A DNA stretch of 63,422 nt, counting the filler, from Nemertoderma westbladi (taxonomy: Eukaryota > Animalia > Xenacoelomorpha): assembly GCA_032718475.1 (NCBI GenBank). It is 4 parts of 4 records of this genome, joined end to end, with 100 filler letters (N's around TTAATTAATTAA, not from the genome) between each part and the next. Parts side by side here need not be neighbours in the genome. Positions count along the whole stretch, not along the records: positions 40,044 to 58,768 come from JAUCBJ010002591.1; 3 more parts are not named here. One strand, 5' to 3'. The position numbers were made by a program, and so were the translations under genes. Position 1 is the stretch's first letter. Every line of letters starts with the position of its first letter. A model generated the notes under the pieces. The model did not search any database. It saw nothing but the letters and a program-made list of their open reading frames with translations, and was not told the DNA's origin. Positions 1 through 63,422 of this stretch are shown here, piece by piece.

Positions 1-721
1 CCCAAGTACAAAAGGGAGACCCCCCCCCCCCCCCCCAAGTACAAAAGGGAGACCCCCCCCCCAAGTACAAAAGTACTTGAAATAATTAATTCATGTTTGT
101 ATCATCAGATAATGAATTGACTAAGCCTAAAGTAGGAGCTGTATTGAATGTTAACCAATTTAATATATAAATTATCTACAATATTATATAATTCAACAAA
201 ATCCTATTAAAAATATTGCAAGTAACCAGGAAATTTAATATGTAGTGTGTATAATATCTATATAGTATGTATAGTAATATGTATATCAATATGTAATGCT
301 GAACACAGAATACAGGTCGACGCATGTCGATTTTACCCTGGAGAGGTATAATTTTGATTGCAACAATAATATTCATCCCCAACTGCTACAATTTGAAGAA
401 TACTATTACATAATAATAATACCTATAATTAAAACAATTAATTATTATAATTCTATAGTTAATAAAAACAGTCGGTAAAAACAAATCATTCGGGGGATGG
501 AATTTATAGGTCATCTAATTAATTGTTTAAAGAATAGCAAACAATACGATGTAATTGCATTGATAAAACCCATAAATAAAACTTGGATATAAAATGTAAA
601 ATCGGGATGCAAAAGATCACTTTCTGAGCTACGAAAGGAAAATTTGATACAACTTGCCTGGATACAAGCGGTCAGTTTACCTTACAAAATGAAAAATACG
701 AATGTGCGAAGTTAAGAACAG

Positions 722-812
722 TCGGGGGGGAAGTGTCCGGGGGGGGAGTGTCTGGGGGGGGGAGTGTCCGGGGGGAAAGTGTCCTACTTGGGCCGGGGGG
801 AAGTGTCCGAAC
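722..812. repeat. G-rich ~16-17-bp tandem repeat (GGGGGGAAGTGTCC)
   Basis: About five visible copies. Confidence 0.7.
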
Positions 813-892
813 ACCAATCAAACAGTACTAAATCTCCGTAGGTTAGAATTGTGTTTGTTTGAAGCTGTCGGAGTGTGTTGGATGCTTGTCCG

Positions 893-944
893 CATGGAAT
901 GCTATATAGAGATCTATATATCTCTCTCTATATAGCATTCCATG
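893..944. mobile_element. 52-bp palindromic mini-MITE with 7-bp TSD (P-superfamily-like termini)
   Basis: 20-bp TIR CATGGAATGCTATATAGAGA...TCTCTATATAGCATTCCATG, flanked by direct repeat TTGTCCG at 886-892 and 945-951. Confidence 0.7.
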
Positions 945-1419
945 TTGTCCGCCAATGTCTACTTTCACCTAGGATCACGTATCTCGCTTTTTCTGCCGTA
1001 TAAAACATTTGTTTCTAAGAGCTATTTTTCACCTGATATAAATACTTATTGCATTCTATGGAGGCCAAATATTATATTTAATAAATAAACAATATTCTAG
1101 ATCTAGAACATTTTATTTATCTATGAATAGCAACGTATTAGTAGTAATCGGGGGGGGGGGGAACTGGACGCAAATCGCGGTGAATTAATAGCCCGTCTCA
1201 ATATCAAATTCTCAATTTAGGTTACAGATGCACGTTATTCTAACCAAAACAATAAACTAAAGTCAATAGAACAGGTTACAGTAACTGTATTTTGTTGTAT
1301 TTTTGACAGTAATCATATGCTGCTAGTGTCGAAATTCCCAGGGAGTGGGATGCGTTTTTATTGTCAAAAGTCGGCTAAAAGTGCCCTATCTGGGACCCTT
1401 GCAGCTGAACAATGTAAAC

Positions 1420-3922
1420 TAGCTACTACAGTCTTGTTCACAATTAAAATCCATTCTTCAATCTGCATCAATCCGAATCAATCTACTCTCGTAGAAAAAT
1501 AATAGTTAGATTGATGAAATTGAACCTACGTTCAACTTCTTCAATCCAGACTTTCTGTCTAGATTGATCAGATTTAACAGATTGAAAATGTAGAGCCGAA
1601 GTATCCCTCTGTGCAGAGATGCCATGGGTTAGTAGGGCAGTGTAGGGCAGGGGAAGGGGAATAAAGAGCAGGGCGGCTAGGCGGGTAGACTAAGCTCTCA
1701 AAGAGCATGGCGGCTGCATCAAACAACTATAGGCCAGGCTACTAATGGGATCCAGCAAAGCCTTAGATTGATTGACAGGCACTGTAACAATACAGTTGGT
1801 GTGTGTGTGGTGTTCTACTGAATTGCAGAGTGTACTGTAGAATACTGTAGTTAAATTCCTCCTTTCCAGTTGCAGTCTATACAATGTACTGTAGATTATT
1901 TTACTTGGCTAACCGCACTATTCCCTGCATTAAATATTACAATAAACGAATAAACCCCTGGAAAAATGCTTGGTAGAATGTATCGTTCTGTATAAATAAT
2001 TTTTCAATAAATAATTGTTTATAATTAAATATAGTTATGTTAATTATTATTCAATTATTTAATTTAAATATACAAATAAAAGCATGCAAATAACACAACA
2101 AGGAATGAATAAATATAATCATAATCATTAGATCATTATAATGCAATCTCTTATATACAATATTTAATGTGCTGCATGTCCCTTAGATAGTTTATGTTTA
2201 GAAAAACCGTTCGTTATCGCTTTAGCCGCTTTAGATATTTTAAACGTTTTTATTTTTAAATAGTACATTTATTTGCTATACCATGTTAAATGTAATCAGT
2301 TAGTAAACATTTAATTTGTAATATACTGTAAATAATGCTTACTAAAATACATTTACTTTATTGGCTTGCAAGTGCCCCATAATTTATCTGATCCCTGCAT
2401 TAATCTACTCATTCAAATCAACAAACAGCTTTACTTTGTGGAGCCAACCACGACCGTCTGTCAATCACTCAGTAGGCTAGAAACTTGCGGTGCCATGAAA
2501 GAGTTTTACAGATTGAGGAAATTGAACAGATTGAACAGATTGAAGAATGGACTTTAATTGAGAACACAACTGTAGGATCGGCATGCTGCATTGCAGGTGC
2601 ATTTTTAAGAATGCTGTGCCGGCTTGTCAACAAAATTGCACCGCCACAACTCCCTATCATCCATGACATTTGCTAGATCATCCGCATCTTCAAGGCCAGT
2701 GTCCTTTAAGATGCGTCTCAAGAAAGTCATGGGCTGTCCATCATGCTTATTCACTCCATGAGGCTGCCAAAGTACAAGATTATGCACTGGCTGGTACTCA
2801 CGGCGAAAGCAATGTCCTGCAAAGCGGAGGCGATTTTGTTCTAGTGTCAAGCTTGGGGGAACCAATGAGACACCTCCAATGTTATATAGTGTCTGGTTGG
2901 AGATGTGTGCATTGTACTTGACACAATGAACCCGGCGTAGCATTCTTGTGAATGTGCCATCCAGAGATTTGGTGTCCTCAGCAGTTAGAGCCCAGCATGG
3001 ACTCCCGTAGAGGAGTACTGGAACTACTGCTGCTCTAAATAATCGGACCTTAAGTTTCCGATGAATTCTCGGTGACTTCCAAATCCTGGAAAGCCTATTC
3101 AAGGCTGCCCATGCCTTTCCCTTACGTATTCGAAGGTCCTCACCTGACTTCCGGATCCATGATCCCAGGTAACAGAAGTCGTCCACATGCTCAAGCATAC
3201 CATCCTTTGAGCTTATGCTCATCCGATCAGAGACTTGCTGAGGACTTTCAAAGTTAACTGTCAAAATTTTGGTCTTTCTGGAGTTAATAAAAAGACCAAC
3301 ACTAGAAGCAGCATGTTCTAATGAGCTGAGGAGCCGTTGGGCTCCCTCTAATGTTTCTGAGAGTACTCCTAAGTCATCAGCAAAGTCTAGATCAGTTAGG
3401 TACTTGGCAGGATTTCCTCGACTTCTGGAGCCAGTAGGTGGAGTTATCATCACCCCATCATCATTATGATGATCTAAGGACATGCGTAGAACATAGTCAA
3501 CCACAATAATGGTGCAAGTGTGTCTCCTTGGAGGACGCCCCATAACACTTCAAATGGTTCTGTGTCACCGTCAACAGTAGACACAAATGTTGTCGAACCA
3601 TCGTATACTGATCTGATTGCTGCAAAAATTTCATCAGGAATCCCATATAATGAAAGTATGCTGAACATACGTGAGCGAGAGACTGAATCAAAGGCCTTGA
3701 ATAAGTCAACAAAGATAACAGCCAGATGCCTGTCCTTCTTTTTTGATAACTCTTCAATTATCCTTCTAAGTGCCAAAATGGGCTACATAGTCCCACGACC
3801 TTTACGAAACCCATTCTGATTTCCACGGAGCAGTCTCTCAATGGGATCCCTGATGCGATTTAATATAATCTTATTGCATAGCTTTGCAGCAATCGAGATC
3901 AATGAGATTCCCCGAAAAGAAC
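1420..3922 (-). mobile_element. 5'-truncated RTE-like non-LTR retrotransposon, family A copy 1 (body 2575-3922, frameshifted RT)
   Basis: RT motifs NQNGFR, FVDLFKAFDSV, GVLQGDTLAP, DLDFADD, and C-terminal LRFAGHCFR. A 10-bp deletion near 3510 shifts the frame. TSD GAACAATGTAAAC at 1407-1419 and 3919-3931. Confidence 0.9.
1429..2572. mobile_element. Tc1/mariner-type MITE (~1.14 kb) with TA TSD, inserted in the tail of a LINE
   Basis: TA|CAGTCTTGTTCACAATTAAAATCCATTCTTCAATCTG at the left; imperfect inverse CAGATTGAAGAATGGACTTTAATTGAGAACACAACTG|TA at the right. Confidence 0.75.
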
Positions 3923-4358
3923 AATGTAAACAAAAATTAAAATTCAGGCCCACAAATTTAGGAGGAGGTAGATAGGTGGTGGAGGATTCTCATATAAATA
4001 TAATTGTCCTCGCCTGTTGTACATTAAACTGAGATAAATATACAAACTAAAACATATAATATTAATTTAAATAAATACACATTCCTATAAATATTTAAAA
4101 TTGGAATTATCGCACGATTAAAATAGAGTCGGGGTTTATTTTTTGCTAAATGTTTGCATCGGAATGTATGCGATCATCGGTCGTATGGGTTGGATACCTA
4201 AAATACAAACAAAGTCGTGACAGCCTTCTTCAAACCTATCCTGACCAAAATACTAAATGAAATGAAATACCTCAGACGATTAGCAGTAGGGAGAGGGACC
4301 TATACTAATTCAGGTAGACTAATGCATAAATAAACTACATACAATATGCTATTGAGAT

Positions 4359-5995
4359 GGTTACATTGAAAAATATCGAGACATGAAAAACATCAGCAGA
4401 AAAATAAAGGCATCGCGTGTCGAAAAATATCGATGATATCGTGAGTTCAAAAATATCGAGAGTAAAATATAGAAAGTATTTTTTTAAATCAGGGTTGTAT
4501 GATAGTTTTTTCCTAAAATGTTCTAGAACAAAAAAATGTGTTCTAGAACAAAAATATTTATCAAAATTGATAGCTAACACATCTTCTATAATATTTCTAA
4601 AAAAATAGCAAAAATTAGCTAGTATAACAAATCTGGTAAATGGGTACCCAAGGTGTATTGTATTAATGTCATTTATTTGCACTTGCACTGTTGTACCCCA
4701 TGCACTACGACTACAATATTGTGCCATCTAAATAAAATGTTCACAATATTTTTACTCTCGTTATTTTTACCCTCGTTATTTTTACTCTCGATATTTTTAC
4801 TCTCGATATTTTTAATCTCGATATTTTTACTCTCGATATTTTTACTCTCAATATTTTTTACTCTCGATATTTTTACTCTCAATATTTTTACTCTCGATAT
4901 TTTTACTCTCGATATTTTTACTCTCGATATTTTTACTCTCGATATTTTTACTCTCGATATTTTTACTCTCGATATTTTTTACTCTCGATATTTTTACTCT
5001 CGTTATTTTTACTCTCGATATTTTTACCCTCGCTCGATATTTTTACTCTCGATATTTTTACTCTCGATATTTTTACTCTCGATATTTTTACTCTCGATAT
5101 TTTTACTCTCTATATTTTTACTCTCTATATTTTTACTCTCGATATTTTTACTCTCGATATTTTTACTCTCGATATTTTTACTCTCGATATTTTTACTCTC
5201 GATATTTTTACTCTCGATATTTTTACTCTCGACATTTTTACTCTCGTTATTTTTACTCTCGATATTTTTACCCTCGTTATTTTTACTCTCGATATTTTTA
5301 CTCTCGATATTTTTACTCTCGATATTTTTACTCTCGACATTTTTACTCTCGTTATTTTTACTCACAATATTTTTTACTCTCGATATTTTTACTCTCGATA
5401 TTTTTACTCTCGATATTTTTACTCTCGATATTTTTTACTCTCGATATTTTTACTCTCGTTATTTTTACTCTCGATATTTTTACCCTCGCTCGATATTTTT
5501 ACTCTCGATATTTTTACTCTCGATATTTTTACCCTCGATATTTTTACTCTCGATATTTTTACTCTCGATATTTTTACTCTCGATATTTTTACTCTCGACA
5601 TTTTTACTCTCGTTATTTTTACTCTCGATATTTTTACCCTCGTTATTTTTACTCTCGATATTTTTACTCTCGATATTTTTACTCTAGATATTTTTACTCT
5701 CGTTAATTTTTACTCTCGTTATTTTTACTCACAATATTTTTTACTCTCGATATTTTTCACTCTCGATATTTTTACTCTCGATATTTTTTACTCTCGATAT
5801 TTTTACTATCGATATTTTTACTCTCCATATTTTCGATATTTTTACTCTCGATATTTTTACTCACGATATTTTTTACTCTACATATTTTTACTCTCCATAT
5901 TTTCGATATTTTTACTCTCGATATTTTCGATATTTTTTATCTTGCGATATTTTTATTCTCGATATTTTTTAATCGCGATATTTTTCACCAATACC
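4359..5995. mobile_element. Non-autonomous foldback-like DNA transposon with 8-bp TSD and expanded 15-bp subterminal array
   Basis: GG...CC termini. TSD ATTGAGAT at 4351-4358 and 5996-6003. Left arm has inverted AAAAATATCGAGAGT units; right arm is the long array. Confidence 0.7.
4745..5986. repeat. 15-bp minisatellite (TTTTTACTCTCGATA)n, ~80 copies
   Basis: Directly visible; it produces the SIFLL/NIESK/ISRVK pseudo-ORFs. Confidence 0.97.
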
Positions 5996-6283
5996 ATTGA
6001 GATAACGAATTTATAATAACACAATATAAAAGTAACCGCAAAAGCAACATATTAATTATTCAAGTATATTCACTTATTAATTAAAAATTGTTGGAAGTGC
6101 GTGCGCATATGTGTGACACAGTTTTAACGTTTTATTGTAGTTTTGAGGGCTTTGGGGGCTAATTGTAAATCCAATGTTTTCAATTTCTTCCAACAATTAA
6201 TTTTCTCCATGAAAATTAAAGTTTAAGCTGTATATTACTGCCATTATAATACAAAAAAATAAAATTAATAAATAAAATAAAAT

Positions 6284-7291
6284 CTAATTAATACCGCTTT
6301 GATTGTTACCGCTATTACCGATACTATCTGTTCTCTTTAATCGTCGGCAACTATTTGAACCCGATGGTTGTCTTCCAGCTGTGGGGTTGAAATCGGGGCC
6401 GTTGAACAAATCGAAGTAACCGGGGACGTAACGTCCGTAAATAAAGAATGAGAGATAAAAAACAATAGGGACGATAAGAACAGAAACACAGACGCATATC
6501 ACGGTAGGCGAGTAGCTGGAGACGAACTTACAGTTGTACTTGTATGACCATTCGCGACGAGTACGGTTCATTACATCAAATATATCGAGACATAGTTCGT
6601 TCTCTGAGCCAATCTGTTGCGTGCGAGCTGTGTAGACCCCACTAAACCGGCGATACTCTCGTCTACAAGCATCGCACACCGAGCAGTTTACTCCTTGGAC
6701 GCAGCGCCATGTGGAGGTGGACAAAGAGAAGAATTTGAAACAGTTTGAAGTCTTGTTGTGAGCGTCGTAAAGATCCTGGGTCATATTACTTATGTCTGTC
6801 CCGTTTTCGAGTACCGTAAAACAGTTATCGCAAGCAGATTTCGTCCAAAGGTCATTTATAAACGAAACGGATTGATCCATTGGGTTTATTCGATCGGCTG
6901 TGTTTATAAAGTTTAGGCAGTCCGTGTTGGATTGTATAGATTTGTAGATGGTTTTAAATACGTTGTAGTAGTTAACGCATTTGTTGCAGAATTGTATGGG
7001 GTTGGAGTTTGTTAGAACGCACCATGTGAAGTTACCAGCTATTATGGATATATCGTGAACGAGATCACGGCACGGGGCTAGCCACGGGGGTGGCGAGCTG
7101 TAGAGCTCCGCATCAGATGGATAGTTAATGGTGCCCTGGGAATGCACTTTTTCTTGGAAATGTGATGAATCATTTAAGGAATTAATAACATTATAAGGTG
7201 TCGCGAACTCGGATACTGCATTCGTATAAATGTTACGCAAACACAGAATTAGCAGTACTGTGAACCGCAGTGTATATAGAGTTATCATCAT
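6284..7291 (-). CDS. OSTM1: Osteopetrosis-associated transmembrane protein 1-like (ClC-7 beta subunit), intronless, 335 aa
   Basis: Signal peptide after ATG at 7291 (MMITLYTLRFTVLLILCL). Cys pattern and motifs FTWCVLTNSNPIQFCNKC, ADR, LWTKSACDNC, CDACRREY, LCLDIFDVMNRTRREWSYKYNC, then one TM helix ending IVFYLS. Many NxS/T sites. Confidence 0.88.
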   Translation of the reverse strand: MMITLYTLRFTVLLILCLRNIYTNAVSEFATPYNVINSLNDSSHFQEKVHSQGTINYPSDAELYSSPPPWLAPCRDLVHDISIIAGNFTWCVLTNSNPIQFCNKCVNYYNVFKTIYKSIQSNTDCLNFINTADRINPMDQSVSFINDLWTKSACDNCFTVLENGTDISNMTQDLYDAHNKTSNCFKFFSLSTSTWRCVQGVNCSVCDACRREYRRFSGVYTARTQQIGSENELCLDIFDVMNRTRREWSYKYNCKFVSSYSPTVICVCVSVLIVPIVFYLSFFIYGRYVPGYFDLFNGPDFNPTAGRQPSGSNSCRRLKRTDSIGNSGNNQSGIN

Positions 7292-7389
7292 CTTATCATT
7301 AGATTTAGCATTTAGATCACAGTTACCGGTAGGTAGTTTTGCACCGGTAGTTCTATATTCTATTCTGCTATTTAAAAGCAACTTAAATT

Positions 7390-7985
7390 GGGTGACAGAC
7401 CGAACGTAATCAGTATCGAATGTAACATAGTTTTTATGAATCGAACGTAACCTCAATTATGTTACATTGGATCCTATAACTATGTTACATTCGATCTACA
7501 AATTACTAAGCTCGAATGTAACATACATTTATTTCAGTTGTGTTTTGTTTTGTTTTGATTTCAGGAGTTAACCGATGAAATGCATCGTTTATTTACATGA
7601 AGAAACAGTTTGGTGAGTACAAAACAAAGACCCAAGACCCAATTAAGTAACCTGCATAATCTTGTAACATGTGTTAACTTTCGTTTATTGTTTTGGTTCC
7701 CCCAACACGCCTCTGTAACCTGCTCCTTTCAGCCTTTAAATAAAAGTAACCTGCATAATCTTGTAACATTTGTTAACTTTCGTTTATTGTTTTGGTTCCT
7801 CCAACACGCCTCTGTAACCTGCTCCTTTAAATCTGTAAATGGCAATGTTACATTCGGGCTTAGTAATTTGTAGATCGAATGCAACATAGTTATAGGATCC
7901 AATGTAACATAATTGCGGTTACGTTGACGTTCGATACGTAATAACTATGTTACATTCGATCCTGATTACGTTCGGTCAAGTATCC
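7390..7985. mobile_element. MITE with ~130-bp TIRs (Mutator-like) just upstream of OSTM1
   Basis: 7398-7524 is inverse to 7845-7977. GG...CC ends. Degenerate 9-bp flanks ACTTAAATT/ACTTCAAGG. Internal ~100-bp direct duplication. Confidence 0.7.
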
Positions 7986-8564
7986 ACTTCAAGGACTGCT
8001 ATACTACATAGCAGATATTGCAGAGTTGGGTGGAAGTTTGGTGTAGTTGGGTGGTATAGTTGGGTGTACAGTAGTTGGTGAAAGTTGGGTGTGGTTGGGT
8101 GTAGTTGGGTGTTTAGGCTGACCCGCTGCAGCCTGTAGTTATGTTAAACCTTTTTAAACATTACTAAATAATAAATATTAAATACATAAATATAAATCCA
8201 CTGATTTTAAAAAAAGTACATACAGTCCCAATCCCAATAAACATTAACTTGGTCGTTTTGGCGGCCAAAATGACCAAAATCGCCAAAAAAAATGTAGTGT
8301 ATTCCTATGGGCTACTTGGTCGTTTTGGCGAAGCGATTTAACTCGAGTCAGCTCAATCCAGACAGTCTGTCTCCTTGGCCATTCATTTGGTGGATCTGAC
8401 TAAATGTCGGCTCGCTTTCATTTTTATGATTGACAGATTGTTAACTTACCCGGCGCTGAGCCTTGCAGTACTGGAGTCCGCCCACTGAGGCATTGATAGA
8501 GTACACAGTCTTATAAAAGGAGTTGAATGGGGCTTCGTTAAGGGAGGAGTATGTATAATAATCT

Positions 8565-8825
8565 GAACGTCCCGAAATTAATTTATGGACATCCCGAAAT
8601 TAATTTATGGACGTCCCGAAATTAACTATATGGACGTCCCGAAATTAACTTATGGACATCCCGAAATTTACTTATGGACGTCCCAAAATTAATTTATGGA
8701 CGTCCCGAAATTAATTTATGGACGTCCCGAAATTAATCTATCAACCAATCAGAATCGTAATGAAATAACTAATTAATGGACGTCCACAAATTAATTTCGG
8801 GATGTTAATTTCGGAAATTAATTTC
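8565..8825. repeat. 22-bp tandem repeat (ACGTCCCGAAATTAATTTATGG) with an inverted copy near 8790
   Basis: About 8 direct copies visible. Confidence 0.85.
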
Positions 8826-10489
8826 AATAATATTTTTTTTTATAATAAAATTTTTTTTAAATATTTTTTTACAATGTATAATTCGCGGACACTGCGGGGT
8901 GATTACAAAACAAAGACCCAATTATAAAGACCTTCATAATCTTGTTACAGGTGTTAACTTTCGTGAATTGTTTTGAATCCCCCGTCACGCCTCTGTAACT
9001 TGCTCCTTTACTAATCTGCTCCTTTAAATAGCAATGGTACATATACATAACGCTCATTGTGACCTGTACAAAACAAAGAGGTAAAGTCGCGTTACGTCCC
9101 AAAGAGCGTTAGGTTCCAAAGAGCTTTAGGTCCCATTGCCAGCGAAGCTGCAGCGAAATTAACTCCAGCGAAACTAATTATCAATATATTAATTATATTC
9201 AACGCAGATAAACACAGATAAAACACAATAATTATTTATTACATGGGAAAAAAGTTGAAAATGTTTTCACTATTAATTTTCGAGGCATTTTATTTACCGT
9301 GTGCGAACGAGGTTAATAAAGGGTCAAGAAAATATTGAAAATAAAAATGTTCTATGTATTTTTCCCATGTGATACAGTACGCGCAATTTTATTCTTAAAG
9401 TGGTACTTTTTTTGTTAAACAAAATATATTGAACTGTAGGATTTTACTATATCTGTATATATTGCTTCCATAGTTACTCCGATTCCTATTAGGGGGTGGG
9501 GGGCATTTATTCGAGGGGGAGCTTATTCGATACAGGGTGTTAATTCAAGTAAATACGGTAATTAAAAATAAATAATTACAAGCTAATGATTATAATAATA
9601 TTTATAATATATACCAATATACAATATGAAGCAAGCCAGACAAATTATAATATTCAAGACAGTTTATTCAAGATACAGATAGTTCTAGATACAAAAGTTT
9701 GTAAATATGGACATGCAGTTTAAGTAAAGATAGAGTATAGAAGATAATTATAAAAGTCAATGTTTATTGCCGATTTCATCTGGATTTGTAGAGGTAGGTT
9801 AAAGTTGTGTTCACATTGTTACGAACGCTGTAAGTAATTGGGTTGATTACACAGTTGTACAGCCAGACAGCAGTACTGCGTACTGGAATTCTGCAACTAA
9901 TGGACCCCGCTAGCGGGGTCTGGATATTCAGTGTGCCAGTCCTGTAGTGTCCTTGATCCACTTAAATTGACGAGTGCAATAAGGGAGAAAATAAGCCAGG
10001 GATAAAATAACCGAAAAGCGCAAACCTATAATGCCATGTCAGATGTACCGGTATTCAGCATTGTGCAGTACAGATGGATCATGTGGTTACCAGAGCCGGT
10101 AGTGGTACCAGTACTTACAGGTAGACAGCACAGCGCTACAACCTATTCTGGAACCTGGTCTGGAAGTCCAGAAGATTACTACAGTACCGAGGCCATGATA
10201 TACAATCACGGCATTCTTGTCTGTATTGTATGTACTACCAGTAATAATGTTTAATTTAGATTTACTTTCCTTATGACAGTATGATGTACCGGTAATGTTT
10301 ATTTACTTTAGTTTTACTTTCGTTTTGTACTGTAGCCAATTAAACAATTCCTATTCTGATTCCGATACTACAGTAGGCCTACTACAACAACTGTACTCCG
10401 CAGTCATTTTAGATCCTATTACCGTAGTAAATACTTGAAAATATATGCATGCATATATAAGCATGAAACTATTTTGAACACGTACAGTA

Positions 10490-11032
10490 TAGGTGGACGG
10501 TGTTAAGCAAGAGGGTGTTATGCCACAAAAGTTCAATTTGAGATAATCGATGTCAAACTTTTTAACATCCTGTGTGATCGTTGTATTATCCAGATACTGT
10601 TGGTTTTTTATAAGAAAACATTTATGGAAATTGAAGTATTTTTCATGTTAGTTTTCTAGAATATACCATTATCTCCGAAATATTGATCAAAATGTGGGTT
10701 AACACTTTTGGAAAACTTCATATTTGGCAAAACGTTAAATTGTCAAAAGGTGTTTTACTTGCAAAATGATGTCAAAATAAGATGTCAAGCCACACAATTA
10801 TTATGTGGATTAAATCTTTTTTGCAATATTATTTGTGGTTTAACACTCTTTGACTAATCGCAAATCCGAACTGTGGCTTAACTTTCTTGTATTTTTAAGG
10901 CATTTCTTCGTATTATTGGGCAATAGGATCTCATAAATTAGGTAGATTACACTTTCCTCTATCGAATGATACCAAAAACTCAATTTCGAGAAAATGTGGG
11001 ATAACACCCTTTTCCATAACACCGTCCATATG
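10490..11032. mobile_element. MITE with ~50-bp imperfect TIRs and probable TA TSD
   Basis: TGGACGGTGTTAAGCAAGAGGGTGTTATGCCACA is inverse to TGTGGGATAACACCCTTTTCCATAACACCGTCCA. Confidence 0.65.
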
Positions 11033-11546
11033 TAGTTTAGTTTCCACGCCATTCATAGTGATCTCTACCACGGGTTACTAAATAGAGATCTTTATGGCGT
11101 TATAACAGGTCCTTAGGTCGCCAGATCCTGCGTCGTTAGGCTTTGTCGCCTTTTAAGTCCTGCACATCATTAGATACTGCGTTGTCATAGTGTCGTTAAA
11201 GGAAATGAGCAGGTTACAGTAATGACATGTTATTATAACCAAAACAATAAACCAGTGTCAATACTGTACTGTAACACTTGTCACAGTTGAATTTTTGTTG
11301 GTAATCAGCTGTAAAACTACTCAATAAAACTACCGTATTACGCAGAATCTAACAACGAATAATCCAATATCGCATGCTGGAGGACCACAGGATCTAACGA
11401 AGCTCTACCTGTAGTTTAGCATGATACTATTTACGTATTTTGCTTGGGTGACACAGAAATTTGATTTTAAGTTTAAACAATAAGCGCGAAATCGCGCAAA
11501 GATCCATGTCTACTAACGCATGAATTCTGCCCCCCCCCCCCCCCCC

Positions 11547-11777
11547 AGCTGCATGTTTAAGAATGCTGTGCCGGCTTGTCGACAAAATTGCGCCGCCACA
11601 ACTCCCTATCACCCATGACATTTGCTAGATCATCCGCATCTTCAAGGCCAGTGTCCTTTAAGATGCGTCTCCAGAAAAGTCATGGGCTGTCCACCATGCT
11701 TATTCACTCCATGAGGCTCAAGTAAGTCATGGGCTGTCCACCATGCTTATTCACTCCAAGAGGCTGCCAAAGCACAA
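11547..11777 (-). mobile_element. RTE-like family A, short 3' fragment with an internal ~45-bp duplication
   Basis: Near-identical to 2595-2780. Confidence 0.85.
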
Positions 11778-12639
11778 TCAGTATATACACGTTCGTGGGG
11801 CCTTCGCGCAGCACGAGGCCCAGTTATGAGATACAAATTAAAATTGAGCGACTGTATCATAAAATCAGGTATTGAGAAATTTACCCACACCACCAATCAA
11901 TCCAAGAAAGGGGGACAGTACGTGTTCACCCCTTTTAATCTCACCACCCCCCCCCCCCCCCCACCCTTCCCAACCACCAATACATAACCGAGACATCTAC
12001 CACCCACGGAAGGGTAGAACGAACTTATTTCCAATCGCACGTTCAATATGCAAAGCCAGGTGGTGTATAGGAATATAATCAACGCCGTACTCGTCTTAAT
12101 TATTATAAGCGTCGTTGCGCTCGTCCTGTTTTGTATTTAAATATATTTCCTAAACGCAGACTGGCAATCTTTATAACTATGGATACGTGCAATATGCGAA
12201 ACCAGGAATGGTTTATAGGAATATAATCAATGCAGAACGCAGTACTAAATGCAGTCGATGCAGTAATGATATTCAAATAATTAATTTAATACCAGTACCC
12301 TCTGTTAATGCCTCAGTGTAAAAACTTAGACAATTCAACTACAAAGAAATCCCATCAAAAAATAATAAGCCCAATATTTATGAGGAAAAAACAAGTATGG
12401 ATATAAATAAGCCTTCTGCAGTGGTAAAATGTTATTGACTGACATTTATTAAATGAGATCTGTCTAACACACAATAACACAATAATAGACTGAATAGTAG
12501 GGAATTCAGATTTCCATCTCGTTAGCTAGCTATGGCCAATCTGTCTACCGGCCTGTACACATTCGCATTACTTACATTCGCATTCCCATTGAAGAGCACT
12601 GGCTGTTCTACACACACCAAACATCCTTCCTATCCTATG

Positions 12640-13128
12640 TACCAGCACCGAGCCAACTTGGATGTTAACCAATAAATGAGCAGTATTTAATGAGAATCAA
12701 TTTTTTTGCCGTTTTAATTACTTTAGATCAATTAAAGACACAATTATTAAAGCAAATCACTTGAACTAATTAAAAACTATAATAGAATGGCGTATGTGGA
12801 TTACATCTGTATAATTTTTAATTATAATTATTTAAATCTTATACTGTAAAACAATTAATTTCCTTTAAAAGGCAGGTTGAAAATGGTGTTTTTACCGTAA
12901 TCAACTTAATTAACTAATTAACTGCTATTATCTTAGCTTCTCGAAGGCCACACGGAAATTCTACTTGGAAAATTTCTAAACTTTTGCCAAACAACATGTG
13001 TACCAAGTTTGGATAGATTTCATCAAAGATTGGCCGAGTTATTAACGTTTAAAATTGAACGCGACAGAACGACAGGTTGATTAATGGTACCACTACGCTA
13101 AGGCTCACTCACTTCGTGGCTCGCCCCA
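12640..13128 (+). mobile_element. Non-autonomous Helentron/HINE (DINE-1-like) element
   Basis: TGTGTACCAAGTTTGG...GGCCGAGTTAT core, GACAG repeats, terminal GCTCACTCACTTCGTGGCTCG. Boundaries approximate. Confidence 0.5.
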
Positions 13129-13224
13129 CAGTAGAGCAGTATTTTGCAGTATTGCTGTAATTGTAGGTATAAAGCCTATGCGTTAGAAAGAATTATACAG
13201 TACATAAAATCATCTTAATTGTTA

Positions 13225-14060
13225 AAGTGATCGTATTGTTTCGGTTAGAAAAGCCCTCTTCTGTAACCTGCTCCTTTCCCTTATTAGGTAAAAGTAATCG
13301 TTTATTGTAACCTGCTCTTATCCTATCCCTCGATAAAGTGACCGTTTATGGTTTTGGTTAGAAAAGCCTGCCTCTGTGACCTGCAACTTTCCCTCAATTG
13401 GTAATGTTATCGTTTATTGTTTTGGTTAGAAAAGACCGTCTATGTAACCTGCTCCTTTCCCTCAATTGGTAAAGTGATTTTTTATTATTTTGGTTAGAAA
13501 AGCCCGCCTCATTAACCTGCTCCTTTCCCTCATTTGGTAAAGTGACCGTTTGTTGTTTTGGTTAGAAAAGCCTGCCTCTGTAACCTGATCCTTTCCATCA
13601 ATTTGTAAAAGTAATCGTTTATTGTTTTGGTTAGAAAATACCGCCAGATGTAACCTGCTCCTTTCCCTTGATAAAGTGACCGTTAATTGTTTTGGTTAGA
13701 AAATCCCGCCTCTGTAACGTGCTCCTTTCCCTCATTTGGTAAAGTGACTGTTTATTGTTTTGGATAGAAAAGCCTGGCGCTGTAACCTGATGATTTCCCT
13801 CATTTGGTAAAGTGACCGTTTATTGTTTTGGTTATAAAAGCCCACCTCTGTAACCTGCTCATTTCCCTTAATTTATAATGTTATTGTTTATGGTTTTGGC
13901 TAAGAAATGCCAGTTACCGCTCCTTTTCCTCATTTAGTAATGTGACCGTTTATTGTTTTGGTTAGAAAAGACCGCTTCTGTAACCCATTGGAAAATTGAT
14001 CTTTTATCGTTTTGGTTCGAATAACCGGCCTCTCTAATATGATCCTTTGCATCAATTGGT
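13225..14060. repeat. ~68-bp diverged tandem repeat, ~12 copies
   Basis: GTAACCTGCTCCTTTCC...TTTATTGTTTTGGTTAGAAAAG recurs at 13444, 13512, 13580, 13782, 13850. Confidence 0.9.
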
Positions 14061-14577
14061 AATTGTTTTTAGCTATAAAATGAGTGTTTTCCTACAGTCA
14101 TATGGAAATCGAATATCGAGAACATCCAGAAATTAATAAATTTAGAATCCCGTCTTTTACCACAGGCGCATATGGAAATCTATCTCATGGTCTATAAATC
14201 GTCAAATTTTGAATGTTTTGCCACATCGACAGACCCAGACATAGAGGCGCCCCAAACCACTCAGATGTGCTGCTATCAGTAATGCCTATATCACTGATAC
14301 TGTTGAGTTGCTACAACAGTACTGACTTTAGTACTGTATGATTCAAGTTGACCCCGTAATGATTTATAGCCGGAAAATTAAATGTTTTTTTAATAATAAT
14401 AAAATATTTATAACAATAAATGACACGTTAAATAATCGAGAAAAATAAATGACACGTTAAATAATCGAGAACATTGTTCGACCACTTTAGGATTAGCTTT
14501 AGTTATATAGTTCTAGGTCAGCATTGTTTGGTACTATTTAGCTTTATACCATTTTATAAAACACGACTACAAATTAT

Positions 14578-16083
14578 CAGGGATAGCATAACGAAACGAA
14601 AGAAATTTAAATTTCGTTTCGTTTTCAAAAATTTCGTTTCGTTTTTACAAATCCGTTTCGTTTCATTGATTTTAAATTCGTTTTTCGTTTCGATTCGTTT
14701 CGTTTTCTTCTAAAATTTTTGATTCTATGAAATAAAAGTTTGAAATATAACAGCCCCCCATACCAACACCATGATATTGTATTACTACTACTACTAGGAT
14801 CGGCATGCTGCATTGCAGCTGCATTTTTAAGAATGCTGTGCCGGCTTGTCAACAAAATTGCACCACCACAACTCCCTATCACCCATGACATTTGCTAGAT
14901 CATCCGCATCTTTAAGGCCAGTGTCCTTTAAGATGCGTCTCAAGAAAGTCATTGGCTGTCCACCATGCTTATTCACTCCATGAGGCTGCCAAAGTACAAG
15001 ATTATGCACTGGCTGGTCCTCACGGCGAAAGCAATGTCCTGCAAAGCGGAGGCGATTTTGTTCTAGTGTCAAGCTTGGGGGAGCCGTTGGGCTCCCTCTA
15101 ATGATTCTGAGAGTACTCCTAAGTCATCAGCAAAGTCTAGATCAGTTAGGTACTTGGCAGGATTTCCTCGACTTCTGGAGCCAGTAGGTGGAGTTATCAT
15201 CACCCCATCATCATTATGATGATCTAAGGACATGCGTAGAACATAGTCAACCACAATAATGAACAAGAATGGTGCAAGTGTGTCTCCTTGGAGGACGCCC
15301 CATAACACTTCAAATGGTTCTGTGTCACCGTCAACAGTAGACACAAATGTTGTCGAACCATCGTATACTGATCTGATTGCTGCAATAATTTCATCAGGAA
15401 TCCCATATAATGAAAGTATGCTGAACATACGTGAGCGAGAGACTGAATCAAAGGCCTTGAAGAAGTCAACAAAGATAACAGCCAGATGCCTGTCTTTCTT
15501 TTTTGATAATTCTTCAAATATCCTTCTAAGTGCCAAAATGGGCTCCATGGTTCCACGACCATGATATTGTATTAGTACAGTATAATGTAGTTAGTATCAA
15601 TACAATATAGTTTAAAAATGATAACATTATAATTCTATCAATTTAAGGTGTTGACTCCCCCAACATTTTGCAGTATGTTTCCTTTTGAGTTTCATACATT
15701 ATACTGGTAACATATGTAACGTCCCGCCAGGTGAAATGCCAGGTATACCAGTTGTTGCTCTATTATGTATAGTTTATTAATTTACAGTATTGCCTTACTG
15801 CCTCATTACAGCTAGGCTGTTACATTGCAATGATGCCGGAATTGGTGGGCAAAAAGGTTGCTTTATTGAATGAAATAATAATTTACTCTGTTTACAATAC
15901 AACAATTATTGAGAATATCATTAGTAGGCCTATTATCATTAATATAATATTATTAAATTTCTATTGTAATGATTAATTACTTTTTAATTTATCGAAACGA
16001 AAAATTTAACGAAACGAAACACTTATTAAATTGTTTTTTTTGTTTCGTTTAACATTTTTTTTTGTTACGTTATGCCATCCCTG
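14578..16083. mobile_element. hAT-type MITE with perfect 8-bp TSD, carrying a LINE insertion
   Basis: TIR CAGGGATAGCATAACG / CGTTATGCCATCCCTG. TSD CAAATTAT at 14570-14577 and 16084-16091. Subterminal ACGAA repeats. Confidence 0.85.
14785..15560 (-). mobile_element. RTE-like family A copy: 5'-truncated, internally deleted, with (TAG)4 tail and TSD
   Basis: TSD ACCATGATATTGTATTA at 14768-14784 and 15558-15574. About 470 bp is deleted at ~15081 relative to copy 1. Confidence 0.9.
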
Positions 16084-17832
16084 CAAATTATATTAGCCTA
16101 TACCCAATGTCCTGCTAATTTATTCGATGTTTTTACACTTGTAATAATAAAAGCTGTTACAAAACTACCATAAAGCAATAGAATACATTACTGTACTGTG
16201 ATAAATATGTAGAAGTAGAACATTATTTTCACTTACTCGATATATTTTATTTACCGAGCGTAGCGAGATAAATAAAGAATCAAGAGACTAACTAAACATT
16301 ATGAGTATAAGGATTGAAAAAATATTCTAAGCTACGATTGAAAAATAGGCGTCGTTACTAAGTAGTAATTGGAAAAATAGTACTTTATACTAAATAATTT
16401 TATAGGAAATAAATATTTACGGTTCTCCTTGTGCGCATGAATAATTGTAGATAAGTAAGTGAATATAGTAAAAATATCCTTATGTTCTAAGAACAAAATA
16501 TTGTTTAAAAAACCAGATTGGGGGGGGGGGGGGGGGGGGGGGGCTTTATTCAACGCAATCAAAATTCATTGAATTTGCGTTCAGTCAAGAGCCCCCCCCC
16601 CCCCCCCCCCGTGTCTAAAAAAAGACCCTATAAACAGGAACTTAACAACTCTGGTGGTAATAAATAACTACTATATAACTGACAGATGCAACCGTGATGA
16701 TTTACAATGTCAACTTTTACAAATTTTGTGAAATATGTTTTTCTAGTTTGAAACTCAGCGAAATTTTAACTTCAAATTTAACATCAATTTTTTAAACATT
16801 TTTTAATTTTGTTCATGGCTTCAAGTTTTTGAGATGGCCTAGTTTTAAAATAAAACAACAATGTCACAAAATAAACCCTGGGTTTAAGCGACTTTTCGAA
16901 ACACTGAATCTTAGAGATTAATTCTTCTGAATCTATGGACTTATCAATTTTGCCCAAAAAGTGGACATGGTTGCTGGTTATGGTTGCCTTTATTGTAAAC
17001 TTAGTGTAGGCCTACTTACCGGTAACTAATTTAATGTAATAATTACACAATTATCAGTGGATTTACGGAGGGTGTCTGACTGCTCTACACTGCTATTACA
17101 TGCCTATACAGAAAATTATACCTTTGATATAAATTAGACATTGATAAAATAGGAACAGTAAATAAATAGATTTTAGGAATGTTATAGAATGGACCGTCAT
17201 AAATAAATGAAGTCAAATAATACACATAGAACAATTAAAAATAATGCACCATAAGCTACCATCACAGAGCAGATGGTAATTAATACATTTAGCAAATAGG
17301 ATCCCATTAAATGGATTACGCCATGAAGAAACACCGTTTACCATAGTAATTGACGAAGTAATAGGAATTGACAGGTGGTTGGAATTTGGTGTCATCCATT
17401 GGGTTGTTGGATTGCTAAGCAACGCGTATTGCGGGGTAATAGGCTACATCTCCTGAACCTGTATGTATATTTAATTTATTCAGTTACTTAAAGTAATCAA
17501 GTTAATAAGGGGGGGGGGGGGGGGATTTTTAAAATGTTTCAAATTTACTATGTTAAGCAGTCCAGGCAATGAACACGTTCGACAAAATTATTTTTTGACG
17601 CCCTCTAGCAGACAACACAGAAAATATTTCATTTTTACAAAAAACGCTAAGTCGCGAGTCACTGGGTTTTAATCAAATATAATGAAAGTTAGTTTATCTT
17701 TTTCAAAATTTTTATGACTAACTGAAAAAATCTGCCTAATACATTTCGTCTGGGTCTATTATGTAACTAGGTTTCCAACAATAAATTGGAGAAATCCGTT
17801 AACAAATGGCGGAGGAATAGAAATTTAAAAAT

Positions 17833-17932
17833 NNNNNNNNNNNNNNNNNNNNNNNNNNNNNNNNNNNNNNNNNNNNTTAATTAATTAANNNNNNNNNNNN
17901 NNNNNNNNNNNNNNNNNNNNNNNNNNNNNNNN
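17833..17932. other. Artificial contig linker
   Basis: N-run, TTAATTAATTAA, N-run; 100 bp in total. Confidence 0.97.
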
Positions 17933-20900
17933 TCATAGCTTTAATTTAAATTTGTCCCAAATATGTTGTTTATGTCCCATATAGGGTGTTTGTGTCCCAT
18001 ATAGGGTGTTTGTGTCCCAAATTGCGTGTGACTTTCTCAAAATGATTTTACATAGTTTATAAATAAAATGGACATACTCAAAGGAAAATAGAATCCACTA
18101 TCATAGTTTTAATTTAAATTTGTCCCAAATAGGTTGTTTGTGTCCCATATAGGGTGTTTGTGTCCCAAATAGCGTGTGACTTTCTCAAAATGATTTTAAA
18201 TAGTTTCTAAATCTCATGGAATACTCAAAAGAATATAGAATTCACTACCATAGCTTTAATTTAAATTTGTCCCAAATAGGTTGTTTTTGTCCCATATAGG
18301 GTGTTTGAGTCCCGTATAGGGTGTGAAATGCTTATAATGATTTCAAATATTTTCTAAATGATAATGGAATACTCAAAAGAATGAATGACATATAGAATTC
18401 ACTATCATAGCTTTAATTTAAATTTGTCCCAAATAGGTTGTTTATGTCCCACATAGGGTGTTTGTGTCCCATATAGGGTGTTTGTGTCCCAAATAGCGTG
18501 GGACTTTCTCAAAATGATTTTACATAGTTTATAAATATAATGGAATGCTCAAAAGAAAATATAATTCACTATCATAGCTTTAATTTAAATTTGTCCCAAA
18601 TAGGTTGTTTTTGTCCCATATAGGGTGTTTGTGTCGCATATAGGGTGTTTGTGTCCCAAATTGCGTGTGACTTTCTCAAAATGGTTTTACATAGTTTATA
18701 AATAAAATGGACATACTCAAAGGAAAATAGAATCCACTATCATAGTTTTAATTTAAATTTGTCCCAAATAGGTTGTTTGTGTCCCATATAGGGTGCTTGT
18801 GTCCTGTATAGGGTGTGAAGTGCTTATAATGATTTCAAATAGTTTCGAAATGTAATGGAATATTCAAAAGAATATTCCAGGTACTAAATAGTACTACGTT
18901 AGAATGAATACTGTAAATGAACCGAAATGAATGCAATTTTCGCCCACAAATAATTATCCCTATGATCCCTACGAAGTACTTAGACTGACCAATATGTATA
19001 CTAACAATCCGAAATTTTGGTTTTCTTAAAAAGTCTAAAGCAAAATGCTACTAAATATAAAATAAGGAAAAATAAGGGAAGGAAGCAGCGGTACATTCAG
19101 TTGGAATAGATTGGAATTGGTAGAAGAAAGGAAAAAATATTATTTTTATTATTCCATTACATTTAGAAACTATTTGAAATTATTATAAGCAATTCACACC
19201 CTATACGGGAGTCAAACACCCTATATGGGACAAAAACAACCTATTTGGGACAAATTGAAATTAAAGCTATGGTATTGAATTCTATATTCTTTTGAGTATT
19301 CCATGAGATTTAGAAACTATTTAAAATCATTATAACCAATTCACACCCTATATGGGACTCAAACACCCTATATGGGACAAAAACAACCTATTTGGGACAA
19401 ATTGAAATTAAAGCTATGGTAGTGAATTCTATATTCTTTTGAGTATTCCACGAGATTTAGAAACTATTTAAAATCATTTTGAGAAAGTCACACGCTATTT
19501 GGGACACAAACACCCTATATGGGACAAAAACAACCTATTTGGGACTAATTGAAATTAAAGCTATGGTAGTGAATTCTATAGTCTTTTGAGTATTCCATTA
19601 CATTTCGAAACTATTTGAAATCATTATAAGCACTTCACACCCTATACGGGACACAAACACCCTATACGGGACACAAACACCCTATATGGGACACAAACAA
19701 CCTATTTGGGACAAATTTAAATTAAAGTTATGATAGTGGATTCTATTTTCTTTTGAGTATTTCCATGAGATTTATAAACTATGTAAAATCATTTTGAGGA
19801 AGTCACACGCTATTTGGCACAAAAAAACACCCTATATGGGACGAAAACAACCTATTTGGGACAAATTGAAATTAAAGCTATGGTAGTGAATTCTATATTC
19901 TTTTGAGTATTCCATTACATTTCGAAACTATTTGAAATCATTATAAGCACTTCACACCGTATACGGGACACAAACACCCTATACGGGACACAAACACCCT
20001 ATATGGGACACAAACAACCTATTTGGGACAAATTTAAATTAAAGCTATGATAGTGGATTATATTTTCTTTTGAGTATTTCCATTATATTTATAAACTATG
20101 TAAAATCATTTTGAGGAAGTCACACGCTATTTGGCACATAAACACCCTATATGGGATGAAAACAACCTATTTGGGACAAATTGAAATTAAAGCTATGGTT
20201 GTGAATTTTATATTCTTTTGAGTATTCCATTACATTTAGAAACTATTTAAAATCATTATAAGCAATTCACACCCTATACGGGAGTCAAACACCCTATATG
20301 GGACAAAAACAACCTATTTGGGACAAATTGAAATTAAAGCTATGGTAGTGAATTCTATATTCTTTTGAGTATTCCATGAGATTTAGAAACTATTTAAAAT
20401 CATTATAAGCAATTCACACCCTATATGGGTCTCAAACACCCTATATGGGACAAAAACAACCTATTTGGGACAAATTGAAATTAAAGCTATGGTAGTGAAT
20501 TCTATATTCTTTTGAGTATTCCATGAGATTTAGAAACTATTTAAAATCATTTTGAGAAAGTCACACGCTATTTGGGACACAAACACCCTATATGGGACAA
20601 AAACAACCTATTTGGGACAAATTGAAATTAAAGCTATGGTAGTGAATTCTATAGTCTTTTGAGTATTCCATTACATTTCGAAACTATTTGAAATGATTAT
20701 AAGCACTTCATACCCTATATGGGACACAAACACCCTATACGGGACACAAACACCCTATATGGGACACAAACAACCTATTTGGGACAAATTTAAATTAAAG
20801 TTATGATAATGGATTCTATTTTCTTTTGAGTATTTCCATGAGATTTATAAACTGTGTAAAATCATTTTGAGGAAGTCACACGCTATTTGGCAAGAAAAAC

Positions 20901-22771
20901 TCCCTATATGGGACGAAAACAACCTATTTGGGACAAATTGAAATTAAAGCTATGGTAGTGAATTCTATATTCTTTTGAGTATTCCATTACATTTCGAAAC
21001 TATTTTAAATCATTATAAGCACTTCACACCCTATACGGGACACAAACACCCTATACGGGACACAAACACCCTATATGGGACACAAACAACCTATTTGGGA
21101 CAAATTTAAATTAAAGTTATGATAGTGGATTCTATTTTCTTTTGAGTATTTCCATGAGATTTATAAACTATGTAAAATCATTTTGAGGAAGTCACACGCT
21201 ATTTGGCACATAAACACCCTATATGGGACGAAAACAACCTATTTGGGACAAATTGAAATTAAAGCTATGGTTGTGAATTTTATATTCTTTTGAGTATTCC
21301 ATTACATTTAGAAACTATTTAAAATCATTATAAGCAATTCACACCCTATATGGGACTCAAACACCCTATATGGGACAAAAACAACCTATTTGGGACAAAT
21401 TGAAATTAAAGCTATCTTAGTGAATTCTATATTCTTTTGAGTATTCCATGAGATTTAGAAACTATATTTAAAATCATTTTGAGAAAGTCACACGCTATTT
21501 GGGACACAAACACCCTATATGGAACACAAACACCCTATATGGGACAAAAACAACCTATTTGGGACAAATTGAAATTAAAGCTATGGTAGTGAATTCTATA
21601 TTCTTTTGAGTATTCCATTACATTTCGAAACTATTTAAAACCAGTATAAGCAATTCACACCCTATATGGGACTCAAACACCCTATATGGGACAAAAACAA
21701 CCTATTTGGGACAAATTGAAATTAAAGCAATGATAGTGAATTATATTTTATTTTGAGTATTCCATTATATTTATAAACTATGTAAAATCATTTTGAGAAA
21801 GTCACACGCTATTTGGCACACATACACCCTATATGGGACACAAACACCCTATATGGGACATAAACAACCTAGTTGGGACAAATTTAAATTAAAGCTATGA
21901 TAGTGAATTCTATAGTCTTTTGAGTATTCCATTGCATTTCGAAACTATTTGAAATGATTATAAGCACTTCATACCCTATATGGGACACAAACACCCTATA
22001 CGGGACACAAACACCCTATATGGGACACAAACAACCTATTTGGGACAAATTTAAATTAAAGTTATGATAGTGGATTCTATTTTCTTTTGAATATTCCATT
22101 ATATTTATAAACTATGTAAAATCATTTTGAGAAAGTCATACGCTATTTGGCACACTAACACCCTATATGGGACAAAAACAACCTATTTGGGACAAATTTA
22201 AATTAAAGCTATGATAGTGAATTCTATTTTCTTTTGAGTATTCCATTATATTTATAAACTATGTAAAATCATTTTGAGAAAGTGACACGCAATTTGGGAT
22301 ACAAACACCCTATATGGGACACAAACACCCTATATGGGACATAAACAACCTATTTGGGACAAATTTGAATTAAAGCTATGATTATGAAGTGGAGTTTTCG
22401 GTATTCCTTTACATTTATAAACTATTTTAAATAATTTTGATAAAGCTACAGGCTATTTTGGACAAAATCAACCTATACGTGACACTAACAACCTATTTGA
22501 GTCAAATTTTAGACTTATGAAGGACTATTTGGGATGAGTTGAGTCTGGGGGAGGAGGTTGCGATATCACTAATTTGATTTTCATTTAATTATTATTATAC
22601 GAATGTATTTAGATTTATTATAAGTGAATAAATTGCACCACATGAATAAATTGCACAATGAATAAGTTGCACAACATGAATAAATTGCACAATATGAATA
22701 AATTGCACAACATGAAATGAAATAACGTGACTATGATGACCCTATAGCCTATAATGCATCACAGTCTTACA
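17933..22771. mobile_element. Foldback-type element with satellite arms (left end lost at the gap)
   Basis: Satellite in + orientation 17933-18875, spacer to ~19150, inverted satellite 19150-22480, then a unique terminal block ending ...CATCACAGTCTTACA that is inverse to 25522-25780. Confidence 0.7.
19150..22480 (-). repeat. Satellite with 147/167-bp monomers built on 20-bp subrepeats (CAAACACCCTATATGGGACA); ~1.07-kb higher-order repeat
   Basis: AAAG(C/T)TAT anchor at 19263, 19410, 19557, 19724, 19874, 20041, 20189, 20336. Block offsets of 1073/1072 bp. Confidence 0.9.
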
Positions 22772-23384
22772 AGCCATTTGCAAGGCACCCACAGTATATC
22801 TTTAACCATAACTTGGGAACATGTATTCCAAATGCCCTTATTTAGAATGGGAATTTCCACTGTACATATACCTCAACCAGCTCTTGTCCCAAATACGTTG
22901 CTTGGTCCAGTATAGGTTGTTATAATGAGCCCCGGATTCGTAGCTGACACTTGGATTATATATCAGTGGAATTTTCCATTAACCTTTACATTATATAGCC
23001 AATAAGGGAGATGCCTAACTGTAGGAATGTTGGTATTGGTCCGATGACGAGGAGTTGGCTCATATGATGATTTGATTGGATGCCCCTATATTGGACAGGT
23101 TGGAAATCATTAGGCAACGTATTTGGGACAGGTAGGACTAATAGAAAGCCCCATAGAAGTGAAGGGAAACACCCTATTCTGGACAATGATGTAGATACTA
23201 TTGAAAAATGTCCACCTATTGCCCAGCTTGCTGCCAAATCAATTTAATTTAAATCACTTTTAGCAGACCTTTTATGTTTGGTGTTAACACCAATTTTAAT
23301 TTGACATTATTTTATTTTATATATAGATAACTTAATTTTAATAGAATAAATTAACTCCGGGTGGAGTGTATATATTTAAAAAAT

Positions 23385-24690
23385 GGCCTTTCCTCTCAGC
23401 GGCCAACCAGTTAGCCATCCTACCTTTCGCCGTGAGGACCAGCCAGCATAATCTGTCACCAGTAGTCAGTCGTAGTATTATGTAGTCAGCCGGTCGACCA
23501 TGGCTACGCTTTCCTGGTATGACCTCATGTTTACTTCTCTGACAGTGCCCACTGAATCTTAATCTGCGTTCACGGAGGGTGGTTGATACATGTGGTATTG
23601 TACCATAAAGCTTGGCGTTTGTTATGTGTTGTCTCCAGCTGATGTTTAGGGCTAGCCTTAGTTAGTAGTCTTGTGTAGCAACCATCAATTCGTTGTTCAA
23701 GTGATTTAGTCATTACAGAATATTATGACATACAAAAAGATACTGTACGACTTACAGAATATGACATACAAATAGTAGTGTCCAGGTCTCACCCCCATAT
23801 AAAAATACACTTTCCACTGTGGCTAAAAATAACTTAGTATTCAGGTACCTTGAAAGATCTGATTTCCATATGGTATCCATTTTTTTTATAGATGTATTTG
23901 ATTGCCAACATTTCCAGCATTTTACCTCTATGGGTGGAGTGTAATGCTGCTTTCTTGAAGTCCACAAAAGTCAGGACAACGCAACGGGGAGATTCTTTGA
24001 CTTAATTCCTTCAATCAGTCTCCGTAGCGCAAGTATCTGAGCTATTGTTGATCTTGGTCGAAATCCGTTTTGGCTCTTGCGCAGCAGATTCTCGATGTGA
24101 GGCCTAATTCTATGTATATAGAACATTTTGTTGTAAATAGTCGCAGCTACCACAAACACACAGATCCCACGATAGTTTGTTGGTATACCGAAGTTTCCTC
24201 TCTTGGGGAGAGGCTTTAGTTGACCTTTAGTCCAAATTGGTGGTGGCTTTTCCCCTTTCAGCATCCGGTTGCAAACATTCAATAATGGTCTGTTTAGCAC
24301 TCCGGTTTTCCATACCTCCGCTGGGATTTCATCTAATCCACTCGCTTTATTATTGGACATGCTTTTAATGTTTCTTTGAAGTTCGGCAGGTGTGAAGTCC
24401 CCTGTTTCTATAGGTAGCGTCTTGTCATATTTTTTCCTTGTAGGGCTGACCTCGATGTTTGGTGGCTACCCGAGCAAGTTGCAGAAATGCTCTTTCCATT
24501 TCCCAACACGTTCTTCAGGACTATCAACTTTTAGGCACCCCTTTGAATAACTTTTCCGACCAGATAGCTCATTTACAGTTTTTCAGGTAAGTCTTGATTG
24601 TTGCTGTATGTGAGCAGTTGCAGTTGTAATTTTAATTGCCCTGTATGTACTTGTCCTGGCTGATCGTGTATGCAGCCTCCTTAGCTACTG
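23385..24690 (-). mobile_element. Degraded RTE-like LINE, family B
   Basis: NKASGLDEIPAEVWK, PLPKRGN, NYRGI, SQNGFR, ATVESVFLYGGETW. Many frameshifts. Confidence 0.85.
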
Positions 24691-24820
24691 TCTTCGCTGA
24701 AGACAGGTAGATAGCAACTAAATACAGAATTGTGGAAATTCACAATTACGGAATCATGAATAGACAAGTGCAAAAAATGCATTAGTGTTTACATCATTGT
24801 CCAGAATTGGGGTTTCCCTC

Positions 24821-25521
24821 CAGTATACGATGGTTCGACAACATTTGTGTCAACTGTTGATGGTGACACAGAACCATTTGAAGTGTTATGGGGCGTCCTC
24901 CAGGGAGACACACTTGCACCATTCTTGTTCATAATTGTTGTTGACTATGTTCTACGCATGTCCTTAGATCATCATAATGATGATGGGGTGATGATAACTC
25001 CACCTACTGGCTCCAAAAGTCGAGGAAATCCTGCCAAGTACCTAACTGATCTAGACTTTGCTGATGACTTAGGAGTACTCTCAGAATCACTAGAGGGAGC
25101 CCAACGGCTCCTCAGCTCATTATAACATGCTGCTTCTAGTGTTGGTGACCAAAATTTTGACAGTTAACTTTGAAAGTTATCAGCAAATCTCTGATCGGAT
25201 GAGCATAAGCTCAAAGGATGGTATGCTTGAGCATGTGGACGACTTCTGTTACCTGGGATCATGGATCCGGAAGTCAGGTGAGGTGAGGACCTTCGAATAC
25301 GTAAGGAAAAGGCATGGGCAGCCTTGAATAGGCCTTCCAGGATTTGGAAGGCACCGAGAATTAATCGGAAACTTAAGGTCCGATTATTTAGAGCAGCAGT
25401 AGTTCCAGTACTCCTCTATGGGAGTCCATGCTGGGCTCTAACTGCTGAGGACACCAAATCTCTGGATGGCACATTCACAAGAATGCTACGCCGGGTTCAT
25501 TGTGTCAAGTACAATGCACAC
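24821..25521 (+). mobile_element. RTE-like family A internal fragment, ending where the second foldback begins
   Basis: GVLQGDTLAP, DLDFADD; near-identical to copy 1; ends at VKYNAH|TGTAAGAC. Confidence 0.9.
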
Positions 25522-28262
25522 TGTAAGACAGTGATGGATTGTAGGCTCTATAGTGTCATCATAGTCACATTATTTAATTCCATGTTGTACCATTTATTAA
25601 TGTTGTGCAATTTGTTCATCTGCAGTTCATGTTCATGATTTATTCATATTGTGCAATTTATTCATGTTGTGCAATTTATTCATTTATAATAAATCTAAAT
25701 ACATTCGTATAATAATAATAATTAAATATAATTAAATTATTAATATCGCACCCTTGTTCACCCAACTCAAAAAGAGCAAATTGTCCTAAATAGGTTGATT
25801 GTGTCCCATATAGGGTGTTTGTGTCCCATGTAGGGTTTTTGTATCCATATAGGATGTTTGTCTCCCAAATAGCGTGTGACTTTCTCAAAATGATTTCAAA
25901 TAGGTTCTAAATGTAATGGAATACTCAAAAGAATATAGAATTCATTATCATAGCTTTAATTTCAATTTGTCCCAAATAGGTTGTCTGTGTCCCATATATG
26001 GTGTTTGTGTCCCATATAGGGTGTTGGTGTCCCAAATAGCGTGTGACTTTCTCAAAATGATTTCAAATAGGTTCTAAATGTAATGGAATACTCAAAAGAA
26101 TATAGAATTCATTATCATAGCTTTAATTTCAATTTGTCCCAAATAGGTTGTCTGTGTCCCATATAGGGTGTTTGTGTCCCATATAGGGTGTTGGTGTCCC
26201 AAATAGCGCGTGACTTTCTCAAAATGATTTCAAATAGGTTCTAAATGTAATGGAATACTCAAAAGAATATAGAATTCATTATCATAGCTTTAATTTCAAT
26301 TTGTCCCAAATAGGTTGTCTGTGTCCCATATAGGGTGTTTGTGTCCCATATAGGGTGTTGGTGTCCCAAATAGCGTGTGACTTTCTCAAAATGATTTCAA
26401 ATAGTTTCTAAATGTAATGGGAATGCTCAAAAGAATATTGAATTCATTTTCCTAGCTTTGATTTAAATTTGCCCCAAATAGGTTGTTTGTGTACCATATA
26501 GGGTGTTTGTGTCCCAAAATGCCTAGCTTTCTCAAAATGATTTCAAATAGTTCATAAATGTAATGGAATACTGAAAAGAATATCGAATTATAGCTTTAAT
26601 TCCAATAGCTATATGTTCTAGAACATTATACTTTTTATTTTAATTATGTTCTAGAATAGTATATAATACTTTTCTATTGTTCCTGACCTCTTCAACGTTG
26701 CCATAGTAACAATGATATCTGGTATATGTTTTAAAAATGTAGTGCTATACGGAGATTTAGCCTAAAAAAAAGTAGAAAAACTAGCTTGTATAAAAAATAA
26801 AAATTGTGTTCTAGAACAAAAATATTTTTCACAATTGATAGCCAACAGGTGTTCTATAATAATTTTAAAAAATTAGCAAAAACTAGCTTGTATAAAATGT
26901 TAATATCTAATAAATCATGTTTTTAAAAATTACTAGCTAGTCGATTAGCTAATGTTCTAGAACACAATATTTATTTTGAGAAATGTTGCAATGAAGTCAG
27001 TGTTGATATTACTATGCAAAAGTACATCATTTCATTAATTAATATCACAATATCAAATGCGACTGCATACGGAACTCTAGCCGATATTTTGTATGTCTTA
27101 ATTCAGTGCAACCCCACCCCCCTCTGAATCTTAATGAAATTGAGTGGAATATTCGCATTCTGAAGTGGCAAGTTTTAGCATCGTCTCGAGGCTATTCAAT
27201 TGCTAAACAATCTACTGTAGAACAATCTAAAAAATAAATGTAATAAAAACTGTGTCCTAATAGCAGATAGGAGGGGTTAAAATAACATGCCACTGTAATC
27301 TGCTCCTTTCCCTAAATTGAGAATTTAACATTGAAGCGGGATATTAATTCGCCAAGGCGGGTTTTGCGTCCAGTTTCCCCCCTGTCTCCCTAAAAGAGAG
27401 TAATTAATTAGACTCAATAAAACACCTTTCAAACGATTGTAGTTAAAGATTGAAAGCGAAAACAAATATTCTGACGCGTTAAGATTTATAGAATAATAAT
27501 TGGTGGCCAAGTCACTGAATTAAGACACAATAATTCCAGGAGATGGCGTAGGTACGCACCAAAGAAGTGGAACTGGCATTTACCAATAATATATAAAAAT
27601 AGCTATTAAAATAAGTTGTTTCAAAATTATAATACTTGACTATTGAAATGAATCATAAAAAATGTTCTAGAAAACTTTTATTATAAAATCCTTCAAAAAT
27701 AAAATAAATGATTTTAAAAACGTGTGCCTACTAAATTTAGTAGGTAGAATGCAGCTTTCATGGTCGTATATATAGTAGGTCATCCAGGGTTTTTGTCTCC
27801 CATATGGTGTTTTTGTCCCAAATAGCGTGTGACTTTCTCAAAATGATTTCAAATAGTTTCTAAATGTAATGGAATACTAATAAAAAGAATATAGAATTCA
27901 TTATCATAGCTTTAATTTAAATTTGTCCCAAATAGGTTGTTTGTGTCCCATATAGGGTGTTTGTGTTCCCGTATAGGGTGTGAATTGCTTATAATGATTT
28001 TAAATAGTTTCTAAATGTAATGGAATACTCAAAAGAATATTGAATTCATTATCATAGCTTTAATTCCAATTTGTCCCCAAATAGGTTGTTTGTGTCCCAT
28101 ATAGGGTGTTTTTGTTCCATATAGGGTGTTTTTTACCCAAATAGAATGTGACCTTCTCAAAATGATTTCAACAAGGTTCTGAATGTAATGGAATACTCAA
28201 AAGAATATACTGTAGAATTCATTATCATAGCTTTAATTTCAATTTGTCCCAAATAGGTTGTC
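25522..28262 (+). mobile_element. Second foldback copy: left terminus plus satellite blocks (25780-26600 and 27790-28262), interrupted
   Basis: Begins TGTAAGACAGTGATG, inverse of the end at 22771. 167-bp period at 25921/26088/26255. Confidence 0.65.
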
Positions 28263-29769
28263 ATCGTAAATGACACCGTATTCAAACTAACCCACTAACT
28301 TAATGTGTAAAGTGCTGCTTGTAGCTTTGCTTTACTCTTTGTATGTACAATAGCCCAATACCAGTGGAAGAGTTACATTCCCATCATAGTTAGCAATGAA
28401 GCTAAAAATAGCTCAATACAGTAGGGACAGACAACACTTCACCTTTGTGAAATGGGACAGATCTGTAGTGCGGGGTAATGTTCCCACTGATGTATCTTGC
28501 AGTTTATCACTCAATAACCAATAAAGTCCGTTGGGAAAGTAGCAAAGCTTTTACAAATCAGGGGCGGGGGTCAAAAAGCTGCTGTTGATATTAATAATGG
28601 AGACATTACAAACTTATGTAAATTGCTACAATGCTAATGCTAGCTTGATCAATAACTTAATAGTATTAATGTATATATATATATATAATAACTTAATAGT
28701 TATCTGCATTGCCGAATATCATCCCTCAGGAATCGGTGACGCCATACATGGGAGTATGCCGGCTTCATTGGCCAGAAGACACGGCGATGCGACCTGTCAA
28801 GGGTGGTCGAGGTGGTGGTGTGCCAATAGATCCTCCATCGGTGTTCGATGTTCCTCCATCGATGATTCCAACTCCTCCAAAGCCACGACCTACAAAAATG
28901 TTGAAACACGGAATATCTTACCGGATGAACTCGAGGATTTTCTTTTAATTGATAAGATAAAATATAATGGGTCTCATGAGTTTAGTTTGGAAATTAAACA
29001 TCACTTTCAAACTGAATATAAGTGCGATATTCTCCTACCGGTACAGTCGCCTCATGGAAATCGAACTGGCCCTGTTCCTAAATGGACTATTGAGTTTAAC
29101 AAGCTGGCAAGCCTGGAGGGTTCACGGTCCTCCTACTTAATCAGTACAATAATAATACGTTTTCGTTCGGGTAGGCCTATGTTTCCTTTTCACTTGTTCC
29201 CATCGTAGGCGACCTCATGCTCATCCCACCACGACCACGACCACCAGTTACGAGTTGGGTAGGCGTCTACCGGCAACCGGTAAGTAATTACGCGCCACAC
29301 GACGTCATCCCGCCATCCGCCAACATTTATACCGGTACGGTAAGCCTACCACCTACCGGCTGGCTACCATCGCACCGTAGGTCTACCGCCTACGCCTACC
29401 GGTCAACCGGTAACGGTAGGCTACCGCGTACCGGTACAGCGGTACTCAAAGTCGTACCGGTATTGTCGTAATTGACAAATGCAGGATTAAACCGTAACCC
29501 GTTCCGGTACCGGTACCATATGCATCTGAACGACTGGACGGTTAATCTCATAGCATAGCTGCATAGGCCTACCGGTAGTCAGTGCGAAGTCGCCTGCGAA
29601 CATGGCGAAATATTATATTCACTGCTAGGGCTAGGCTAGGACCTACCAGCCTACTGCTGTACTGACCTATGACAGTATGAAGATAGGCAGATATGCCTAC
29701 AGTGGTCAGGTAGTACCGGTCCGGTATGCCTACTACAGGCAGACAATCAGACAGTACTAGCAGTGCTAA

Positions 29770-30095
29770 TTAATTACCTTAATTAAATCTTCAATTAGGT
29801 CATAATGTAGGTCCAAATTTAAAAATCGGCCTCCGTTAATCGATTTAGAAATAATTCAGGTACCTCCATGCCAAATATCAGAATCATTCATTGCGTTCCC
29901 TATGACAAGATAGCTTTTTCCTAAACCATGCGAAAACACGCAAATATAGCGCTCACATCGCACAAATACCATCTCGACACCCAATTTTTTGTATGAGCCT
30001 TCGCCATCCCTATATCTAACTTTTGTCCAAATTTTGTTTCGATTGATTAATAAATAACTGAGATATCGCTCTGGACACACACACACACACACACA
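29770..30095 (+). mobile_element. HINE/Helentron-like fragment ending in (CA)n, the target of the CACTA insertion
   Basis: CCAAATTTTGTTTCGATTG...GAGATATCGCTCTGGACACACAC, the usual core-plus-microsatellite layout. Confidence 0.45.
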
Positions 30096-31073
30096 CACTG
30101 TAAAAAATAAATAGCCTTTTCACCATAAAAAGGTCGCGTATAGCCCTGCTGCACCTCATTTACGGTAAAATGTATTAAACAAATTAATGCAAAGTCCATA
30201 AATAATATATGGCTAAAGCTGGTTTATTTCTTGTGATTCACCATAAAATATTTACGGCAAAATAGGAGCTGCTCTGCTATAATATAGGCGGTAAACCTCT
30301 ATAATAAAGTTATGGCGAAAATCTGTGGATTTCCTGGTTCGCCATAAAATAATTATGGTGAAATTGACCCGCTGTATTTAGTCCACCATGGAACATGTTA
30401 TGGCTAAAATACGTTTATATCTGGTGATTCACCATGTACATGCTATGATTTTTGCTATGGGGGTATTCCTGGTCACTGATTTCATTTCGAGGTCAGTTTT
30501 CACTTTTAGTGAAATCTAGTTTTTCTGTATGTCTCTCTGTCGGTCTTTCGGACTATCTGACAATCTATCCGTCGAATATGAAGGACACACCATCGATATA
30601 AAAGTTTAGTTATAGGGGTTTTCCTGTTCGCAGAATTCATTTCTATTGTCAGTTTTATCGTTTGATGATTTCCAAATTGTCTGTTTGGCTGTCTGTTATA
30701 TTTTGACGGACAGACATACAAACAAAAACGACAAGGCCAAATTTGAATACTGACATCAGAAATGAAGTCACCGACCAAGAAAACCCATATATAGGAATTT
30801 TTTTTAGATAGATAGTATTCTTTTTATTGACGGGCAGACCGACAGTCCATCGGATAGAGAATAATTTCAAGAAGTATGACAGATCTTGCTAAACCGTTTT
30901 CAAATTTGGAATCTTGATATAAATCTGCTCTAGATGAAATATGGAAAACTTCTTTTAAAACTAAATAAACTAATATTGCAATTCATTGTTAAACAAATTG
31001 ACAAATAACATAGTAAACAATAACATGACAAATAACGTGCTAACAAATATTGCAAAACATTGTTATTTCATGA

Positions 31074-33852
31074 CTAATATTGAAAAACATTGTTCCTAAG
31101 TCGCCCAGCCTGAGAGTTTTTTATTACTTTATGACCAGTTATCAAACTTGCAATAAACTCAAAAAAACCATTTGGGAAAACGAAATTAAAAGCGTAAATA
31201 AGGCCTAAAGTAAATAAAATAGCGTTGTCAAAGCCATCCATGACCTTTGCGATAGTGTGTCCCTCGAATGTTATTACGGTATTTATATATTCGTTTTCCT
31301 CAGGGTCGAATACGACAATCAGTTTAATTGGTTGCCCAGTTACATTAACGGCCTCAACATTGTCCGATGTAGAGTCAACATTGTCCTGCCAAACGGTTGT
31401 CGGTTGTCGTAGCTCCGAAGTGTCATCATCATCTTCATCCCCAAGTAATAAAGATGCCTCTTCCTGATGAACATGAATAACAACAATTAATGTTATGAAG
31501 TTGTATTAAATAAGGGGGTGCGTGTGGGTACACCCCCCCCTTCGGTAAAATTTTCACATTTTCGGTTTTTATTTCATCATATGCACAATTTAATGACGAT
31601 TTCAAATCTTCAAAATTATTATCAAGATCTTTTTAGCGATAACTTTCTTTCTAACAGTTTGTCCGTCGAAATTTAAGAAGACATCTATACAAACATACCG
31701 CCAGACAGACAAATTAGATATCAATCCCCCCCCCCCCCCCCCCGTTATATTGATATCTCAACCGCACTGGAGACATAAACAAGTTAAAAAAAACCCATAG
31801 GTGGGTTACCACACCTTAAGTGATAATTATAGTGACCTACAAAATTGTATATGTATATTTATATATGTGTATAGACCCCCTACCGCTCCAAAGTAAGTTT
31901 ATTCGTATATCCACGGTAGGGGGCGTACCGTACAGATAGACCCCCTATACCGCTCCAAAGTAAGTTTATTCGTATATCCATGGTAGGGGGCGTACCGTAC
32001 AGATAGACCCCCTATACCGCTCCAAAGTAAGTTTATTCGTATATCCACGGTAGGGGGCGTACCGTACAGATAGACCCCCTATACCGCACCAAAGTAAGTT
32101 TATTCGTATATCCACGGTAGGGGGCGTACCGTACAGATAGACCCCCTACCGCTCCAAAGTAAGTTTATTCGTATATCCATGGTAGGGGGCGTACCGTACA
32201 GATAGACCCCCTATACCGCACCAAAGTAAGTTTATTCGTATATCCACGGTAGGGGGCGTACCGTACAGATAGACCCCCTACCGCACCAAACATATATATA
32301 AACACATATATGTACATATATGTGTATTTATTTATATATGTGTATGTATATTTATACACCACCAATCAACAGCGTGGTCTAGTAAGTGGTGTGTGGTGAC
32401 ATCCCTGTGCTTCAAATCAGGACGGCCTGGTTCAATCCCTAGATTAGGCAGCACAGTTTGGATACAATAATGTGGTAAAGCTTAGGCCTTTATAAAAAAA
32501 AAGCTAATATAAAAAATATATATAAACATAGCCTTCAACTCACCACAGGAAGAAAAGTGACTGAACCGCCTCCAAAATACTCTCCCAATCCTAGAAGTAT
32601 TCTCGCTCTCTCGTTAAATCCCCACTCACTAGCACGGGAAATTTCTCTTGATATGACCTCTCGCCTTGTCCTAGGCGTGACACCTTTGAATATTTTTACT
32701 ATATTGACAATATGTGGATCAAATTGGGCGTAGCTTAGTTCCACGAGCGTTAGCATCTTGAACTCTTGTTTAACCTTGTGAAGGAGAGAAGCAATGTATA
32801 TATAAATGTAAATAAACAGCTAAAAAAAATGATCACTACTCTATCTTTACCTACTTCCTTTTCACAATTACCATATAATCGACCAGTAAGCAAACAATAA
32901 TCATAAATTATGGATAATAGTTATATGGGAAAAATTCAACCTTAAGTACTCAACTAACAATTTCCATCCGCAATAGTGCTGGGTACACTTTCAAAATATC
33001 CGCAACCGACGGTGATTCGGATACAACATATTCTCGCCTTCTTGAATACGTTGCAGCCATTGCTGTAATTAGTGATGGCAGAGACGGCTGATCATCAGCC
33101 ATGGCAGCCATAGCCTGGTCTTCCTCTATAAGCGATGTGGGTTTTCCTGGAAGAAAATTCACTACACCAAGTTTTCCTTTTTTAATGCCTTTGTTGGGAC
33201 TCACACCTTTCCGTTTTCCAGCATTGACGCTTACTTCAGGTACTCCTAATTGCACCATCTCTCGCCTGTAGTCGGACATCCGACTTTGTAATTTTAGTAC
33301 CCAAAGTTGAATCCCTGTTTTATCGAGAGGATCTTTCGATTTAAGTACAGGAAATTTCTCAACCAACAACCCTGCCACAAATTCGAACTGGTATTGCTTT
33401 GGATATGGGGCGAATTTAAACATTTCCTGTACCAGTGGGGTCAACAAGGAAGACTTTAGCTTCTTCATACATACTAGTTCCGAAACCTCTTTGAGGCCAT
33501 CTATCCGCTTCACCACATCCAGCCCGTAGTCTGGAAAAGAAAATGTACATTCAAAGGCTGCCGAAGTATGCTGCCGAAGGCCGAGCCTGAGACTATCCGA
33601 TGGGCGAGCATCTTCCCCATGCTGATTTAGATTAACACTGCCACTAGCGATTGGAACATTGCCACTAGCAATTGCGTCCTGTCGTGCCGACTTTACCAGC
33701 CACTGCTGAGCAACTTGGAATTTTAACGATAATAATGTCTCCTCAGGTATTAATTGAAGAACTTGTATACTATTAATACCTGCATCTTCAAATTTATTAA
33801 CAGTATCATCTGTAAATGAGTATCTTGCCAGGAACTCATTCCATGCTTCCAT
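31074..33852 (-). CDS. EnSpm ORF2, SAM-domain/SAMD3-like protein; exons 33852-32959, 32774-32544, 31463-31074; ~504 aa
   Basis: Phase-0 GT-AG introns (GTTAGT..CACAAG; GTGAGT..CATCAG) join YPALLRMEI|VKQEFKMLT and FLPV|EEASL...FTLGLIYAFNFVFPNGFFEFIASL...FQY*. N-terminal SAM-like segment. Confidence 0.8.
31870..32290. repeat. 65-67-bp tandem repeat (~6 copies) with an internal hairpin, in ORF2 intron 2
   Basis: GGTAGGGGG...CCCCCTA(TA)CC in each unit. Confidence 0.9.
32370..32450 (+). mobile_element. tRNA-derived SINE-like head
   Basis: A-box-like GCGTGGTCTAGT and B-box GGTTCAATCCC; no clean cloverleaf. Confidence 0.45.
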
Positions 33853-34001
33853 TATAAAGATAAACCTCAGAATATCATAAATATACAATGCAACAATAGT
33901 TTCAATTAATTACACGATACACATTCGGCCTAAGCTTTATACAGATTAATATCCCTGTATCCATGATGAGGTAAAATTGTGACACACCAACAATATAGAT
34001 G

Positions 34002-36782
34002 TTATTGTAAGTTTACACAACTGACTACTTCCCCCAAGTTAAATATATGTTTATGCTTTCGTGGAATACAGAATGAATGACTTTTATGTTTATACCCATG
34101 TAAGGGGTAGTAATCAAACAAGTCCAAATCCAGTTTACCTTCGAGCACAATACACTTATCATATCGAATAAAGTTAGTCAAAACATGCATATGCAACGCG
34201 TCATTTAGTTCATAATCATAGGCTTTACAAATAATATATATATGTGTAACAGTCTTAGGAAAAATATAGAGAATTTCCCAATACTCATTTGTTTTAATAT
34301 TGAACAAATATTGACCTAGTTTGTACTGAGTACCAAAACTAGTTATTGCCCTGCAAGATTTTAATGATGTACAGTTGTTGTTACCGATTACTAAATTTGA
34401 ATTGAGCATCTCTATAATGTCATTAGGAAGATGGTTTAGAGCAGACAACTTCTGCGATTGGATTGGCGACAATGATGGAATTGCATTCGAAGTGAGGGTC
34501 CCAGTTTCAATGAAATATGTGACCTGCATCTGGTGCCTCTCAGCCATAGTCTTTAAGGGGTTAATGAAGTTTGCTGTCTTTGTAACTAGTTTTTTGAAAT
34601 AAGAATGCTTTGCTTCATTCCGAAAAACGCTATACTGCGCTAAAGGTCCATACTTTAAAAACAAACTGGGATAATGGTCTAGGAAGTGATGCTTAGGTTT
34701 TAGAGAATAATCTGGAAAACAATGCTTGTAAAGAAGTTTATGTTCTCTAATAAGCCCGCTTAGCAATATGACGTCATTTTGTGTTACAGCCGGAGCAAAG
34801 ACTATTTCAATTATGTCCTTAAGTAGCAATAAAATTTCCCAGTATAGAAGTTCAGAATGGATGATGTCATTTTCGAAAATAATAGGAATAAATCTTAATA
34901 GAGTTCGTATTTCAGCTGCAGTGCCATGGAAGTTATTGTGATTTGGTTGCAGTGCTGAATATGGCTTATTAAATGCATCTTTACCCATGAAAGGAAAAGT
35001 ATTAATTGCTTGGTTGATGTCAGCTAATGTTAGCATAGAAACATCCGAAGCAGCAATGGCATTGAGACATAAAGAAAGTTCCAGGGAACCTAGTCCCTCC
35101 AGCAGATCATGCATTGGATCAGGTGGGAGCCCTTCTGTAACATGAAAGGATTGTAATTCATTCAACAAGCAACTATTTTTGATGCCAAATATTGATGCAC
35201 TGGAAAAGTCTAGTTGCAAGAGCTGCAATTCATATAAATCCTTAGTCCTATCTACAAAATACATTTCCTGGTTCAGATCTTGTATATCTGAACTCGTGCA
35301 AAGACAAAATCTACATGGATGATGGACATTGGGGGAAAAGGATTCAATAAACCCACCAATAGAATGTGCTCCCAGATTATCTGATGTCAAGTAACAAGCA
35401 ACAACCCTTACTAGTTTACCAGCAAACCTTCCACCAAAGTCGACACCATACTCAAGAACTTTAAGTTCCTCAACCATGGTTTTCAGTATCACATCAAATC
35501 CAAACATCTTCACATCGTCACAATGGGCAATAATAGCAAGATTAATCAGTCTTATAGAAGAACGCATATGCAATGGTAGATTCAAAAGAACCCAATAAAC
35601 AGCACTACATTTATTTTTCTTTCTAGTTGTACCAAGTGGATTTGTAGCACCGAAATCATCATAGTAAAGTCCTATCTTCAAGGTATATTTGTCTGTATCC
35701 TGATAAAATTTGTTACCTTTGTAATATGATCCAGATTCAAAAGACCACAAAACGTAATCATCTGAAGGAAACTCATTACCAAAACATAAGTACTTACAAA
35801 CTTGCTCATTATTTAAAAAAACTGTTAGCATATCTTTTATAGATATGTAATAGTAGAACTTTATCTTTTTACTGGCCAAAGTTGAATTTGACAACATTAT
35901 CTTTGATGGCTGGCAGTAACTTGGCAACTGTTGCAAGAATTGTTTCAACTTATATGAAGTTGATAAGGAGTTATCAATATCATGCAAACTAGATCCAGTA
36001 GGGGAGCAAAATTGTTGAAGAGGAAAATTTGACTGCATTTCATTGCACACATTCTTATCAAAACCATGAAGTTGCTCAAGGTATTCGAATGACAACATGT
36101 TAAGTTGGTTTATATCACCAATCATATTCATTGTTTGCGATTCTGGAACACCGTATATAACATTACATTTCAGGAGGAATAATGCCACACTTGTTTGTAA
36201 TGAAGAATAGCTACAGCTTCTCGACTCTATTAATGTGCTGGATTGGTTACAGAACTGGGACGAAGGAGTAATTTCAGCACATTCATGTTCAGTTGCATCG
36301 AAATTATCATTGCAATCATCAATGCAAACATTAGAATACAAGAACTTATCTTTAAAAAAGGATGATGGGGGTTTTGATTGGTCGAAATATTGAGTAGAAT
36401 GGGTTTTTGAAAGATGAGAACTAAATGTAGATTTACTAACAGATGAATAAGAACAACCTTTAAAGGGGCATTCCTTCAGATCGTCTGAATGTTGAGAATA
36501 AATGTGGCTACGTAAGCTCTGATATGAATCCATAGCGTCAAGACATATGCTGCAATGTAAAGCTAATGGCTGCATATGCGAAGAACTAATGTGAGCCTTC
36601 AATGAATTGAAGTTCTTGGTTTTAAAAAAGCAGTTGTCATAAACACAAGGAAGTGGGGTAACTGAAGCTGAGATCATATGGTCGATCTTATAATGAAGGA
36701 GCAGTTCATTTACGTTACAGTATTTACGGACTCCACACAAGTTGCACACAAACATGGCAGGAGTTATTTCAGAAACCTCCAT
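34002..36782 (-). CDS. CACTA/EnSpm DDE transposase with four N-terminal C2H2 zinc fingers, 926 aa
   Basis: LYYDDFGATNPLG, SDNLGAHSIGGF, HPCRFC, DPMHDLLEG, KPKHHFLDHY, RNEAKHSYFK; uninterrupted ORF. Confidence 0.9.
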   Translation of the reverse strand: MEVSEITPAMFVCNLCGVRKYCNVNELLLHYKIDHMISASVTPLPCVYDNCFFKTKNFNSLKAHISSSHMQPLALHCSICLDAMDSYQSLRSHIYSQHSDDLKECPFKGCSYSSVSKSTFSSHLSKTHSTQYFDQSKPPSSFFKDKFLYSNVCIDDCNDNFDATEHECAEITPSSQFCNQSSTLIESRSCSYSSLQTSVALFLLKCNVIYGVPESQTMNMIGDINQLNMLSFEYLEQLHGFDKNVCNEMQSNFPLQQFCSPTGSSLHDIDNSLSTSYKLKQFLQQLPSYCQPSKIMLSNSTLASKKIKFYYYISIKDMLTVFLNNEQVCKYLCFGNEFPSDDYVLWSFESGSYYKGNKFYQDTDKYTLKIGLYYDDFGATNPLGTTRKKNKCSAVYWVLLNLPLHMRSSIRLINLAIIAHCDDVKMFGFDVILKTMVEELKVLEYGVDFGGRFAGKLVRVVACYLTSDNLGAHSIGGFIESFSPNVHHPCRFCLCTSSDIQDLNQEMYFVDRTKDLYELQLLQLDFSSASIFGIKNSCLLNELQSFHVTEGLPPDPMHDLLEGLGSLELSLCLNAIAASDVSMLTLADINQAINTFPFMGKDAFNKPYSALQPNHNNFHGTAAEIRTLLRFIPIIFENDIIHSELLYWEILLLLKDIIEIVFAPAVTQNDVILLSGLIREHKLLYKHCFPDYSLKPKHHFLDHYPSLFLKYGPLAQYSVFRNEAKHSYFKKLVTKTANFINPLKTMAERHQMQVTYFIETGTLTSNAIPSLSPIQSQKLSALNHLPNDIIEMLNSNLVIGNNNCTSLKSCRAITSFGTQYKLGQYLFNIKTNEYWEILYIFPKTVTHIYIICKAYDYELNDALHMHVLTNFIRYDKCIVLEGKLDLDLFDYYPLHGYKHKSHSFCIPRKHKHIFNLGEVVSCVNLQ

Positions 36783-36923
36783 TACAGCATTACGCTATGC
36801 GCCTATCACATCACAGTTGCAATCAAATGTTTTTATCCTAGACATAACCTAACCTATACATATACAAATATGTATGTCTGTATGTACCAGTAGGCCTACT
36901 TAAGTTTTAATAAGAATTAAGAA

Positions 36924-37026
36924 TTTCAACTTTATTTTTTAAAATTCAACTTTTTATTAAAATTCAACTTTTTATTAAAATTCAACTTTTTATTAAAATT
37001 CAACTTTTTATTAAAATTCAACTTTT
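36924..37026. repeat. 18-bp AT-rich tandem repeat (AAAATTCAACTTTTTATT)
   Basis: 5-6 copies. Confidence 0.85.
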
Positions 37027-37176
37027 GAAGTAGGGCCTACTTGTCCGGTACTGGCATCGGTAGGCCTACGAGGTACCGTCGACACCCTAATGTGGGCATA
37101 CTTTTTTAAAAAAACGGCAATATATTTATTTTAATTTTAAGGGGCCTATCACTAAATATAATTAAATGAAACTTTG

Positions 37177-37724
37177 ACTGTCTGCACCAGGTGTCTGCAC
37201 CAACTGTCTGCACCATTGTCTGCACCAGTGTCCGCACCACTGTCTGCACCAGTCAGCCAGTGTCTGCACCACTGACTGCACCAGTGTCTGCACCACTGTC
37301 TGCACCAGGTGTCTGCACCAGTGTCTGCACCACTGTCTGCAGTCTGCACCACTGTCTGCCTGTCTGCACTAATGTCTGCACCACTGTCTGCACCAGTGTC
37401 TGCACCAGGTGTCTGCATCACTGTCTGCATCACTGTCTGCACCACTGTCTGCACCACAGTCTGCACCAGTGTCTGCACCAGTGTCTGCACCAGTGTCTGC
37501 ACCAGTGTCTGCACCAAAGTCTGCACCACTGTCTGCACCACTGTCTGCACCAATGTCTGCACCAGTGTCTGCACCACTGTCTGCACCAGTGTCTGCACCT
37601 CTGTCTGCACCACTGTCTGCACCAGTGTCGGCACCACTGTCTACACCAGGTGTCTGCATCACTGTCTGCTCTGCACCACTGTCTGCACCACTGTCTGACT
37701 GTCTGCTCTGCACCAGTGTCTGCT
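37177..37724. repeat. 12-bp minisatellite (GTCTGCACCAST)n
   Basis: About 45 copies; produces low-complexity ORFs in several frames. Confidence 0.95.
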
Positions 37725-39943
37725 TAACGTTTACACCCCAAAATTAATTTGTACAACGACAGAACGATGGACAGATTGATTAGGCCTAGTCTTACTGTCT
37801 TCTGGTCTTAGCTCAATCAGTCAATGTAATACTTCTGTACTTGGAATATTTAGCAAAGTTTGCTCCGGGCTTCTGCAATATCAATTGCAGAAGCCGAACC
37901 GAACCGAAATTGCCAAACTTCGGCCCGAACCGAAGCCGAAGCTTCTGTTGAGCCCTAGTTATAGTAGTCTATAGGGTGGCGTGGCCTACAGGCTACAGCC
38001 TAACCCCACACTTATGCTCTCATCATTACATGTCAATTTTGACATGTATGTCAGTATGTCAATTTTAACATGAGAAAAACTTTTAAGTATTTATATTAAC
38101 TAAACGGCACGGTGAAAAAATTTCCGCACAGTCAAAAGTTTCTAATTTACTTAGGCCTATAATTTCGATTTTTATATTTAAAAAACACGTCTGGAAATAT
38201 TTGAATAGGTCAGGTAAAAAAATGTCAATATTGACATGTCCATGTCAATATTGACATGTCCATGTCAATTTTGACATGCCCCATCCTGGAGAAACTAGCT
38301 CTACATGTCAATATTGACAATGTGCCCGACTGTTGAATGCTAAATACTATAAAATTGAAATTGATAATAAATAATGAATTGATAATAAAATTGAAGCTGG
38401 GCACATAATGTGACCATTTTTTGTTTTTAATATTAATGATAGGCCTAGTTTTCCCAACGATGAGATTCTAATTCTCAAATTAATTTATACAGTATTCTAT
38501 GGCGATTCTAATGTCATAATTTTTAGAATGCCAATGTTAAAATTTCACTGCCTGTTTTCAAATGAAATTTAGCATTGTTTTCTACGGAGACATTTCACTC
38601 TGAGACTCTGACTGCTGACTCGCTGAGAGCGTTTTCCGCGGACACATTCTGGCTGTAAATTGGACAAATTTTGACCAGTGTTCCTGACTGTATTAGGCCC
38701 TATGCGGTACCGTATTTCTGTATTTGGCTATGCTGTGCCTGCACAGCTGCAGCCGTATACAGTCAGACAGTACCGGTACCGGTCTGCTGGTACCGCAGTC
38801 TGCAGCCTGGCAGTACTGCAGTACCGGTATCGAAATAATATAAACCTGTCTGCCGGTCCTTTCAGCCTTTAGGCCTACCAGTCAGCCAGTGACGACGTTA
38901 CCGGTACCTCACCTCTGCCGGTACTACAGACTACAGTAGGCCTACTGCATTGCACTTCGAACAGGCAGTAGGCAGACCAGACAGCCAGATTCAGACTACT
39001 GTCTGACTCTGACTGTACTGCGCTGTAACAGTCTGACAGTACCGCCGTCAGGCTGTCAGGCCGTACCGGCATTAGGGGTATTAATTCTGTAAAATTAGGG
39101 TACCCATTGCCCAGGGTGCAGGGTAGGCCTACCGGCAGACCGGTTCCGGTACCTTACCATACCAGGCATACCACACTACCGGTCTGCTCTCTGCTCTGCT
39201 GGCTGGTTGCAGTACAGCAGTAGTCCTACTGACTGACTGATGACTGACCAGTAGTCCAGTAGCCCGCTGACCGTTACATGGCTGCACTGTCTGACTAAAT
39301 ATTTCATCTGTCTGTCTGCAGTCTGTATGCTGTAGGTTCAAACAATCAGACAGTCAGACATTACAGCATTAGCTAGTAATAGCAGCTACCGGTCAGCCGG
39401 TGACCGGTACAACTGTAGAACAGTAGAAGCCTAGTTTCTATAATTATTGAGGTATGCCTACAGCAGTACAGCTGTACAGACGACAGAGGTAGATTAAGAT
39501 ATTTCTCTATTAGGCCTACCTGCCTACTGCTGTACTGCATAGTAGCTTAGCTACCGGTACAGCCAGACAGCTGCACTGCAAACTGCAACAGTTACCGTAT
39601 AATAACAGAGAATGCAGTAATCAGTAATGTACAGTACTGAAATAAAATGTCTACAATGTGACCGACCGCCGGAATTCAAATCTGCCTCCAATTTAATCAT
39701 ATTTCGGTTATTTAGGATTTCCCTTAAATAATTTATGGTCAAAAATTTGCAATTTCTGGTGAAAATATACAAGATGTCATAAAGCCACAGGCCATAAAAT
39801 AATTATGGTGAAACGCCTAATGTTATTTATGAAAACTTAACTTAATCATACGGTGAAATTTATTCGTGATTATGTTAAGGTGATTTACCATATAGAATAC
39901 GGCCAATTTATGTGGCATTAACTAAGGTAAGGTAGTTCACTGA

Positions 39944-40043
39944 NNNNNNNNNNNNNNNNNNNNNNNNNNNNNNNNNNNNNNNNNNNNTTAATTAATTAAN
40001 NNNNNNNNNNNNNNNNNNNNNNNNNNNNNNNNNNNNNNNNNNN
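39944..40043. other. Artificial contig linker
   Basis: N-run, TTAATTAATTAA, N-run. Confidence 0.97.
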
Positions 40044-40177
40044 TCAATTTTATATAATATAAATAAATTACGAATTGTTTTAATAAAATGTTTAAAAGAA
40101 AGAATGTCACAGAGTAACAAGTTTTCAAATATTAGACTGGCAGATAGACTGATTGACATACTCGGGGTTGAAATAGT

Positions 40178-41674
40178 GGTACCTGGATGTAACGCTCGTT
40201 AATTTCGTGGCTCGACTGACCCAAACTACTGTACCTGGATGTAACGCTTGTTAATTTCGTGGCTCGACAGACCCAAACTACTGTACCTGGATGTAACGCT
40301 CGTTAATTTCGTGGCTCGACAGACCCAAACTACTGTACCTGGATGTAACGCTCGTTAATTTCGTGGCTCGACAGACCCAAACTACTGTACCTGGATGTAA
40401 CGCTTGTTAATTTCGTGGCTCGACAGACCCAAACTACTGTACCTGGATGTAACGCTCGTTAATTTCGTGGCTCGACAGACCCAAACTACTGTACCTGGAT
40501 GTAACGCTCGTTAATTTCGTGGCTCGACAGACCCAAACTACTGTACCTGGATGTAACGCTCGTTAATTTCGTGGCTCGACAGACCCAAACTACTGTGCCT
40601 GGATGTAACGCTCGTTAATTTCGTGGCTCGACAGACCCAAACTACTGTACCTGGATGTAACGCTCGTTAATTTCGTGGCTCGACAGACCCAAACTACTGT
40701 ACCTGGATGTAACGCTCGTTAATTTCGTGGCTCGACAGACCTGGATGTAACGCTCGTTAATTTCGTGGCTCGACAGACCCGAACTACTGTACCTGGATGT
40801 AACGCTCGTTAATTTCGTGGCTCGACAGACCCAAACTACTGTACCTGGATGTAACGCTCGTTAATTTCGTGGCTCGACAGACCCAAACTACTGTACCTGG
40901 ATGTAACGCTCGTTAATTTCGTGGCTCGACAGACCCAAACTACTGTACCTGGATGTAACGCTCGTTAATTTCGTGGCTCGACAGACCCAAACTACTGTAC
41001 CTGGATGTAACGCTCGTTAATTTCGTGGCCCGACAGACCCAAACTACTGTACCTGGATGTAACGCTCGTTAATTTCGTGGCTCGACAGACCCAAACTACT
41101 GTACCTGGATGTAACGCTCGTTAATTTCGTGGCTCGACAGACCCAAACTACTGTACCTGGATGTAACGCTCGTTAATTTCGTGGCTCGACAGACCCGAAC
41201 TACTGTACCTGGATGTAACGCTCGTTAATTTCGTGGCTCGACAGACCCAAACTACTGTACCTGGATGTAACGCTCGTTAATTTCGTGGCTCGACAGACCC
41301 AAACTACTGTACCTGGATGTAACGCTCGTTAATTTCGTGGCTCGACAGACCCAAACTACTGTACCTGGATGTAACGCTCGTTAATTTCGTGGCTCGACAG
41401 ACCCAAACTACTGTACCTGGATGTAACGCTCGTTAATTTCGTGGCTCGACAGACCCAAACTACTGTACCTGGATGTAACGCTCGTTAATTTCGTGGCTCG
41501 ACAGACCCAAACTACTGTACCTGGATGTAACGCTCGTTAATTTCGTGGCTCGACAGACCCAAACTACTGTACCTGGATGTAACGCTCGTTAATTTCGTGG
41601 CCCGACAGACCCAAACTACTGTACCTGGATGTAACGCTCGTTAATTTCGTGGCTCGACAGACCCAAACTACTGT
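40178..41674. repeat. 52-bp highly homogeneous tandem array, ~29 copies
   Basis: GTACCTGGATGTAACGCTCGTTAATTTCGTGGCTCGACAGACCCAAACTACT; one shortened unit near 40740. Confidence 0.97.
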
Positions 41675-42646
41675 GACACTATCTGTTTCAAATTTGTATA
41701 AAAATTAGGGAAAGGTGTACCGTTTAGATAAATTACAACATTATATTCCAAGAGAAAAGTAAAAAAACGCCTTTAACTGCGTCGCCCATTAATAGAGGTG
41801 ATGTAAAAAAAAGTAATGATTTTCTAACATAATAGGATAAACAGTAAAAAAGGATAAATATTGATTTGGTTGCAGCATTGAAGTTATCAATAATATATAT
41901 AAAGAGGTAATTAAATAAACTGAAAGACGTGATATAAAGTAATTCGACCTGCACTTTGGGGCGATGCGGGCAGACATAGTTAGAGAGCACATATAGATTA
42001 CAACGTTCCAGAACATAAAATTGGCAACAAATAAACACAGATATAAACAAAAGATATATTATAACCAATTTATTTGTTAATTTATATTTTTTAACATATT
42101 TTTAAACGTTGTTACAGGAATAAAAGACTTTATTCCTAAATTACGAATTACATTACAACTGATTACGAAACAATATTATATGAGATGGTGTAAATAAGCA
42201 ATTACTGAAATCAACAACTGAATTTATATGGTAAACTGAAACTTGTTGGTGTAACTAAATTTCAGTGAGTTCAGTCCTACAAGTTGTACATTAAATAGGC
42301 ATAAATAATTTCAATTGTAAGATTAAAGAAACAGCAAATATTATTATAAACATCTTTTACCCATATAAGGCAAAATTATATTAAGTAAAAAAACCCAATC
42401 ACATACCGGTACCAAAAATTACAAATTGAATGTAAAAAATTTCAATAACTAATGATGAAACAACCATGAAGTAAATCCATCCCCAGTCACTATAATTGAT
42501 TTAAGTAACCCACAATAATGGGGGTAATATGTGGGTTACTAAAATTACCATGTATAGTTATATTTTTATGCTTAATATATACTAGAAGCCAGCTCAAGGT
42601 CAAAGGTATTAAGAATAGGTATGAATTAGGAAAGTGTATGGCTGAC

Positions 42647-43010
42647 CGCGCTATGTGGCTGGGGTCCGCCGGCAGGGGGCGCTATGTGGCTTGTTTCCGC
42701 CGGCAGGGGGAGCTATGTGGCTGGGGTGCGCCGGCAGGGGGCGCTTTGTTGCTTGGGTCCGCCGGCAGGGGGCGCTATGTGGCTGGGGTCCGCCGGCAGG
42801 GGGCGCTATGTGGCTGGGGTCCGCCGGCAGGGGGCGCTATCTTGCTTGAGTTCGCCGGCAGGGGTCGCTATGTTGCTTGGGTTCGCCGGCAGGGGGCGAT
42901 ATGGTGCTGGGTCCACCTGCAGGGGGCGCTATGTTGCTGGGTTCGCCGGCAGGGGGCGCTATGTTGCTGGGTCCGCCGGCATGGGGCGCTACGTTGTTGG
43001 GTCTGCCGGT
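42647..43010. repeat. 31-bp GC-rich tandem repeat, ~12 copies
   Basis: GCTATGTGGCTGGGGTCCGCCGGCAGGGGGC at 42650, 42681, 42712 and onward. Confidence 0.92.
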
Positions 43011-44812
43011 ACTACACCTTGGTGGAAGCCGATCATTATCAATTAAGAAAATGAATATATTGTTATAAAGCACCAAAAACTAATACCGTATTTACTCGAA
43101 TATGAGCCCACCCTCGAATTAACGCCACCGTTACCATCAAATTAACAACTTAAACGCCTTCCCCGAATAAACGCCCCGGCGTTTAATAATATTACAATGT
43201 GCGGTCGTTAACATTGTTGAGAGTTAACTGATTGTTAAGATTGAAGGTAACTGAGTAGTAGATTGCCTGAAGTATTGGATGCTCCGTCGTTCTGTCCAAT
43301 TTTTACTAATGTGATTAATTTTAATAATAATTGTGTTCTGTGCTGCCCTAAATGCCCCCTGATTGATTAGTTCCGGTTGGCATTGCGTGTAGAATTACGA
43401 TGCTTCCCAATACGTAAGGGGACTGCTGGTTCTCCGATATAATTCTCAACATTATGGCTGCAAGAAGATTATTTTAATTCATAAACTACTTTGCTAGTGG
43501 CGCAAGCCTTGGCTCAGTGGTTGCTATAGTGTACCATGGGGTACTCCCAAGGTATGGTCATGGGGTTCCCTTACGGATATACCGAACGTTTTAAGGTTGG
43601 GACCTAGTCTTGGGAGTTAAAGTGTCGTTAAGTGTTACTTTAAGGCACTCAAGGTTGTAACCGATAGTTTACACAAATAGACGGATACATACATACAAAC
43701 AGATACAACCTCAATTACAGACAATAACCACCTATAGCCACAGAACATAATTAAGTTTTTCATAAATATCAAATCCGCCACATTTGTACATAATAAAGTC
43801 TGCGCCCATTTGAAGAATACAAGGATTTCACTTTTCGGTCGACTTTTTATTGGAATTTTATATATGAAGATTTTTTATTTTTTTTAATTTATCTTTATTA
43901 AGTGTTTTATAGCGCTTATTTCTGTCTTATAACCTGTACATATACTAATTCGTTTATTGTTTTGGTTAGATTCAGCCCTTCTGTAACCTGTGTTTTTGGT
44001 GAAAACCTGTATTCTTCACATGGGGGTAACTGAACTGTAAAGTGAAATATAACGGCAGAAAGTCTGGTATTCTTCACATGGGCCAAAGTCTGTCGTTTGA
44101 ATCAATTCATACAATAGGATAGAAAGTACAAATATAAATAGTTGGATACCCTGAGGAATATTGCCGTCAATTAAAAAAACAACATTTAAAAAACAATAAA
44201 AGGGAGGAATAATTGGCAATAATTATTTCCGCGAACTTTGTATTTCGGGATGTTTCAATGTTTACAACCGATAAATATTTAATGTTAATCTCATCTGGAA
44301 CTAAATTACAATTATACACAATTATTATTTAGCTTGATTTACTAAAACTTGTATAAAACTAGTGAATTCTAACATATTGTGCAGCAGTAAGAGCAAATAC
44401 GGGAAAAATTATATTAAAAAAAAACTAAAATGTGGCGTATGAGAAGTTAATTAAACAATTAGTAACCCCAATGATTTAATAATTAATTACATATTATTAA
44501 TAACCAATTTTCTAACTTTTAAAACAAATAATAATAACTTACAAACTATTGGCTTCTTATATAATAAAATTATAAACAATATTATAAATAAATAAATAGG
44601 ATTCCCTATGGCTCTTCTAAGCATTTCATCATCTCTAAATATAGACCTATTAGACGGTTATTAACTAATAAATTGCAACATAATTAGATGTTCGTTTGAA
44701 TATAAGTTAATACAAAACTAATCTAAAAGGAATAAAACCAACAAGCAGCTACAATCATTTAAAAAATTAACCAGTCGCTAACAAAATAATGATGACACAA
44801 TAACAGGCTATG

Positions 44813-45149
44813 TAAGGGAGGCGTTCCGTTCATATAGAATGTGTCACGTAGAGTTTCGGTTAAAAATGGTTAAAAATGGTAACTTAATTAATTATAATAA
44901 CAATCCCTTTAAATTATGTTTATTATTATTATTATTATTAATTAATTAATTAACAACCTGTGCCAGGTAAACGGGGTAAAAGAGGTTTCTAGAACACTGT
45001 ATATATAAGTTGAAACATAGGTACCGGGTTCGAGCCCCACTCGGGTCTATTTGTATTTTTCGCTATGGAGAGCATTTACAATATTTCCTAAATTATTATC
45101 AATATATATAATATCTCCCCCAACTAGTGACATGCGAAACGCCCCCTTA
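44813..45149. mobile_element. Possible PIF/Harbinger-like MITE downstream of the FLOT2 stop codon
   Basis: TAAGGGAGGCGTTCCG is an imperfect inverse of CGAAACGCCCCCTTA. Confidence 0.4.
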
Positions 45150-45258
45150 GTAATAAATTAATTAATATAAATTATTTAACTTCTAATATTAATAATATTA
45201 GTAAAATTATATAATAATCGACTAACACCATATCGATTACGTCATGTCTATATATAAC

Positions 45259-45686
45259 TCAGACTTTACTACTCATGACCTTAGCGATGTACCCGGACAC
45301 ATCGACCCCGGTGAGCGCGCTCACGGCCGGGGGCAGTTCCCCCAGCAACCGGTTCACCTCCCCCCCGACCCCCGAGCCGCCGCCTCCCCCCAGTATAACG
45401 ATCTCGTCTACCCGCCGTAGCGGCCCGGCCACTTCGGCCGCTATCTGGGGCATCGACTCCAGCACCATGGCCGCCTTGGCCGCCGCCCCGTAGCGCATGT
45501 AGGCCGCGGCCTTGGCGCGCATTCTCTCGGCCTCCGCCTTCCCTACCACCTCTATGGCCGACGCCTCGGCCCCGCCCTCCAGCACCGTTCGCCGCGCGTC
45601 CGCCCTCGCCAGCTCCACTGTCTGGGTCCGTCTACCGGCCGCCAGCACCTCCACCTTGTAACTCTCCGCTTCCGCTGGAAGTTTAA
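45259..45686 (-). CDS. FLOT2: Flotillin-2 (reggie-1), terminal coding exon (partial gene)
   Basis: Acceptor TTTTTTATTGTTTTTGTAG|TT, then KLPAEAESYK...GKAEAERMRAKAAAYMRYG...PQIAAEVAGPLRRVDEIVIL...EVNRLLGELPPAVSALTGVDVS, which matches the FLOT2 C-terminus. Confidence 0.93.
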
Positions 45687-45760
45687 CTACAAAAACAATA
45701 AAAAACTCGTATAAAAAAATATGTGATTTCTATGAAAGTAACTAAGTAAAAAATTACTAT

Positions 45761-48700
45761 TTACTATTTATCTCCAGTTCCCACTCTCCCCTTACCCACC
45801 AGTAGCTGTAAGTTCTTTCTCTTTACTATTTATCTCCTGTTCCCACTCTCCCCTTACCCACCAGTAGTTGTAAGTTCTTTCTCTTTACTATTTATCTCCT
45901 GTTCCCACTCCCCCCTTACCCACCAGTAGCTGTAAGTTCTTTCTCTTTACGAGTTATCTCCTGTTCCCACTCTCCCCTTACCCACCAGTAGCTGTAAGTT
46001 CTTTCTCTTTACTATATCTCCTGTTCCCACTCTCCCCTTACCCACCAGTAGCTGTAAGTTCTTTCTCTTTACTATATCTCCTGTTCCCACTCCCCCCTTA
46101 CCCACCAGTAGCTGTAAGTTCTTTCTCTTTACTATTTATCTCCTGTTCCCACTCCCCCCTTACCCACCAGTAGCTGTAAGTTCTTTCTCTTTACTATTTA
46201 TCTCCTGTTCCCACTCCCCCCTTACCCACCAGTAGCTGTAAGTTCTTTCTCTTTACTATATCTCCTGTTCCCACTCTCCCCTTACCCACCAGTAGCTGTA
46301 AGTTCTTTCTCTTTACTATATCTCCTGTTCCCACTCTCCCCTTACCCACCAGTAGCTGTAAGTTCTTTCTCTTTACTATATCTCCTGTTCCCACTCCCCC
46401 CTTACCCACCAGTAGCTGTAAGTTCTTTCTCTTTACTATATCTCCTGTTCCCACTCTCCCCTTACCCACCAGTAGCTGTAAGTTCTTTCTCTTTACTATA
46501 TCTCCTGTTCCCACTCCCCCCTTACCCACCAGTAGCTGTAAGTTCTTTCTCTTTACTATATCTCCTGTTCCCACTCTCCCCTTACCCACCAGTAGCTGTA
46601 AGTTCTTTCTCTTTACTATATCTCCTGTTCCCACTCCCCCCTTACCCACCAGTAGCTGTAAGTTCTTTCTCTTTACTATCTATCTCCTGTTCCCACTCCC
46701 CCCTTACCCACCAGTAGCTGTAAGTTCTTTCTCTTTACTATTTATCTCCTGTTCCCAATCTCCCCTTACCCACCAGTAGCTGTAAGTTCTTTCTCTTTAC
46801 TATTTATCTCCTGTTCCCACTCCCCCCTTACCCACCAGTAGCTGTAAGTTCTTTCTCTTTACTATTTATCTCCTGTTCCCTCCCCCCCCTTACCCACCAG
46901 TAGCTGTAAGTTATTTCTCTTTACTATTTATCTCCTGTTCCCAATCTCCCCTTACCCACCAGTAGCTGTAAGTTCTTTCTCTTTACTATTTATCTCCTGT
47001 TCCCACTCCCCCCTTACCCACCAGTAGCTGTAAGTTCTTTCTCTTTACTATTTATCTCCTGTTCCCAATCTCCCCTTACCCACCAGTTTAGCTGTAAGTT
47101 CTTTCTCTTTACTATTTATCTCCTGTTCCCACTCCCCCCTTACCCACCAGTAGCTGTAAGTTATTTCTCTTTACTATTTATCTCCTGTTCCCTTCCCCCC
47201 TTACCCACCAGTAGCTGTAAGTTCTTTCTCTTTACTATTTATCTCCTGTTCCCACTCCCCCCTTACCCTCCAGTAGCTGTAAGTTCTTTCTCTTTACGAG
47301 TTATCTCCTGTTCCCACTCTCCCTTACCCACCAGTAGCTGTAAGTTCTTTCTCTTTACTATTTATCTCCTGTTCCCACTCTCCCTTACCCACCAGTAGCT
47401 GTAAGTTCTTTCTCTTTACTATTTATCTCCTGTTCCCACTCTCCCTTACCCACCAGTAGCTGTAAGTTCTTCCTCTTTACGAGTTATCTCCTGTTCCCAC
47501 TCTCCCCTTACCCACCAGTAGCTGTAAGTTCTTTCTCTTTACTATTTATCTCCTGTTCCCACTCTCCCCTTACCCACCAGTAGCTGTAAGTTCTTTCTCT
47601 TTACTATATCTCCTGTTCCCACTCCCCCCTTACCCACCAGTAGCTGTAAGTTCTTTCTCTTTACGAGTTATCTCCTGTTCCCACTCTCCCTTACCCACCA
47701 GTAGCTGTAAGTTCTTTCTCTTTACTATTTATCTCCTGTTCCCACTCTCCCTTACCCACCAGTAGCTGTAAGTTCTTTCTCTTTACTATTTATCTCCTGT
47801 TCCCACTCTCCCTTACCCACCAGTAGCTGTAAGTTCTTCCTCTTTACGAGTTATCTCCTGTTCCCACTCTCCCCTTACCCACCAGTAGCTGTAAGTTCTT
47901 TCTCTTTACTATTTATCTCCTGTTCCCACTCTCCCCTTACCCACCAGTAGCTGTAAGTTCTTTCTCTTTACTATATCTCCTGTTCCCACTCCCCCCTTAC
48001 CCACCAGTAGCTGTAAGTTCTTTCTCTTTACGAGTTATCTCCTGTTCCCACTCTCCCCTTACCCACCAGTAGCTGTAAGTTCTTTCTCTTTACTATTTAC
48101 CTCCTGTTCCCACTCCCCCTTACCCACCAGTAGCTGTAAGTTCTTTCTCTTTACTATTTATCTCCTGTTCCCACTCTCCCCTTACCCACCAGTAGCTGTA
48201 AGTTCTTTCTCTTTACGAGTTATCTCCTGTTCCCACTCTCCCCTTACCCACCAGTAGCTGTAAGTTCTTTCTCTTTACTATATCTCCTGTTCCCACTCCC
48301 CCCTTACCCACCAGTAGCTGTAAGTTCTTTCTCTTTACGAGTTATCTCCTGTTCCCACTCTCCCCTTACCCACCAGTAGCTGTAAGTTCTTTCTCTTTAC
48401 TATATCTCCTGTTCCCACTCCCCCCTTACCCACCAGTAGCTGTAAGTTCTTTCTCTTTACTATTTATCTCCTGTTCCCAATCTCCCCTTACCCACCAGTA
48501 GCTGTAAGTTCTTTCTCTTTACTATTTATCTCCTGTTCCCACTCCCCCCTTACCCACCAGTAGCTGTAAGTTCTTTCTCTTTACTATTTATCTCCTGTTC
48601 CCAATCTCCCCTTACCCACCAGTAGCTATAAGTTCTTCCTCTTTACGAGTTATCTCCTGTTCCCACTCTCCCCTTACCCACCATTAGCTGTAAGTTCTTT

Positions 48701-51700
48701 CTCTTTACTATTTATCTCCTGTTCCCACTCCCCCCTTACCCACCAGTAGCTGTAAGTTCTTTCTCTTTACTATTTATCTCCTGTTCCCACTCCCCCCTTA
48801 CCCACCAGTAGCTGTAAGTTCTTTCTCTTTACTATTTATCTCCTGTTCCCACTCTCCCCTTACCCACCAGTAGCTGTAAGTTCTTTCTCTTTACTATATC
48901 TCCTGTTCCCACTCTCCCCTTACCCACCAGTAGCTGTAAGTTCTTTCTCTTTACTATTTATCTCCTGTTCCCACTCCCCCCTTACCCACCAGTAGCTGTA
49001 AGTTCTTTCTCTTTACTATTTATCTCCTGTTCCCACTCCCCCCTTACCCTCCAGTAGCTGTAAGTTCTTTCTCTTTACTATTTATCTCCTGTTCCCACTC
49101 CCCCCTTACCCACCAGTAGCTGTAAGTTCTTTCTCTTTACTATTTATCTCCTGTTCCCACTCTCCCCTTACCCACCAGTAGCTGTAAGTTCTTTCTCTTT
49201 ACTATTTATCTCCTGTTCCCACTCCCCCCTTACCCCCCAGTAGCTGTAAGTTCTTTCTCTTTACTATTTATCTCCTGTTCCCACTCCCCCCTTACCCTCC
49301 AGTAGCTGTAAGTTCTTTCTCTTTACTATTTATCTCCTGTTCCCACTCCCCCCTTACCCACCAGTAGCTGTAAGTTCTTTCTCTTTACTATTTATCTCCT
49401 GTTCCCACTCTCCCCTTACCCACCAGTAGCTGTAAGTTCTTTCTCTTTACTATTTATCTCCTGTTCCCACTCCCCCCTTACCCACCAGTAGCTGTAAGTT
49501 CTTTCTCTTTACTATTTATCTCCTGTTCCCACTCCCCCCTTACCCACCAGTAGCTGTAAGTTCTTTCTCTTTACTATTTATCTCCTGTTCCCACTCCCCC
49601 CTTACCCACCAGTAGCTGTAAGTTCTTTCTCTTTACTATTTATCTCCTGTTCCCACTCTCCCCTTACCCACCAGTAGCTGTAAGTTCTTTCTCTTTACTA
49701 TTTATCTCCTGTTCCCACTCCCCCCTTACCCACCAGTAGCTGTAAGTTCTTTCTCTTTACTATTTATCTCCTGTTCCCAATCTCCCCTTACCCACCAGTA
49801 GCTGTAAGTTCTTTCTCTTTACTATTTATCTCCTGTTCCCACTCCCCCCTTACCCACCAGTAGCTGTAAGTTCTTTCTCTTTACTATTTATCTCCTGTTC
49901 CCACTCTCCCCTTACCCACCAGTAGCTGTAAGTTCTTTCTCTTTACTATTTATCTCCTGTTCCCTTCCCCCTTACCCACCAGTAGCTGTAAGTTCTTTCT
50001 CTTTACTATTTATCTCCTGTTCCCACTCCCCCCTTACCCACCAGTAGCTGTAAGTTCTTTCTCTTTACTATTTATCTCCTGTTCCCTCTCCCCCTTACCC
50101 ACCAGTAGCTGTAAGTTCTTTCTCTTTACTATTTATCTCCTGTTCCCACTCTCCCCTTACCCACCAGTAGCTGTAAGTTCTTTCTCTTTACTATATCTCC
50201 TGTTCCCACTCCCCCCTTACCCACCAGTAGCTGTAAGTTCTTTCTCTTTACTATTTATCTCCTGTTCCCACTCCCCCCTTACCCACCAGTAGCTGTAAGT
50301 TCTTTCTCTTTACTATTTATCTCCTGTTCCCACTCCCCCCTTACCCACCAGTAGCTGTAAGTTCTTTCTCTTTACTATTTATCTCCTGTTCCCCTCCCCC
50401 CTTACCCACCAGTAGCTGTAAGTTCTTTCTCTTTACTATTTATCTCCTGTTCCCACTCCCCCCTTACCCACCAGTAGCTGTAAGTTCTTTCTCTTTACTA
50501 TTTATCTCCTGTTCCCACTCTCCCCTTACCCACCAGTAGCTGTAAGTTCTTTCTCTTTACTATTTATCTCCTGTTCCCACTCCCCCCTTACCCACCAGTA
50601 GCTGTAAGTTCTTTCTCTTTACTATTTATCTCCTGTTCCCTTCCCCCTTACCCACCAGTAGCTGTAAGTTCTTTCTCTTTACTATTTATCTCCTGTTCCC
50701 ACTCCCCCCTTACCCACCAGTAGCTGTAAGTTCTTTCTCTTTACTATTTATCTCCTGTTCCCACTCCCCCCTTACCCACCAGTAGCTGTAAGTTCTTTCT
50801 CTTTACTATTTATCTCCTGTTCCCTTCCCCCTTACCCACCAGTAGCTGTAAGTTCTTTCTCTTTACTATTTATCTCCTGTTCCCACTCCCCCCTTACCCA
50901 CCAGTAGCTGTAAGTTCTTTCTCTTTACTATTTATCTCCTGTTCCCACTCCCCCCTTACCCACCAGTAGCTGTAAGTTCTTTCTCTTTACTATTTATCTC
51001 CTGTTCCCTTCCCCCTTACCCACCAGTAGCTGTAAGTTCTTTCTCTTTACTATTTATCTCCTGTTCCCACTCTCCCCTTACCCACCAGTAGCTGTAAGTT
51101 CTTTCTCTTTACTATTTATCTCCTGTTCCCTTCCCCCTTACCCACCAGTAGCTGTAAGTTCTTTCTCTTTACTATTTATCTCCTGTTCCCACTCCCCCCT
51201 TACCCACCAGTAGCTGTAAGTTCTTTCTCTTTACTATTTATCTCCTGTTCCCACTCTCCCCTTACCCACCAGTAGCTGTAAGTTCTTTCTCTTTACTATT
51301 TATCTCCTGTTCCCACTCTCCCCTTACCCACCAGTAGCTGTAAGTTCTTTCTCTTTACTATTTATCTCCTGTTCCCACTCTCCCCCTTACCCACCAGTAG
51401 CTGTAAGTTCTTTCTCTTTACTATTTATCTCCTGTTCCCTTCCCCCTTACCCACCAGTAGCTGTAAGTTCTTTCTCTTTACTATTTATCTCCTGTTCCCT
51501 TCCCCCTTACCCACCAGTAGCTGTAAGTTCTTTCTCTTTACTATTTATCTCCTGTTCCCTCCCCCCTTACCCACCAGTAGCTGTAAGTTCTTTCTCTTTA
51601 CTATATCTCCTGTTCCCACTCCCCCCTTACCCACCAGTAGCTGTAAGTTCTTTCTCTTTACTATTTATCTCCTGTTCCCAATCTCCCCTTACCCACCAGT

Positions 51701-54700
51701 AGCTGTAAGTTCTTTCTCTTTACTATTTATCTCCTGTTCCCACTCCCCCCTTACCCACCAGTAGCTGTAAGTTCTTTCTCTTTACTATTTATCTCCTGTT
51801 CCCAATCTCCCCTTACCCACCAGTAGCTATAAGTTCTTCCTCTTTACGAGTTATCTCCTGTTCCCACTCTCCCCTTACCCACCATTAGCTGTAAGTTCTT
51901 TCTCTTTACTATTTATCTCCTGTTCCCACTCCCCCCTTACCCACCAGTAGCTGTAAGTTCTTTCTCTTTACTATTTATCTCCTGTTCCCACTCCCCCCTT
52001 ACCCACCAGTAGCTGTAAGTTCTTTCTCTTTACTATTTATCTCCTGTTCCCACTCTCCCCTTACCCACCAGTAGCTGTAAGTTCTTTCTCTTTACTATAT
52101 CTCCTGTTCCCACTCTCCCCTTACCCACCAGTAGCTGTAAGTTCTTTCTCTTTACTATTTATCTCCTGTTCCCACTCTCCCCTTACCCACCAGTAGCTGT
52201 AAGTTCTTTCTCTTTACTATTTATCTCCTGTTCCCACTCTCCCCCTTACCCACCAGTAGCTGTAAGTTCTTTCTCTTTACTATTTATCTCCTGTTCCCTT
52301 CCCCCTTACCCACCAGTAGCTGTAAGTTCTTTCTCTTTACTATTTATCTCCTGTTCCCTTCCCCCTTACCCACCAGTAGCTGTAAGTTCTTTCTCTTTAC
52401 TATTTATCTCCTGTTCCCTCCCCCCTTACCCACCAGTAGCTGTAAGTTCTTTCTCTTTACTATATCTCCTGTTCCCACTCCCCCCTTACCCACCAGTAGC
52501 TGTAAGTTCTTTCTCTTTACTATTTATCTCCTGTTCCCAATCTCCCCTTACCCACCAGTAGCTGTAAGTTCTTTCTCTTTACTATTTATCTCCTGTTCCC
52601 ACTCCCCCCTTACCCACCAGTAGCTGTAAGTTCTTTCTCTTTACTATTTATCTCCTGTTCCCAATCTCCCCTTACCCACCAGTAGCTATAAGTTCTTCCT
52701 CTTTACGAGTTATCTCCTGTTCCCACTCTCCCCTTACCCACCATTAGCTGTAAGTTCTTTCTCTTTACTATTTATCTCCTGTTCCCACTCCCCCCTTACC
52801 CACCAGTAGCTGTAAGTTCTTTCTCTTTACTATTTATCTCCTGTTCCCACTCCCCCCTTACCCACCAGTAGCTGTAAGTTCTTTCTCTTTACTATTTATC
52901 TCCTGTTCCCACTCTCCCCTTACCCACCAGTAGCTGTAAGTTCTTTCTCTTTACTATATCTCCTGTTCCCACTCTCCCCTTACCCACCAGTAGCTGTAAG
53001 TTCTTTCTCTTTACTATTTATCTCCTGTTCCCACTCCCCCCTTACCCACCAGTAGCTGTAAGTTCTTTCTCTTTACTATTTATCTCCTGTTCCCACTCCC
53101 CCCTTACCCTCCAGTAGCTGTAAGTTCTTTCTCTTTACTATTTATCTCCTGTTCCCACTCCCCCCTTACCCACCAGTAGCTGTAAGTTCTTTCTCTTTAC
53201 TATTTATCTCCTGTTCCCACTCTCCCCTTACCCACCAGTAGCTGTAAGTTCTTTCTCTTTACTATTTATCTCCTGTTCCCACTCCCCCCTTACCCCCCAG
53301 TAGCTGTAAGTTCTTTCTCTTTACTATTTATCTCCTGTTCCCACTCCCCCCTTACCCTCCAGTAGCTGTAAGTTCTTTCTCTTTACTATTTATCTCCTGT
53401 TCCCACTCCCCCCTTACCCACCAGTAGCTGTAAGTTCTTTCTCTTTACTATTTATCTCCTGTTCCCACTCTCCCCTTACCCACCAGTAGCTGTAAGTTCT
53501 TTCTCTTTACTATTTATCTCCTGTTCCCACTCCCCCCTTACCCACCAGTAGCTGTAAGTTCTTTCTCTTTACTATTTATCTCCTGTTCCCACTCCCCCCT
53601 TACCCACCAGTAGCTGTAAGTTCTTTCTCTTTACTATTTATCTCCTGTTCCCACTCCCCCCTTACCCACCAGTAGCTGTAAGTTCTTTCTCTTTACTATT
53701 TATCTCCTGTTCCCACTCTCCCCTTACCCACCAGTAGCTGTAAGTTCTTTCTCTTTACTATTTATCTCCTGTTCCCACTCCCCCCTTACCCACCAGTAGC
53801 TGTAAGTTCTTTCTCTTTACTATTTATCTCCTGTTCCCAATCTCCCCTTACCCACCAGTAGCTGTAAGTTCTTTCTCTTTACTATTTATCTCCTGTTCCC
53901 ACTCCCCCCTTACCCACCAGTAGCTGTAAGTTCTTTCTCTTTACTATTTATCTCCTGTTCCCACTCTCCCCTTACCCACCAGTAGCTGTAAGTTCTTTCT
54001 CTTTACTATTTATCTCCTGTTCCCTCTCCCCCTTACCCACCAGTAGCTGTAAGTTCTTTCTCTTTACTATTTATCTCCTGTTCCCACTCCCCCCTTACCC
54101 ACCAGTAGCTGTAAGTTCTTTCTCTTTACTATTTATCTCCTGTTCCCACTCCCCCTTACCCACCAGTAGCTGTAAGTTCTTTCTCTTTACTATTTATCTC
54201 CTGTTCCCACTCTCCCCTTACCCACCAGTAGCTGTAAGTTCTTTCTCTTTACTATTTATCTCCTGTTCCCACTCCCCCCTTACCCACCAGTAGCTGTAAG
54301 TTCTTTCTCTTTACTATTTATCTCCTGTTCCCACTCCCCCCTTACCCACCAGTAGCTGTAAGTTCTTTCTCTTTACTATTTATCTCCTGTTCCCACTCCC
54401 CCCTTACCCACCAGTAGCTGTAAGTTCTTTCTCTTTACTATTTATCTCCTGTTCCCACTCCCCCCTTACCCACCAGTAGCTGTAAGTTCTTTCTCTTTAC
54501 TATTTATCTCCTGTTCCCACTCCCCCCTTACCCACCAGTAGCTGTAAGTTCTTTCTCTTTACTATTTATCTCCTGTTCCCACTCCCCCCTTACCCACCAG
54601 TAGCTGTAAGTTCTTTCTCTTTACTATTTATCTCCTGTTCCCACTCTCCCCTTACCCACCAGTAGCTGTAAGTTCTTTCTCTTTACTATTTATCTCCTGT

Positions 54701-57700
54701 TCCCACTCCCCCCTTACCCACCAGTAGCTGTAAGTTCTTTCTCTTTACTATTTATCTCCTGTTCCCACTCCCCCTTACCCACCAGTAGCTGTAAGTTCTT
54801 TCTCTTTACTATTTATCTCCTGTTCCCACTCCCCCCTTACCCACCAGTAGCTGTAAGTTCTTTCTCTTTACTATTTATCTCCTGTTCCCACTCCCCCCTT
54901 ACCCACCAGTAGCTGTAAGTTCTTTCTCTTTACTATTTATCTCCTGTTCCCACTCTCCCCTTACCCACCAGTAGCTGTAAGTTCTTTCTCTTTACTATTT
55001 ATCTCCTGTTCCCACTCCCCCCTTACCCACCAGTAGCTGTAAGTTCTTTCTCTTTACTATTTATCTCCTGTTCCCACTCCCCCCTTACCCACCAGTAGCT
55101 GTAAGTTCTTTCTCTTTACTATTTATCTCCTGTTCCCACTCTCCCCTTACCCACCAGTAGCTGTAAGTTCTTTCTCTTTACTATTTATCTCCTGTTCCCA
55201 CTCCCCCCTTACCCACCAGTAGCTGTAAGTTCTTTCTCTTTACTATTTATCTCCTGTTCCCACTCCCCCCTTACCCACCAGTAGCTGTAAGTTCTTTCTC
55301 TTTACTATTTATCTCCTGTTCCCACTCCCCCCTTACCCACCAGTAGCTGTAAGTTCTTTCTCTTTACTATTTATCTCCTGTTCCCACTCCCCCCTTACCC
55401 ACCAGTAGCTGTAAGTTCTTTCTCTTTACTATTTATCTCCTGTTCCCACTCTCCCCTTACCCACCAGTAGCTGTAAGTTCTTTCTCTTTACTATTTATCT
55501 CCTGTTCCCACTCCCCCCTTACCCACCAGTAGCTGTAAGTTCTTTCTCTTTACTATTTATCTCCTGTTCCCACTCCCCCCTTACCCACCAGTAGCTGTAA
55601 GTTCTTTCTCTTTACTATTTATCTCCTGTTCCCACTCCCCCCTTACCCACCAGTAGCTGTAAGTTCTTTCTCTTTACTATTTATCTCCTGTTCCCACTCT
55701 CCCCTTACCCACCAGTAGCTGTAAGTTCTTTCTCTTTACTATTTATCTCCTGTTCCCACTCCCCCCTTACCCACCAGTAGCTGTAAGTTCTTTCTCTTTA
55801 CTATTTATCTCCTGTTCCCACTCCCCCCTTACCCACCAGTAGCTGTAAGTTCTTTCTCTTTACTATTTATCTCCTGTTCCCACTCCCCCCTTACCCACCA
55901 GTAGCTGTAAGTTCTTTCTCTTTACTATTTATCTCCTGTTCCCACTCTCCCCTTACCCACCAGTAGCTGTAAGTTCTTTCTCTTTACTATTTATCTCCTG
56001 TTCCCACTCCCCCCTTACCCACCAGTAGCTGTAAGTTCTTTCTCTTTACTATTTATCTCCTGTTCCCACTCCCCCCTTACCCACCAGTAGCTGTAAGTTC
56101 TTTCTCTTTACTATTTATCTCCTGTTCCCACTCCCCCCTTACCCACCAGTAGCTGTAAGTTCTTTCTCTTTACTATTTATCTCCTGTTCCCACTCTCCCC
56201 TTACCCACCAGTAGCTGTAAGTTCTTTCTCTTTACTATTTATCTCCTGTTCCCACTCCCCCCTTACCCACCAGTAGCTGTAAGTTCTTTCTCTTTACTAT
56301 TTATCTCCTGTTCCCACTCCCCCCTTACCCACCAGTAGCTGTAAGTTCTTTCTCTTTACTATTTATCTCCTGTTCCCACTCCCCCCTTACCCACCAGTAG
56401 CTGTAAGTTCTTTCTCTTTACTATTTATCTCCTGTTCCCACTCTCCCCTTACCCACCAGTAGCTGTAAGTTCTTTCTCTTTACTATTTATCTCCTGTTCC
56501 CACTCCCCCCTTACCCACCAGTAGCTGTAAGTTCTTTCTCTTTACTATTTATCTCCTGTTCCCACTCCCCCCTTACCCACCAGTAGCTGTAAGTTCTTTC
56601 TCTTTACTATTTATCTCCTGTTCCCACTCCCCCCTTACCCACCAGTAGCTGTAAGTTCTTTCTCTTTACTATTTATCTCCTGTTCCCACTCCCCCCTTAC
56701 CCACCAGTAGCTGTAAGTTCTTTCTCTTTACTATTTATCTCCTGTTCCCACTCCCCCCTTACCCACCAGTAGCTGTAAGTTCTTTCTCTTTACTATTTAT
56801 CTCCTGTTCCCACTCCCCCCTTACCCACCAGTAGCTGTAAGTTCTTTCTCTTTACTATTTATCTCCTGTTCCCACTCCCCCCTTACCCACCAGTAGCTGT
56901 AAGTTCTTTCTCTTTACTATTTATCTCCTGTTCCCACTCCCCCCTTACCCACCAGTAGCTGTAAGTTCTTTCTCTTTACTATTTATCTCCTGTTCCCACT
57001 CCCCCCTTACCCACCAGTAGCTGTAAGTTCTTTCTCTTTACTATTTATCTCCTGTTCCCACTCCCCCCTTACCCACCAGTAGCTGTAAGTTCTTTCTCTT
57101 TACTATTTATCTCCTGTTCCCACTCCCCCCTTACCCACCAGTAGCTGTAAGTTCTTTCTCTTTACTATTTATCTCCTGTTCCCACTCCCCCCTTACCCAC
57201 CAGTAGCTGTAAGTTCTTTCTCTTTACTATTTATCTCCTGTTCCCACTCCCCCCTTACCCACCAGTAGCTGTAAGTTCTTTCTCTTTACTATTTATCTCC
57301 TGTTCCCACTCCCCCCTTACCCACCAGTAGCTGTAAGTTCTTTCTCTTTACTATTTATCTCCTGTTCCCACTCCCCCCTTACCCACCAGTAGCTGTAAGT
57401 TCTTTCTCTTTACTATTTATCTCCTGTTCCCACTCCCCCCTTACCCACCAGTAGCTGTAAGTTCTTTCTCTTTACTATTTATCTCCTGTTCCCACTCCCC
57501 CCTTACCCACCAGTAGCTGTAAGTTCTTTCTCTTTACTATTTATCTCCTGTTCCCACTCCCCCCTTACCCACCAGTAGCTGTAAGTTCTTTCTCTTTACT
57601 ATTTATCTCCTGTTCCCACTCCCCCCTTACCCACCAGTAGCTGTAAGTTCTTTCTCTTTACTATTTATCTCCTGTTCCCACTCCCCCCTTACCCACCAGT

Positions 57701-58768
57701 AGCTGTAAGTTCTTTCTCTTTACTATTTATCTCCTGTTCCCACTCCCCCCTTACCCACCAGTAGCTGTAAGTTCTTTCTCTTTACTATTTATCTCCTGTT
57801 CCCACTCCCCCCTTACCCACCAGTAGCTGTAAGTTCTTTCTCTTTACTATTTATCTCCTGTTCCCACTCCCCCTTACCCACCAGTAGCTGTAAGTTCTTT
57901 CTCTTTACTATTTATCTCCTGTTCCCACTCCCCCCTTACCCACCAGTAGCTGTAAGTTCTTTCTCTTTACTATTTATCTCCTGTTCCCACTCCCCCCTTA
58001 CCCACCAGTAGCTGTAAGTTCTTTCTCTTTACTATTTATCTCCTGTTCCCACTCCCCCCTTACCCACCAGTAGCTGTAAGTTCTTTCTCTTTACTATTTA
58101 TCTCCTGTTCCCACTCCCCCCTTACCCACCAGTAGCTGTAAGTTCTTTCTCTTTACTATTTATCTCCTGTTCCCACTCCCCCCTTACCCACCAGTAGCTG
58201 TAAGTTCTTTCTCTTTACTATTTATCTCCTGTTCCCACTCCCCCCTTACCCACCAGTAGCTGTAAGTTCTTTCTCTTTACTATTTATCTCCTGTTCCCAC
58301 TCCCCCTTACCCACCAGTAGCTGTAAGTTCTTTCTCTTTACTATTTATCTCCTGTTCCCACTCTCCCCCTTACCCACCAGTAGCTGTAAGTTCTTTCTCT
58401 TTACTATTTATCTCCTGTTCCCACTCCCCCCTTACCCACCAGTAGCTGTAAGTTCTTTCTCTTTACTATTTATCTCCTGTTCCCACTCCCCCCTTACCCA
58501 CCAGTAGCTGTAAGTTCTTTCTCTTTACTATTTATCTCCTGTTCCCTCTCCCCCTTACCCACCAGTAGCTGTAAGTTCTTTCTCTTTACTATTTATCTCC
58601 TGTTCCACTCTCCCCTTACCCACCAGTAGCTGTAAGTTCTTTCTCTTTACTATTTATCTCCTGTTCCCACTCCCCCCTTACCCACCAGTAGCTGTAAGTT
58701 CTTTCTCTTTACTATTTATCTCCTGTTCCCACTCTCCCCTTACCCACCAGTAGCTGTAAGTTCTTTCT
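45761..58768 (-). repeat. Intronic 62-bp tandem array (~210 copies, open at the gap) made of the FLOT2 exon end plus splice donor
   Basis: Sense unit GAACAGGAGATAA(ATA/CTC)GTAAAGAGAAAGAACTTACAGCTACTG|GTGGGTAAGGGG(G/A)GAGTGG, encoding EQEI(NS/TR)KEKELTAT plus G and the donor. Confidence 0.95.
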
Positions 58769-58868
58769 NNNNNNNNNNNNNNNNNNNNNNNNNNNNNNNN
58801 NNNNNNNNNNNNTTAATTAATTAANNNNNNNNNNNNNNNNNNNNNNNNNNNNNNNNNNNNNNNNNNNN
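58769..58868. other. Artificial contig linker
   Basis: N-run, TTAATTAATTAA, N-run. Confidence 0.97.
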
Positions 58869-59897
58869 CGGCCGTTCCCTGATTAAGTACTAAGACCTAC
58901 CGGTATATAATTATCAAATTCGAATAATACTAATGTACTTATACTGGAAGTACCGGTTAGGACAGTTGGGCCTACGGACTTACAGAAGTACCGGTTCTGG
59001 CAGTTGGACCTACGGACCTACGGCAGTACCGGTTCTGGCAGTTGGGCCTACTGACCTACAGATGTACCGTTCAGGTTTACCGGTTGACCGGTACTTTCAA
59101 CTTTATTGCTTACTGCAATAAAGAAGCGATATCCGTTATTGTTCGCGCTTTCAGACCTTTGGCAGTTTAACCCGCCAAATTAGGATGTCTTCTAGATAAT
59201 AAATCGCTTTTAGCCTCTGACAAATATTTGATTCACTACACTAGTTGAAATCAATCTGTGCGCGATCATTCACCCGTTGGATATACCCGGGAGATTGATT
59301 TCGACAGCTTAATCGTATTGCTATGTAAGCCTAATGTATTATTCGACTGACAGTATTATATAATCTCTGACAATATTATTCACCTTCGGGGAATATTAAC
59401 AGTTCCTTTAGGACGTGGCGCTCTATCTATATAAACAGAGTTATGACTTAAACTACTCACAACGATATGGCTTAGTTACAATTCACATATATGGCGCATT
59501 CTTTAGGAAATGCTTCGTTATCAGTCTCACTCATACACAATGCTGCACAATACTGCACACTGATCTGCCGATCTTCACTGATTTTAGTCACATATAAAAG
59601 GAACACGGACCGAATCATGTAGGGTCTATCAAATAACATTAGATTCACTTCAAACCACTTTAACATAAGTCACAATCGTTATATGTAACCTTTCTCTCTT
59701 ACCTTCGGTATATCAAGAATATTGGGTTTTCGGGGTTATTTATCGTTATTCCAAATATAATAATTCATCAACCATATTATGAAGAACCGACAGTAAATAG
59801 CAGTATAACAATATAAAAGTATGCACAGGTTGTTTGATTAGGTATGGTAAGTTATGTTATGATAACGGATATATGTCCTTATAATTAAGCCTACTAG

Positions 59898-60315
59898 TGT
59901 AAGACTAAAAACTGAAAACACGGAGGTGCCAAAAGCCGGTTCTTAGGCTCTGGGCAAAAACATAACACTGAACTACTGAGCCTCTGTATACACCTCCAAC
60001 ACAGAGACAACAAACGCTCTGATTGGTCAACCGAACAACGAGAGAACAAAGAAACAAAGAAACATCGACGTGGCAATATCAGCTGTTAGCCATCGTCATG
60101 GTAGCGACACTGTTTTCAAGAGTATCTAGCTTATCGCGTCACGAGATTGTGGATTATGTCCTCTAAAGTACAAATACAGTACAAATACATAAGAAATGAC
60201 TTTTATGTCCTCTAAAACACCAGTACAGCAAGGACACGGCCTTTTTATGCCTGGCAAACCAACTACAGAGTACTTTAAGGGAAAATAACCGGTTAATGAC
60301 GCAAAAGCTTTTACA
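59898..60315. mobile_element. Possible solo LTR (~418 bp)
   Basis: TGTAA...TTACA ends and an internal CCAAT box (CTGATTGG); no TSD, PBS or PPT seen. Confidence 0.3.
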
Positions 60316-62562
60316 GGGGGTTCGATGTTCTTATTCCTGTTTGAGTGTATTGTTGATATTGTAATGGGGGAATGTCACCCTGCCCCCCCCCCCCCCCCCC
60401 CCCCACCGGTATTATGTTTGGTACTGGGGTTGATGTTAATATATTGGGTCCCATACACCTATCTGCAATAACTCTCCCCTCCCCTGGATATATGTTATGT
60501 CCATGCATATTATAGTCATGATGCTGCTGTGCTGGTACCGATATAGGCCTATCCACTTCTTGCCTACCTACCGGTATGTACTCCGCGACTTCCGGATCTA
60601 ATCCCGTTGTTCGCGCTACCCTATCGCCTACACTATCTTTCCCAGCATGGCCTATAGTATGTGCAGTAAGCCTACAGTATGTCCTGCAGTCTGCATGTGC
60701 CCTTCCAGACCGAAGTTTAACCTTCTCGAATAATCCAAGAAGTCCTCCCCACGACTACCGTACTCTCGATCGGCAGCTATATTCCGTCGGGAAGTTTCTA
60801 TTCGATCCCCTCTCCTGTTCTCTTCCTCGTATCAGTACGTTCTGTACCCTTCTCATAGTGTGCGGTGCGTCTCTCCGGGGCGACGGCAATCTCCCAGAGT
60901 TCGACCCCACTGACTCCCTAACTCCATCTCTACTACCGATGGTTCACTGTCCATCCTTGCTCTCCGGTTGCTCATAGCAACGATTCTTCTATTCTCTTCA
61001 CTTCTTCTCTCTTCGACCTCCCGGTTAAACTCTACTATTCTTCTTCTCTCTTCCGACTGACGTCTTCTCGCTCGCCTGCTCTCGGCGTCAACATCTCTCT
61101 CTCTGTCCGCCTGGACCCTCCTGGGGATACTCGTCATCCCCCTACTATTCTCCGTCATTGGGTGCCGCGGTTCACCTAACTTGCCCCACGCATTATCCGC
61201 CGACGCCTGTGGGGCACTCTCTGCCCCCCTCCTCTCGCCACTAATCTCCCGTAGTGGGGCGCCCGTAGCCCCCCCCCCCCCCCCCCCCCCCCACTCGCCA
61301 CTTCTTACTTCACTACCACTTACTTCGCTTCTACGCCCCTCTTGTGGGGCATTCTCTGCCCCCCTCTCTCGCCACTAATCTCTCGTGGTGGGGCGCCCAT
61401 AGCCCCCCCCCCCCCCCCCCACTCGCCACTTCTTACTCGCTACCACTTACTTCGCTTCTACGCCCCTCTTGTGGGGCATTCTCTGCCCCCCCCCCCCCTC
61501 TCTCGCCACTAATCTCCCGTGGTGGGGCGCCCATAGCCCCCCCCCCCCCCACCCTCCCACCCGCCACTTCTTACTTCACTACCTCTCACTTCACTTCTAC
61601 AACCCTCCTAGTCGACGCACTGTCTCTACTGCGGCTGGGTCTGTTGACCCCCGCCTCTCCCTGTGCAACTGCGTGGCCTGGCAGGCTCCCATCGGGTTGA
61701 CTCACCCCCGTTGCTCCCTGCCTAACTACGTGGCCTTGCAGGCTCCACTCGGGGTCTCTCACCCCCGCTACTCCCTGCGTACTAACTACGTGGCCTTGCA
61801 GGCTCCCGTTGGCCGGACCACCTGTGTCTCCTACATTAGTATTAATAGCCCCGTTATCAATATTATTATTTTCTAAATTATTCAAATTATTTGAATTATT
61901 CTGTATATTTAAATTTAAATTATTATTCGAATTATTTTGAATATTTGAATTAGAATTATTATTTTGTATATTTAAATTAATACTATTATTTGGATTATTT
62001 GTATTTAAATTAGAATTACCGGATAAAATATTATTTTCTGCAATAAAGGTTTGGTTAGGGTTGTCTACTACGGTACTATTAATATTAATTTCTTCTAACG
62101 TATTATTATTACCCCCCCCCCCCCCCCCGCCCGTATGGATACACCAATTCTGGTTCTGTCGTCCGGCGCCTGTAAGTGGGGTATTAACAAACATTTCCAT
62201 AACTTCTGGCTCCTCGTAAATACTACCCGAGCCAGCCTCACTCTCTGATAGTCCCAACTGCGCCAGTTCTAGTTGGCGCTTCTGCTTGGCCTGATATTGC
62301 ATAAGCCCCCTTAACCGGGCATGCATATCATCCCGCATGCGCTTTCCCGCTCTCTCTCTCTCTCTATCCTCTCGCAAACTCTGGTTCGCTAACTCTGTTT
62401 CTCTCGCCACCCGCTCTCTACGCTCGCTCTCTACTCTCTCTGCCCTCGCTTCCCACTCCTTGCGTTCGTTCTCTATTCTTATTTCTCGCTCTTTACGCTC
62501 CTCTTTCTCCCTCTCTTCTTGCTCTCTACAATTCCTGGCCACCCTCTTGGCCCTCTCTCTAC
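60316..62562 (-). pseudogene. Frameshifted R/E-rich coiled-coil and N-rich ORF, possibly the N-terminal part of a retroelement gag/ORF1
   Basis: Consecutive minus-strand ORFs (61586-62542, 60853-61158, 60311-60556) broken by stops and frameshifts, several near G homopolymers. Internal ~130-bp triplication at 61205-61590. No diagnostic domain seen. Confidence 0.4.
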
Positions 62563-63197
62563 GCTCCCTCTAGTGATTCTGAGAGTACTCCTAAGTCATC
62601 AGCAAAGTCTAGATCAGTTAGGTACTTGGCAGGATTTCCACGACTTCTGGAGCCAGTAGGTGGAGTTATCATCACCCCATCATCATTATGAATTATGATG
62701 ATCTAAGGACATGCGTAGAACATAGTCAACCACAATTATGAACAAGAATGGTGCAAGTGTGTCTCCCTGGAGGACGCCCCATAAAACTTCAAATGGTTCT
62801 GTGTCACCGTCAACAGTAGACACAAATGTTGTCGAACCATCGTATACTGATCTGATTGCTGCAATAATTTCATCAGGAATCCCATATAATGAAAGTATGC
62901 TGAACATACGTGAGCGGGAGACTGAATCAAAGGCCTTGAAGAAGTCAACAAAGATAACAGCCAGATGCATGTCTTTCTTTTTTGATAACTCTTCAATTAT
63001 CCTTCTAAGTGCCAAAATGGGTTCCATGGTCCCACGACCTTTACGGAACCCATTCTGATTTCCACGGAGCAGTCTCTCAATGGGATCCCTGATGCGAGTT
63101 AATAGAAATCTATTGTATAGCTTTGCAGCAATCGAGATCAATGAGATTCCCCGAAAAGAACCATAGAGTGTTAGGTTGCCCTTCTTGGGAACTGGAA
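62563..63197 (-). mobile_element. RTE-like family A internal RT fragment
   Basis: PVPKKGNL, FRGISL, NQNGFRKGR, FVDFFKAFDSV, GVLQGDTLAP; a small insertion near 62690 gives a stop. Confidence 0.9.
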
Positions 63198-63422
63198 ACT
63201 TGTAATTTTGGTGCAGCAAAATAACCACCCCAGTAGTTTTTTTCGAAATTTTTTTTCTTCGTTCGGATTCGGATTTGTGCGATCTACGTACAAACAACAA
63301 ATCAAACATTTTCGTTAAAATTTGTAGATTTTAGATGGAGGGGTCAATAGGACCCCCCCCCCCCCCCCCCCCGCTATTTGTACAACATTTTTTTAGCCCG
63401 GTACTAATAGGGTTAACTATTG

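What the first reader, a model, noticed from the sequence alone, without database searches (positions are those of the whole stretch)
45687..58768. A >13-kb FLOT2 intron built from ~210 copies of its own exon-intron junction
Seen: on the sense (-) strand each 62-bp unit is 43 nt reading GAA CAG GAG ATA AAT/ACT AGT/CGT AAA GAG AAA GAA CTT ACA GCT ACT G, followed by GTGGGTAAGGGGGGAGTGG. Splicing G|GT to the acceptor at 45688/45687 gives EQEITRKEKELTAT-V-KLPAEAESYK. Known: this is the conserved FLOT2 segment (human, from memory, QEILRTDKELIATVRRPAEAE). Inference: the exon end plus donor was tandemly amplified, so the spliceosome meets ~210 near-identical donors in identical exonic context. Read-through gives ACT GGT GGG TAA, an immediate stop, so only the 5'-most donor (beyond the gap) gives full-length protein. 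This implies strict first-donor selection, stepwise re-splicing, or a copy-number-dependent NMD effect.
Basis: partly seen in the sequence, partly recalled or inferred. Interest (0 to 1): 0.92.

Follow-up and report, generated by a model that had tools for sequence, protein, structure and literature searches.

The report
Giant splice-donor repeat in flotillin-2 intron
The last 40 bases of a flotillin-2 exon and its splice signal are repeated at least 211 times (13 kb) in the next intron of an animal gene, yet the one spliced contig seen, likely from RNA, joins the true exon straight to the next exon, so this is likely a tolerated, very large case of a repeat type known from lancelet and human genes.

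Summary
A 62-bp array of 211 copies runs from 45760 to an assembly gap, upstream of the last FLOT2 exon. One public run that behaves as RNA holds a 2,050-nt contig joining unique upstream coding sequence, 40 nt identical to the unit, and the last exon at a G|GT...AG junction. So the unit is 40 nt exon plus 22 nt intron, the gene appears expressed, and the product seen uses the first donor. Every downstream donor reads into Gly-Gly-stop (211 of 211). Only 11 copies keep the near-invariant Arg codon; 178 carry Ser. Re-splicing is unlikely (one AGGT in 13 kb). This is the known class of junction-spanning minisatellites: human F7, CBS, IFI6, LMNB2, PDGF (5-25 copies) and lancelet 'mirages'. It is about ten times larger than those. 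The scan has already noted the same pattern on other pieces of this genome and in other genomes. Likely a neutral expansion tolerated by first-donor choice; its marked copies make leak to downstream donors easy to measure.

The parts
45760..58768 (-). 62-bp minisatellite, at least 211 copies; unit = last 40 nt of a FLOT2 exon + first 22 nt of the intron (donor CTG|GTGGGTAA followed by G runs); open at the gap end
   Evidence: TRF; unit census; 40-nt match to the spliced contig
45259..45686 (-). Coding part of the last FLOT2 exon, with stop codon; starts in phase 1 (G|TT, Val); 69% GC
   Evidence: ORF list, homologs, PDB, Pfam Flot, GC
45687..45759 (-). Unique 73-nt intron tail (19% GC) with T-rich tract and the acceptor AG at 45688-45687
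   Evidence: sequence; present in DNA contigs of X1 and X2; skipped in the X3 contig
45760..45777 (-). Terminal partial copy of the exon part (18 nt, 15 of 18 identical to the real exon end, AAT-AGT form)
   Evidence: tail printed compared with the 40-mer
45924..45963 (-). One of 6 copies whose 40-nt exon part equals the transcript exactly (Arg-type); its donor starts at 45923
   Evidence: record 17 (0 other letters)
58747..58747 (-). Most upstream donor visible in the window; 13,061 nt from here to the acceptor. The true donor lies further upstream, outside the sequenced window
52480..53979 (-). 25-unit block, letter-identical over 1,500 nt to the block 4,060 nt away (48420-49919); a 14-unit block is also doubled (starts 52987 and 52128)
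   Evidence: 0 of 200 shuffles of unit order gave any repeated run with 5 or more variants
58769..58868 (.). Assembly gap (N44, 12-nt spacer, N44); the rest of the array and the upstream FLOT2 exons are not in the window
44804..45258 (-). Inferred 3' UTR covered by the X3 contig (883 nt lie 3' of the junction), if colinear

Best explanation
This is a junction-spanning minisatellite in the last intron of flotillin-2: the final 40 nt of an exon plus 22 nt of intron are repeated at least 211 times, likely by ordinary repeat slippage and unequal exchange, and the gene likely survives because the spliceosome takes the first donor. Shown: the unit's make-up, the stop after every donor, the spliced contig through the true exon, and block duplications inside the array. 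Inferred: (a) the true exon sits at the head of this same array, beyond the gap; (b) the first donor wins because it closes the defined exon and is transcribed first, as shown by mutagenesis for human F7; (c) rare use of later donors gives a protein cut before its last 142 residues and an mRNA likely removed by nonsense-mediated decay; (d) the G-rich sense strand may promote expansion through R-loops or G-quadruplexes; (e) the array has no selected function.
For: X3 record 17 (2,050 nt, depth 47.6) matches 45924-45963 exactly, continues 3' into the last exon and 5' into unique sequence that keeps the flotillin frame; it is the only X3 record laid, with depth 0 on the intronic part, where three DNA runs have 44-4,700. 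Its two differences in the exon (45667, 45676) are the same two as in X2's genomic contig, which keeps the intron, so it comes from an intron-bearing allele. X1 record 5 (385 nt) joins the same unique sequence to the unit in DNA, and none of the 8 X1 records laid leaves the 40-mer by another route. 178 of 211 copies change an Arg found in 110 of 111 homologs to Ser and 19 have a frameshift, so the copies are free of coding constraint. 24% of the window outside this array is also tandem repeat. X1 depth on the best-shared piece is 2,383 against 8.6-9.0 on unique flanks, about 270-fold. F7 mutagenesis supports first-donor choice among identical donors (PMC1557585, abstract, introduction passages and discussion read). 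G4Hunter >=1.5 in 202 of 209 periods against under 0.4% of windows elsewhere.
Against: No read or contig spans true exon, array and last exon; the link rests on short-read graph pieces and the gap hides it. The census of array entries and exits is incomplete, and X2 shows one more junction at 45981 into sequence not in the window. X3 is labelled 'DNA?' by the tool; RNA is my inference. Contigs drop rare forms, so low-level use of later donors is not excluded, and this is one run. Depth ratios differ widely between runs (about 270, 32-80 and 3), two of them from one sample, and X1 may be the assembly's own source. Only 1 canonical four-tract G4 motif was found (210 three-tract), so the G4 step is weak.
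Confidence: 0.78

Rival explanations
1. The array is a dosage dial: each extra donor diverts some transcripts into stop-bearing, NMD-degraded forms, so copy number sets FLOT2 level.
For: All 211 downstream donors give a stop, 54 nt or more before the junction that would form. In CBS and IFI6 the first two pseudo-donors are used, as cited in PMC1557585. 201 of 211 donors are intact.
Against: No X3 record carries the intronic 22 nt. Intact donors are expected from homogenisation alone. No expression or length data were available; NMD would hide the products, so the contig cannot exclude it.
Confidence: 0.08
2. The intron is removed stepwise, by recursive splicing or re-splicing through the repeats.
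For: Each unit has AG-ending motifs (CAGG in 210, TTACAG in 207) and the intron is over 13 kb.
Against: The donor is CTG|GT, not AG|GT; one AGGT in the array. The sense strand is 76% purine, with no pyrimidine tract before those AGs. The contig has no 6-nt or 37-nt insert that these acceptors would leave.
Confidence: 0.04
3. The array is real but much shorter than assembled, or partly mis-joined: the doubled blocks are assembly duplications, or the array is split by an insertion.
For: Two blocks are letter-identical over 1,500 and 850 nt. X2 and X4 give far lower depth ratios than X1; X2 has an extra junction. The contig right of the gap has no array and no FLOT2.
Against: X1 ratio of about 270 fits 211 or more. 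27 variants in an ordered pattern, with several variant classes recovered as separate high-depth pieces in three DNA runs. The array has no GATC site (0 against 83 in the preceding 45.8 kb), which could lower depth in a restriction-based library; library types are not on record.
Confidence: 0.07
4. The window holds a dead duplicate: array plus last exon are a detached copy, and the expressed FLOT2 lies elsewhere with a plain intron.
For: Upstream exons are absent from the window; no genome was held to search.
Against: The last exon is open and 60-66% identical to most listed homologs; its flanks have single-copy depth; the transcript's variants match an intron-bearing allele; no X1 record leaves the 40-mer except into the repeat.
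Confidence: 0.03

Closest known systems
Human F7 intron 7 37-bp VNTR (Borensztajn et al. 2006, PMC1557585; abstract, introduction passages and discussion read)
   Same: First monomer spans the exon-intron boundary; identical donors follow; only the most upstream is used. The intronic hexamer is the same (gugggu).
   Different: 5-9 copies and 4 exonic nt in F7; at least 211 copies and 40 exonic nt here. F7 was tested by mutagenesis; here one contig. Some F7 pseudo-donors are in frame; here all give a stop.
Human CBS intron 13 (15-20 copies), IFI6/6-16 intron 2 (25 pseudo-sites), LMNB2 (10-15 x 100 bp), PDGF intron 4 (16-18 x 81 bp), as cited in PMC1557585 (originals not read)
   Same: Donor reiterated in tandem into the intron; LMNB2 and PDGF use only the authentic donor.
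   Different: CBS and IFI6 also use the two nearest pseudo-donors; none was seen here. Copy numbers are about ten-fold lower.
Lancelet 'mirage' minisatellites: Adh3, troponin C, globins BflGb6 and BflGb9, PGBD5 (PMC3087553 and PMC3902484, matching passages read; supplements not opened)
   Same: Invertebrate, tandem copies of an exon-intron boundary, normal splicing reported, recurrent within a genome, signs of concerted turnover.
   Different: 2-7 copies at the globin and PGBD5 loci described in the passages read; units 10-160 bp; both donors and acceptors. No homology of sequence: independent origin.
Variable internal tandem repeats at exon-intron boundaries of human duplicated genes (De Grassi and Ciccarelli 2009, PMC2812944, passages read)
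   Same: Tandem repeats overlapping exon-intron boundaries.
   Different: Those often create new introns or alternative forms; here the repeat copies an existing donor and leaves the protein unchanged.

Membership tests
Junction-spanning minisatellite (F7-type / 'mirage') | Head-to-tail minisatellite | tested here: met
   62 bp x 211, 97% matches
Junction-spanning minisatellite (F7-type / 'mirage') | Unit contains the host gene's own exon-intron boundary | tested here: met
   40 nt identical to the spliced contig, followed by GT; junction to the acceptor at 45688-45687
Junction-spanning minisatellite (F7-type / 'mirage') | First monomer is the authentic boundary, contiguous with the array | tested here: inconclusive
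   X1 record 5 joins unique exon sequence to the unit and no other exit is listed among 8 records, but the gap hides the join and no record spans it
Junction-spanning minisatellite (F7-type / 'mirage') | Mature mRNA is spliced normally at the authentic site | tested here: met
   One unbroken contig in one run that behaves as RNA; no record on the intronic part. Rare forms would be missed.
Junction-spanning minisatellite (F7-type / 'mirage') | Copy number varies between alleles | tested here: inconclusive
   Depth ratios about 270, 32-80 and 3 in three runs, but two runs of one sample differ ten-fold
Junction-spanning minisatellite (F7-type / 'mirage') | Downstream donors are functional when the first is lost (shown for F7) | not testable with these tools
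   Needs minigenes or mutants; 201 of 211 have the intact donor motif
Recursively spliced intron | AG|GT ratchet points with a pyrimidine tract (feature recalled) | tested here: not met
   1 AGGT in 13 kb; donor is CTG|GT; sense strand 76% purine
Intron gain by tandem duplication of exonic proto-splice sites | Both splice sites derive from duplicated exon sequence | tested here: not met
   22 nt after the donor and the 73-nt tail with the acceptor are absent from the spliced contig and unlike the exon; the age of the intron position was not tested
Flotillin-2 | Flotillin domain, closer to FLOT2 than FLOT1 | tested here: met
   Pfam PF15975 36.6 bits, cut-off 27; PDB FLOT2 127.9 bits against FLOT1 82.3; last exon only, no tree built

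The most novel reading that the evidence does not exclude
This animal has a genome-wide, donor-seeded amplification process: G-rich tracts just behind 5' splice sites form R-loops or G-quadruplexes during transcription and drive exon-end-plus-donor units to hundreds or thousands of copies. The arrays then act back on their genes, as length-dependent sinks into nonsense-mediated decay and as templates that can convert the coding exon (here 178 Ser-type copies facing a near-invariant Arg). FLOT2 would be the cleanest reporter, because a two-base mark 27-29 nt from the junction tells which kind of donor each read used.
Probability: 0.12. Interest if true: 0.68.

Novelty: new member of a known kind. 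Interest (0 to 1): 0.3.

Why it matters
How a spliceosome picks one donor among identical neighbours was studied with 5-9 copies in F7. Here at least 201 intact donors span 13 kb, the last of them only 113 nt from the acceptor, and the product seen still uses the farthest one. That argues against proximity to the acceptor and for exon definition or first-come choice, in an invertebrate-like animal. Because 200 of 211 visible copies differ from the true exon close to the junction, ordinary short reads can count leak to downstream donors. If the array is neutral, it shows how large introns can grow from a gene's own junctions. It does not reveal a new mechanism on present evidence.

Tried and rejected
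No whole genome is held, so the upstream exons and a genome-wide count could not be searched. tblastn with 10 homologs at E<=100 and 36 full-length homologs at E<=0.05 found no upstream FLOT2 exon in the window. The run search listed no holder on record as RNA. Laying four runs on 44400-45845 showed no joint and did not lay the X3 contig; this blank is not used as evidence. Copy-number polymorphism from depth: rejected as unreliable. RNA structure hiding the donors: four units fold no better than shuffles (z -0.73, 46 of 200 shuffles as good). The alternative donor 4 nt downstream (TGG|GTAAGG in 204 of 211): would shift the frame, pairs with 6 against 7 positions of a recalled U1 consensus, and is not the junction in the contig. 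The 62-bp unit as a dispersed element: no copy elsewhere in the window. Literature: nine searches. None listed a junction-spanning array of 100 or more copies or a genome-wide survey in an invertebrate, but the library lacks most subscription papers, I saw most hits as listings only, and I opened no supplements. A 2023 human VNTR-splicing study that I recall was not found. I did not identify the organism.

Full report
Observation. Tandem Repeats Finder reports one array at 45760-58768, period 62, 211.0 copies, 97% matches. On the minus strand a script finds 211 donor anchors from 58747 down to 45799 and 27 variants among the 210 complete units between them; 159 are 62 nt long. The array stops at a 100-base gap (58769-58868). 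Below it lie an 18-nt partial copy, a 73-nt AT-rich tail ending in AG at 45688-45687, and an open frame to a stop at 45259. That frame is the flotillin C-terminus: 454 homologs, Pfam Flot above cut-off, and flotillin-2 ahead of flotillin-1 among solved structures (127.9 against 82.3 bits). The unit's peptide matches the homologs just upstream of this exon at every conserved position.

What the unit is. Six public runs were listed, none on record as RNA. I laid four (X1-X4) on a single unit, 45912-45992. X3 gave one record only: 2,050 nt, depth 47.6, matching 45924-45963 with no difference. Its loose end on one side is the start of the last exon; on the other it is unique sequence that reads QRRKLIQIEE in frame (my translation), like the homologs' context. 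X3 has depth 0 on the intronic part, where X1, X2 and X4 have 44 to 4,700, so X3 behaves as RNA although the tool guesses 'DNA?'. The two differences in its exon end (45667 C>T, 45676 T>C) are also in X2's genomic contig, which runs on into the intron; the spliced form therefore comes from an intron-bearing allele, not a retrocopy or paralog. 883 nt lie 3' and 1,127 nt 5' of the 40-mer, which fits a full-length message. I cannot explain that; X3's word share of 0.44 does fit the expected 0.46 if it holds that exon with X2-like differences.

Where the true exon is. It is not in the window and no genome is held. In X1 DNA, record 5 (385 nt, depth 3.1) joins the same unique sequence to the unit by 30 nt. 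Of the 8 X1 records laid, it is the only one with a loose end, so no listed path leaves the 40-mer except into the repeat. The exit into the intron tail is seen in X1 and X2. This fits one array between the true exon and the last exon, but it is not a spanning read, the census can miss junctions of the other unit type, and X2 shows an extra junction at 45981 into sequence absent from the window. The 4.5 kb right of the gap holds neither array nor FLOT2, so the gap hides much, or the scaffold join is wrong.

Is the size real? X1's best-shared piece has depth 2,383 against 8.6-9.0 on unique flanks, about 270-fold, in line with 211 plus a hidden part. X2 gives 844 (summed) against 10.5-26, and X4 48 against 14, though X2 and X4 are one sample. 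The tool warns that depth is no copy number, and X1 may be the assembly's source. The order of variants is structured: a 25-unit block recurs 4,060 nt away and a 14-unit block recurs directly, letter-identical; 0 of 200 shuffles gave any repeated run with five or more variants. Variety rises towards the acceptor end (2-7 variants per 30 units in the first 90 units, 14-16 in the last 60). This is what unequal exchange leaves; identical blocks could also be assembly duplications.

What the copies would do. Read-through gives Gly-Gly-stop at 211 of 211 donors; 201 have CTG|GTGGGTAA, 7 have lost GT. Splicing from copy 2, 3 or 4 would leave the stop 54, 116 or 178 nt before the junction and drop the last 142 residues. 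Only 11 copies keep the exon's ACT-CGT, all between 45923 and 52679; 178 have AAT-AGT, 19 a 2-nt deletion, 3 other; no single-change intermediate occurs. The change replaces an Arg present in 110 of 111 homologs (111 of 120 had the anchor motif) with Ser. The copies are thus pseudo-exon ends, and they are marked. In a k-mer graph, use of such copies would branch the X3 contig; it is unbroken, so such use is below what contig cleaning keeps. Rare use is not excluded.

Mechanism. Shown: structure, stops, one normally spliced product. Inferred: growth by slippage and unequal exchange in a repeat-rich region (24% of the rest of the window is tandem repeat); tolerance through first-donor choice; clearance of leak by nonsense-mediated decay. 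An array that starts in an exon end and crosses the donor is one of the few exon-overlapping arrays that leave the protein intact, so survival bias alone could make this class common. The sense strand is 76% purine and 36% G; G4Hunter reaches 1.5 in 202 of 209 periods against under 0.4% of windows elsewhere, but only one canonical four-tract motif exists. A role for R-loops or G-quadruplexes in expansion rests on recalled knowledge of G-rich minisatellites and is untested. Recursive splicing lacks its signal (one AGGT). Folding does not hide the donors (z -0.73).

Comparison. PMC1557585 (abstract, introduction passages, discussion) describes the F7 intron 7 VNTR, 5-9 identical donors with the same gugggu hexamer, of which only the most upstream is used, and cites IFI6 (25 pseudo-sites), CBS (15-20), LMNB2 (10-15) and PDGF (16-18). 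PMC3087553 and PMC3902484 (passages) describe lancelet 'mirages' that do not disturb splicing. PMC2812944 (passages) covers boundary repeats in human duplicated genes. The FLOT2 array works like these and meets the features I could test; it differs in scale, about ten-fold over the largest count in the passages I read. Nine searches listed nothing of this size, within the limits given under Tried and rejected.

Earlier scan notes. Listings (a few lines each, unchecked by me) report the same pattern in about a dozen other genes of this genome, up to about 2,100 copies, and 42 notes with matching words in at least 16 genomes. They led me to the 'mirage' papers, which I then read in part. One note (GALNS) reports splicing from an internal variant copy; I saw none here. 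No note names FLOT2 or lies near this place.

Verdict. Real, correctly read, and a very large new member of a known kind. Interest 0.3: unsurprising in kind, useful as a marked natural test of donor choice.

Noticed in passing
run X2, junction at window 45981 (table 7): One X2 record leaves the repeat just at the GTAAG motif into 29 letters of sequence not found in the window: an insertion in the array, a second locus, or a different array end in that sample.
   Followed up: partly
window 6284-7456 (-): Single open frame of 390 aa with an OSTM1 domain (Pfam PF09777, E 3e-37); apparently without introns.
   Followed up: partly
window 40179-41674: 52-bp array, about 29 copies, 98-99% identical; the minus strand has CAG|GTACAG in each unit and a short open stretch before it, but no gene was linked to it and it has no copy elsewhere in the window.
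   Followed up: partly
window 31871-32290: 67-bp array, 6 copies, each with a GTAAGT donor-like motif on the plus strand; no exon identified.
   Followed up: no
window 34002-36794 and 32950-33909 (-): Two long frames (930 and 319 aa) with no Pfam hit at E<=0.01; the first has zinc-finger-like motifs and looks by eye like a CACTA/EnSpm-type transposase (recalled, untested).
   Followed up: partly
window 2605-3819, 15069-15590, 24760-25638, 62686-63330: Near-identical broken copies of one LINE-type reverse transcriptase (RVT_1 hits for two of them).
   Followed up: partly
window 17953-22382, 25782-26518, 27788-28261: A 147/167-bp satellite with internal 20-bp subunits occurs in both orientations, flipping near 18.8-19.1 kb.
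   Followed up: no
window 45007-45076: Short tRNA-like dispersed repeat in the inferred FLOT2 3' UTR, depth 24,000-43,000 in three DNA runs; tRNA likeness judged by eye.
   Followed up: no
window about 43466-44489: X3 holds a second contig (1,040 nt, depth 44.7, close to the 47.6 of the FLOT2 contig) ending here; possibly a distal part of a long FLOT2 3' UTR.
   Followed up: no
window 17833-17932, 39944-40043, 58769-58868: All three gaps have the same form, 44 N, a 12-nt spacer and 44 N, so their true sizes are unknown.
   Followed up: no
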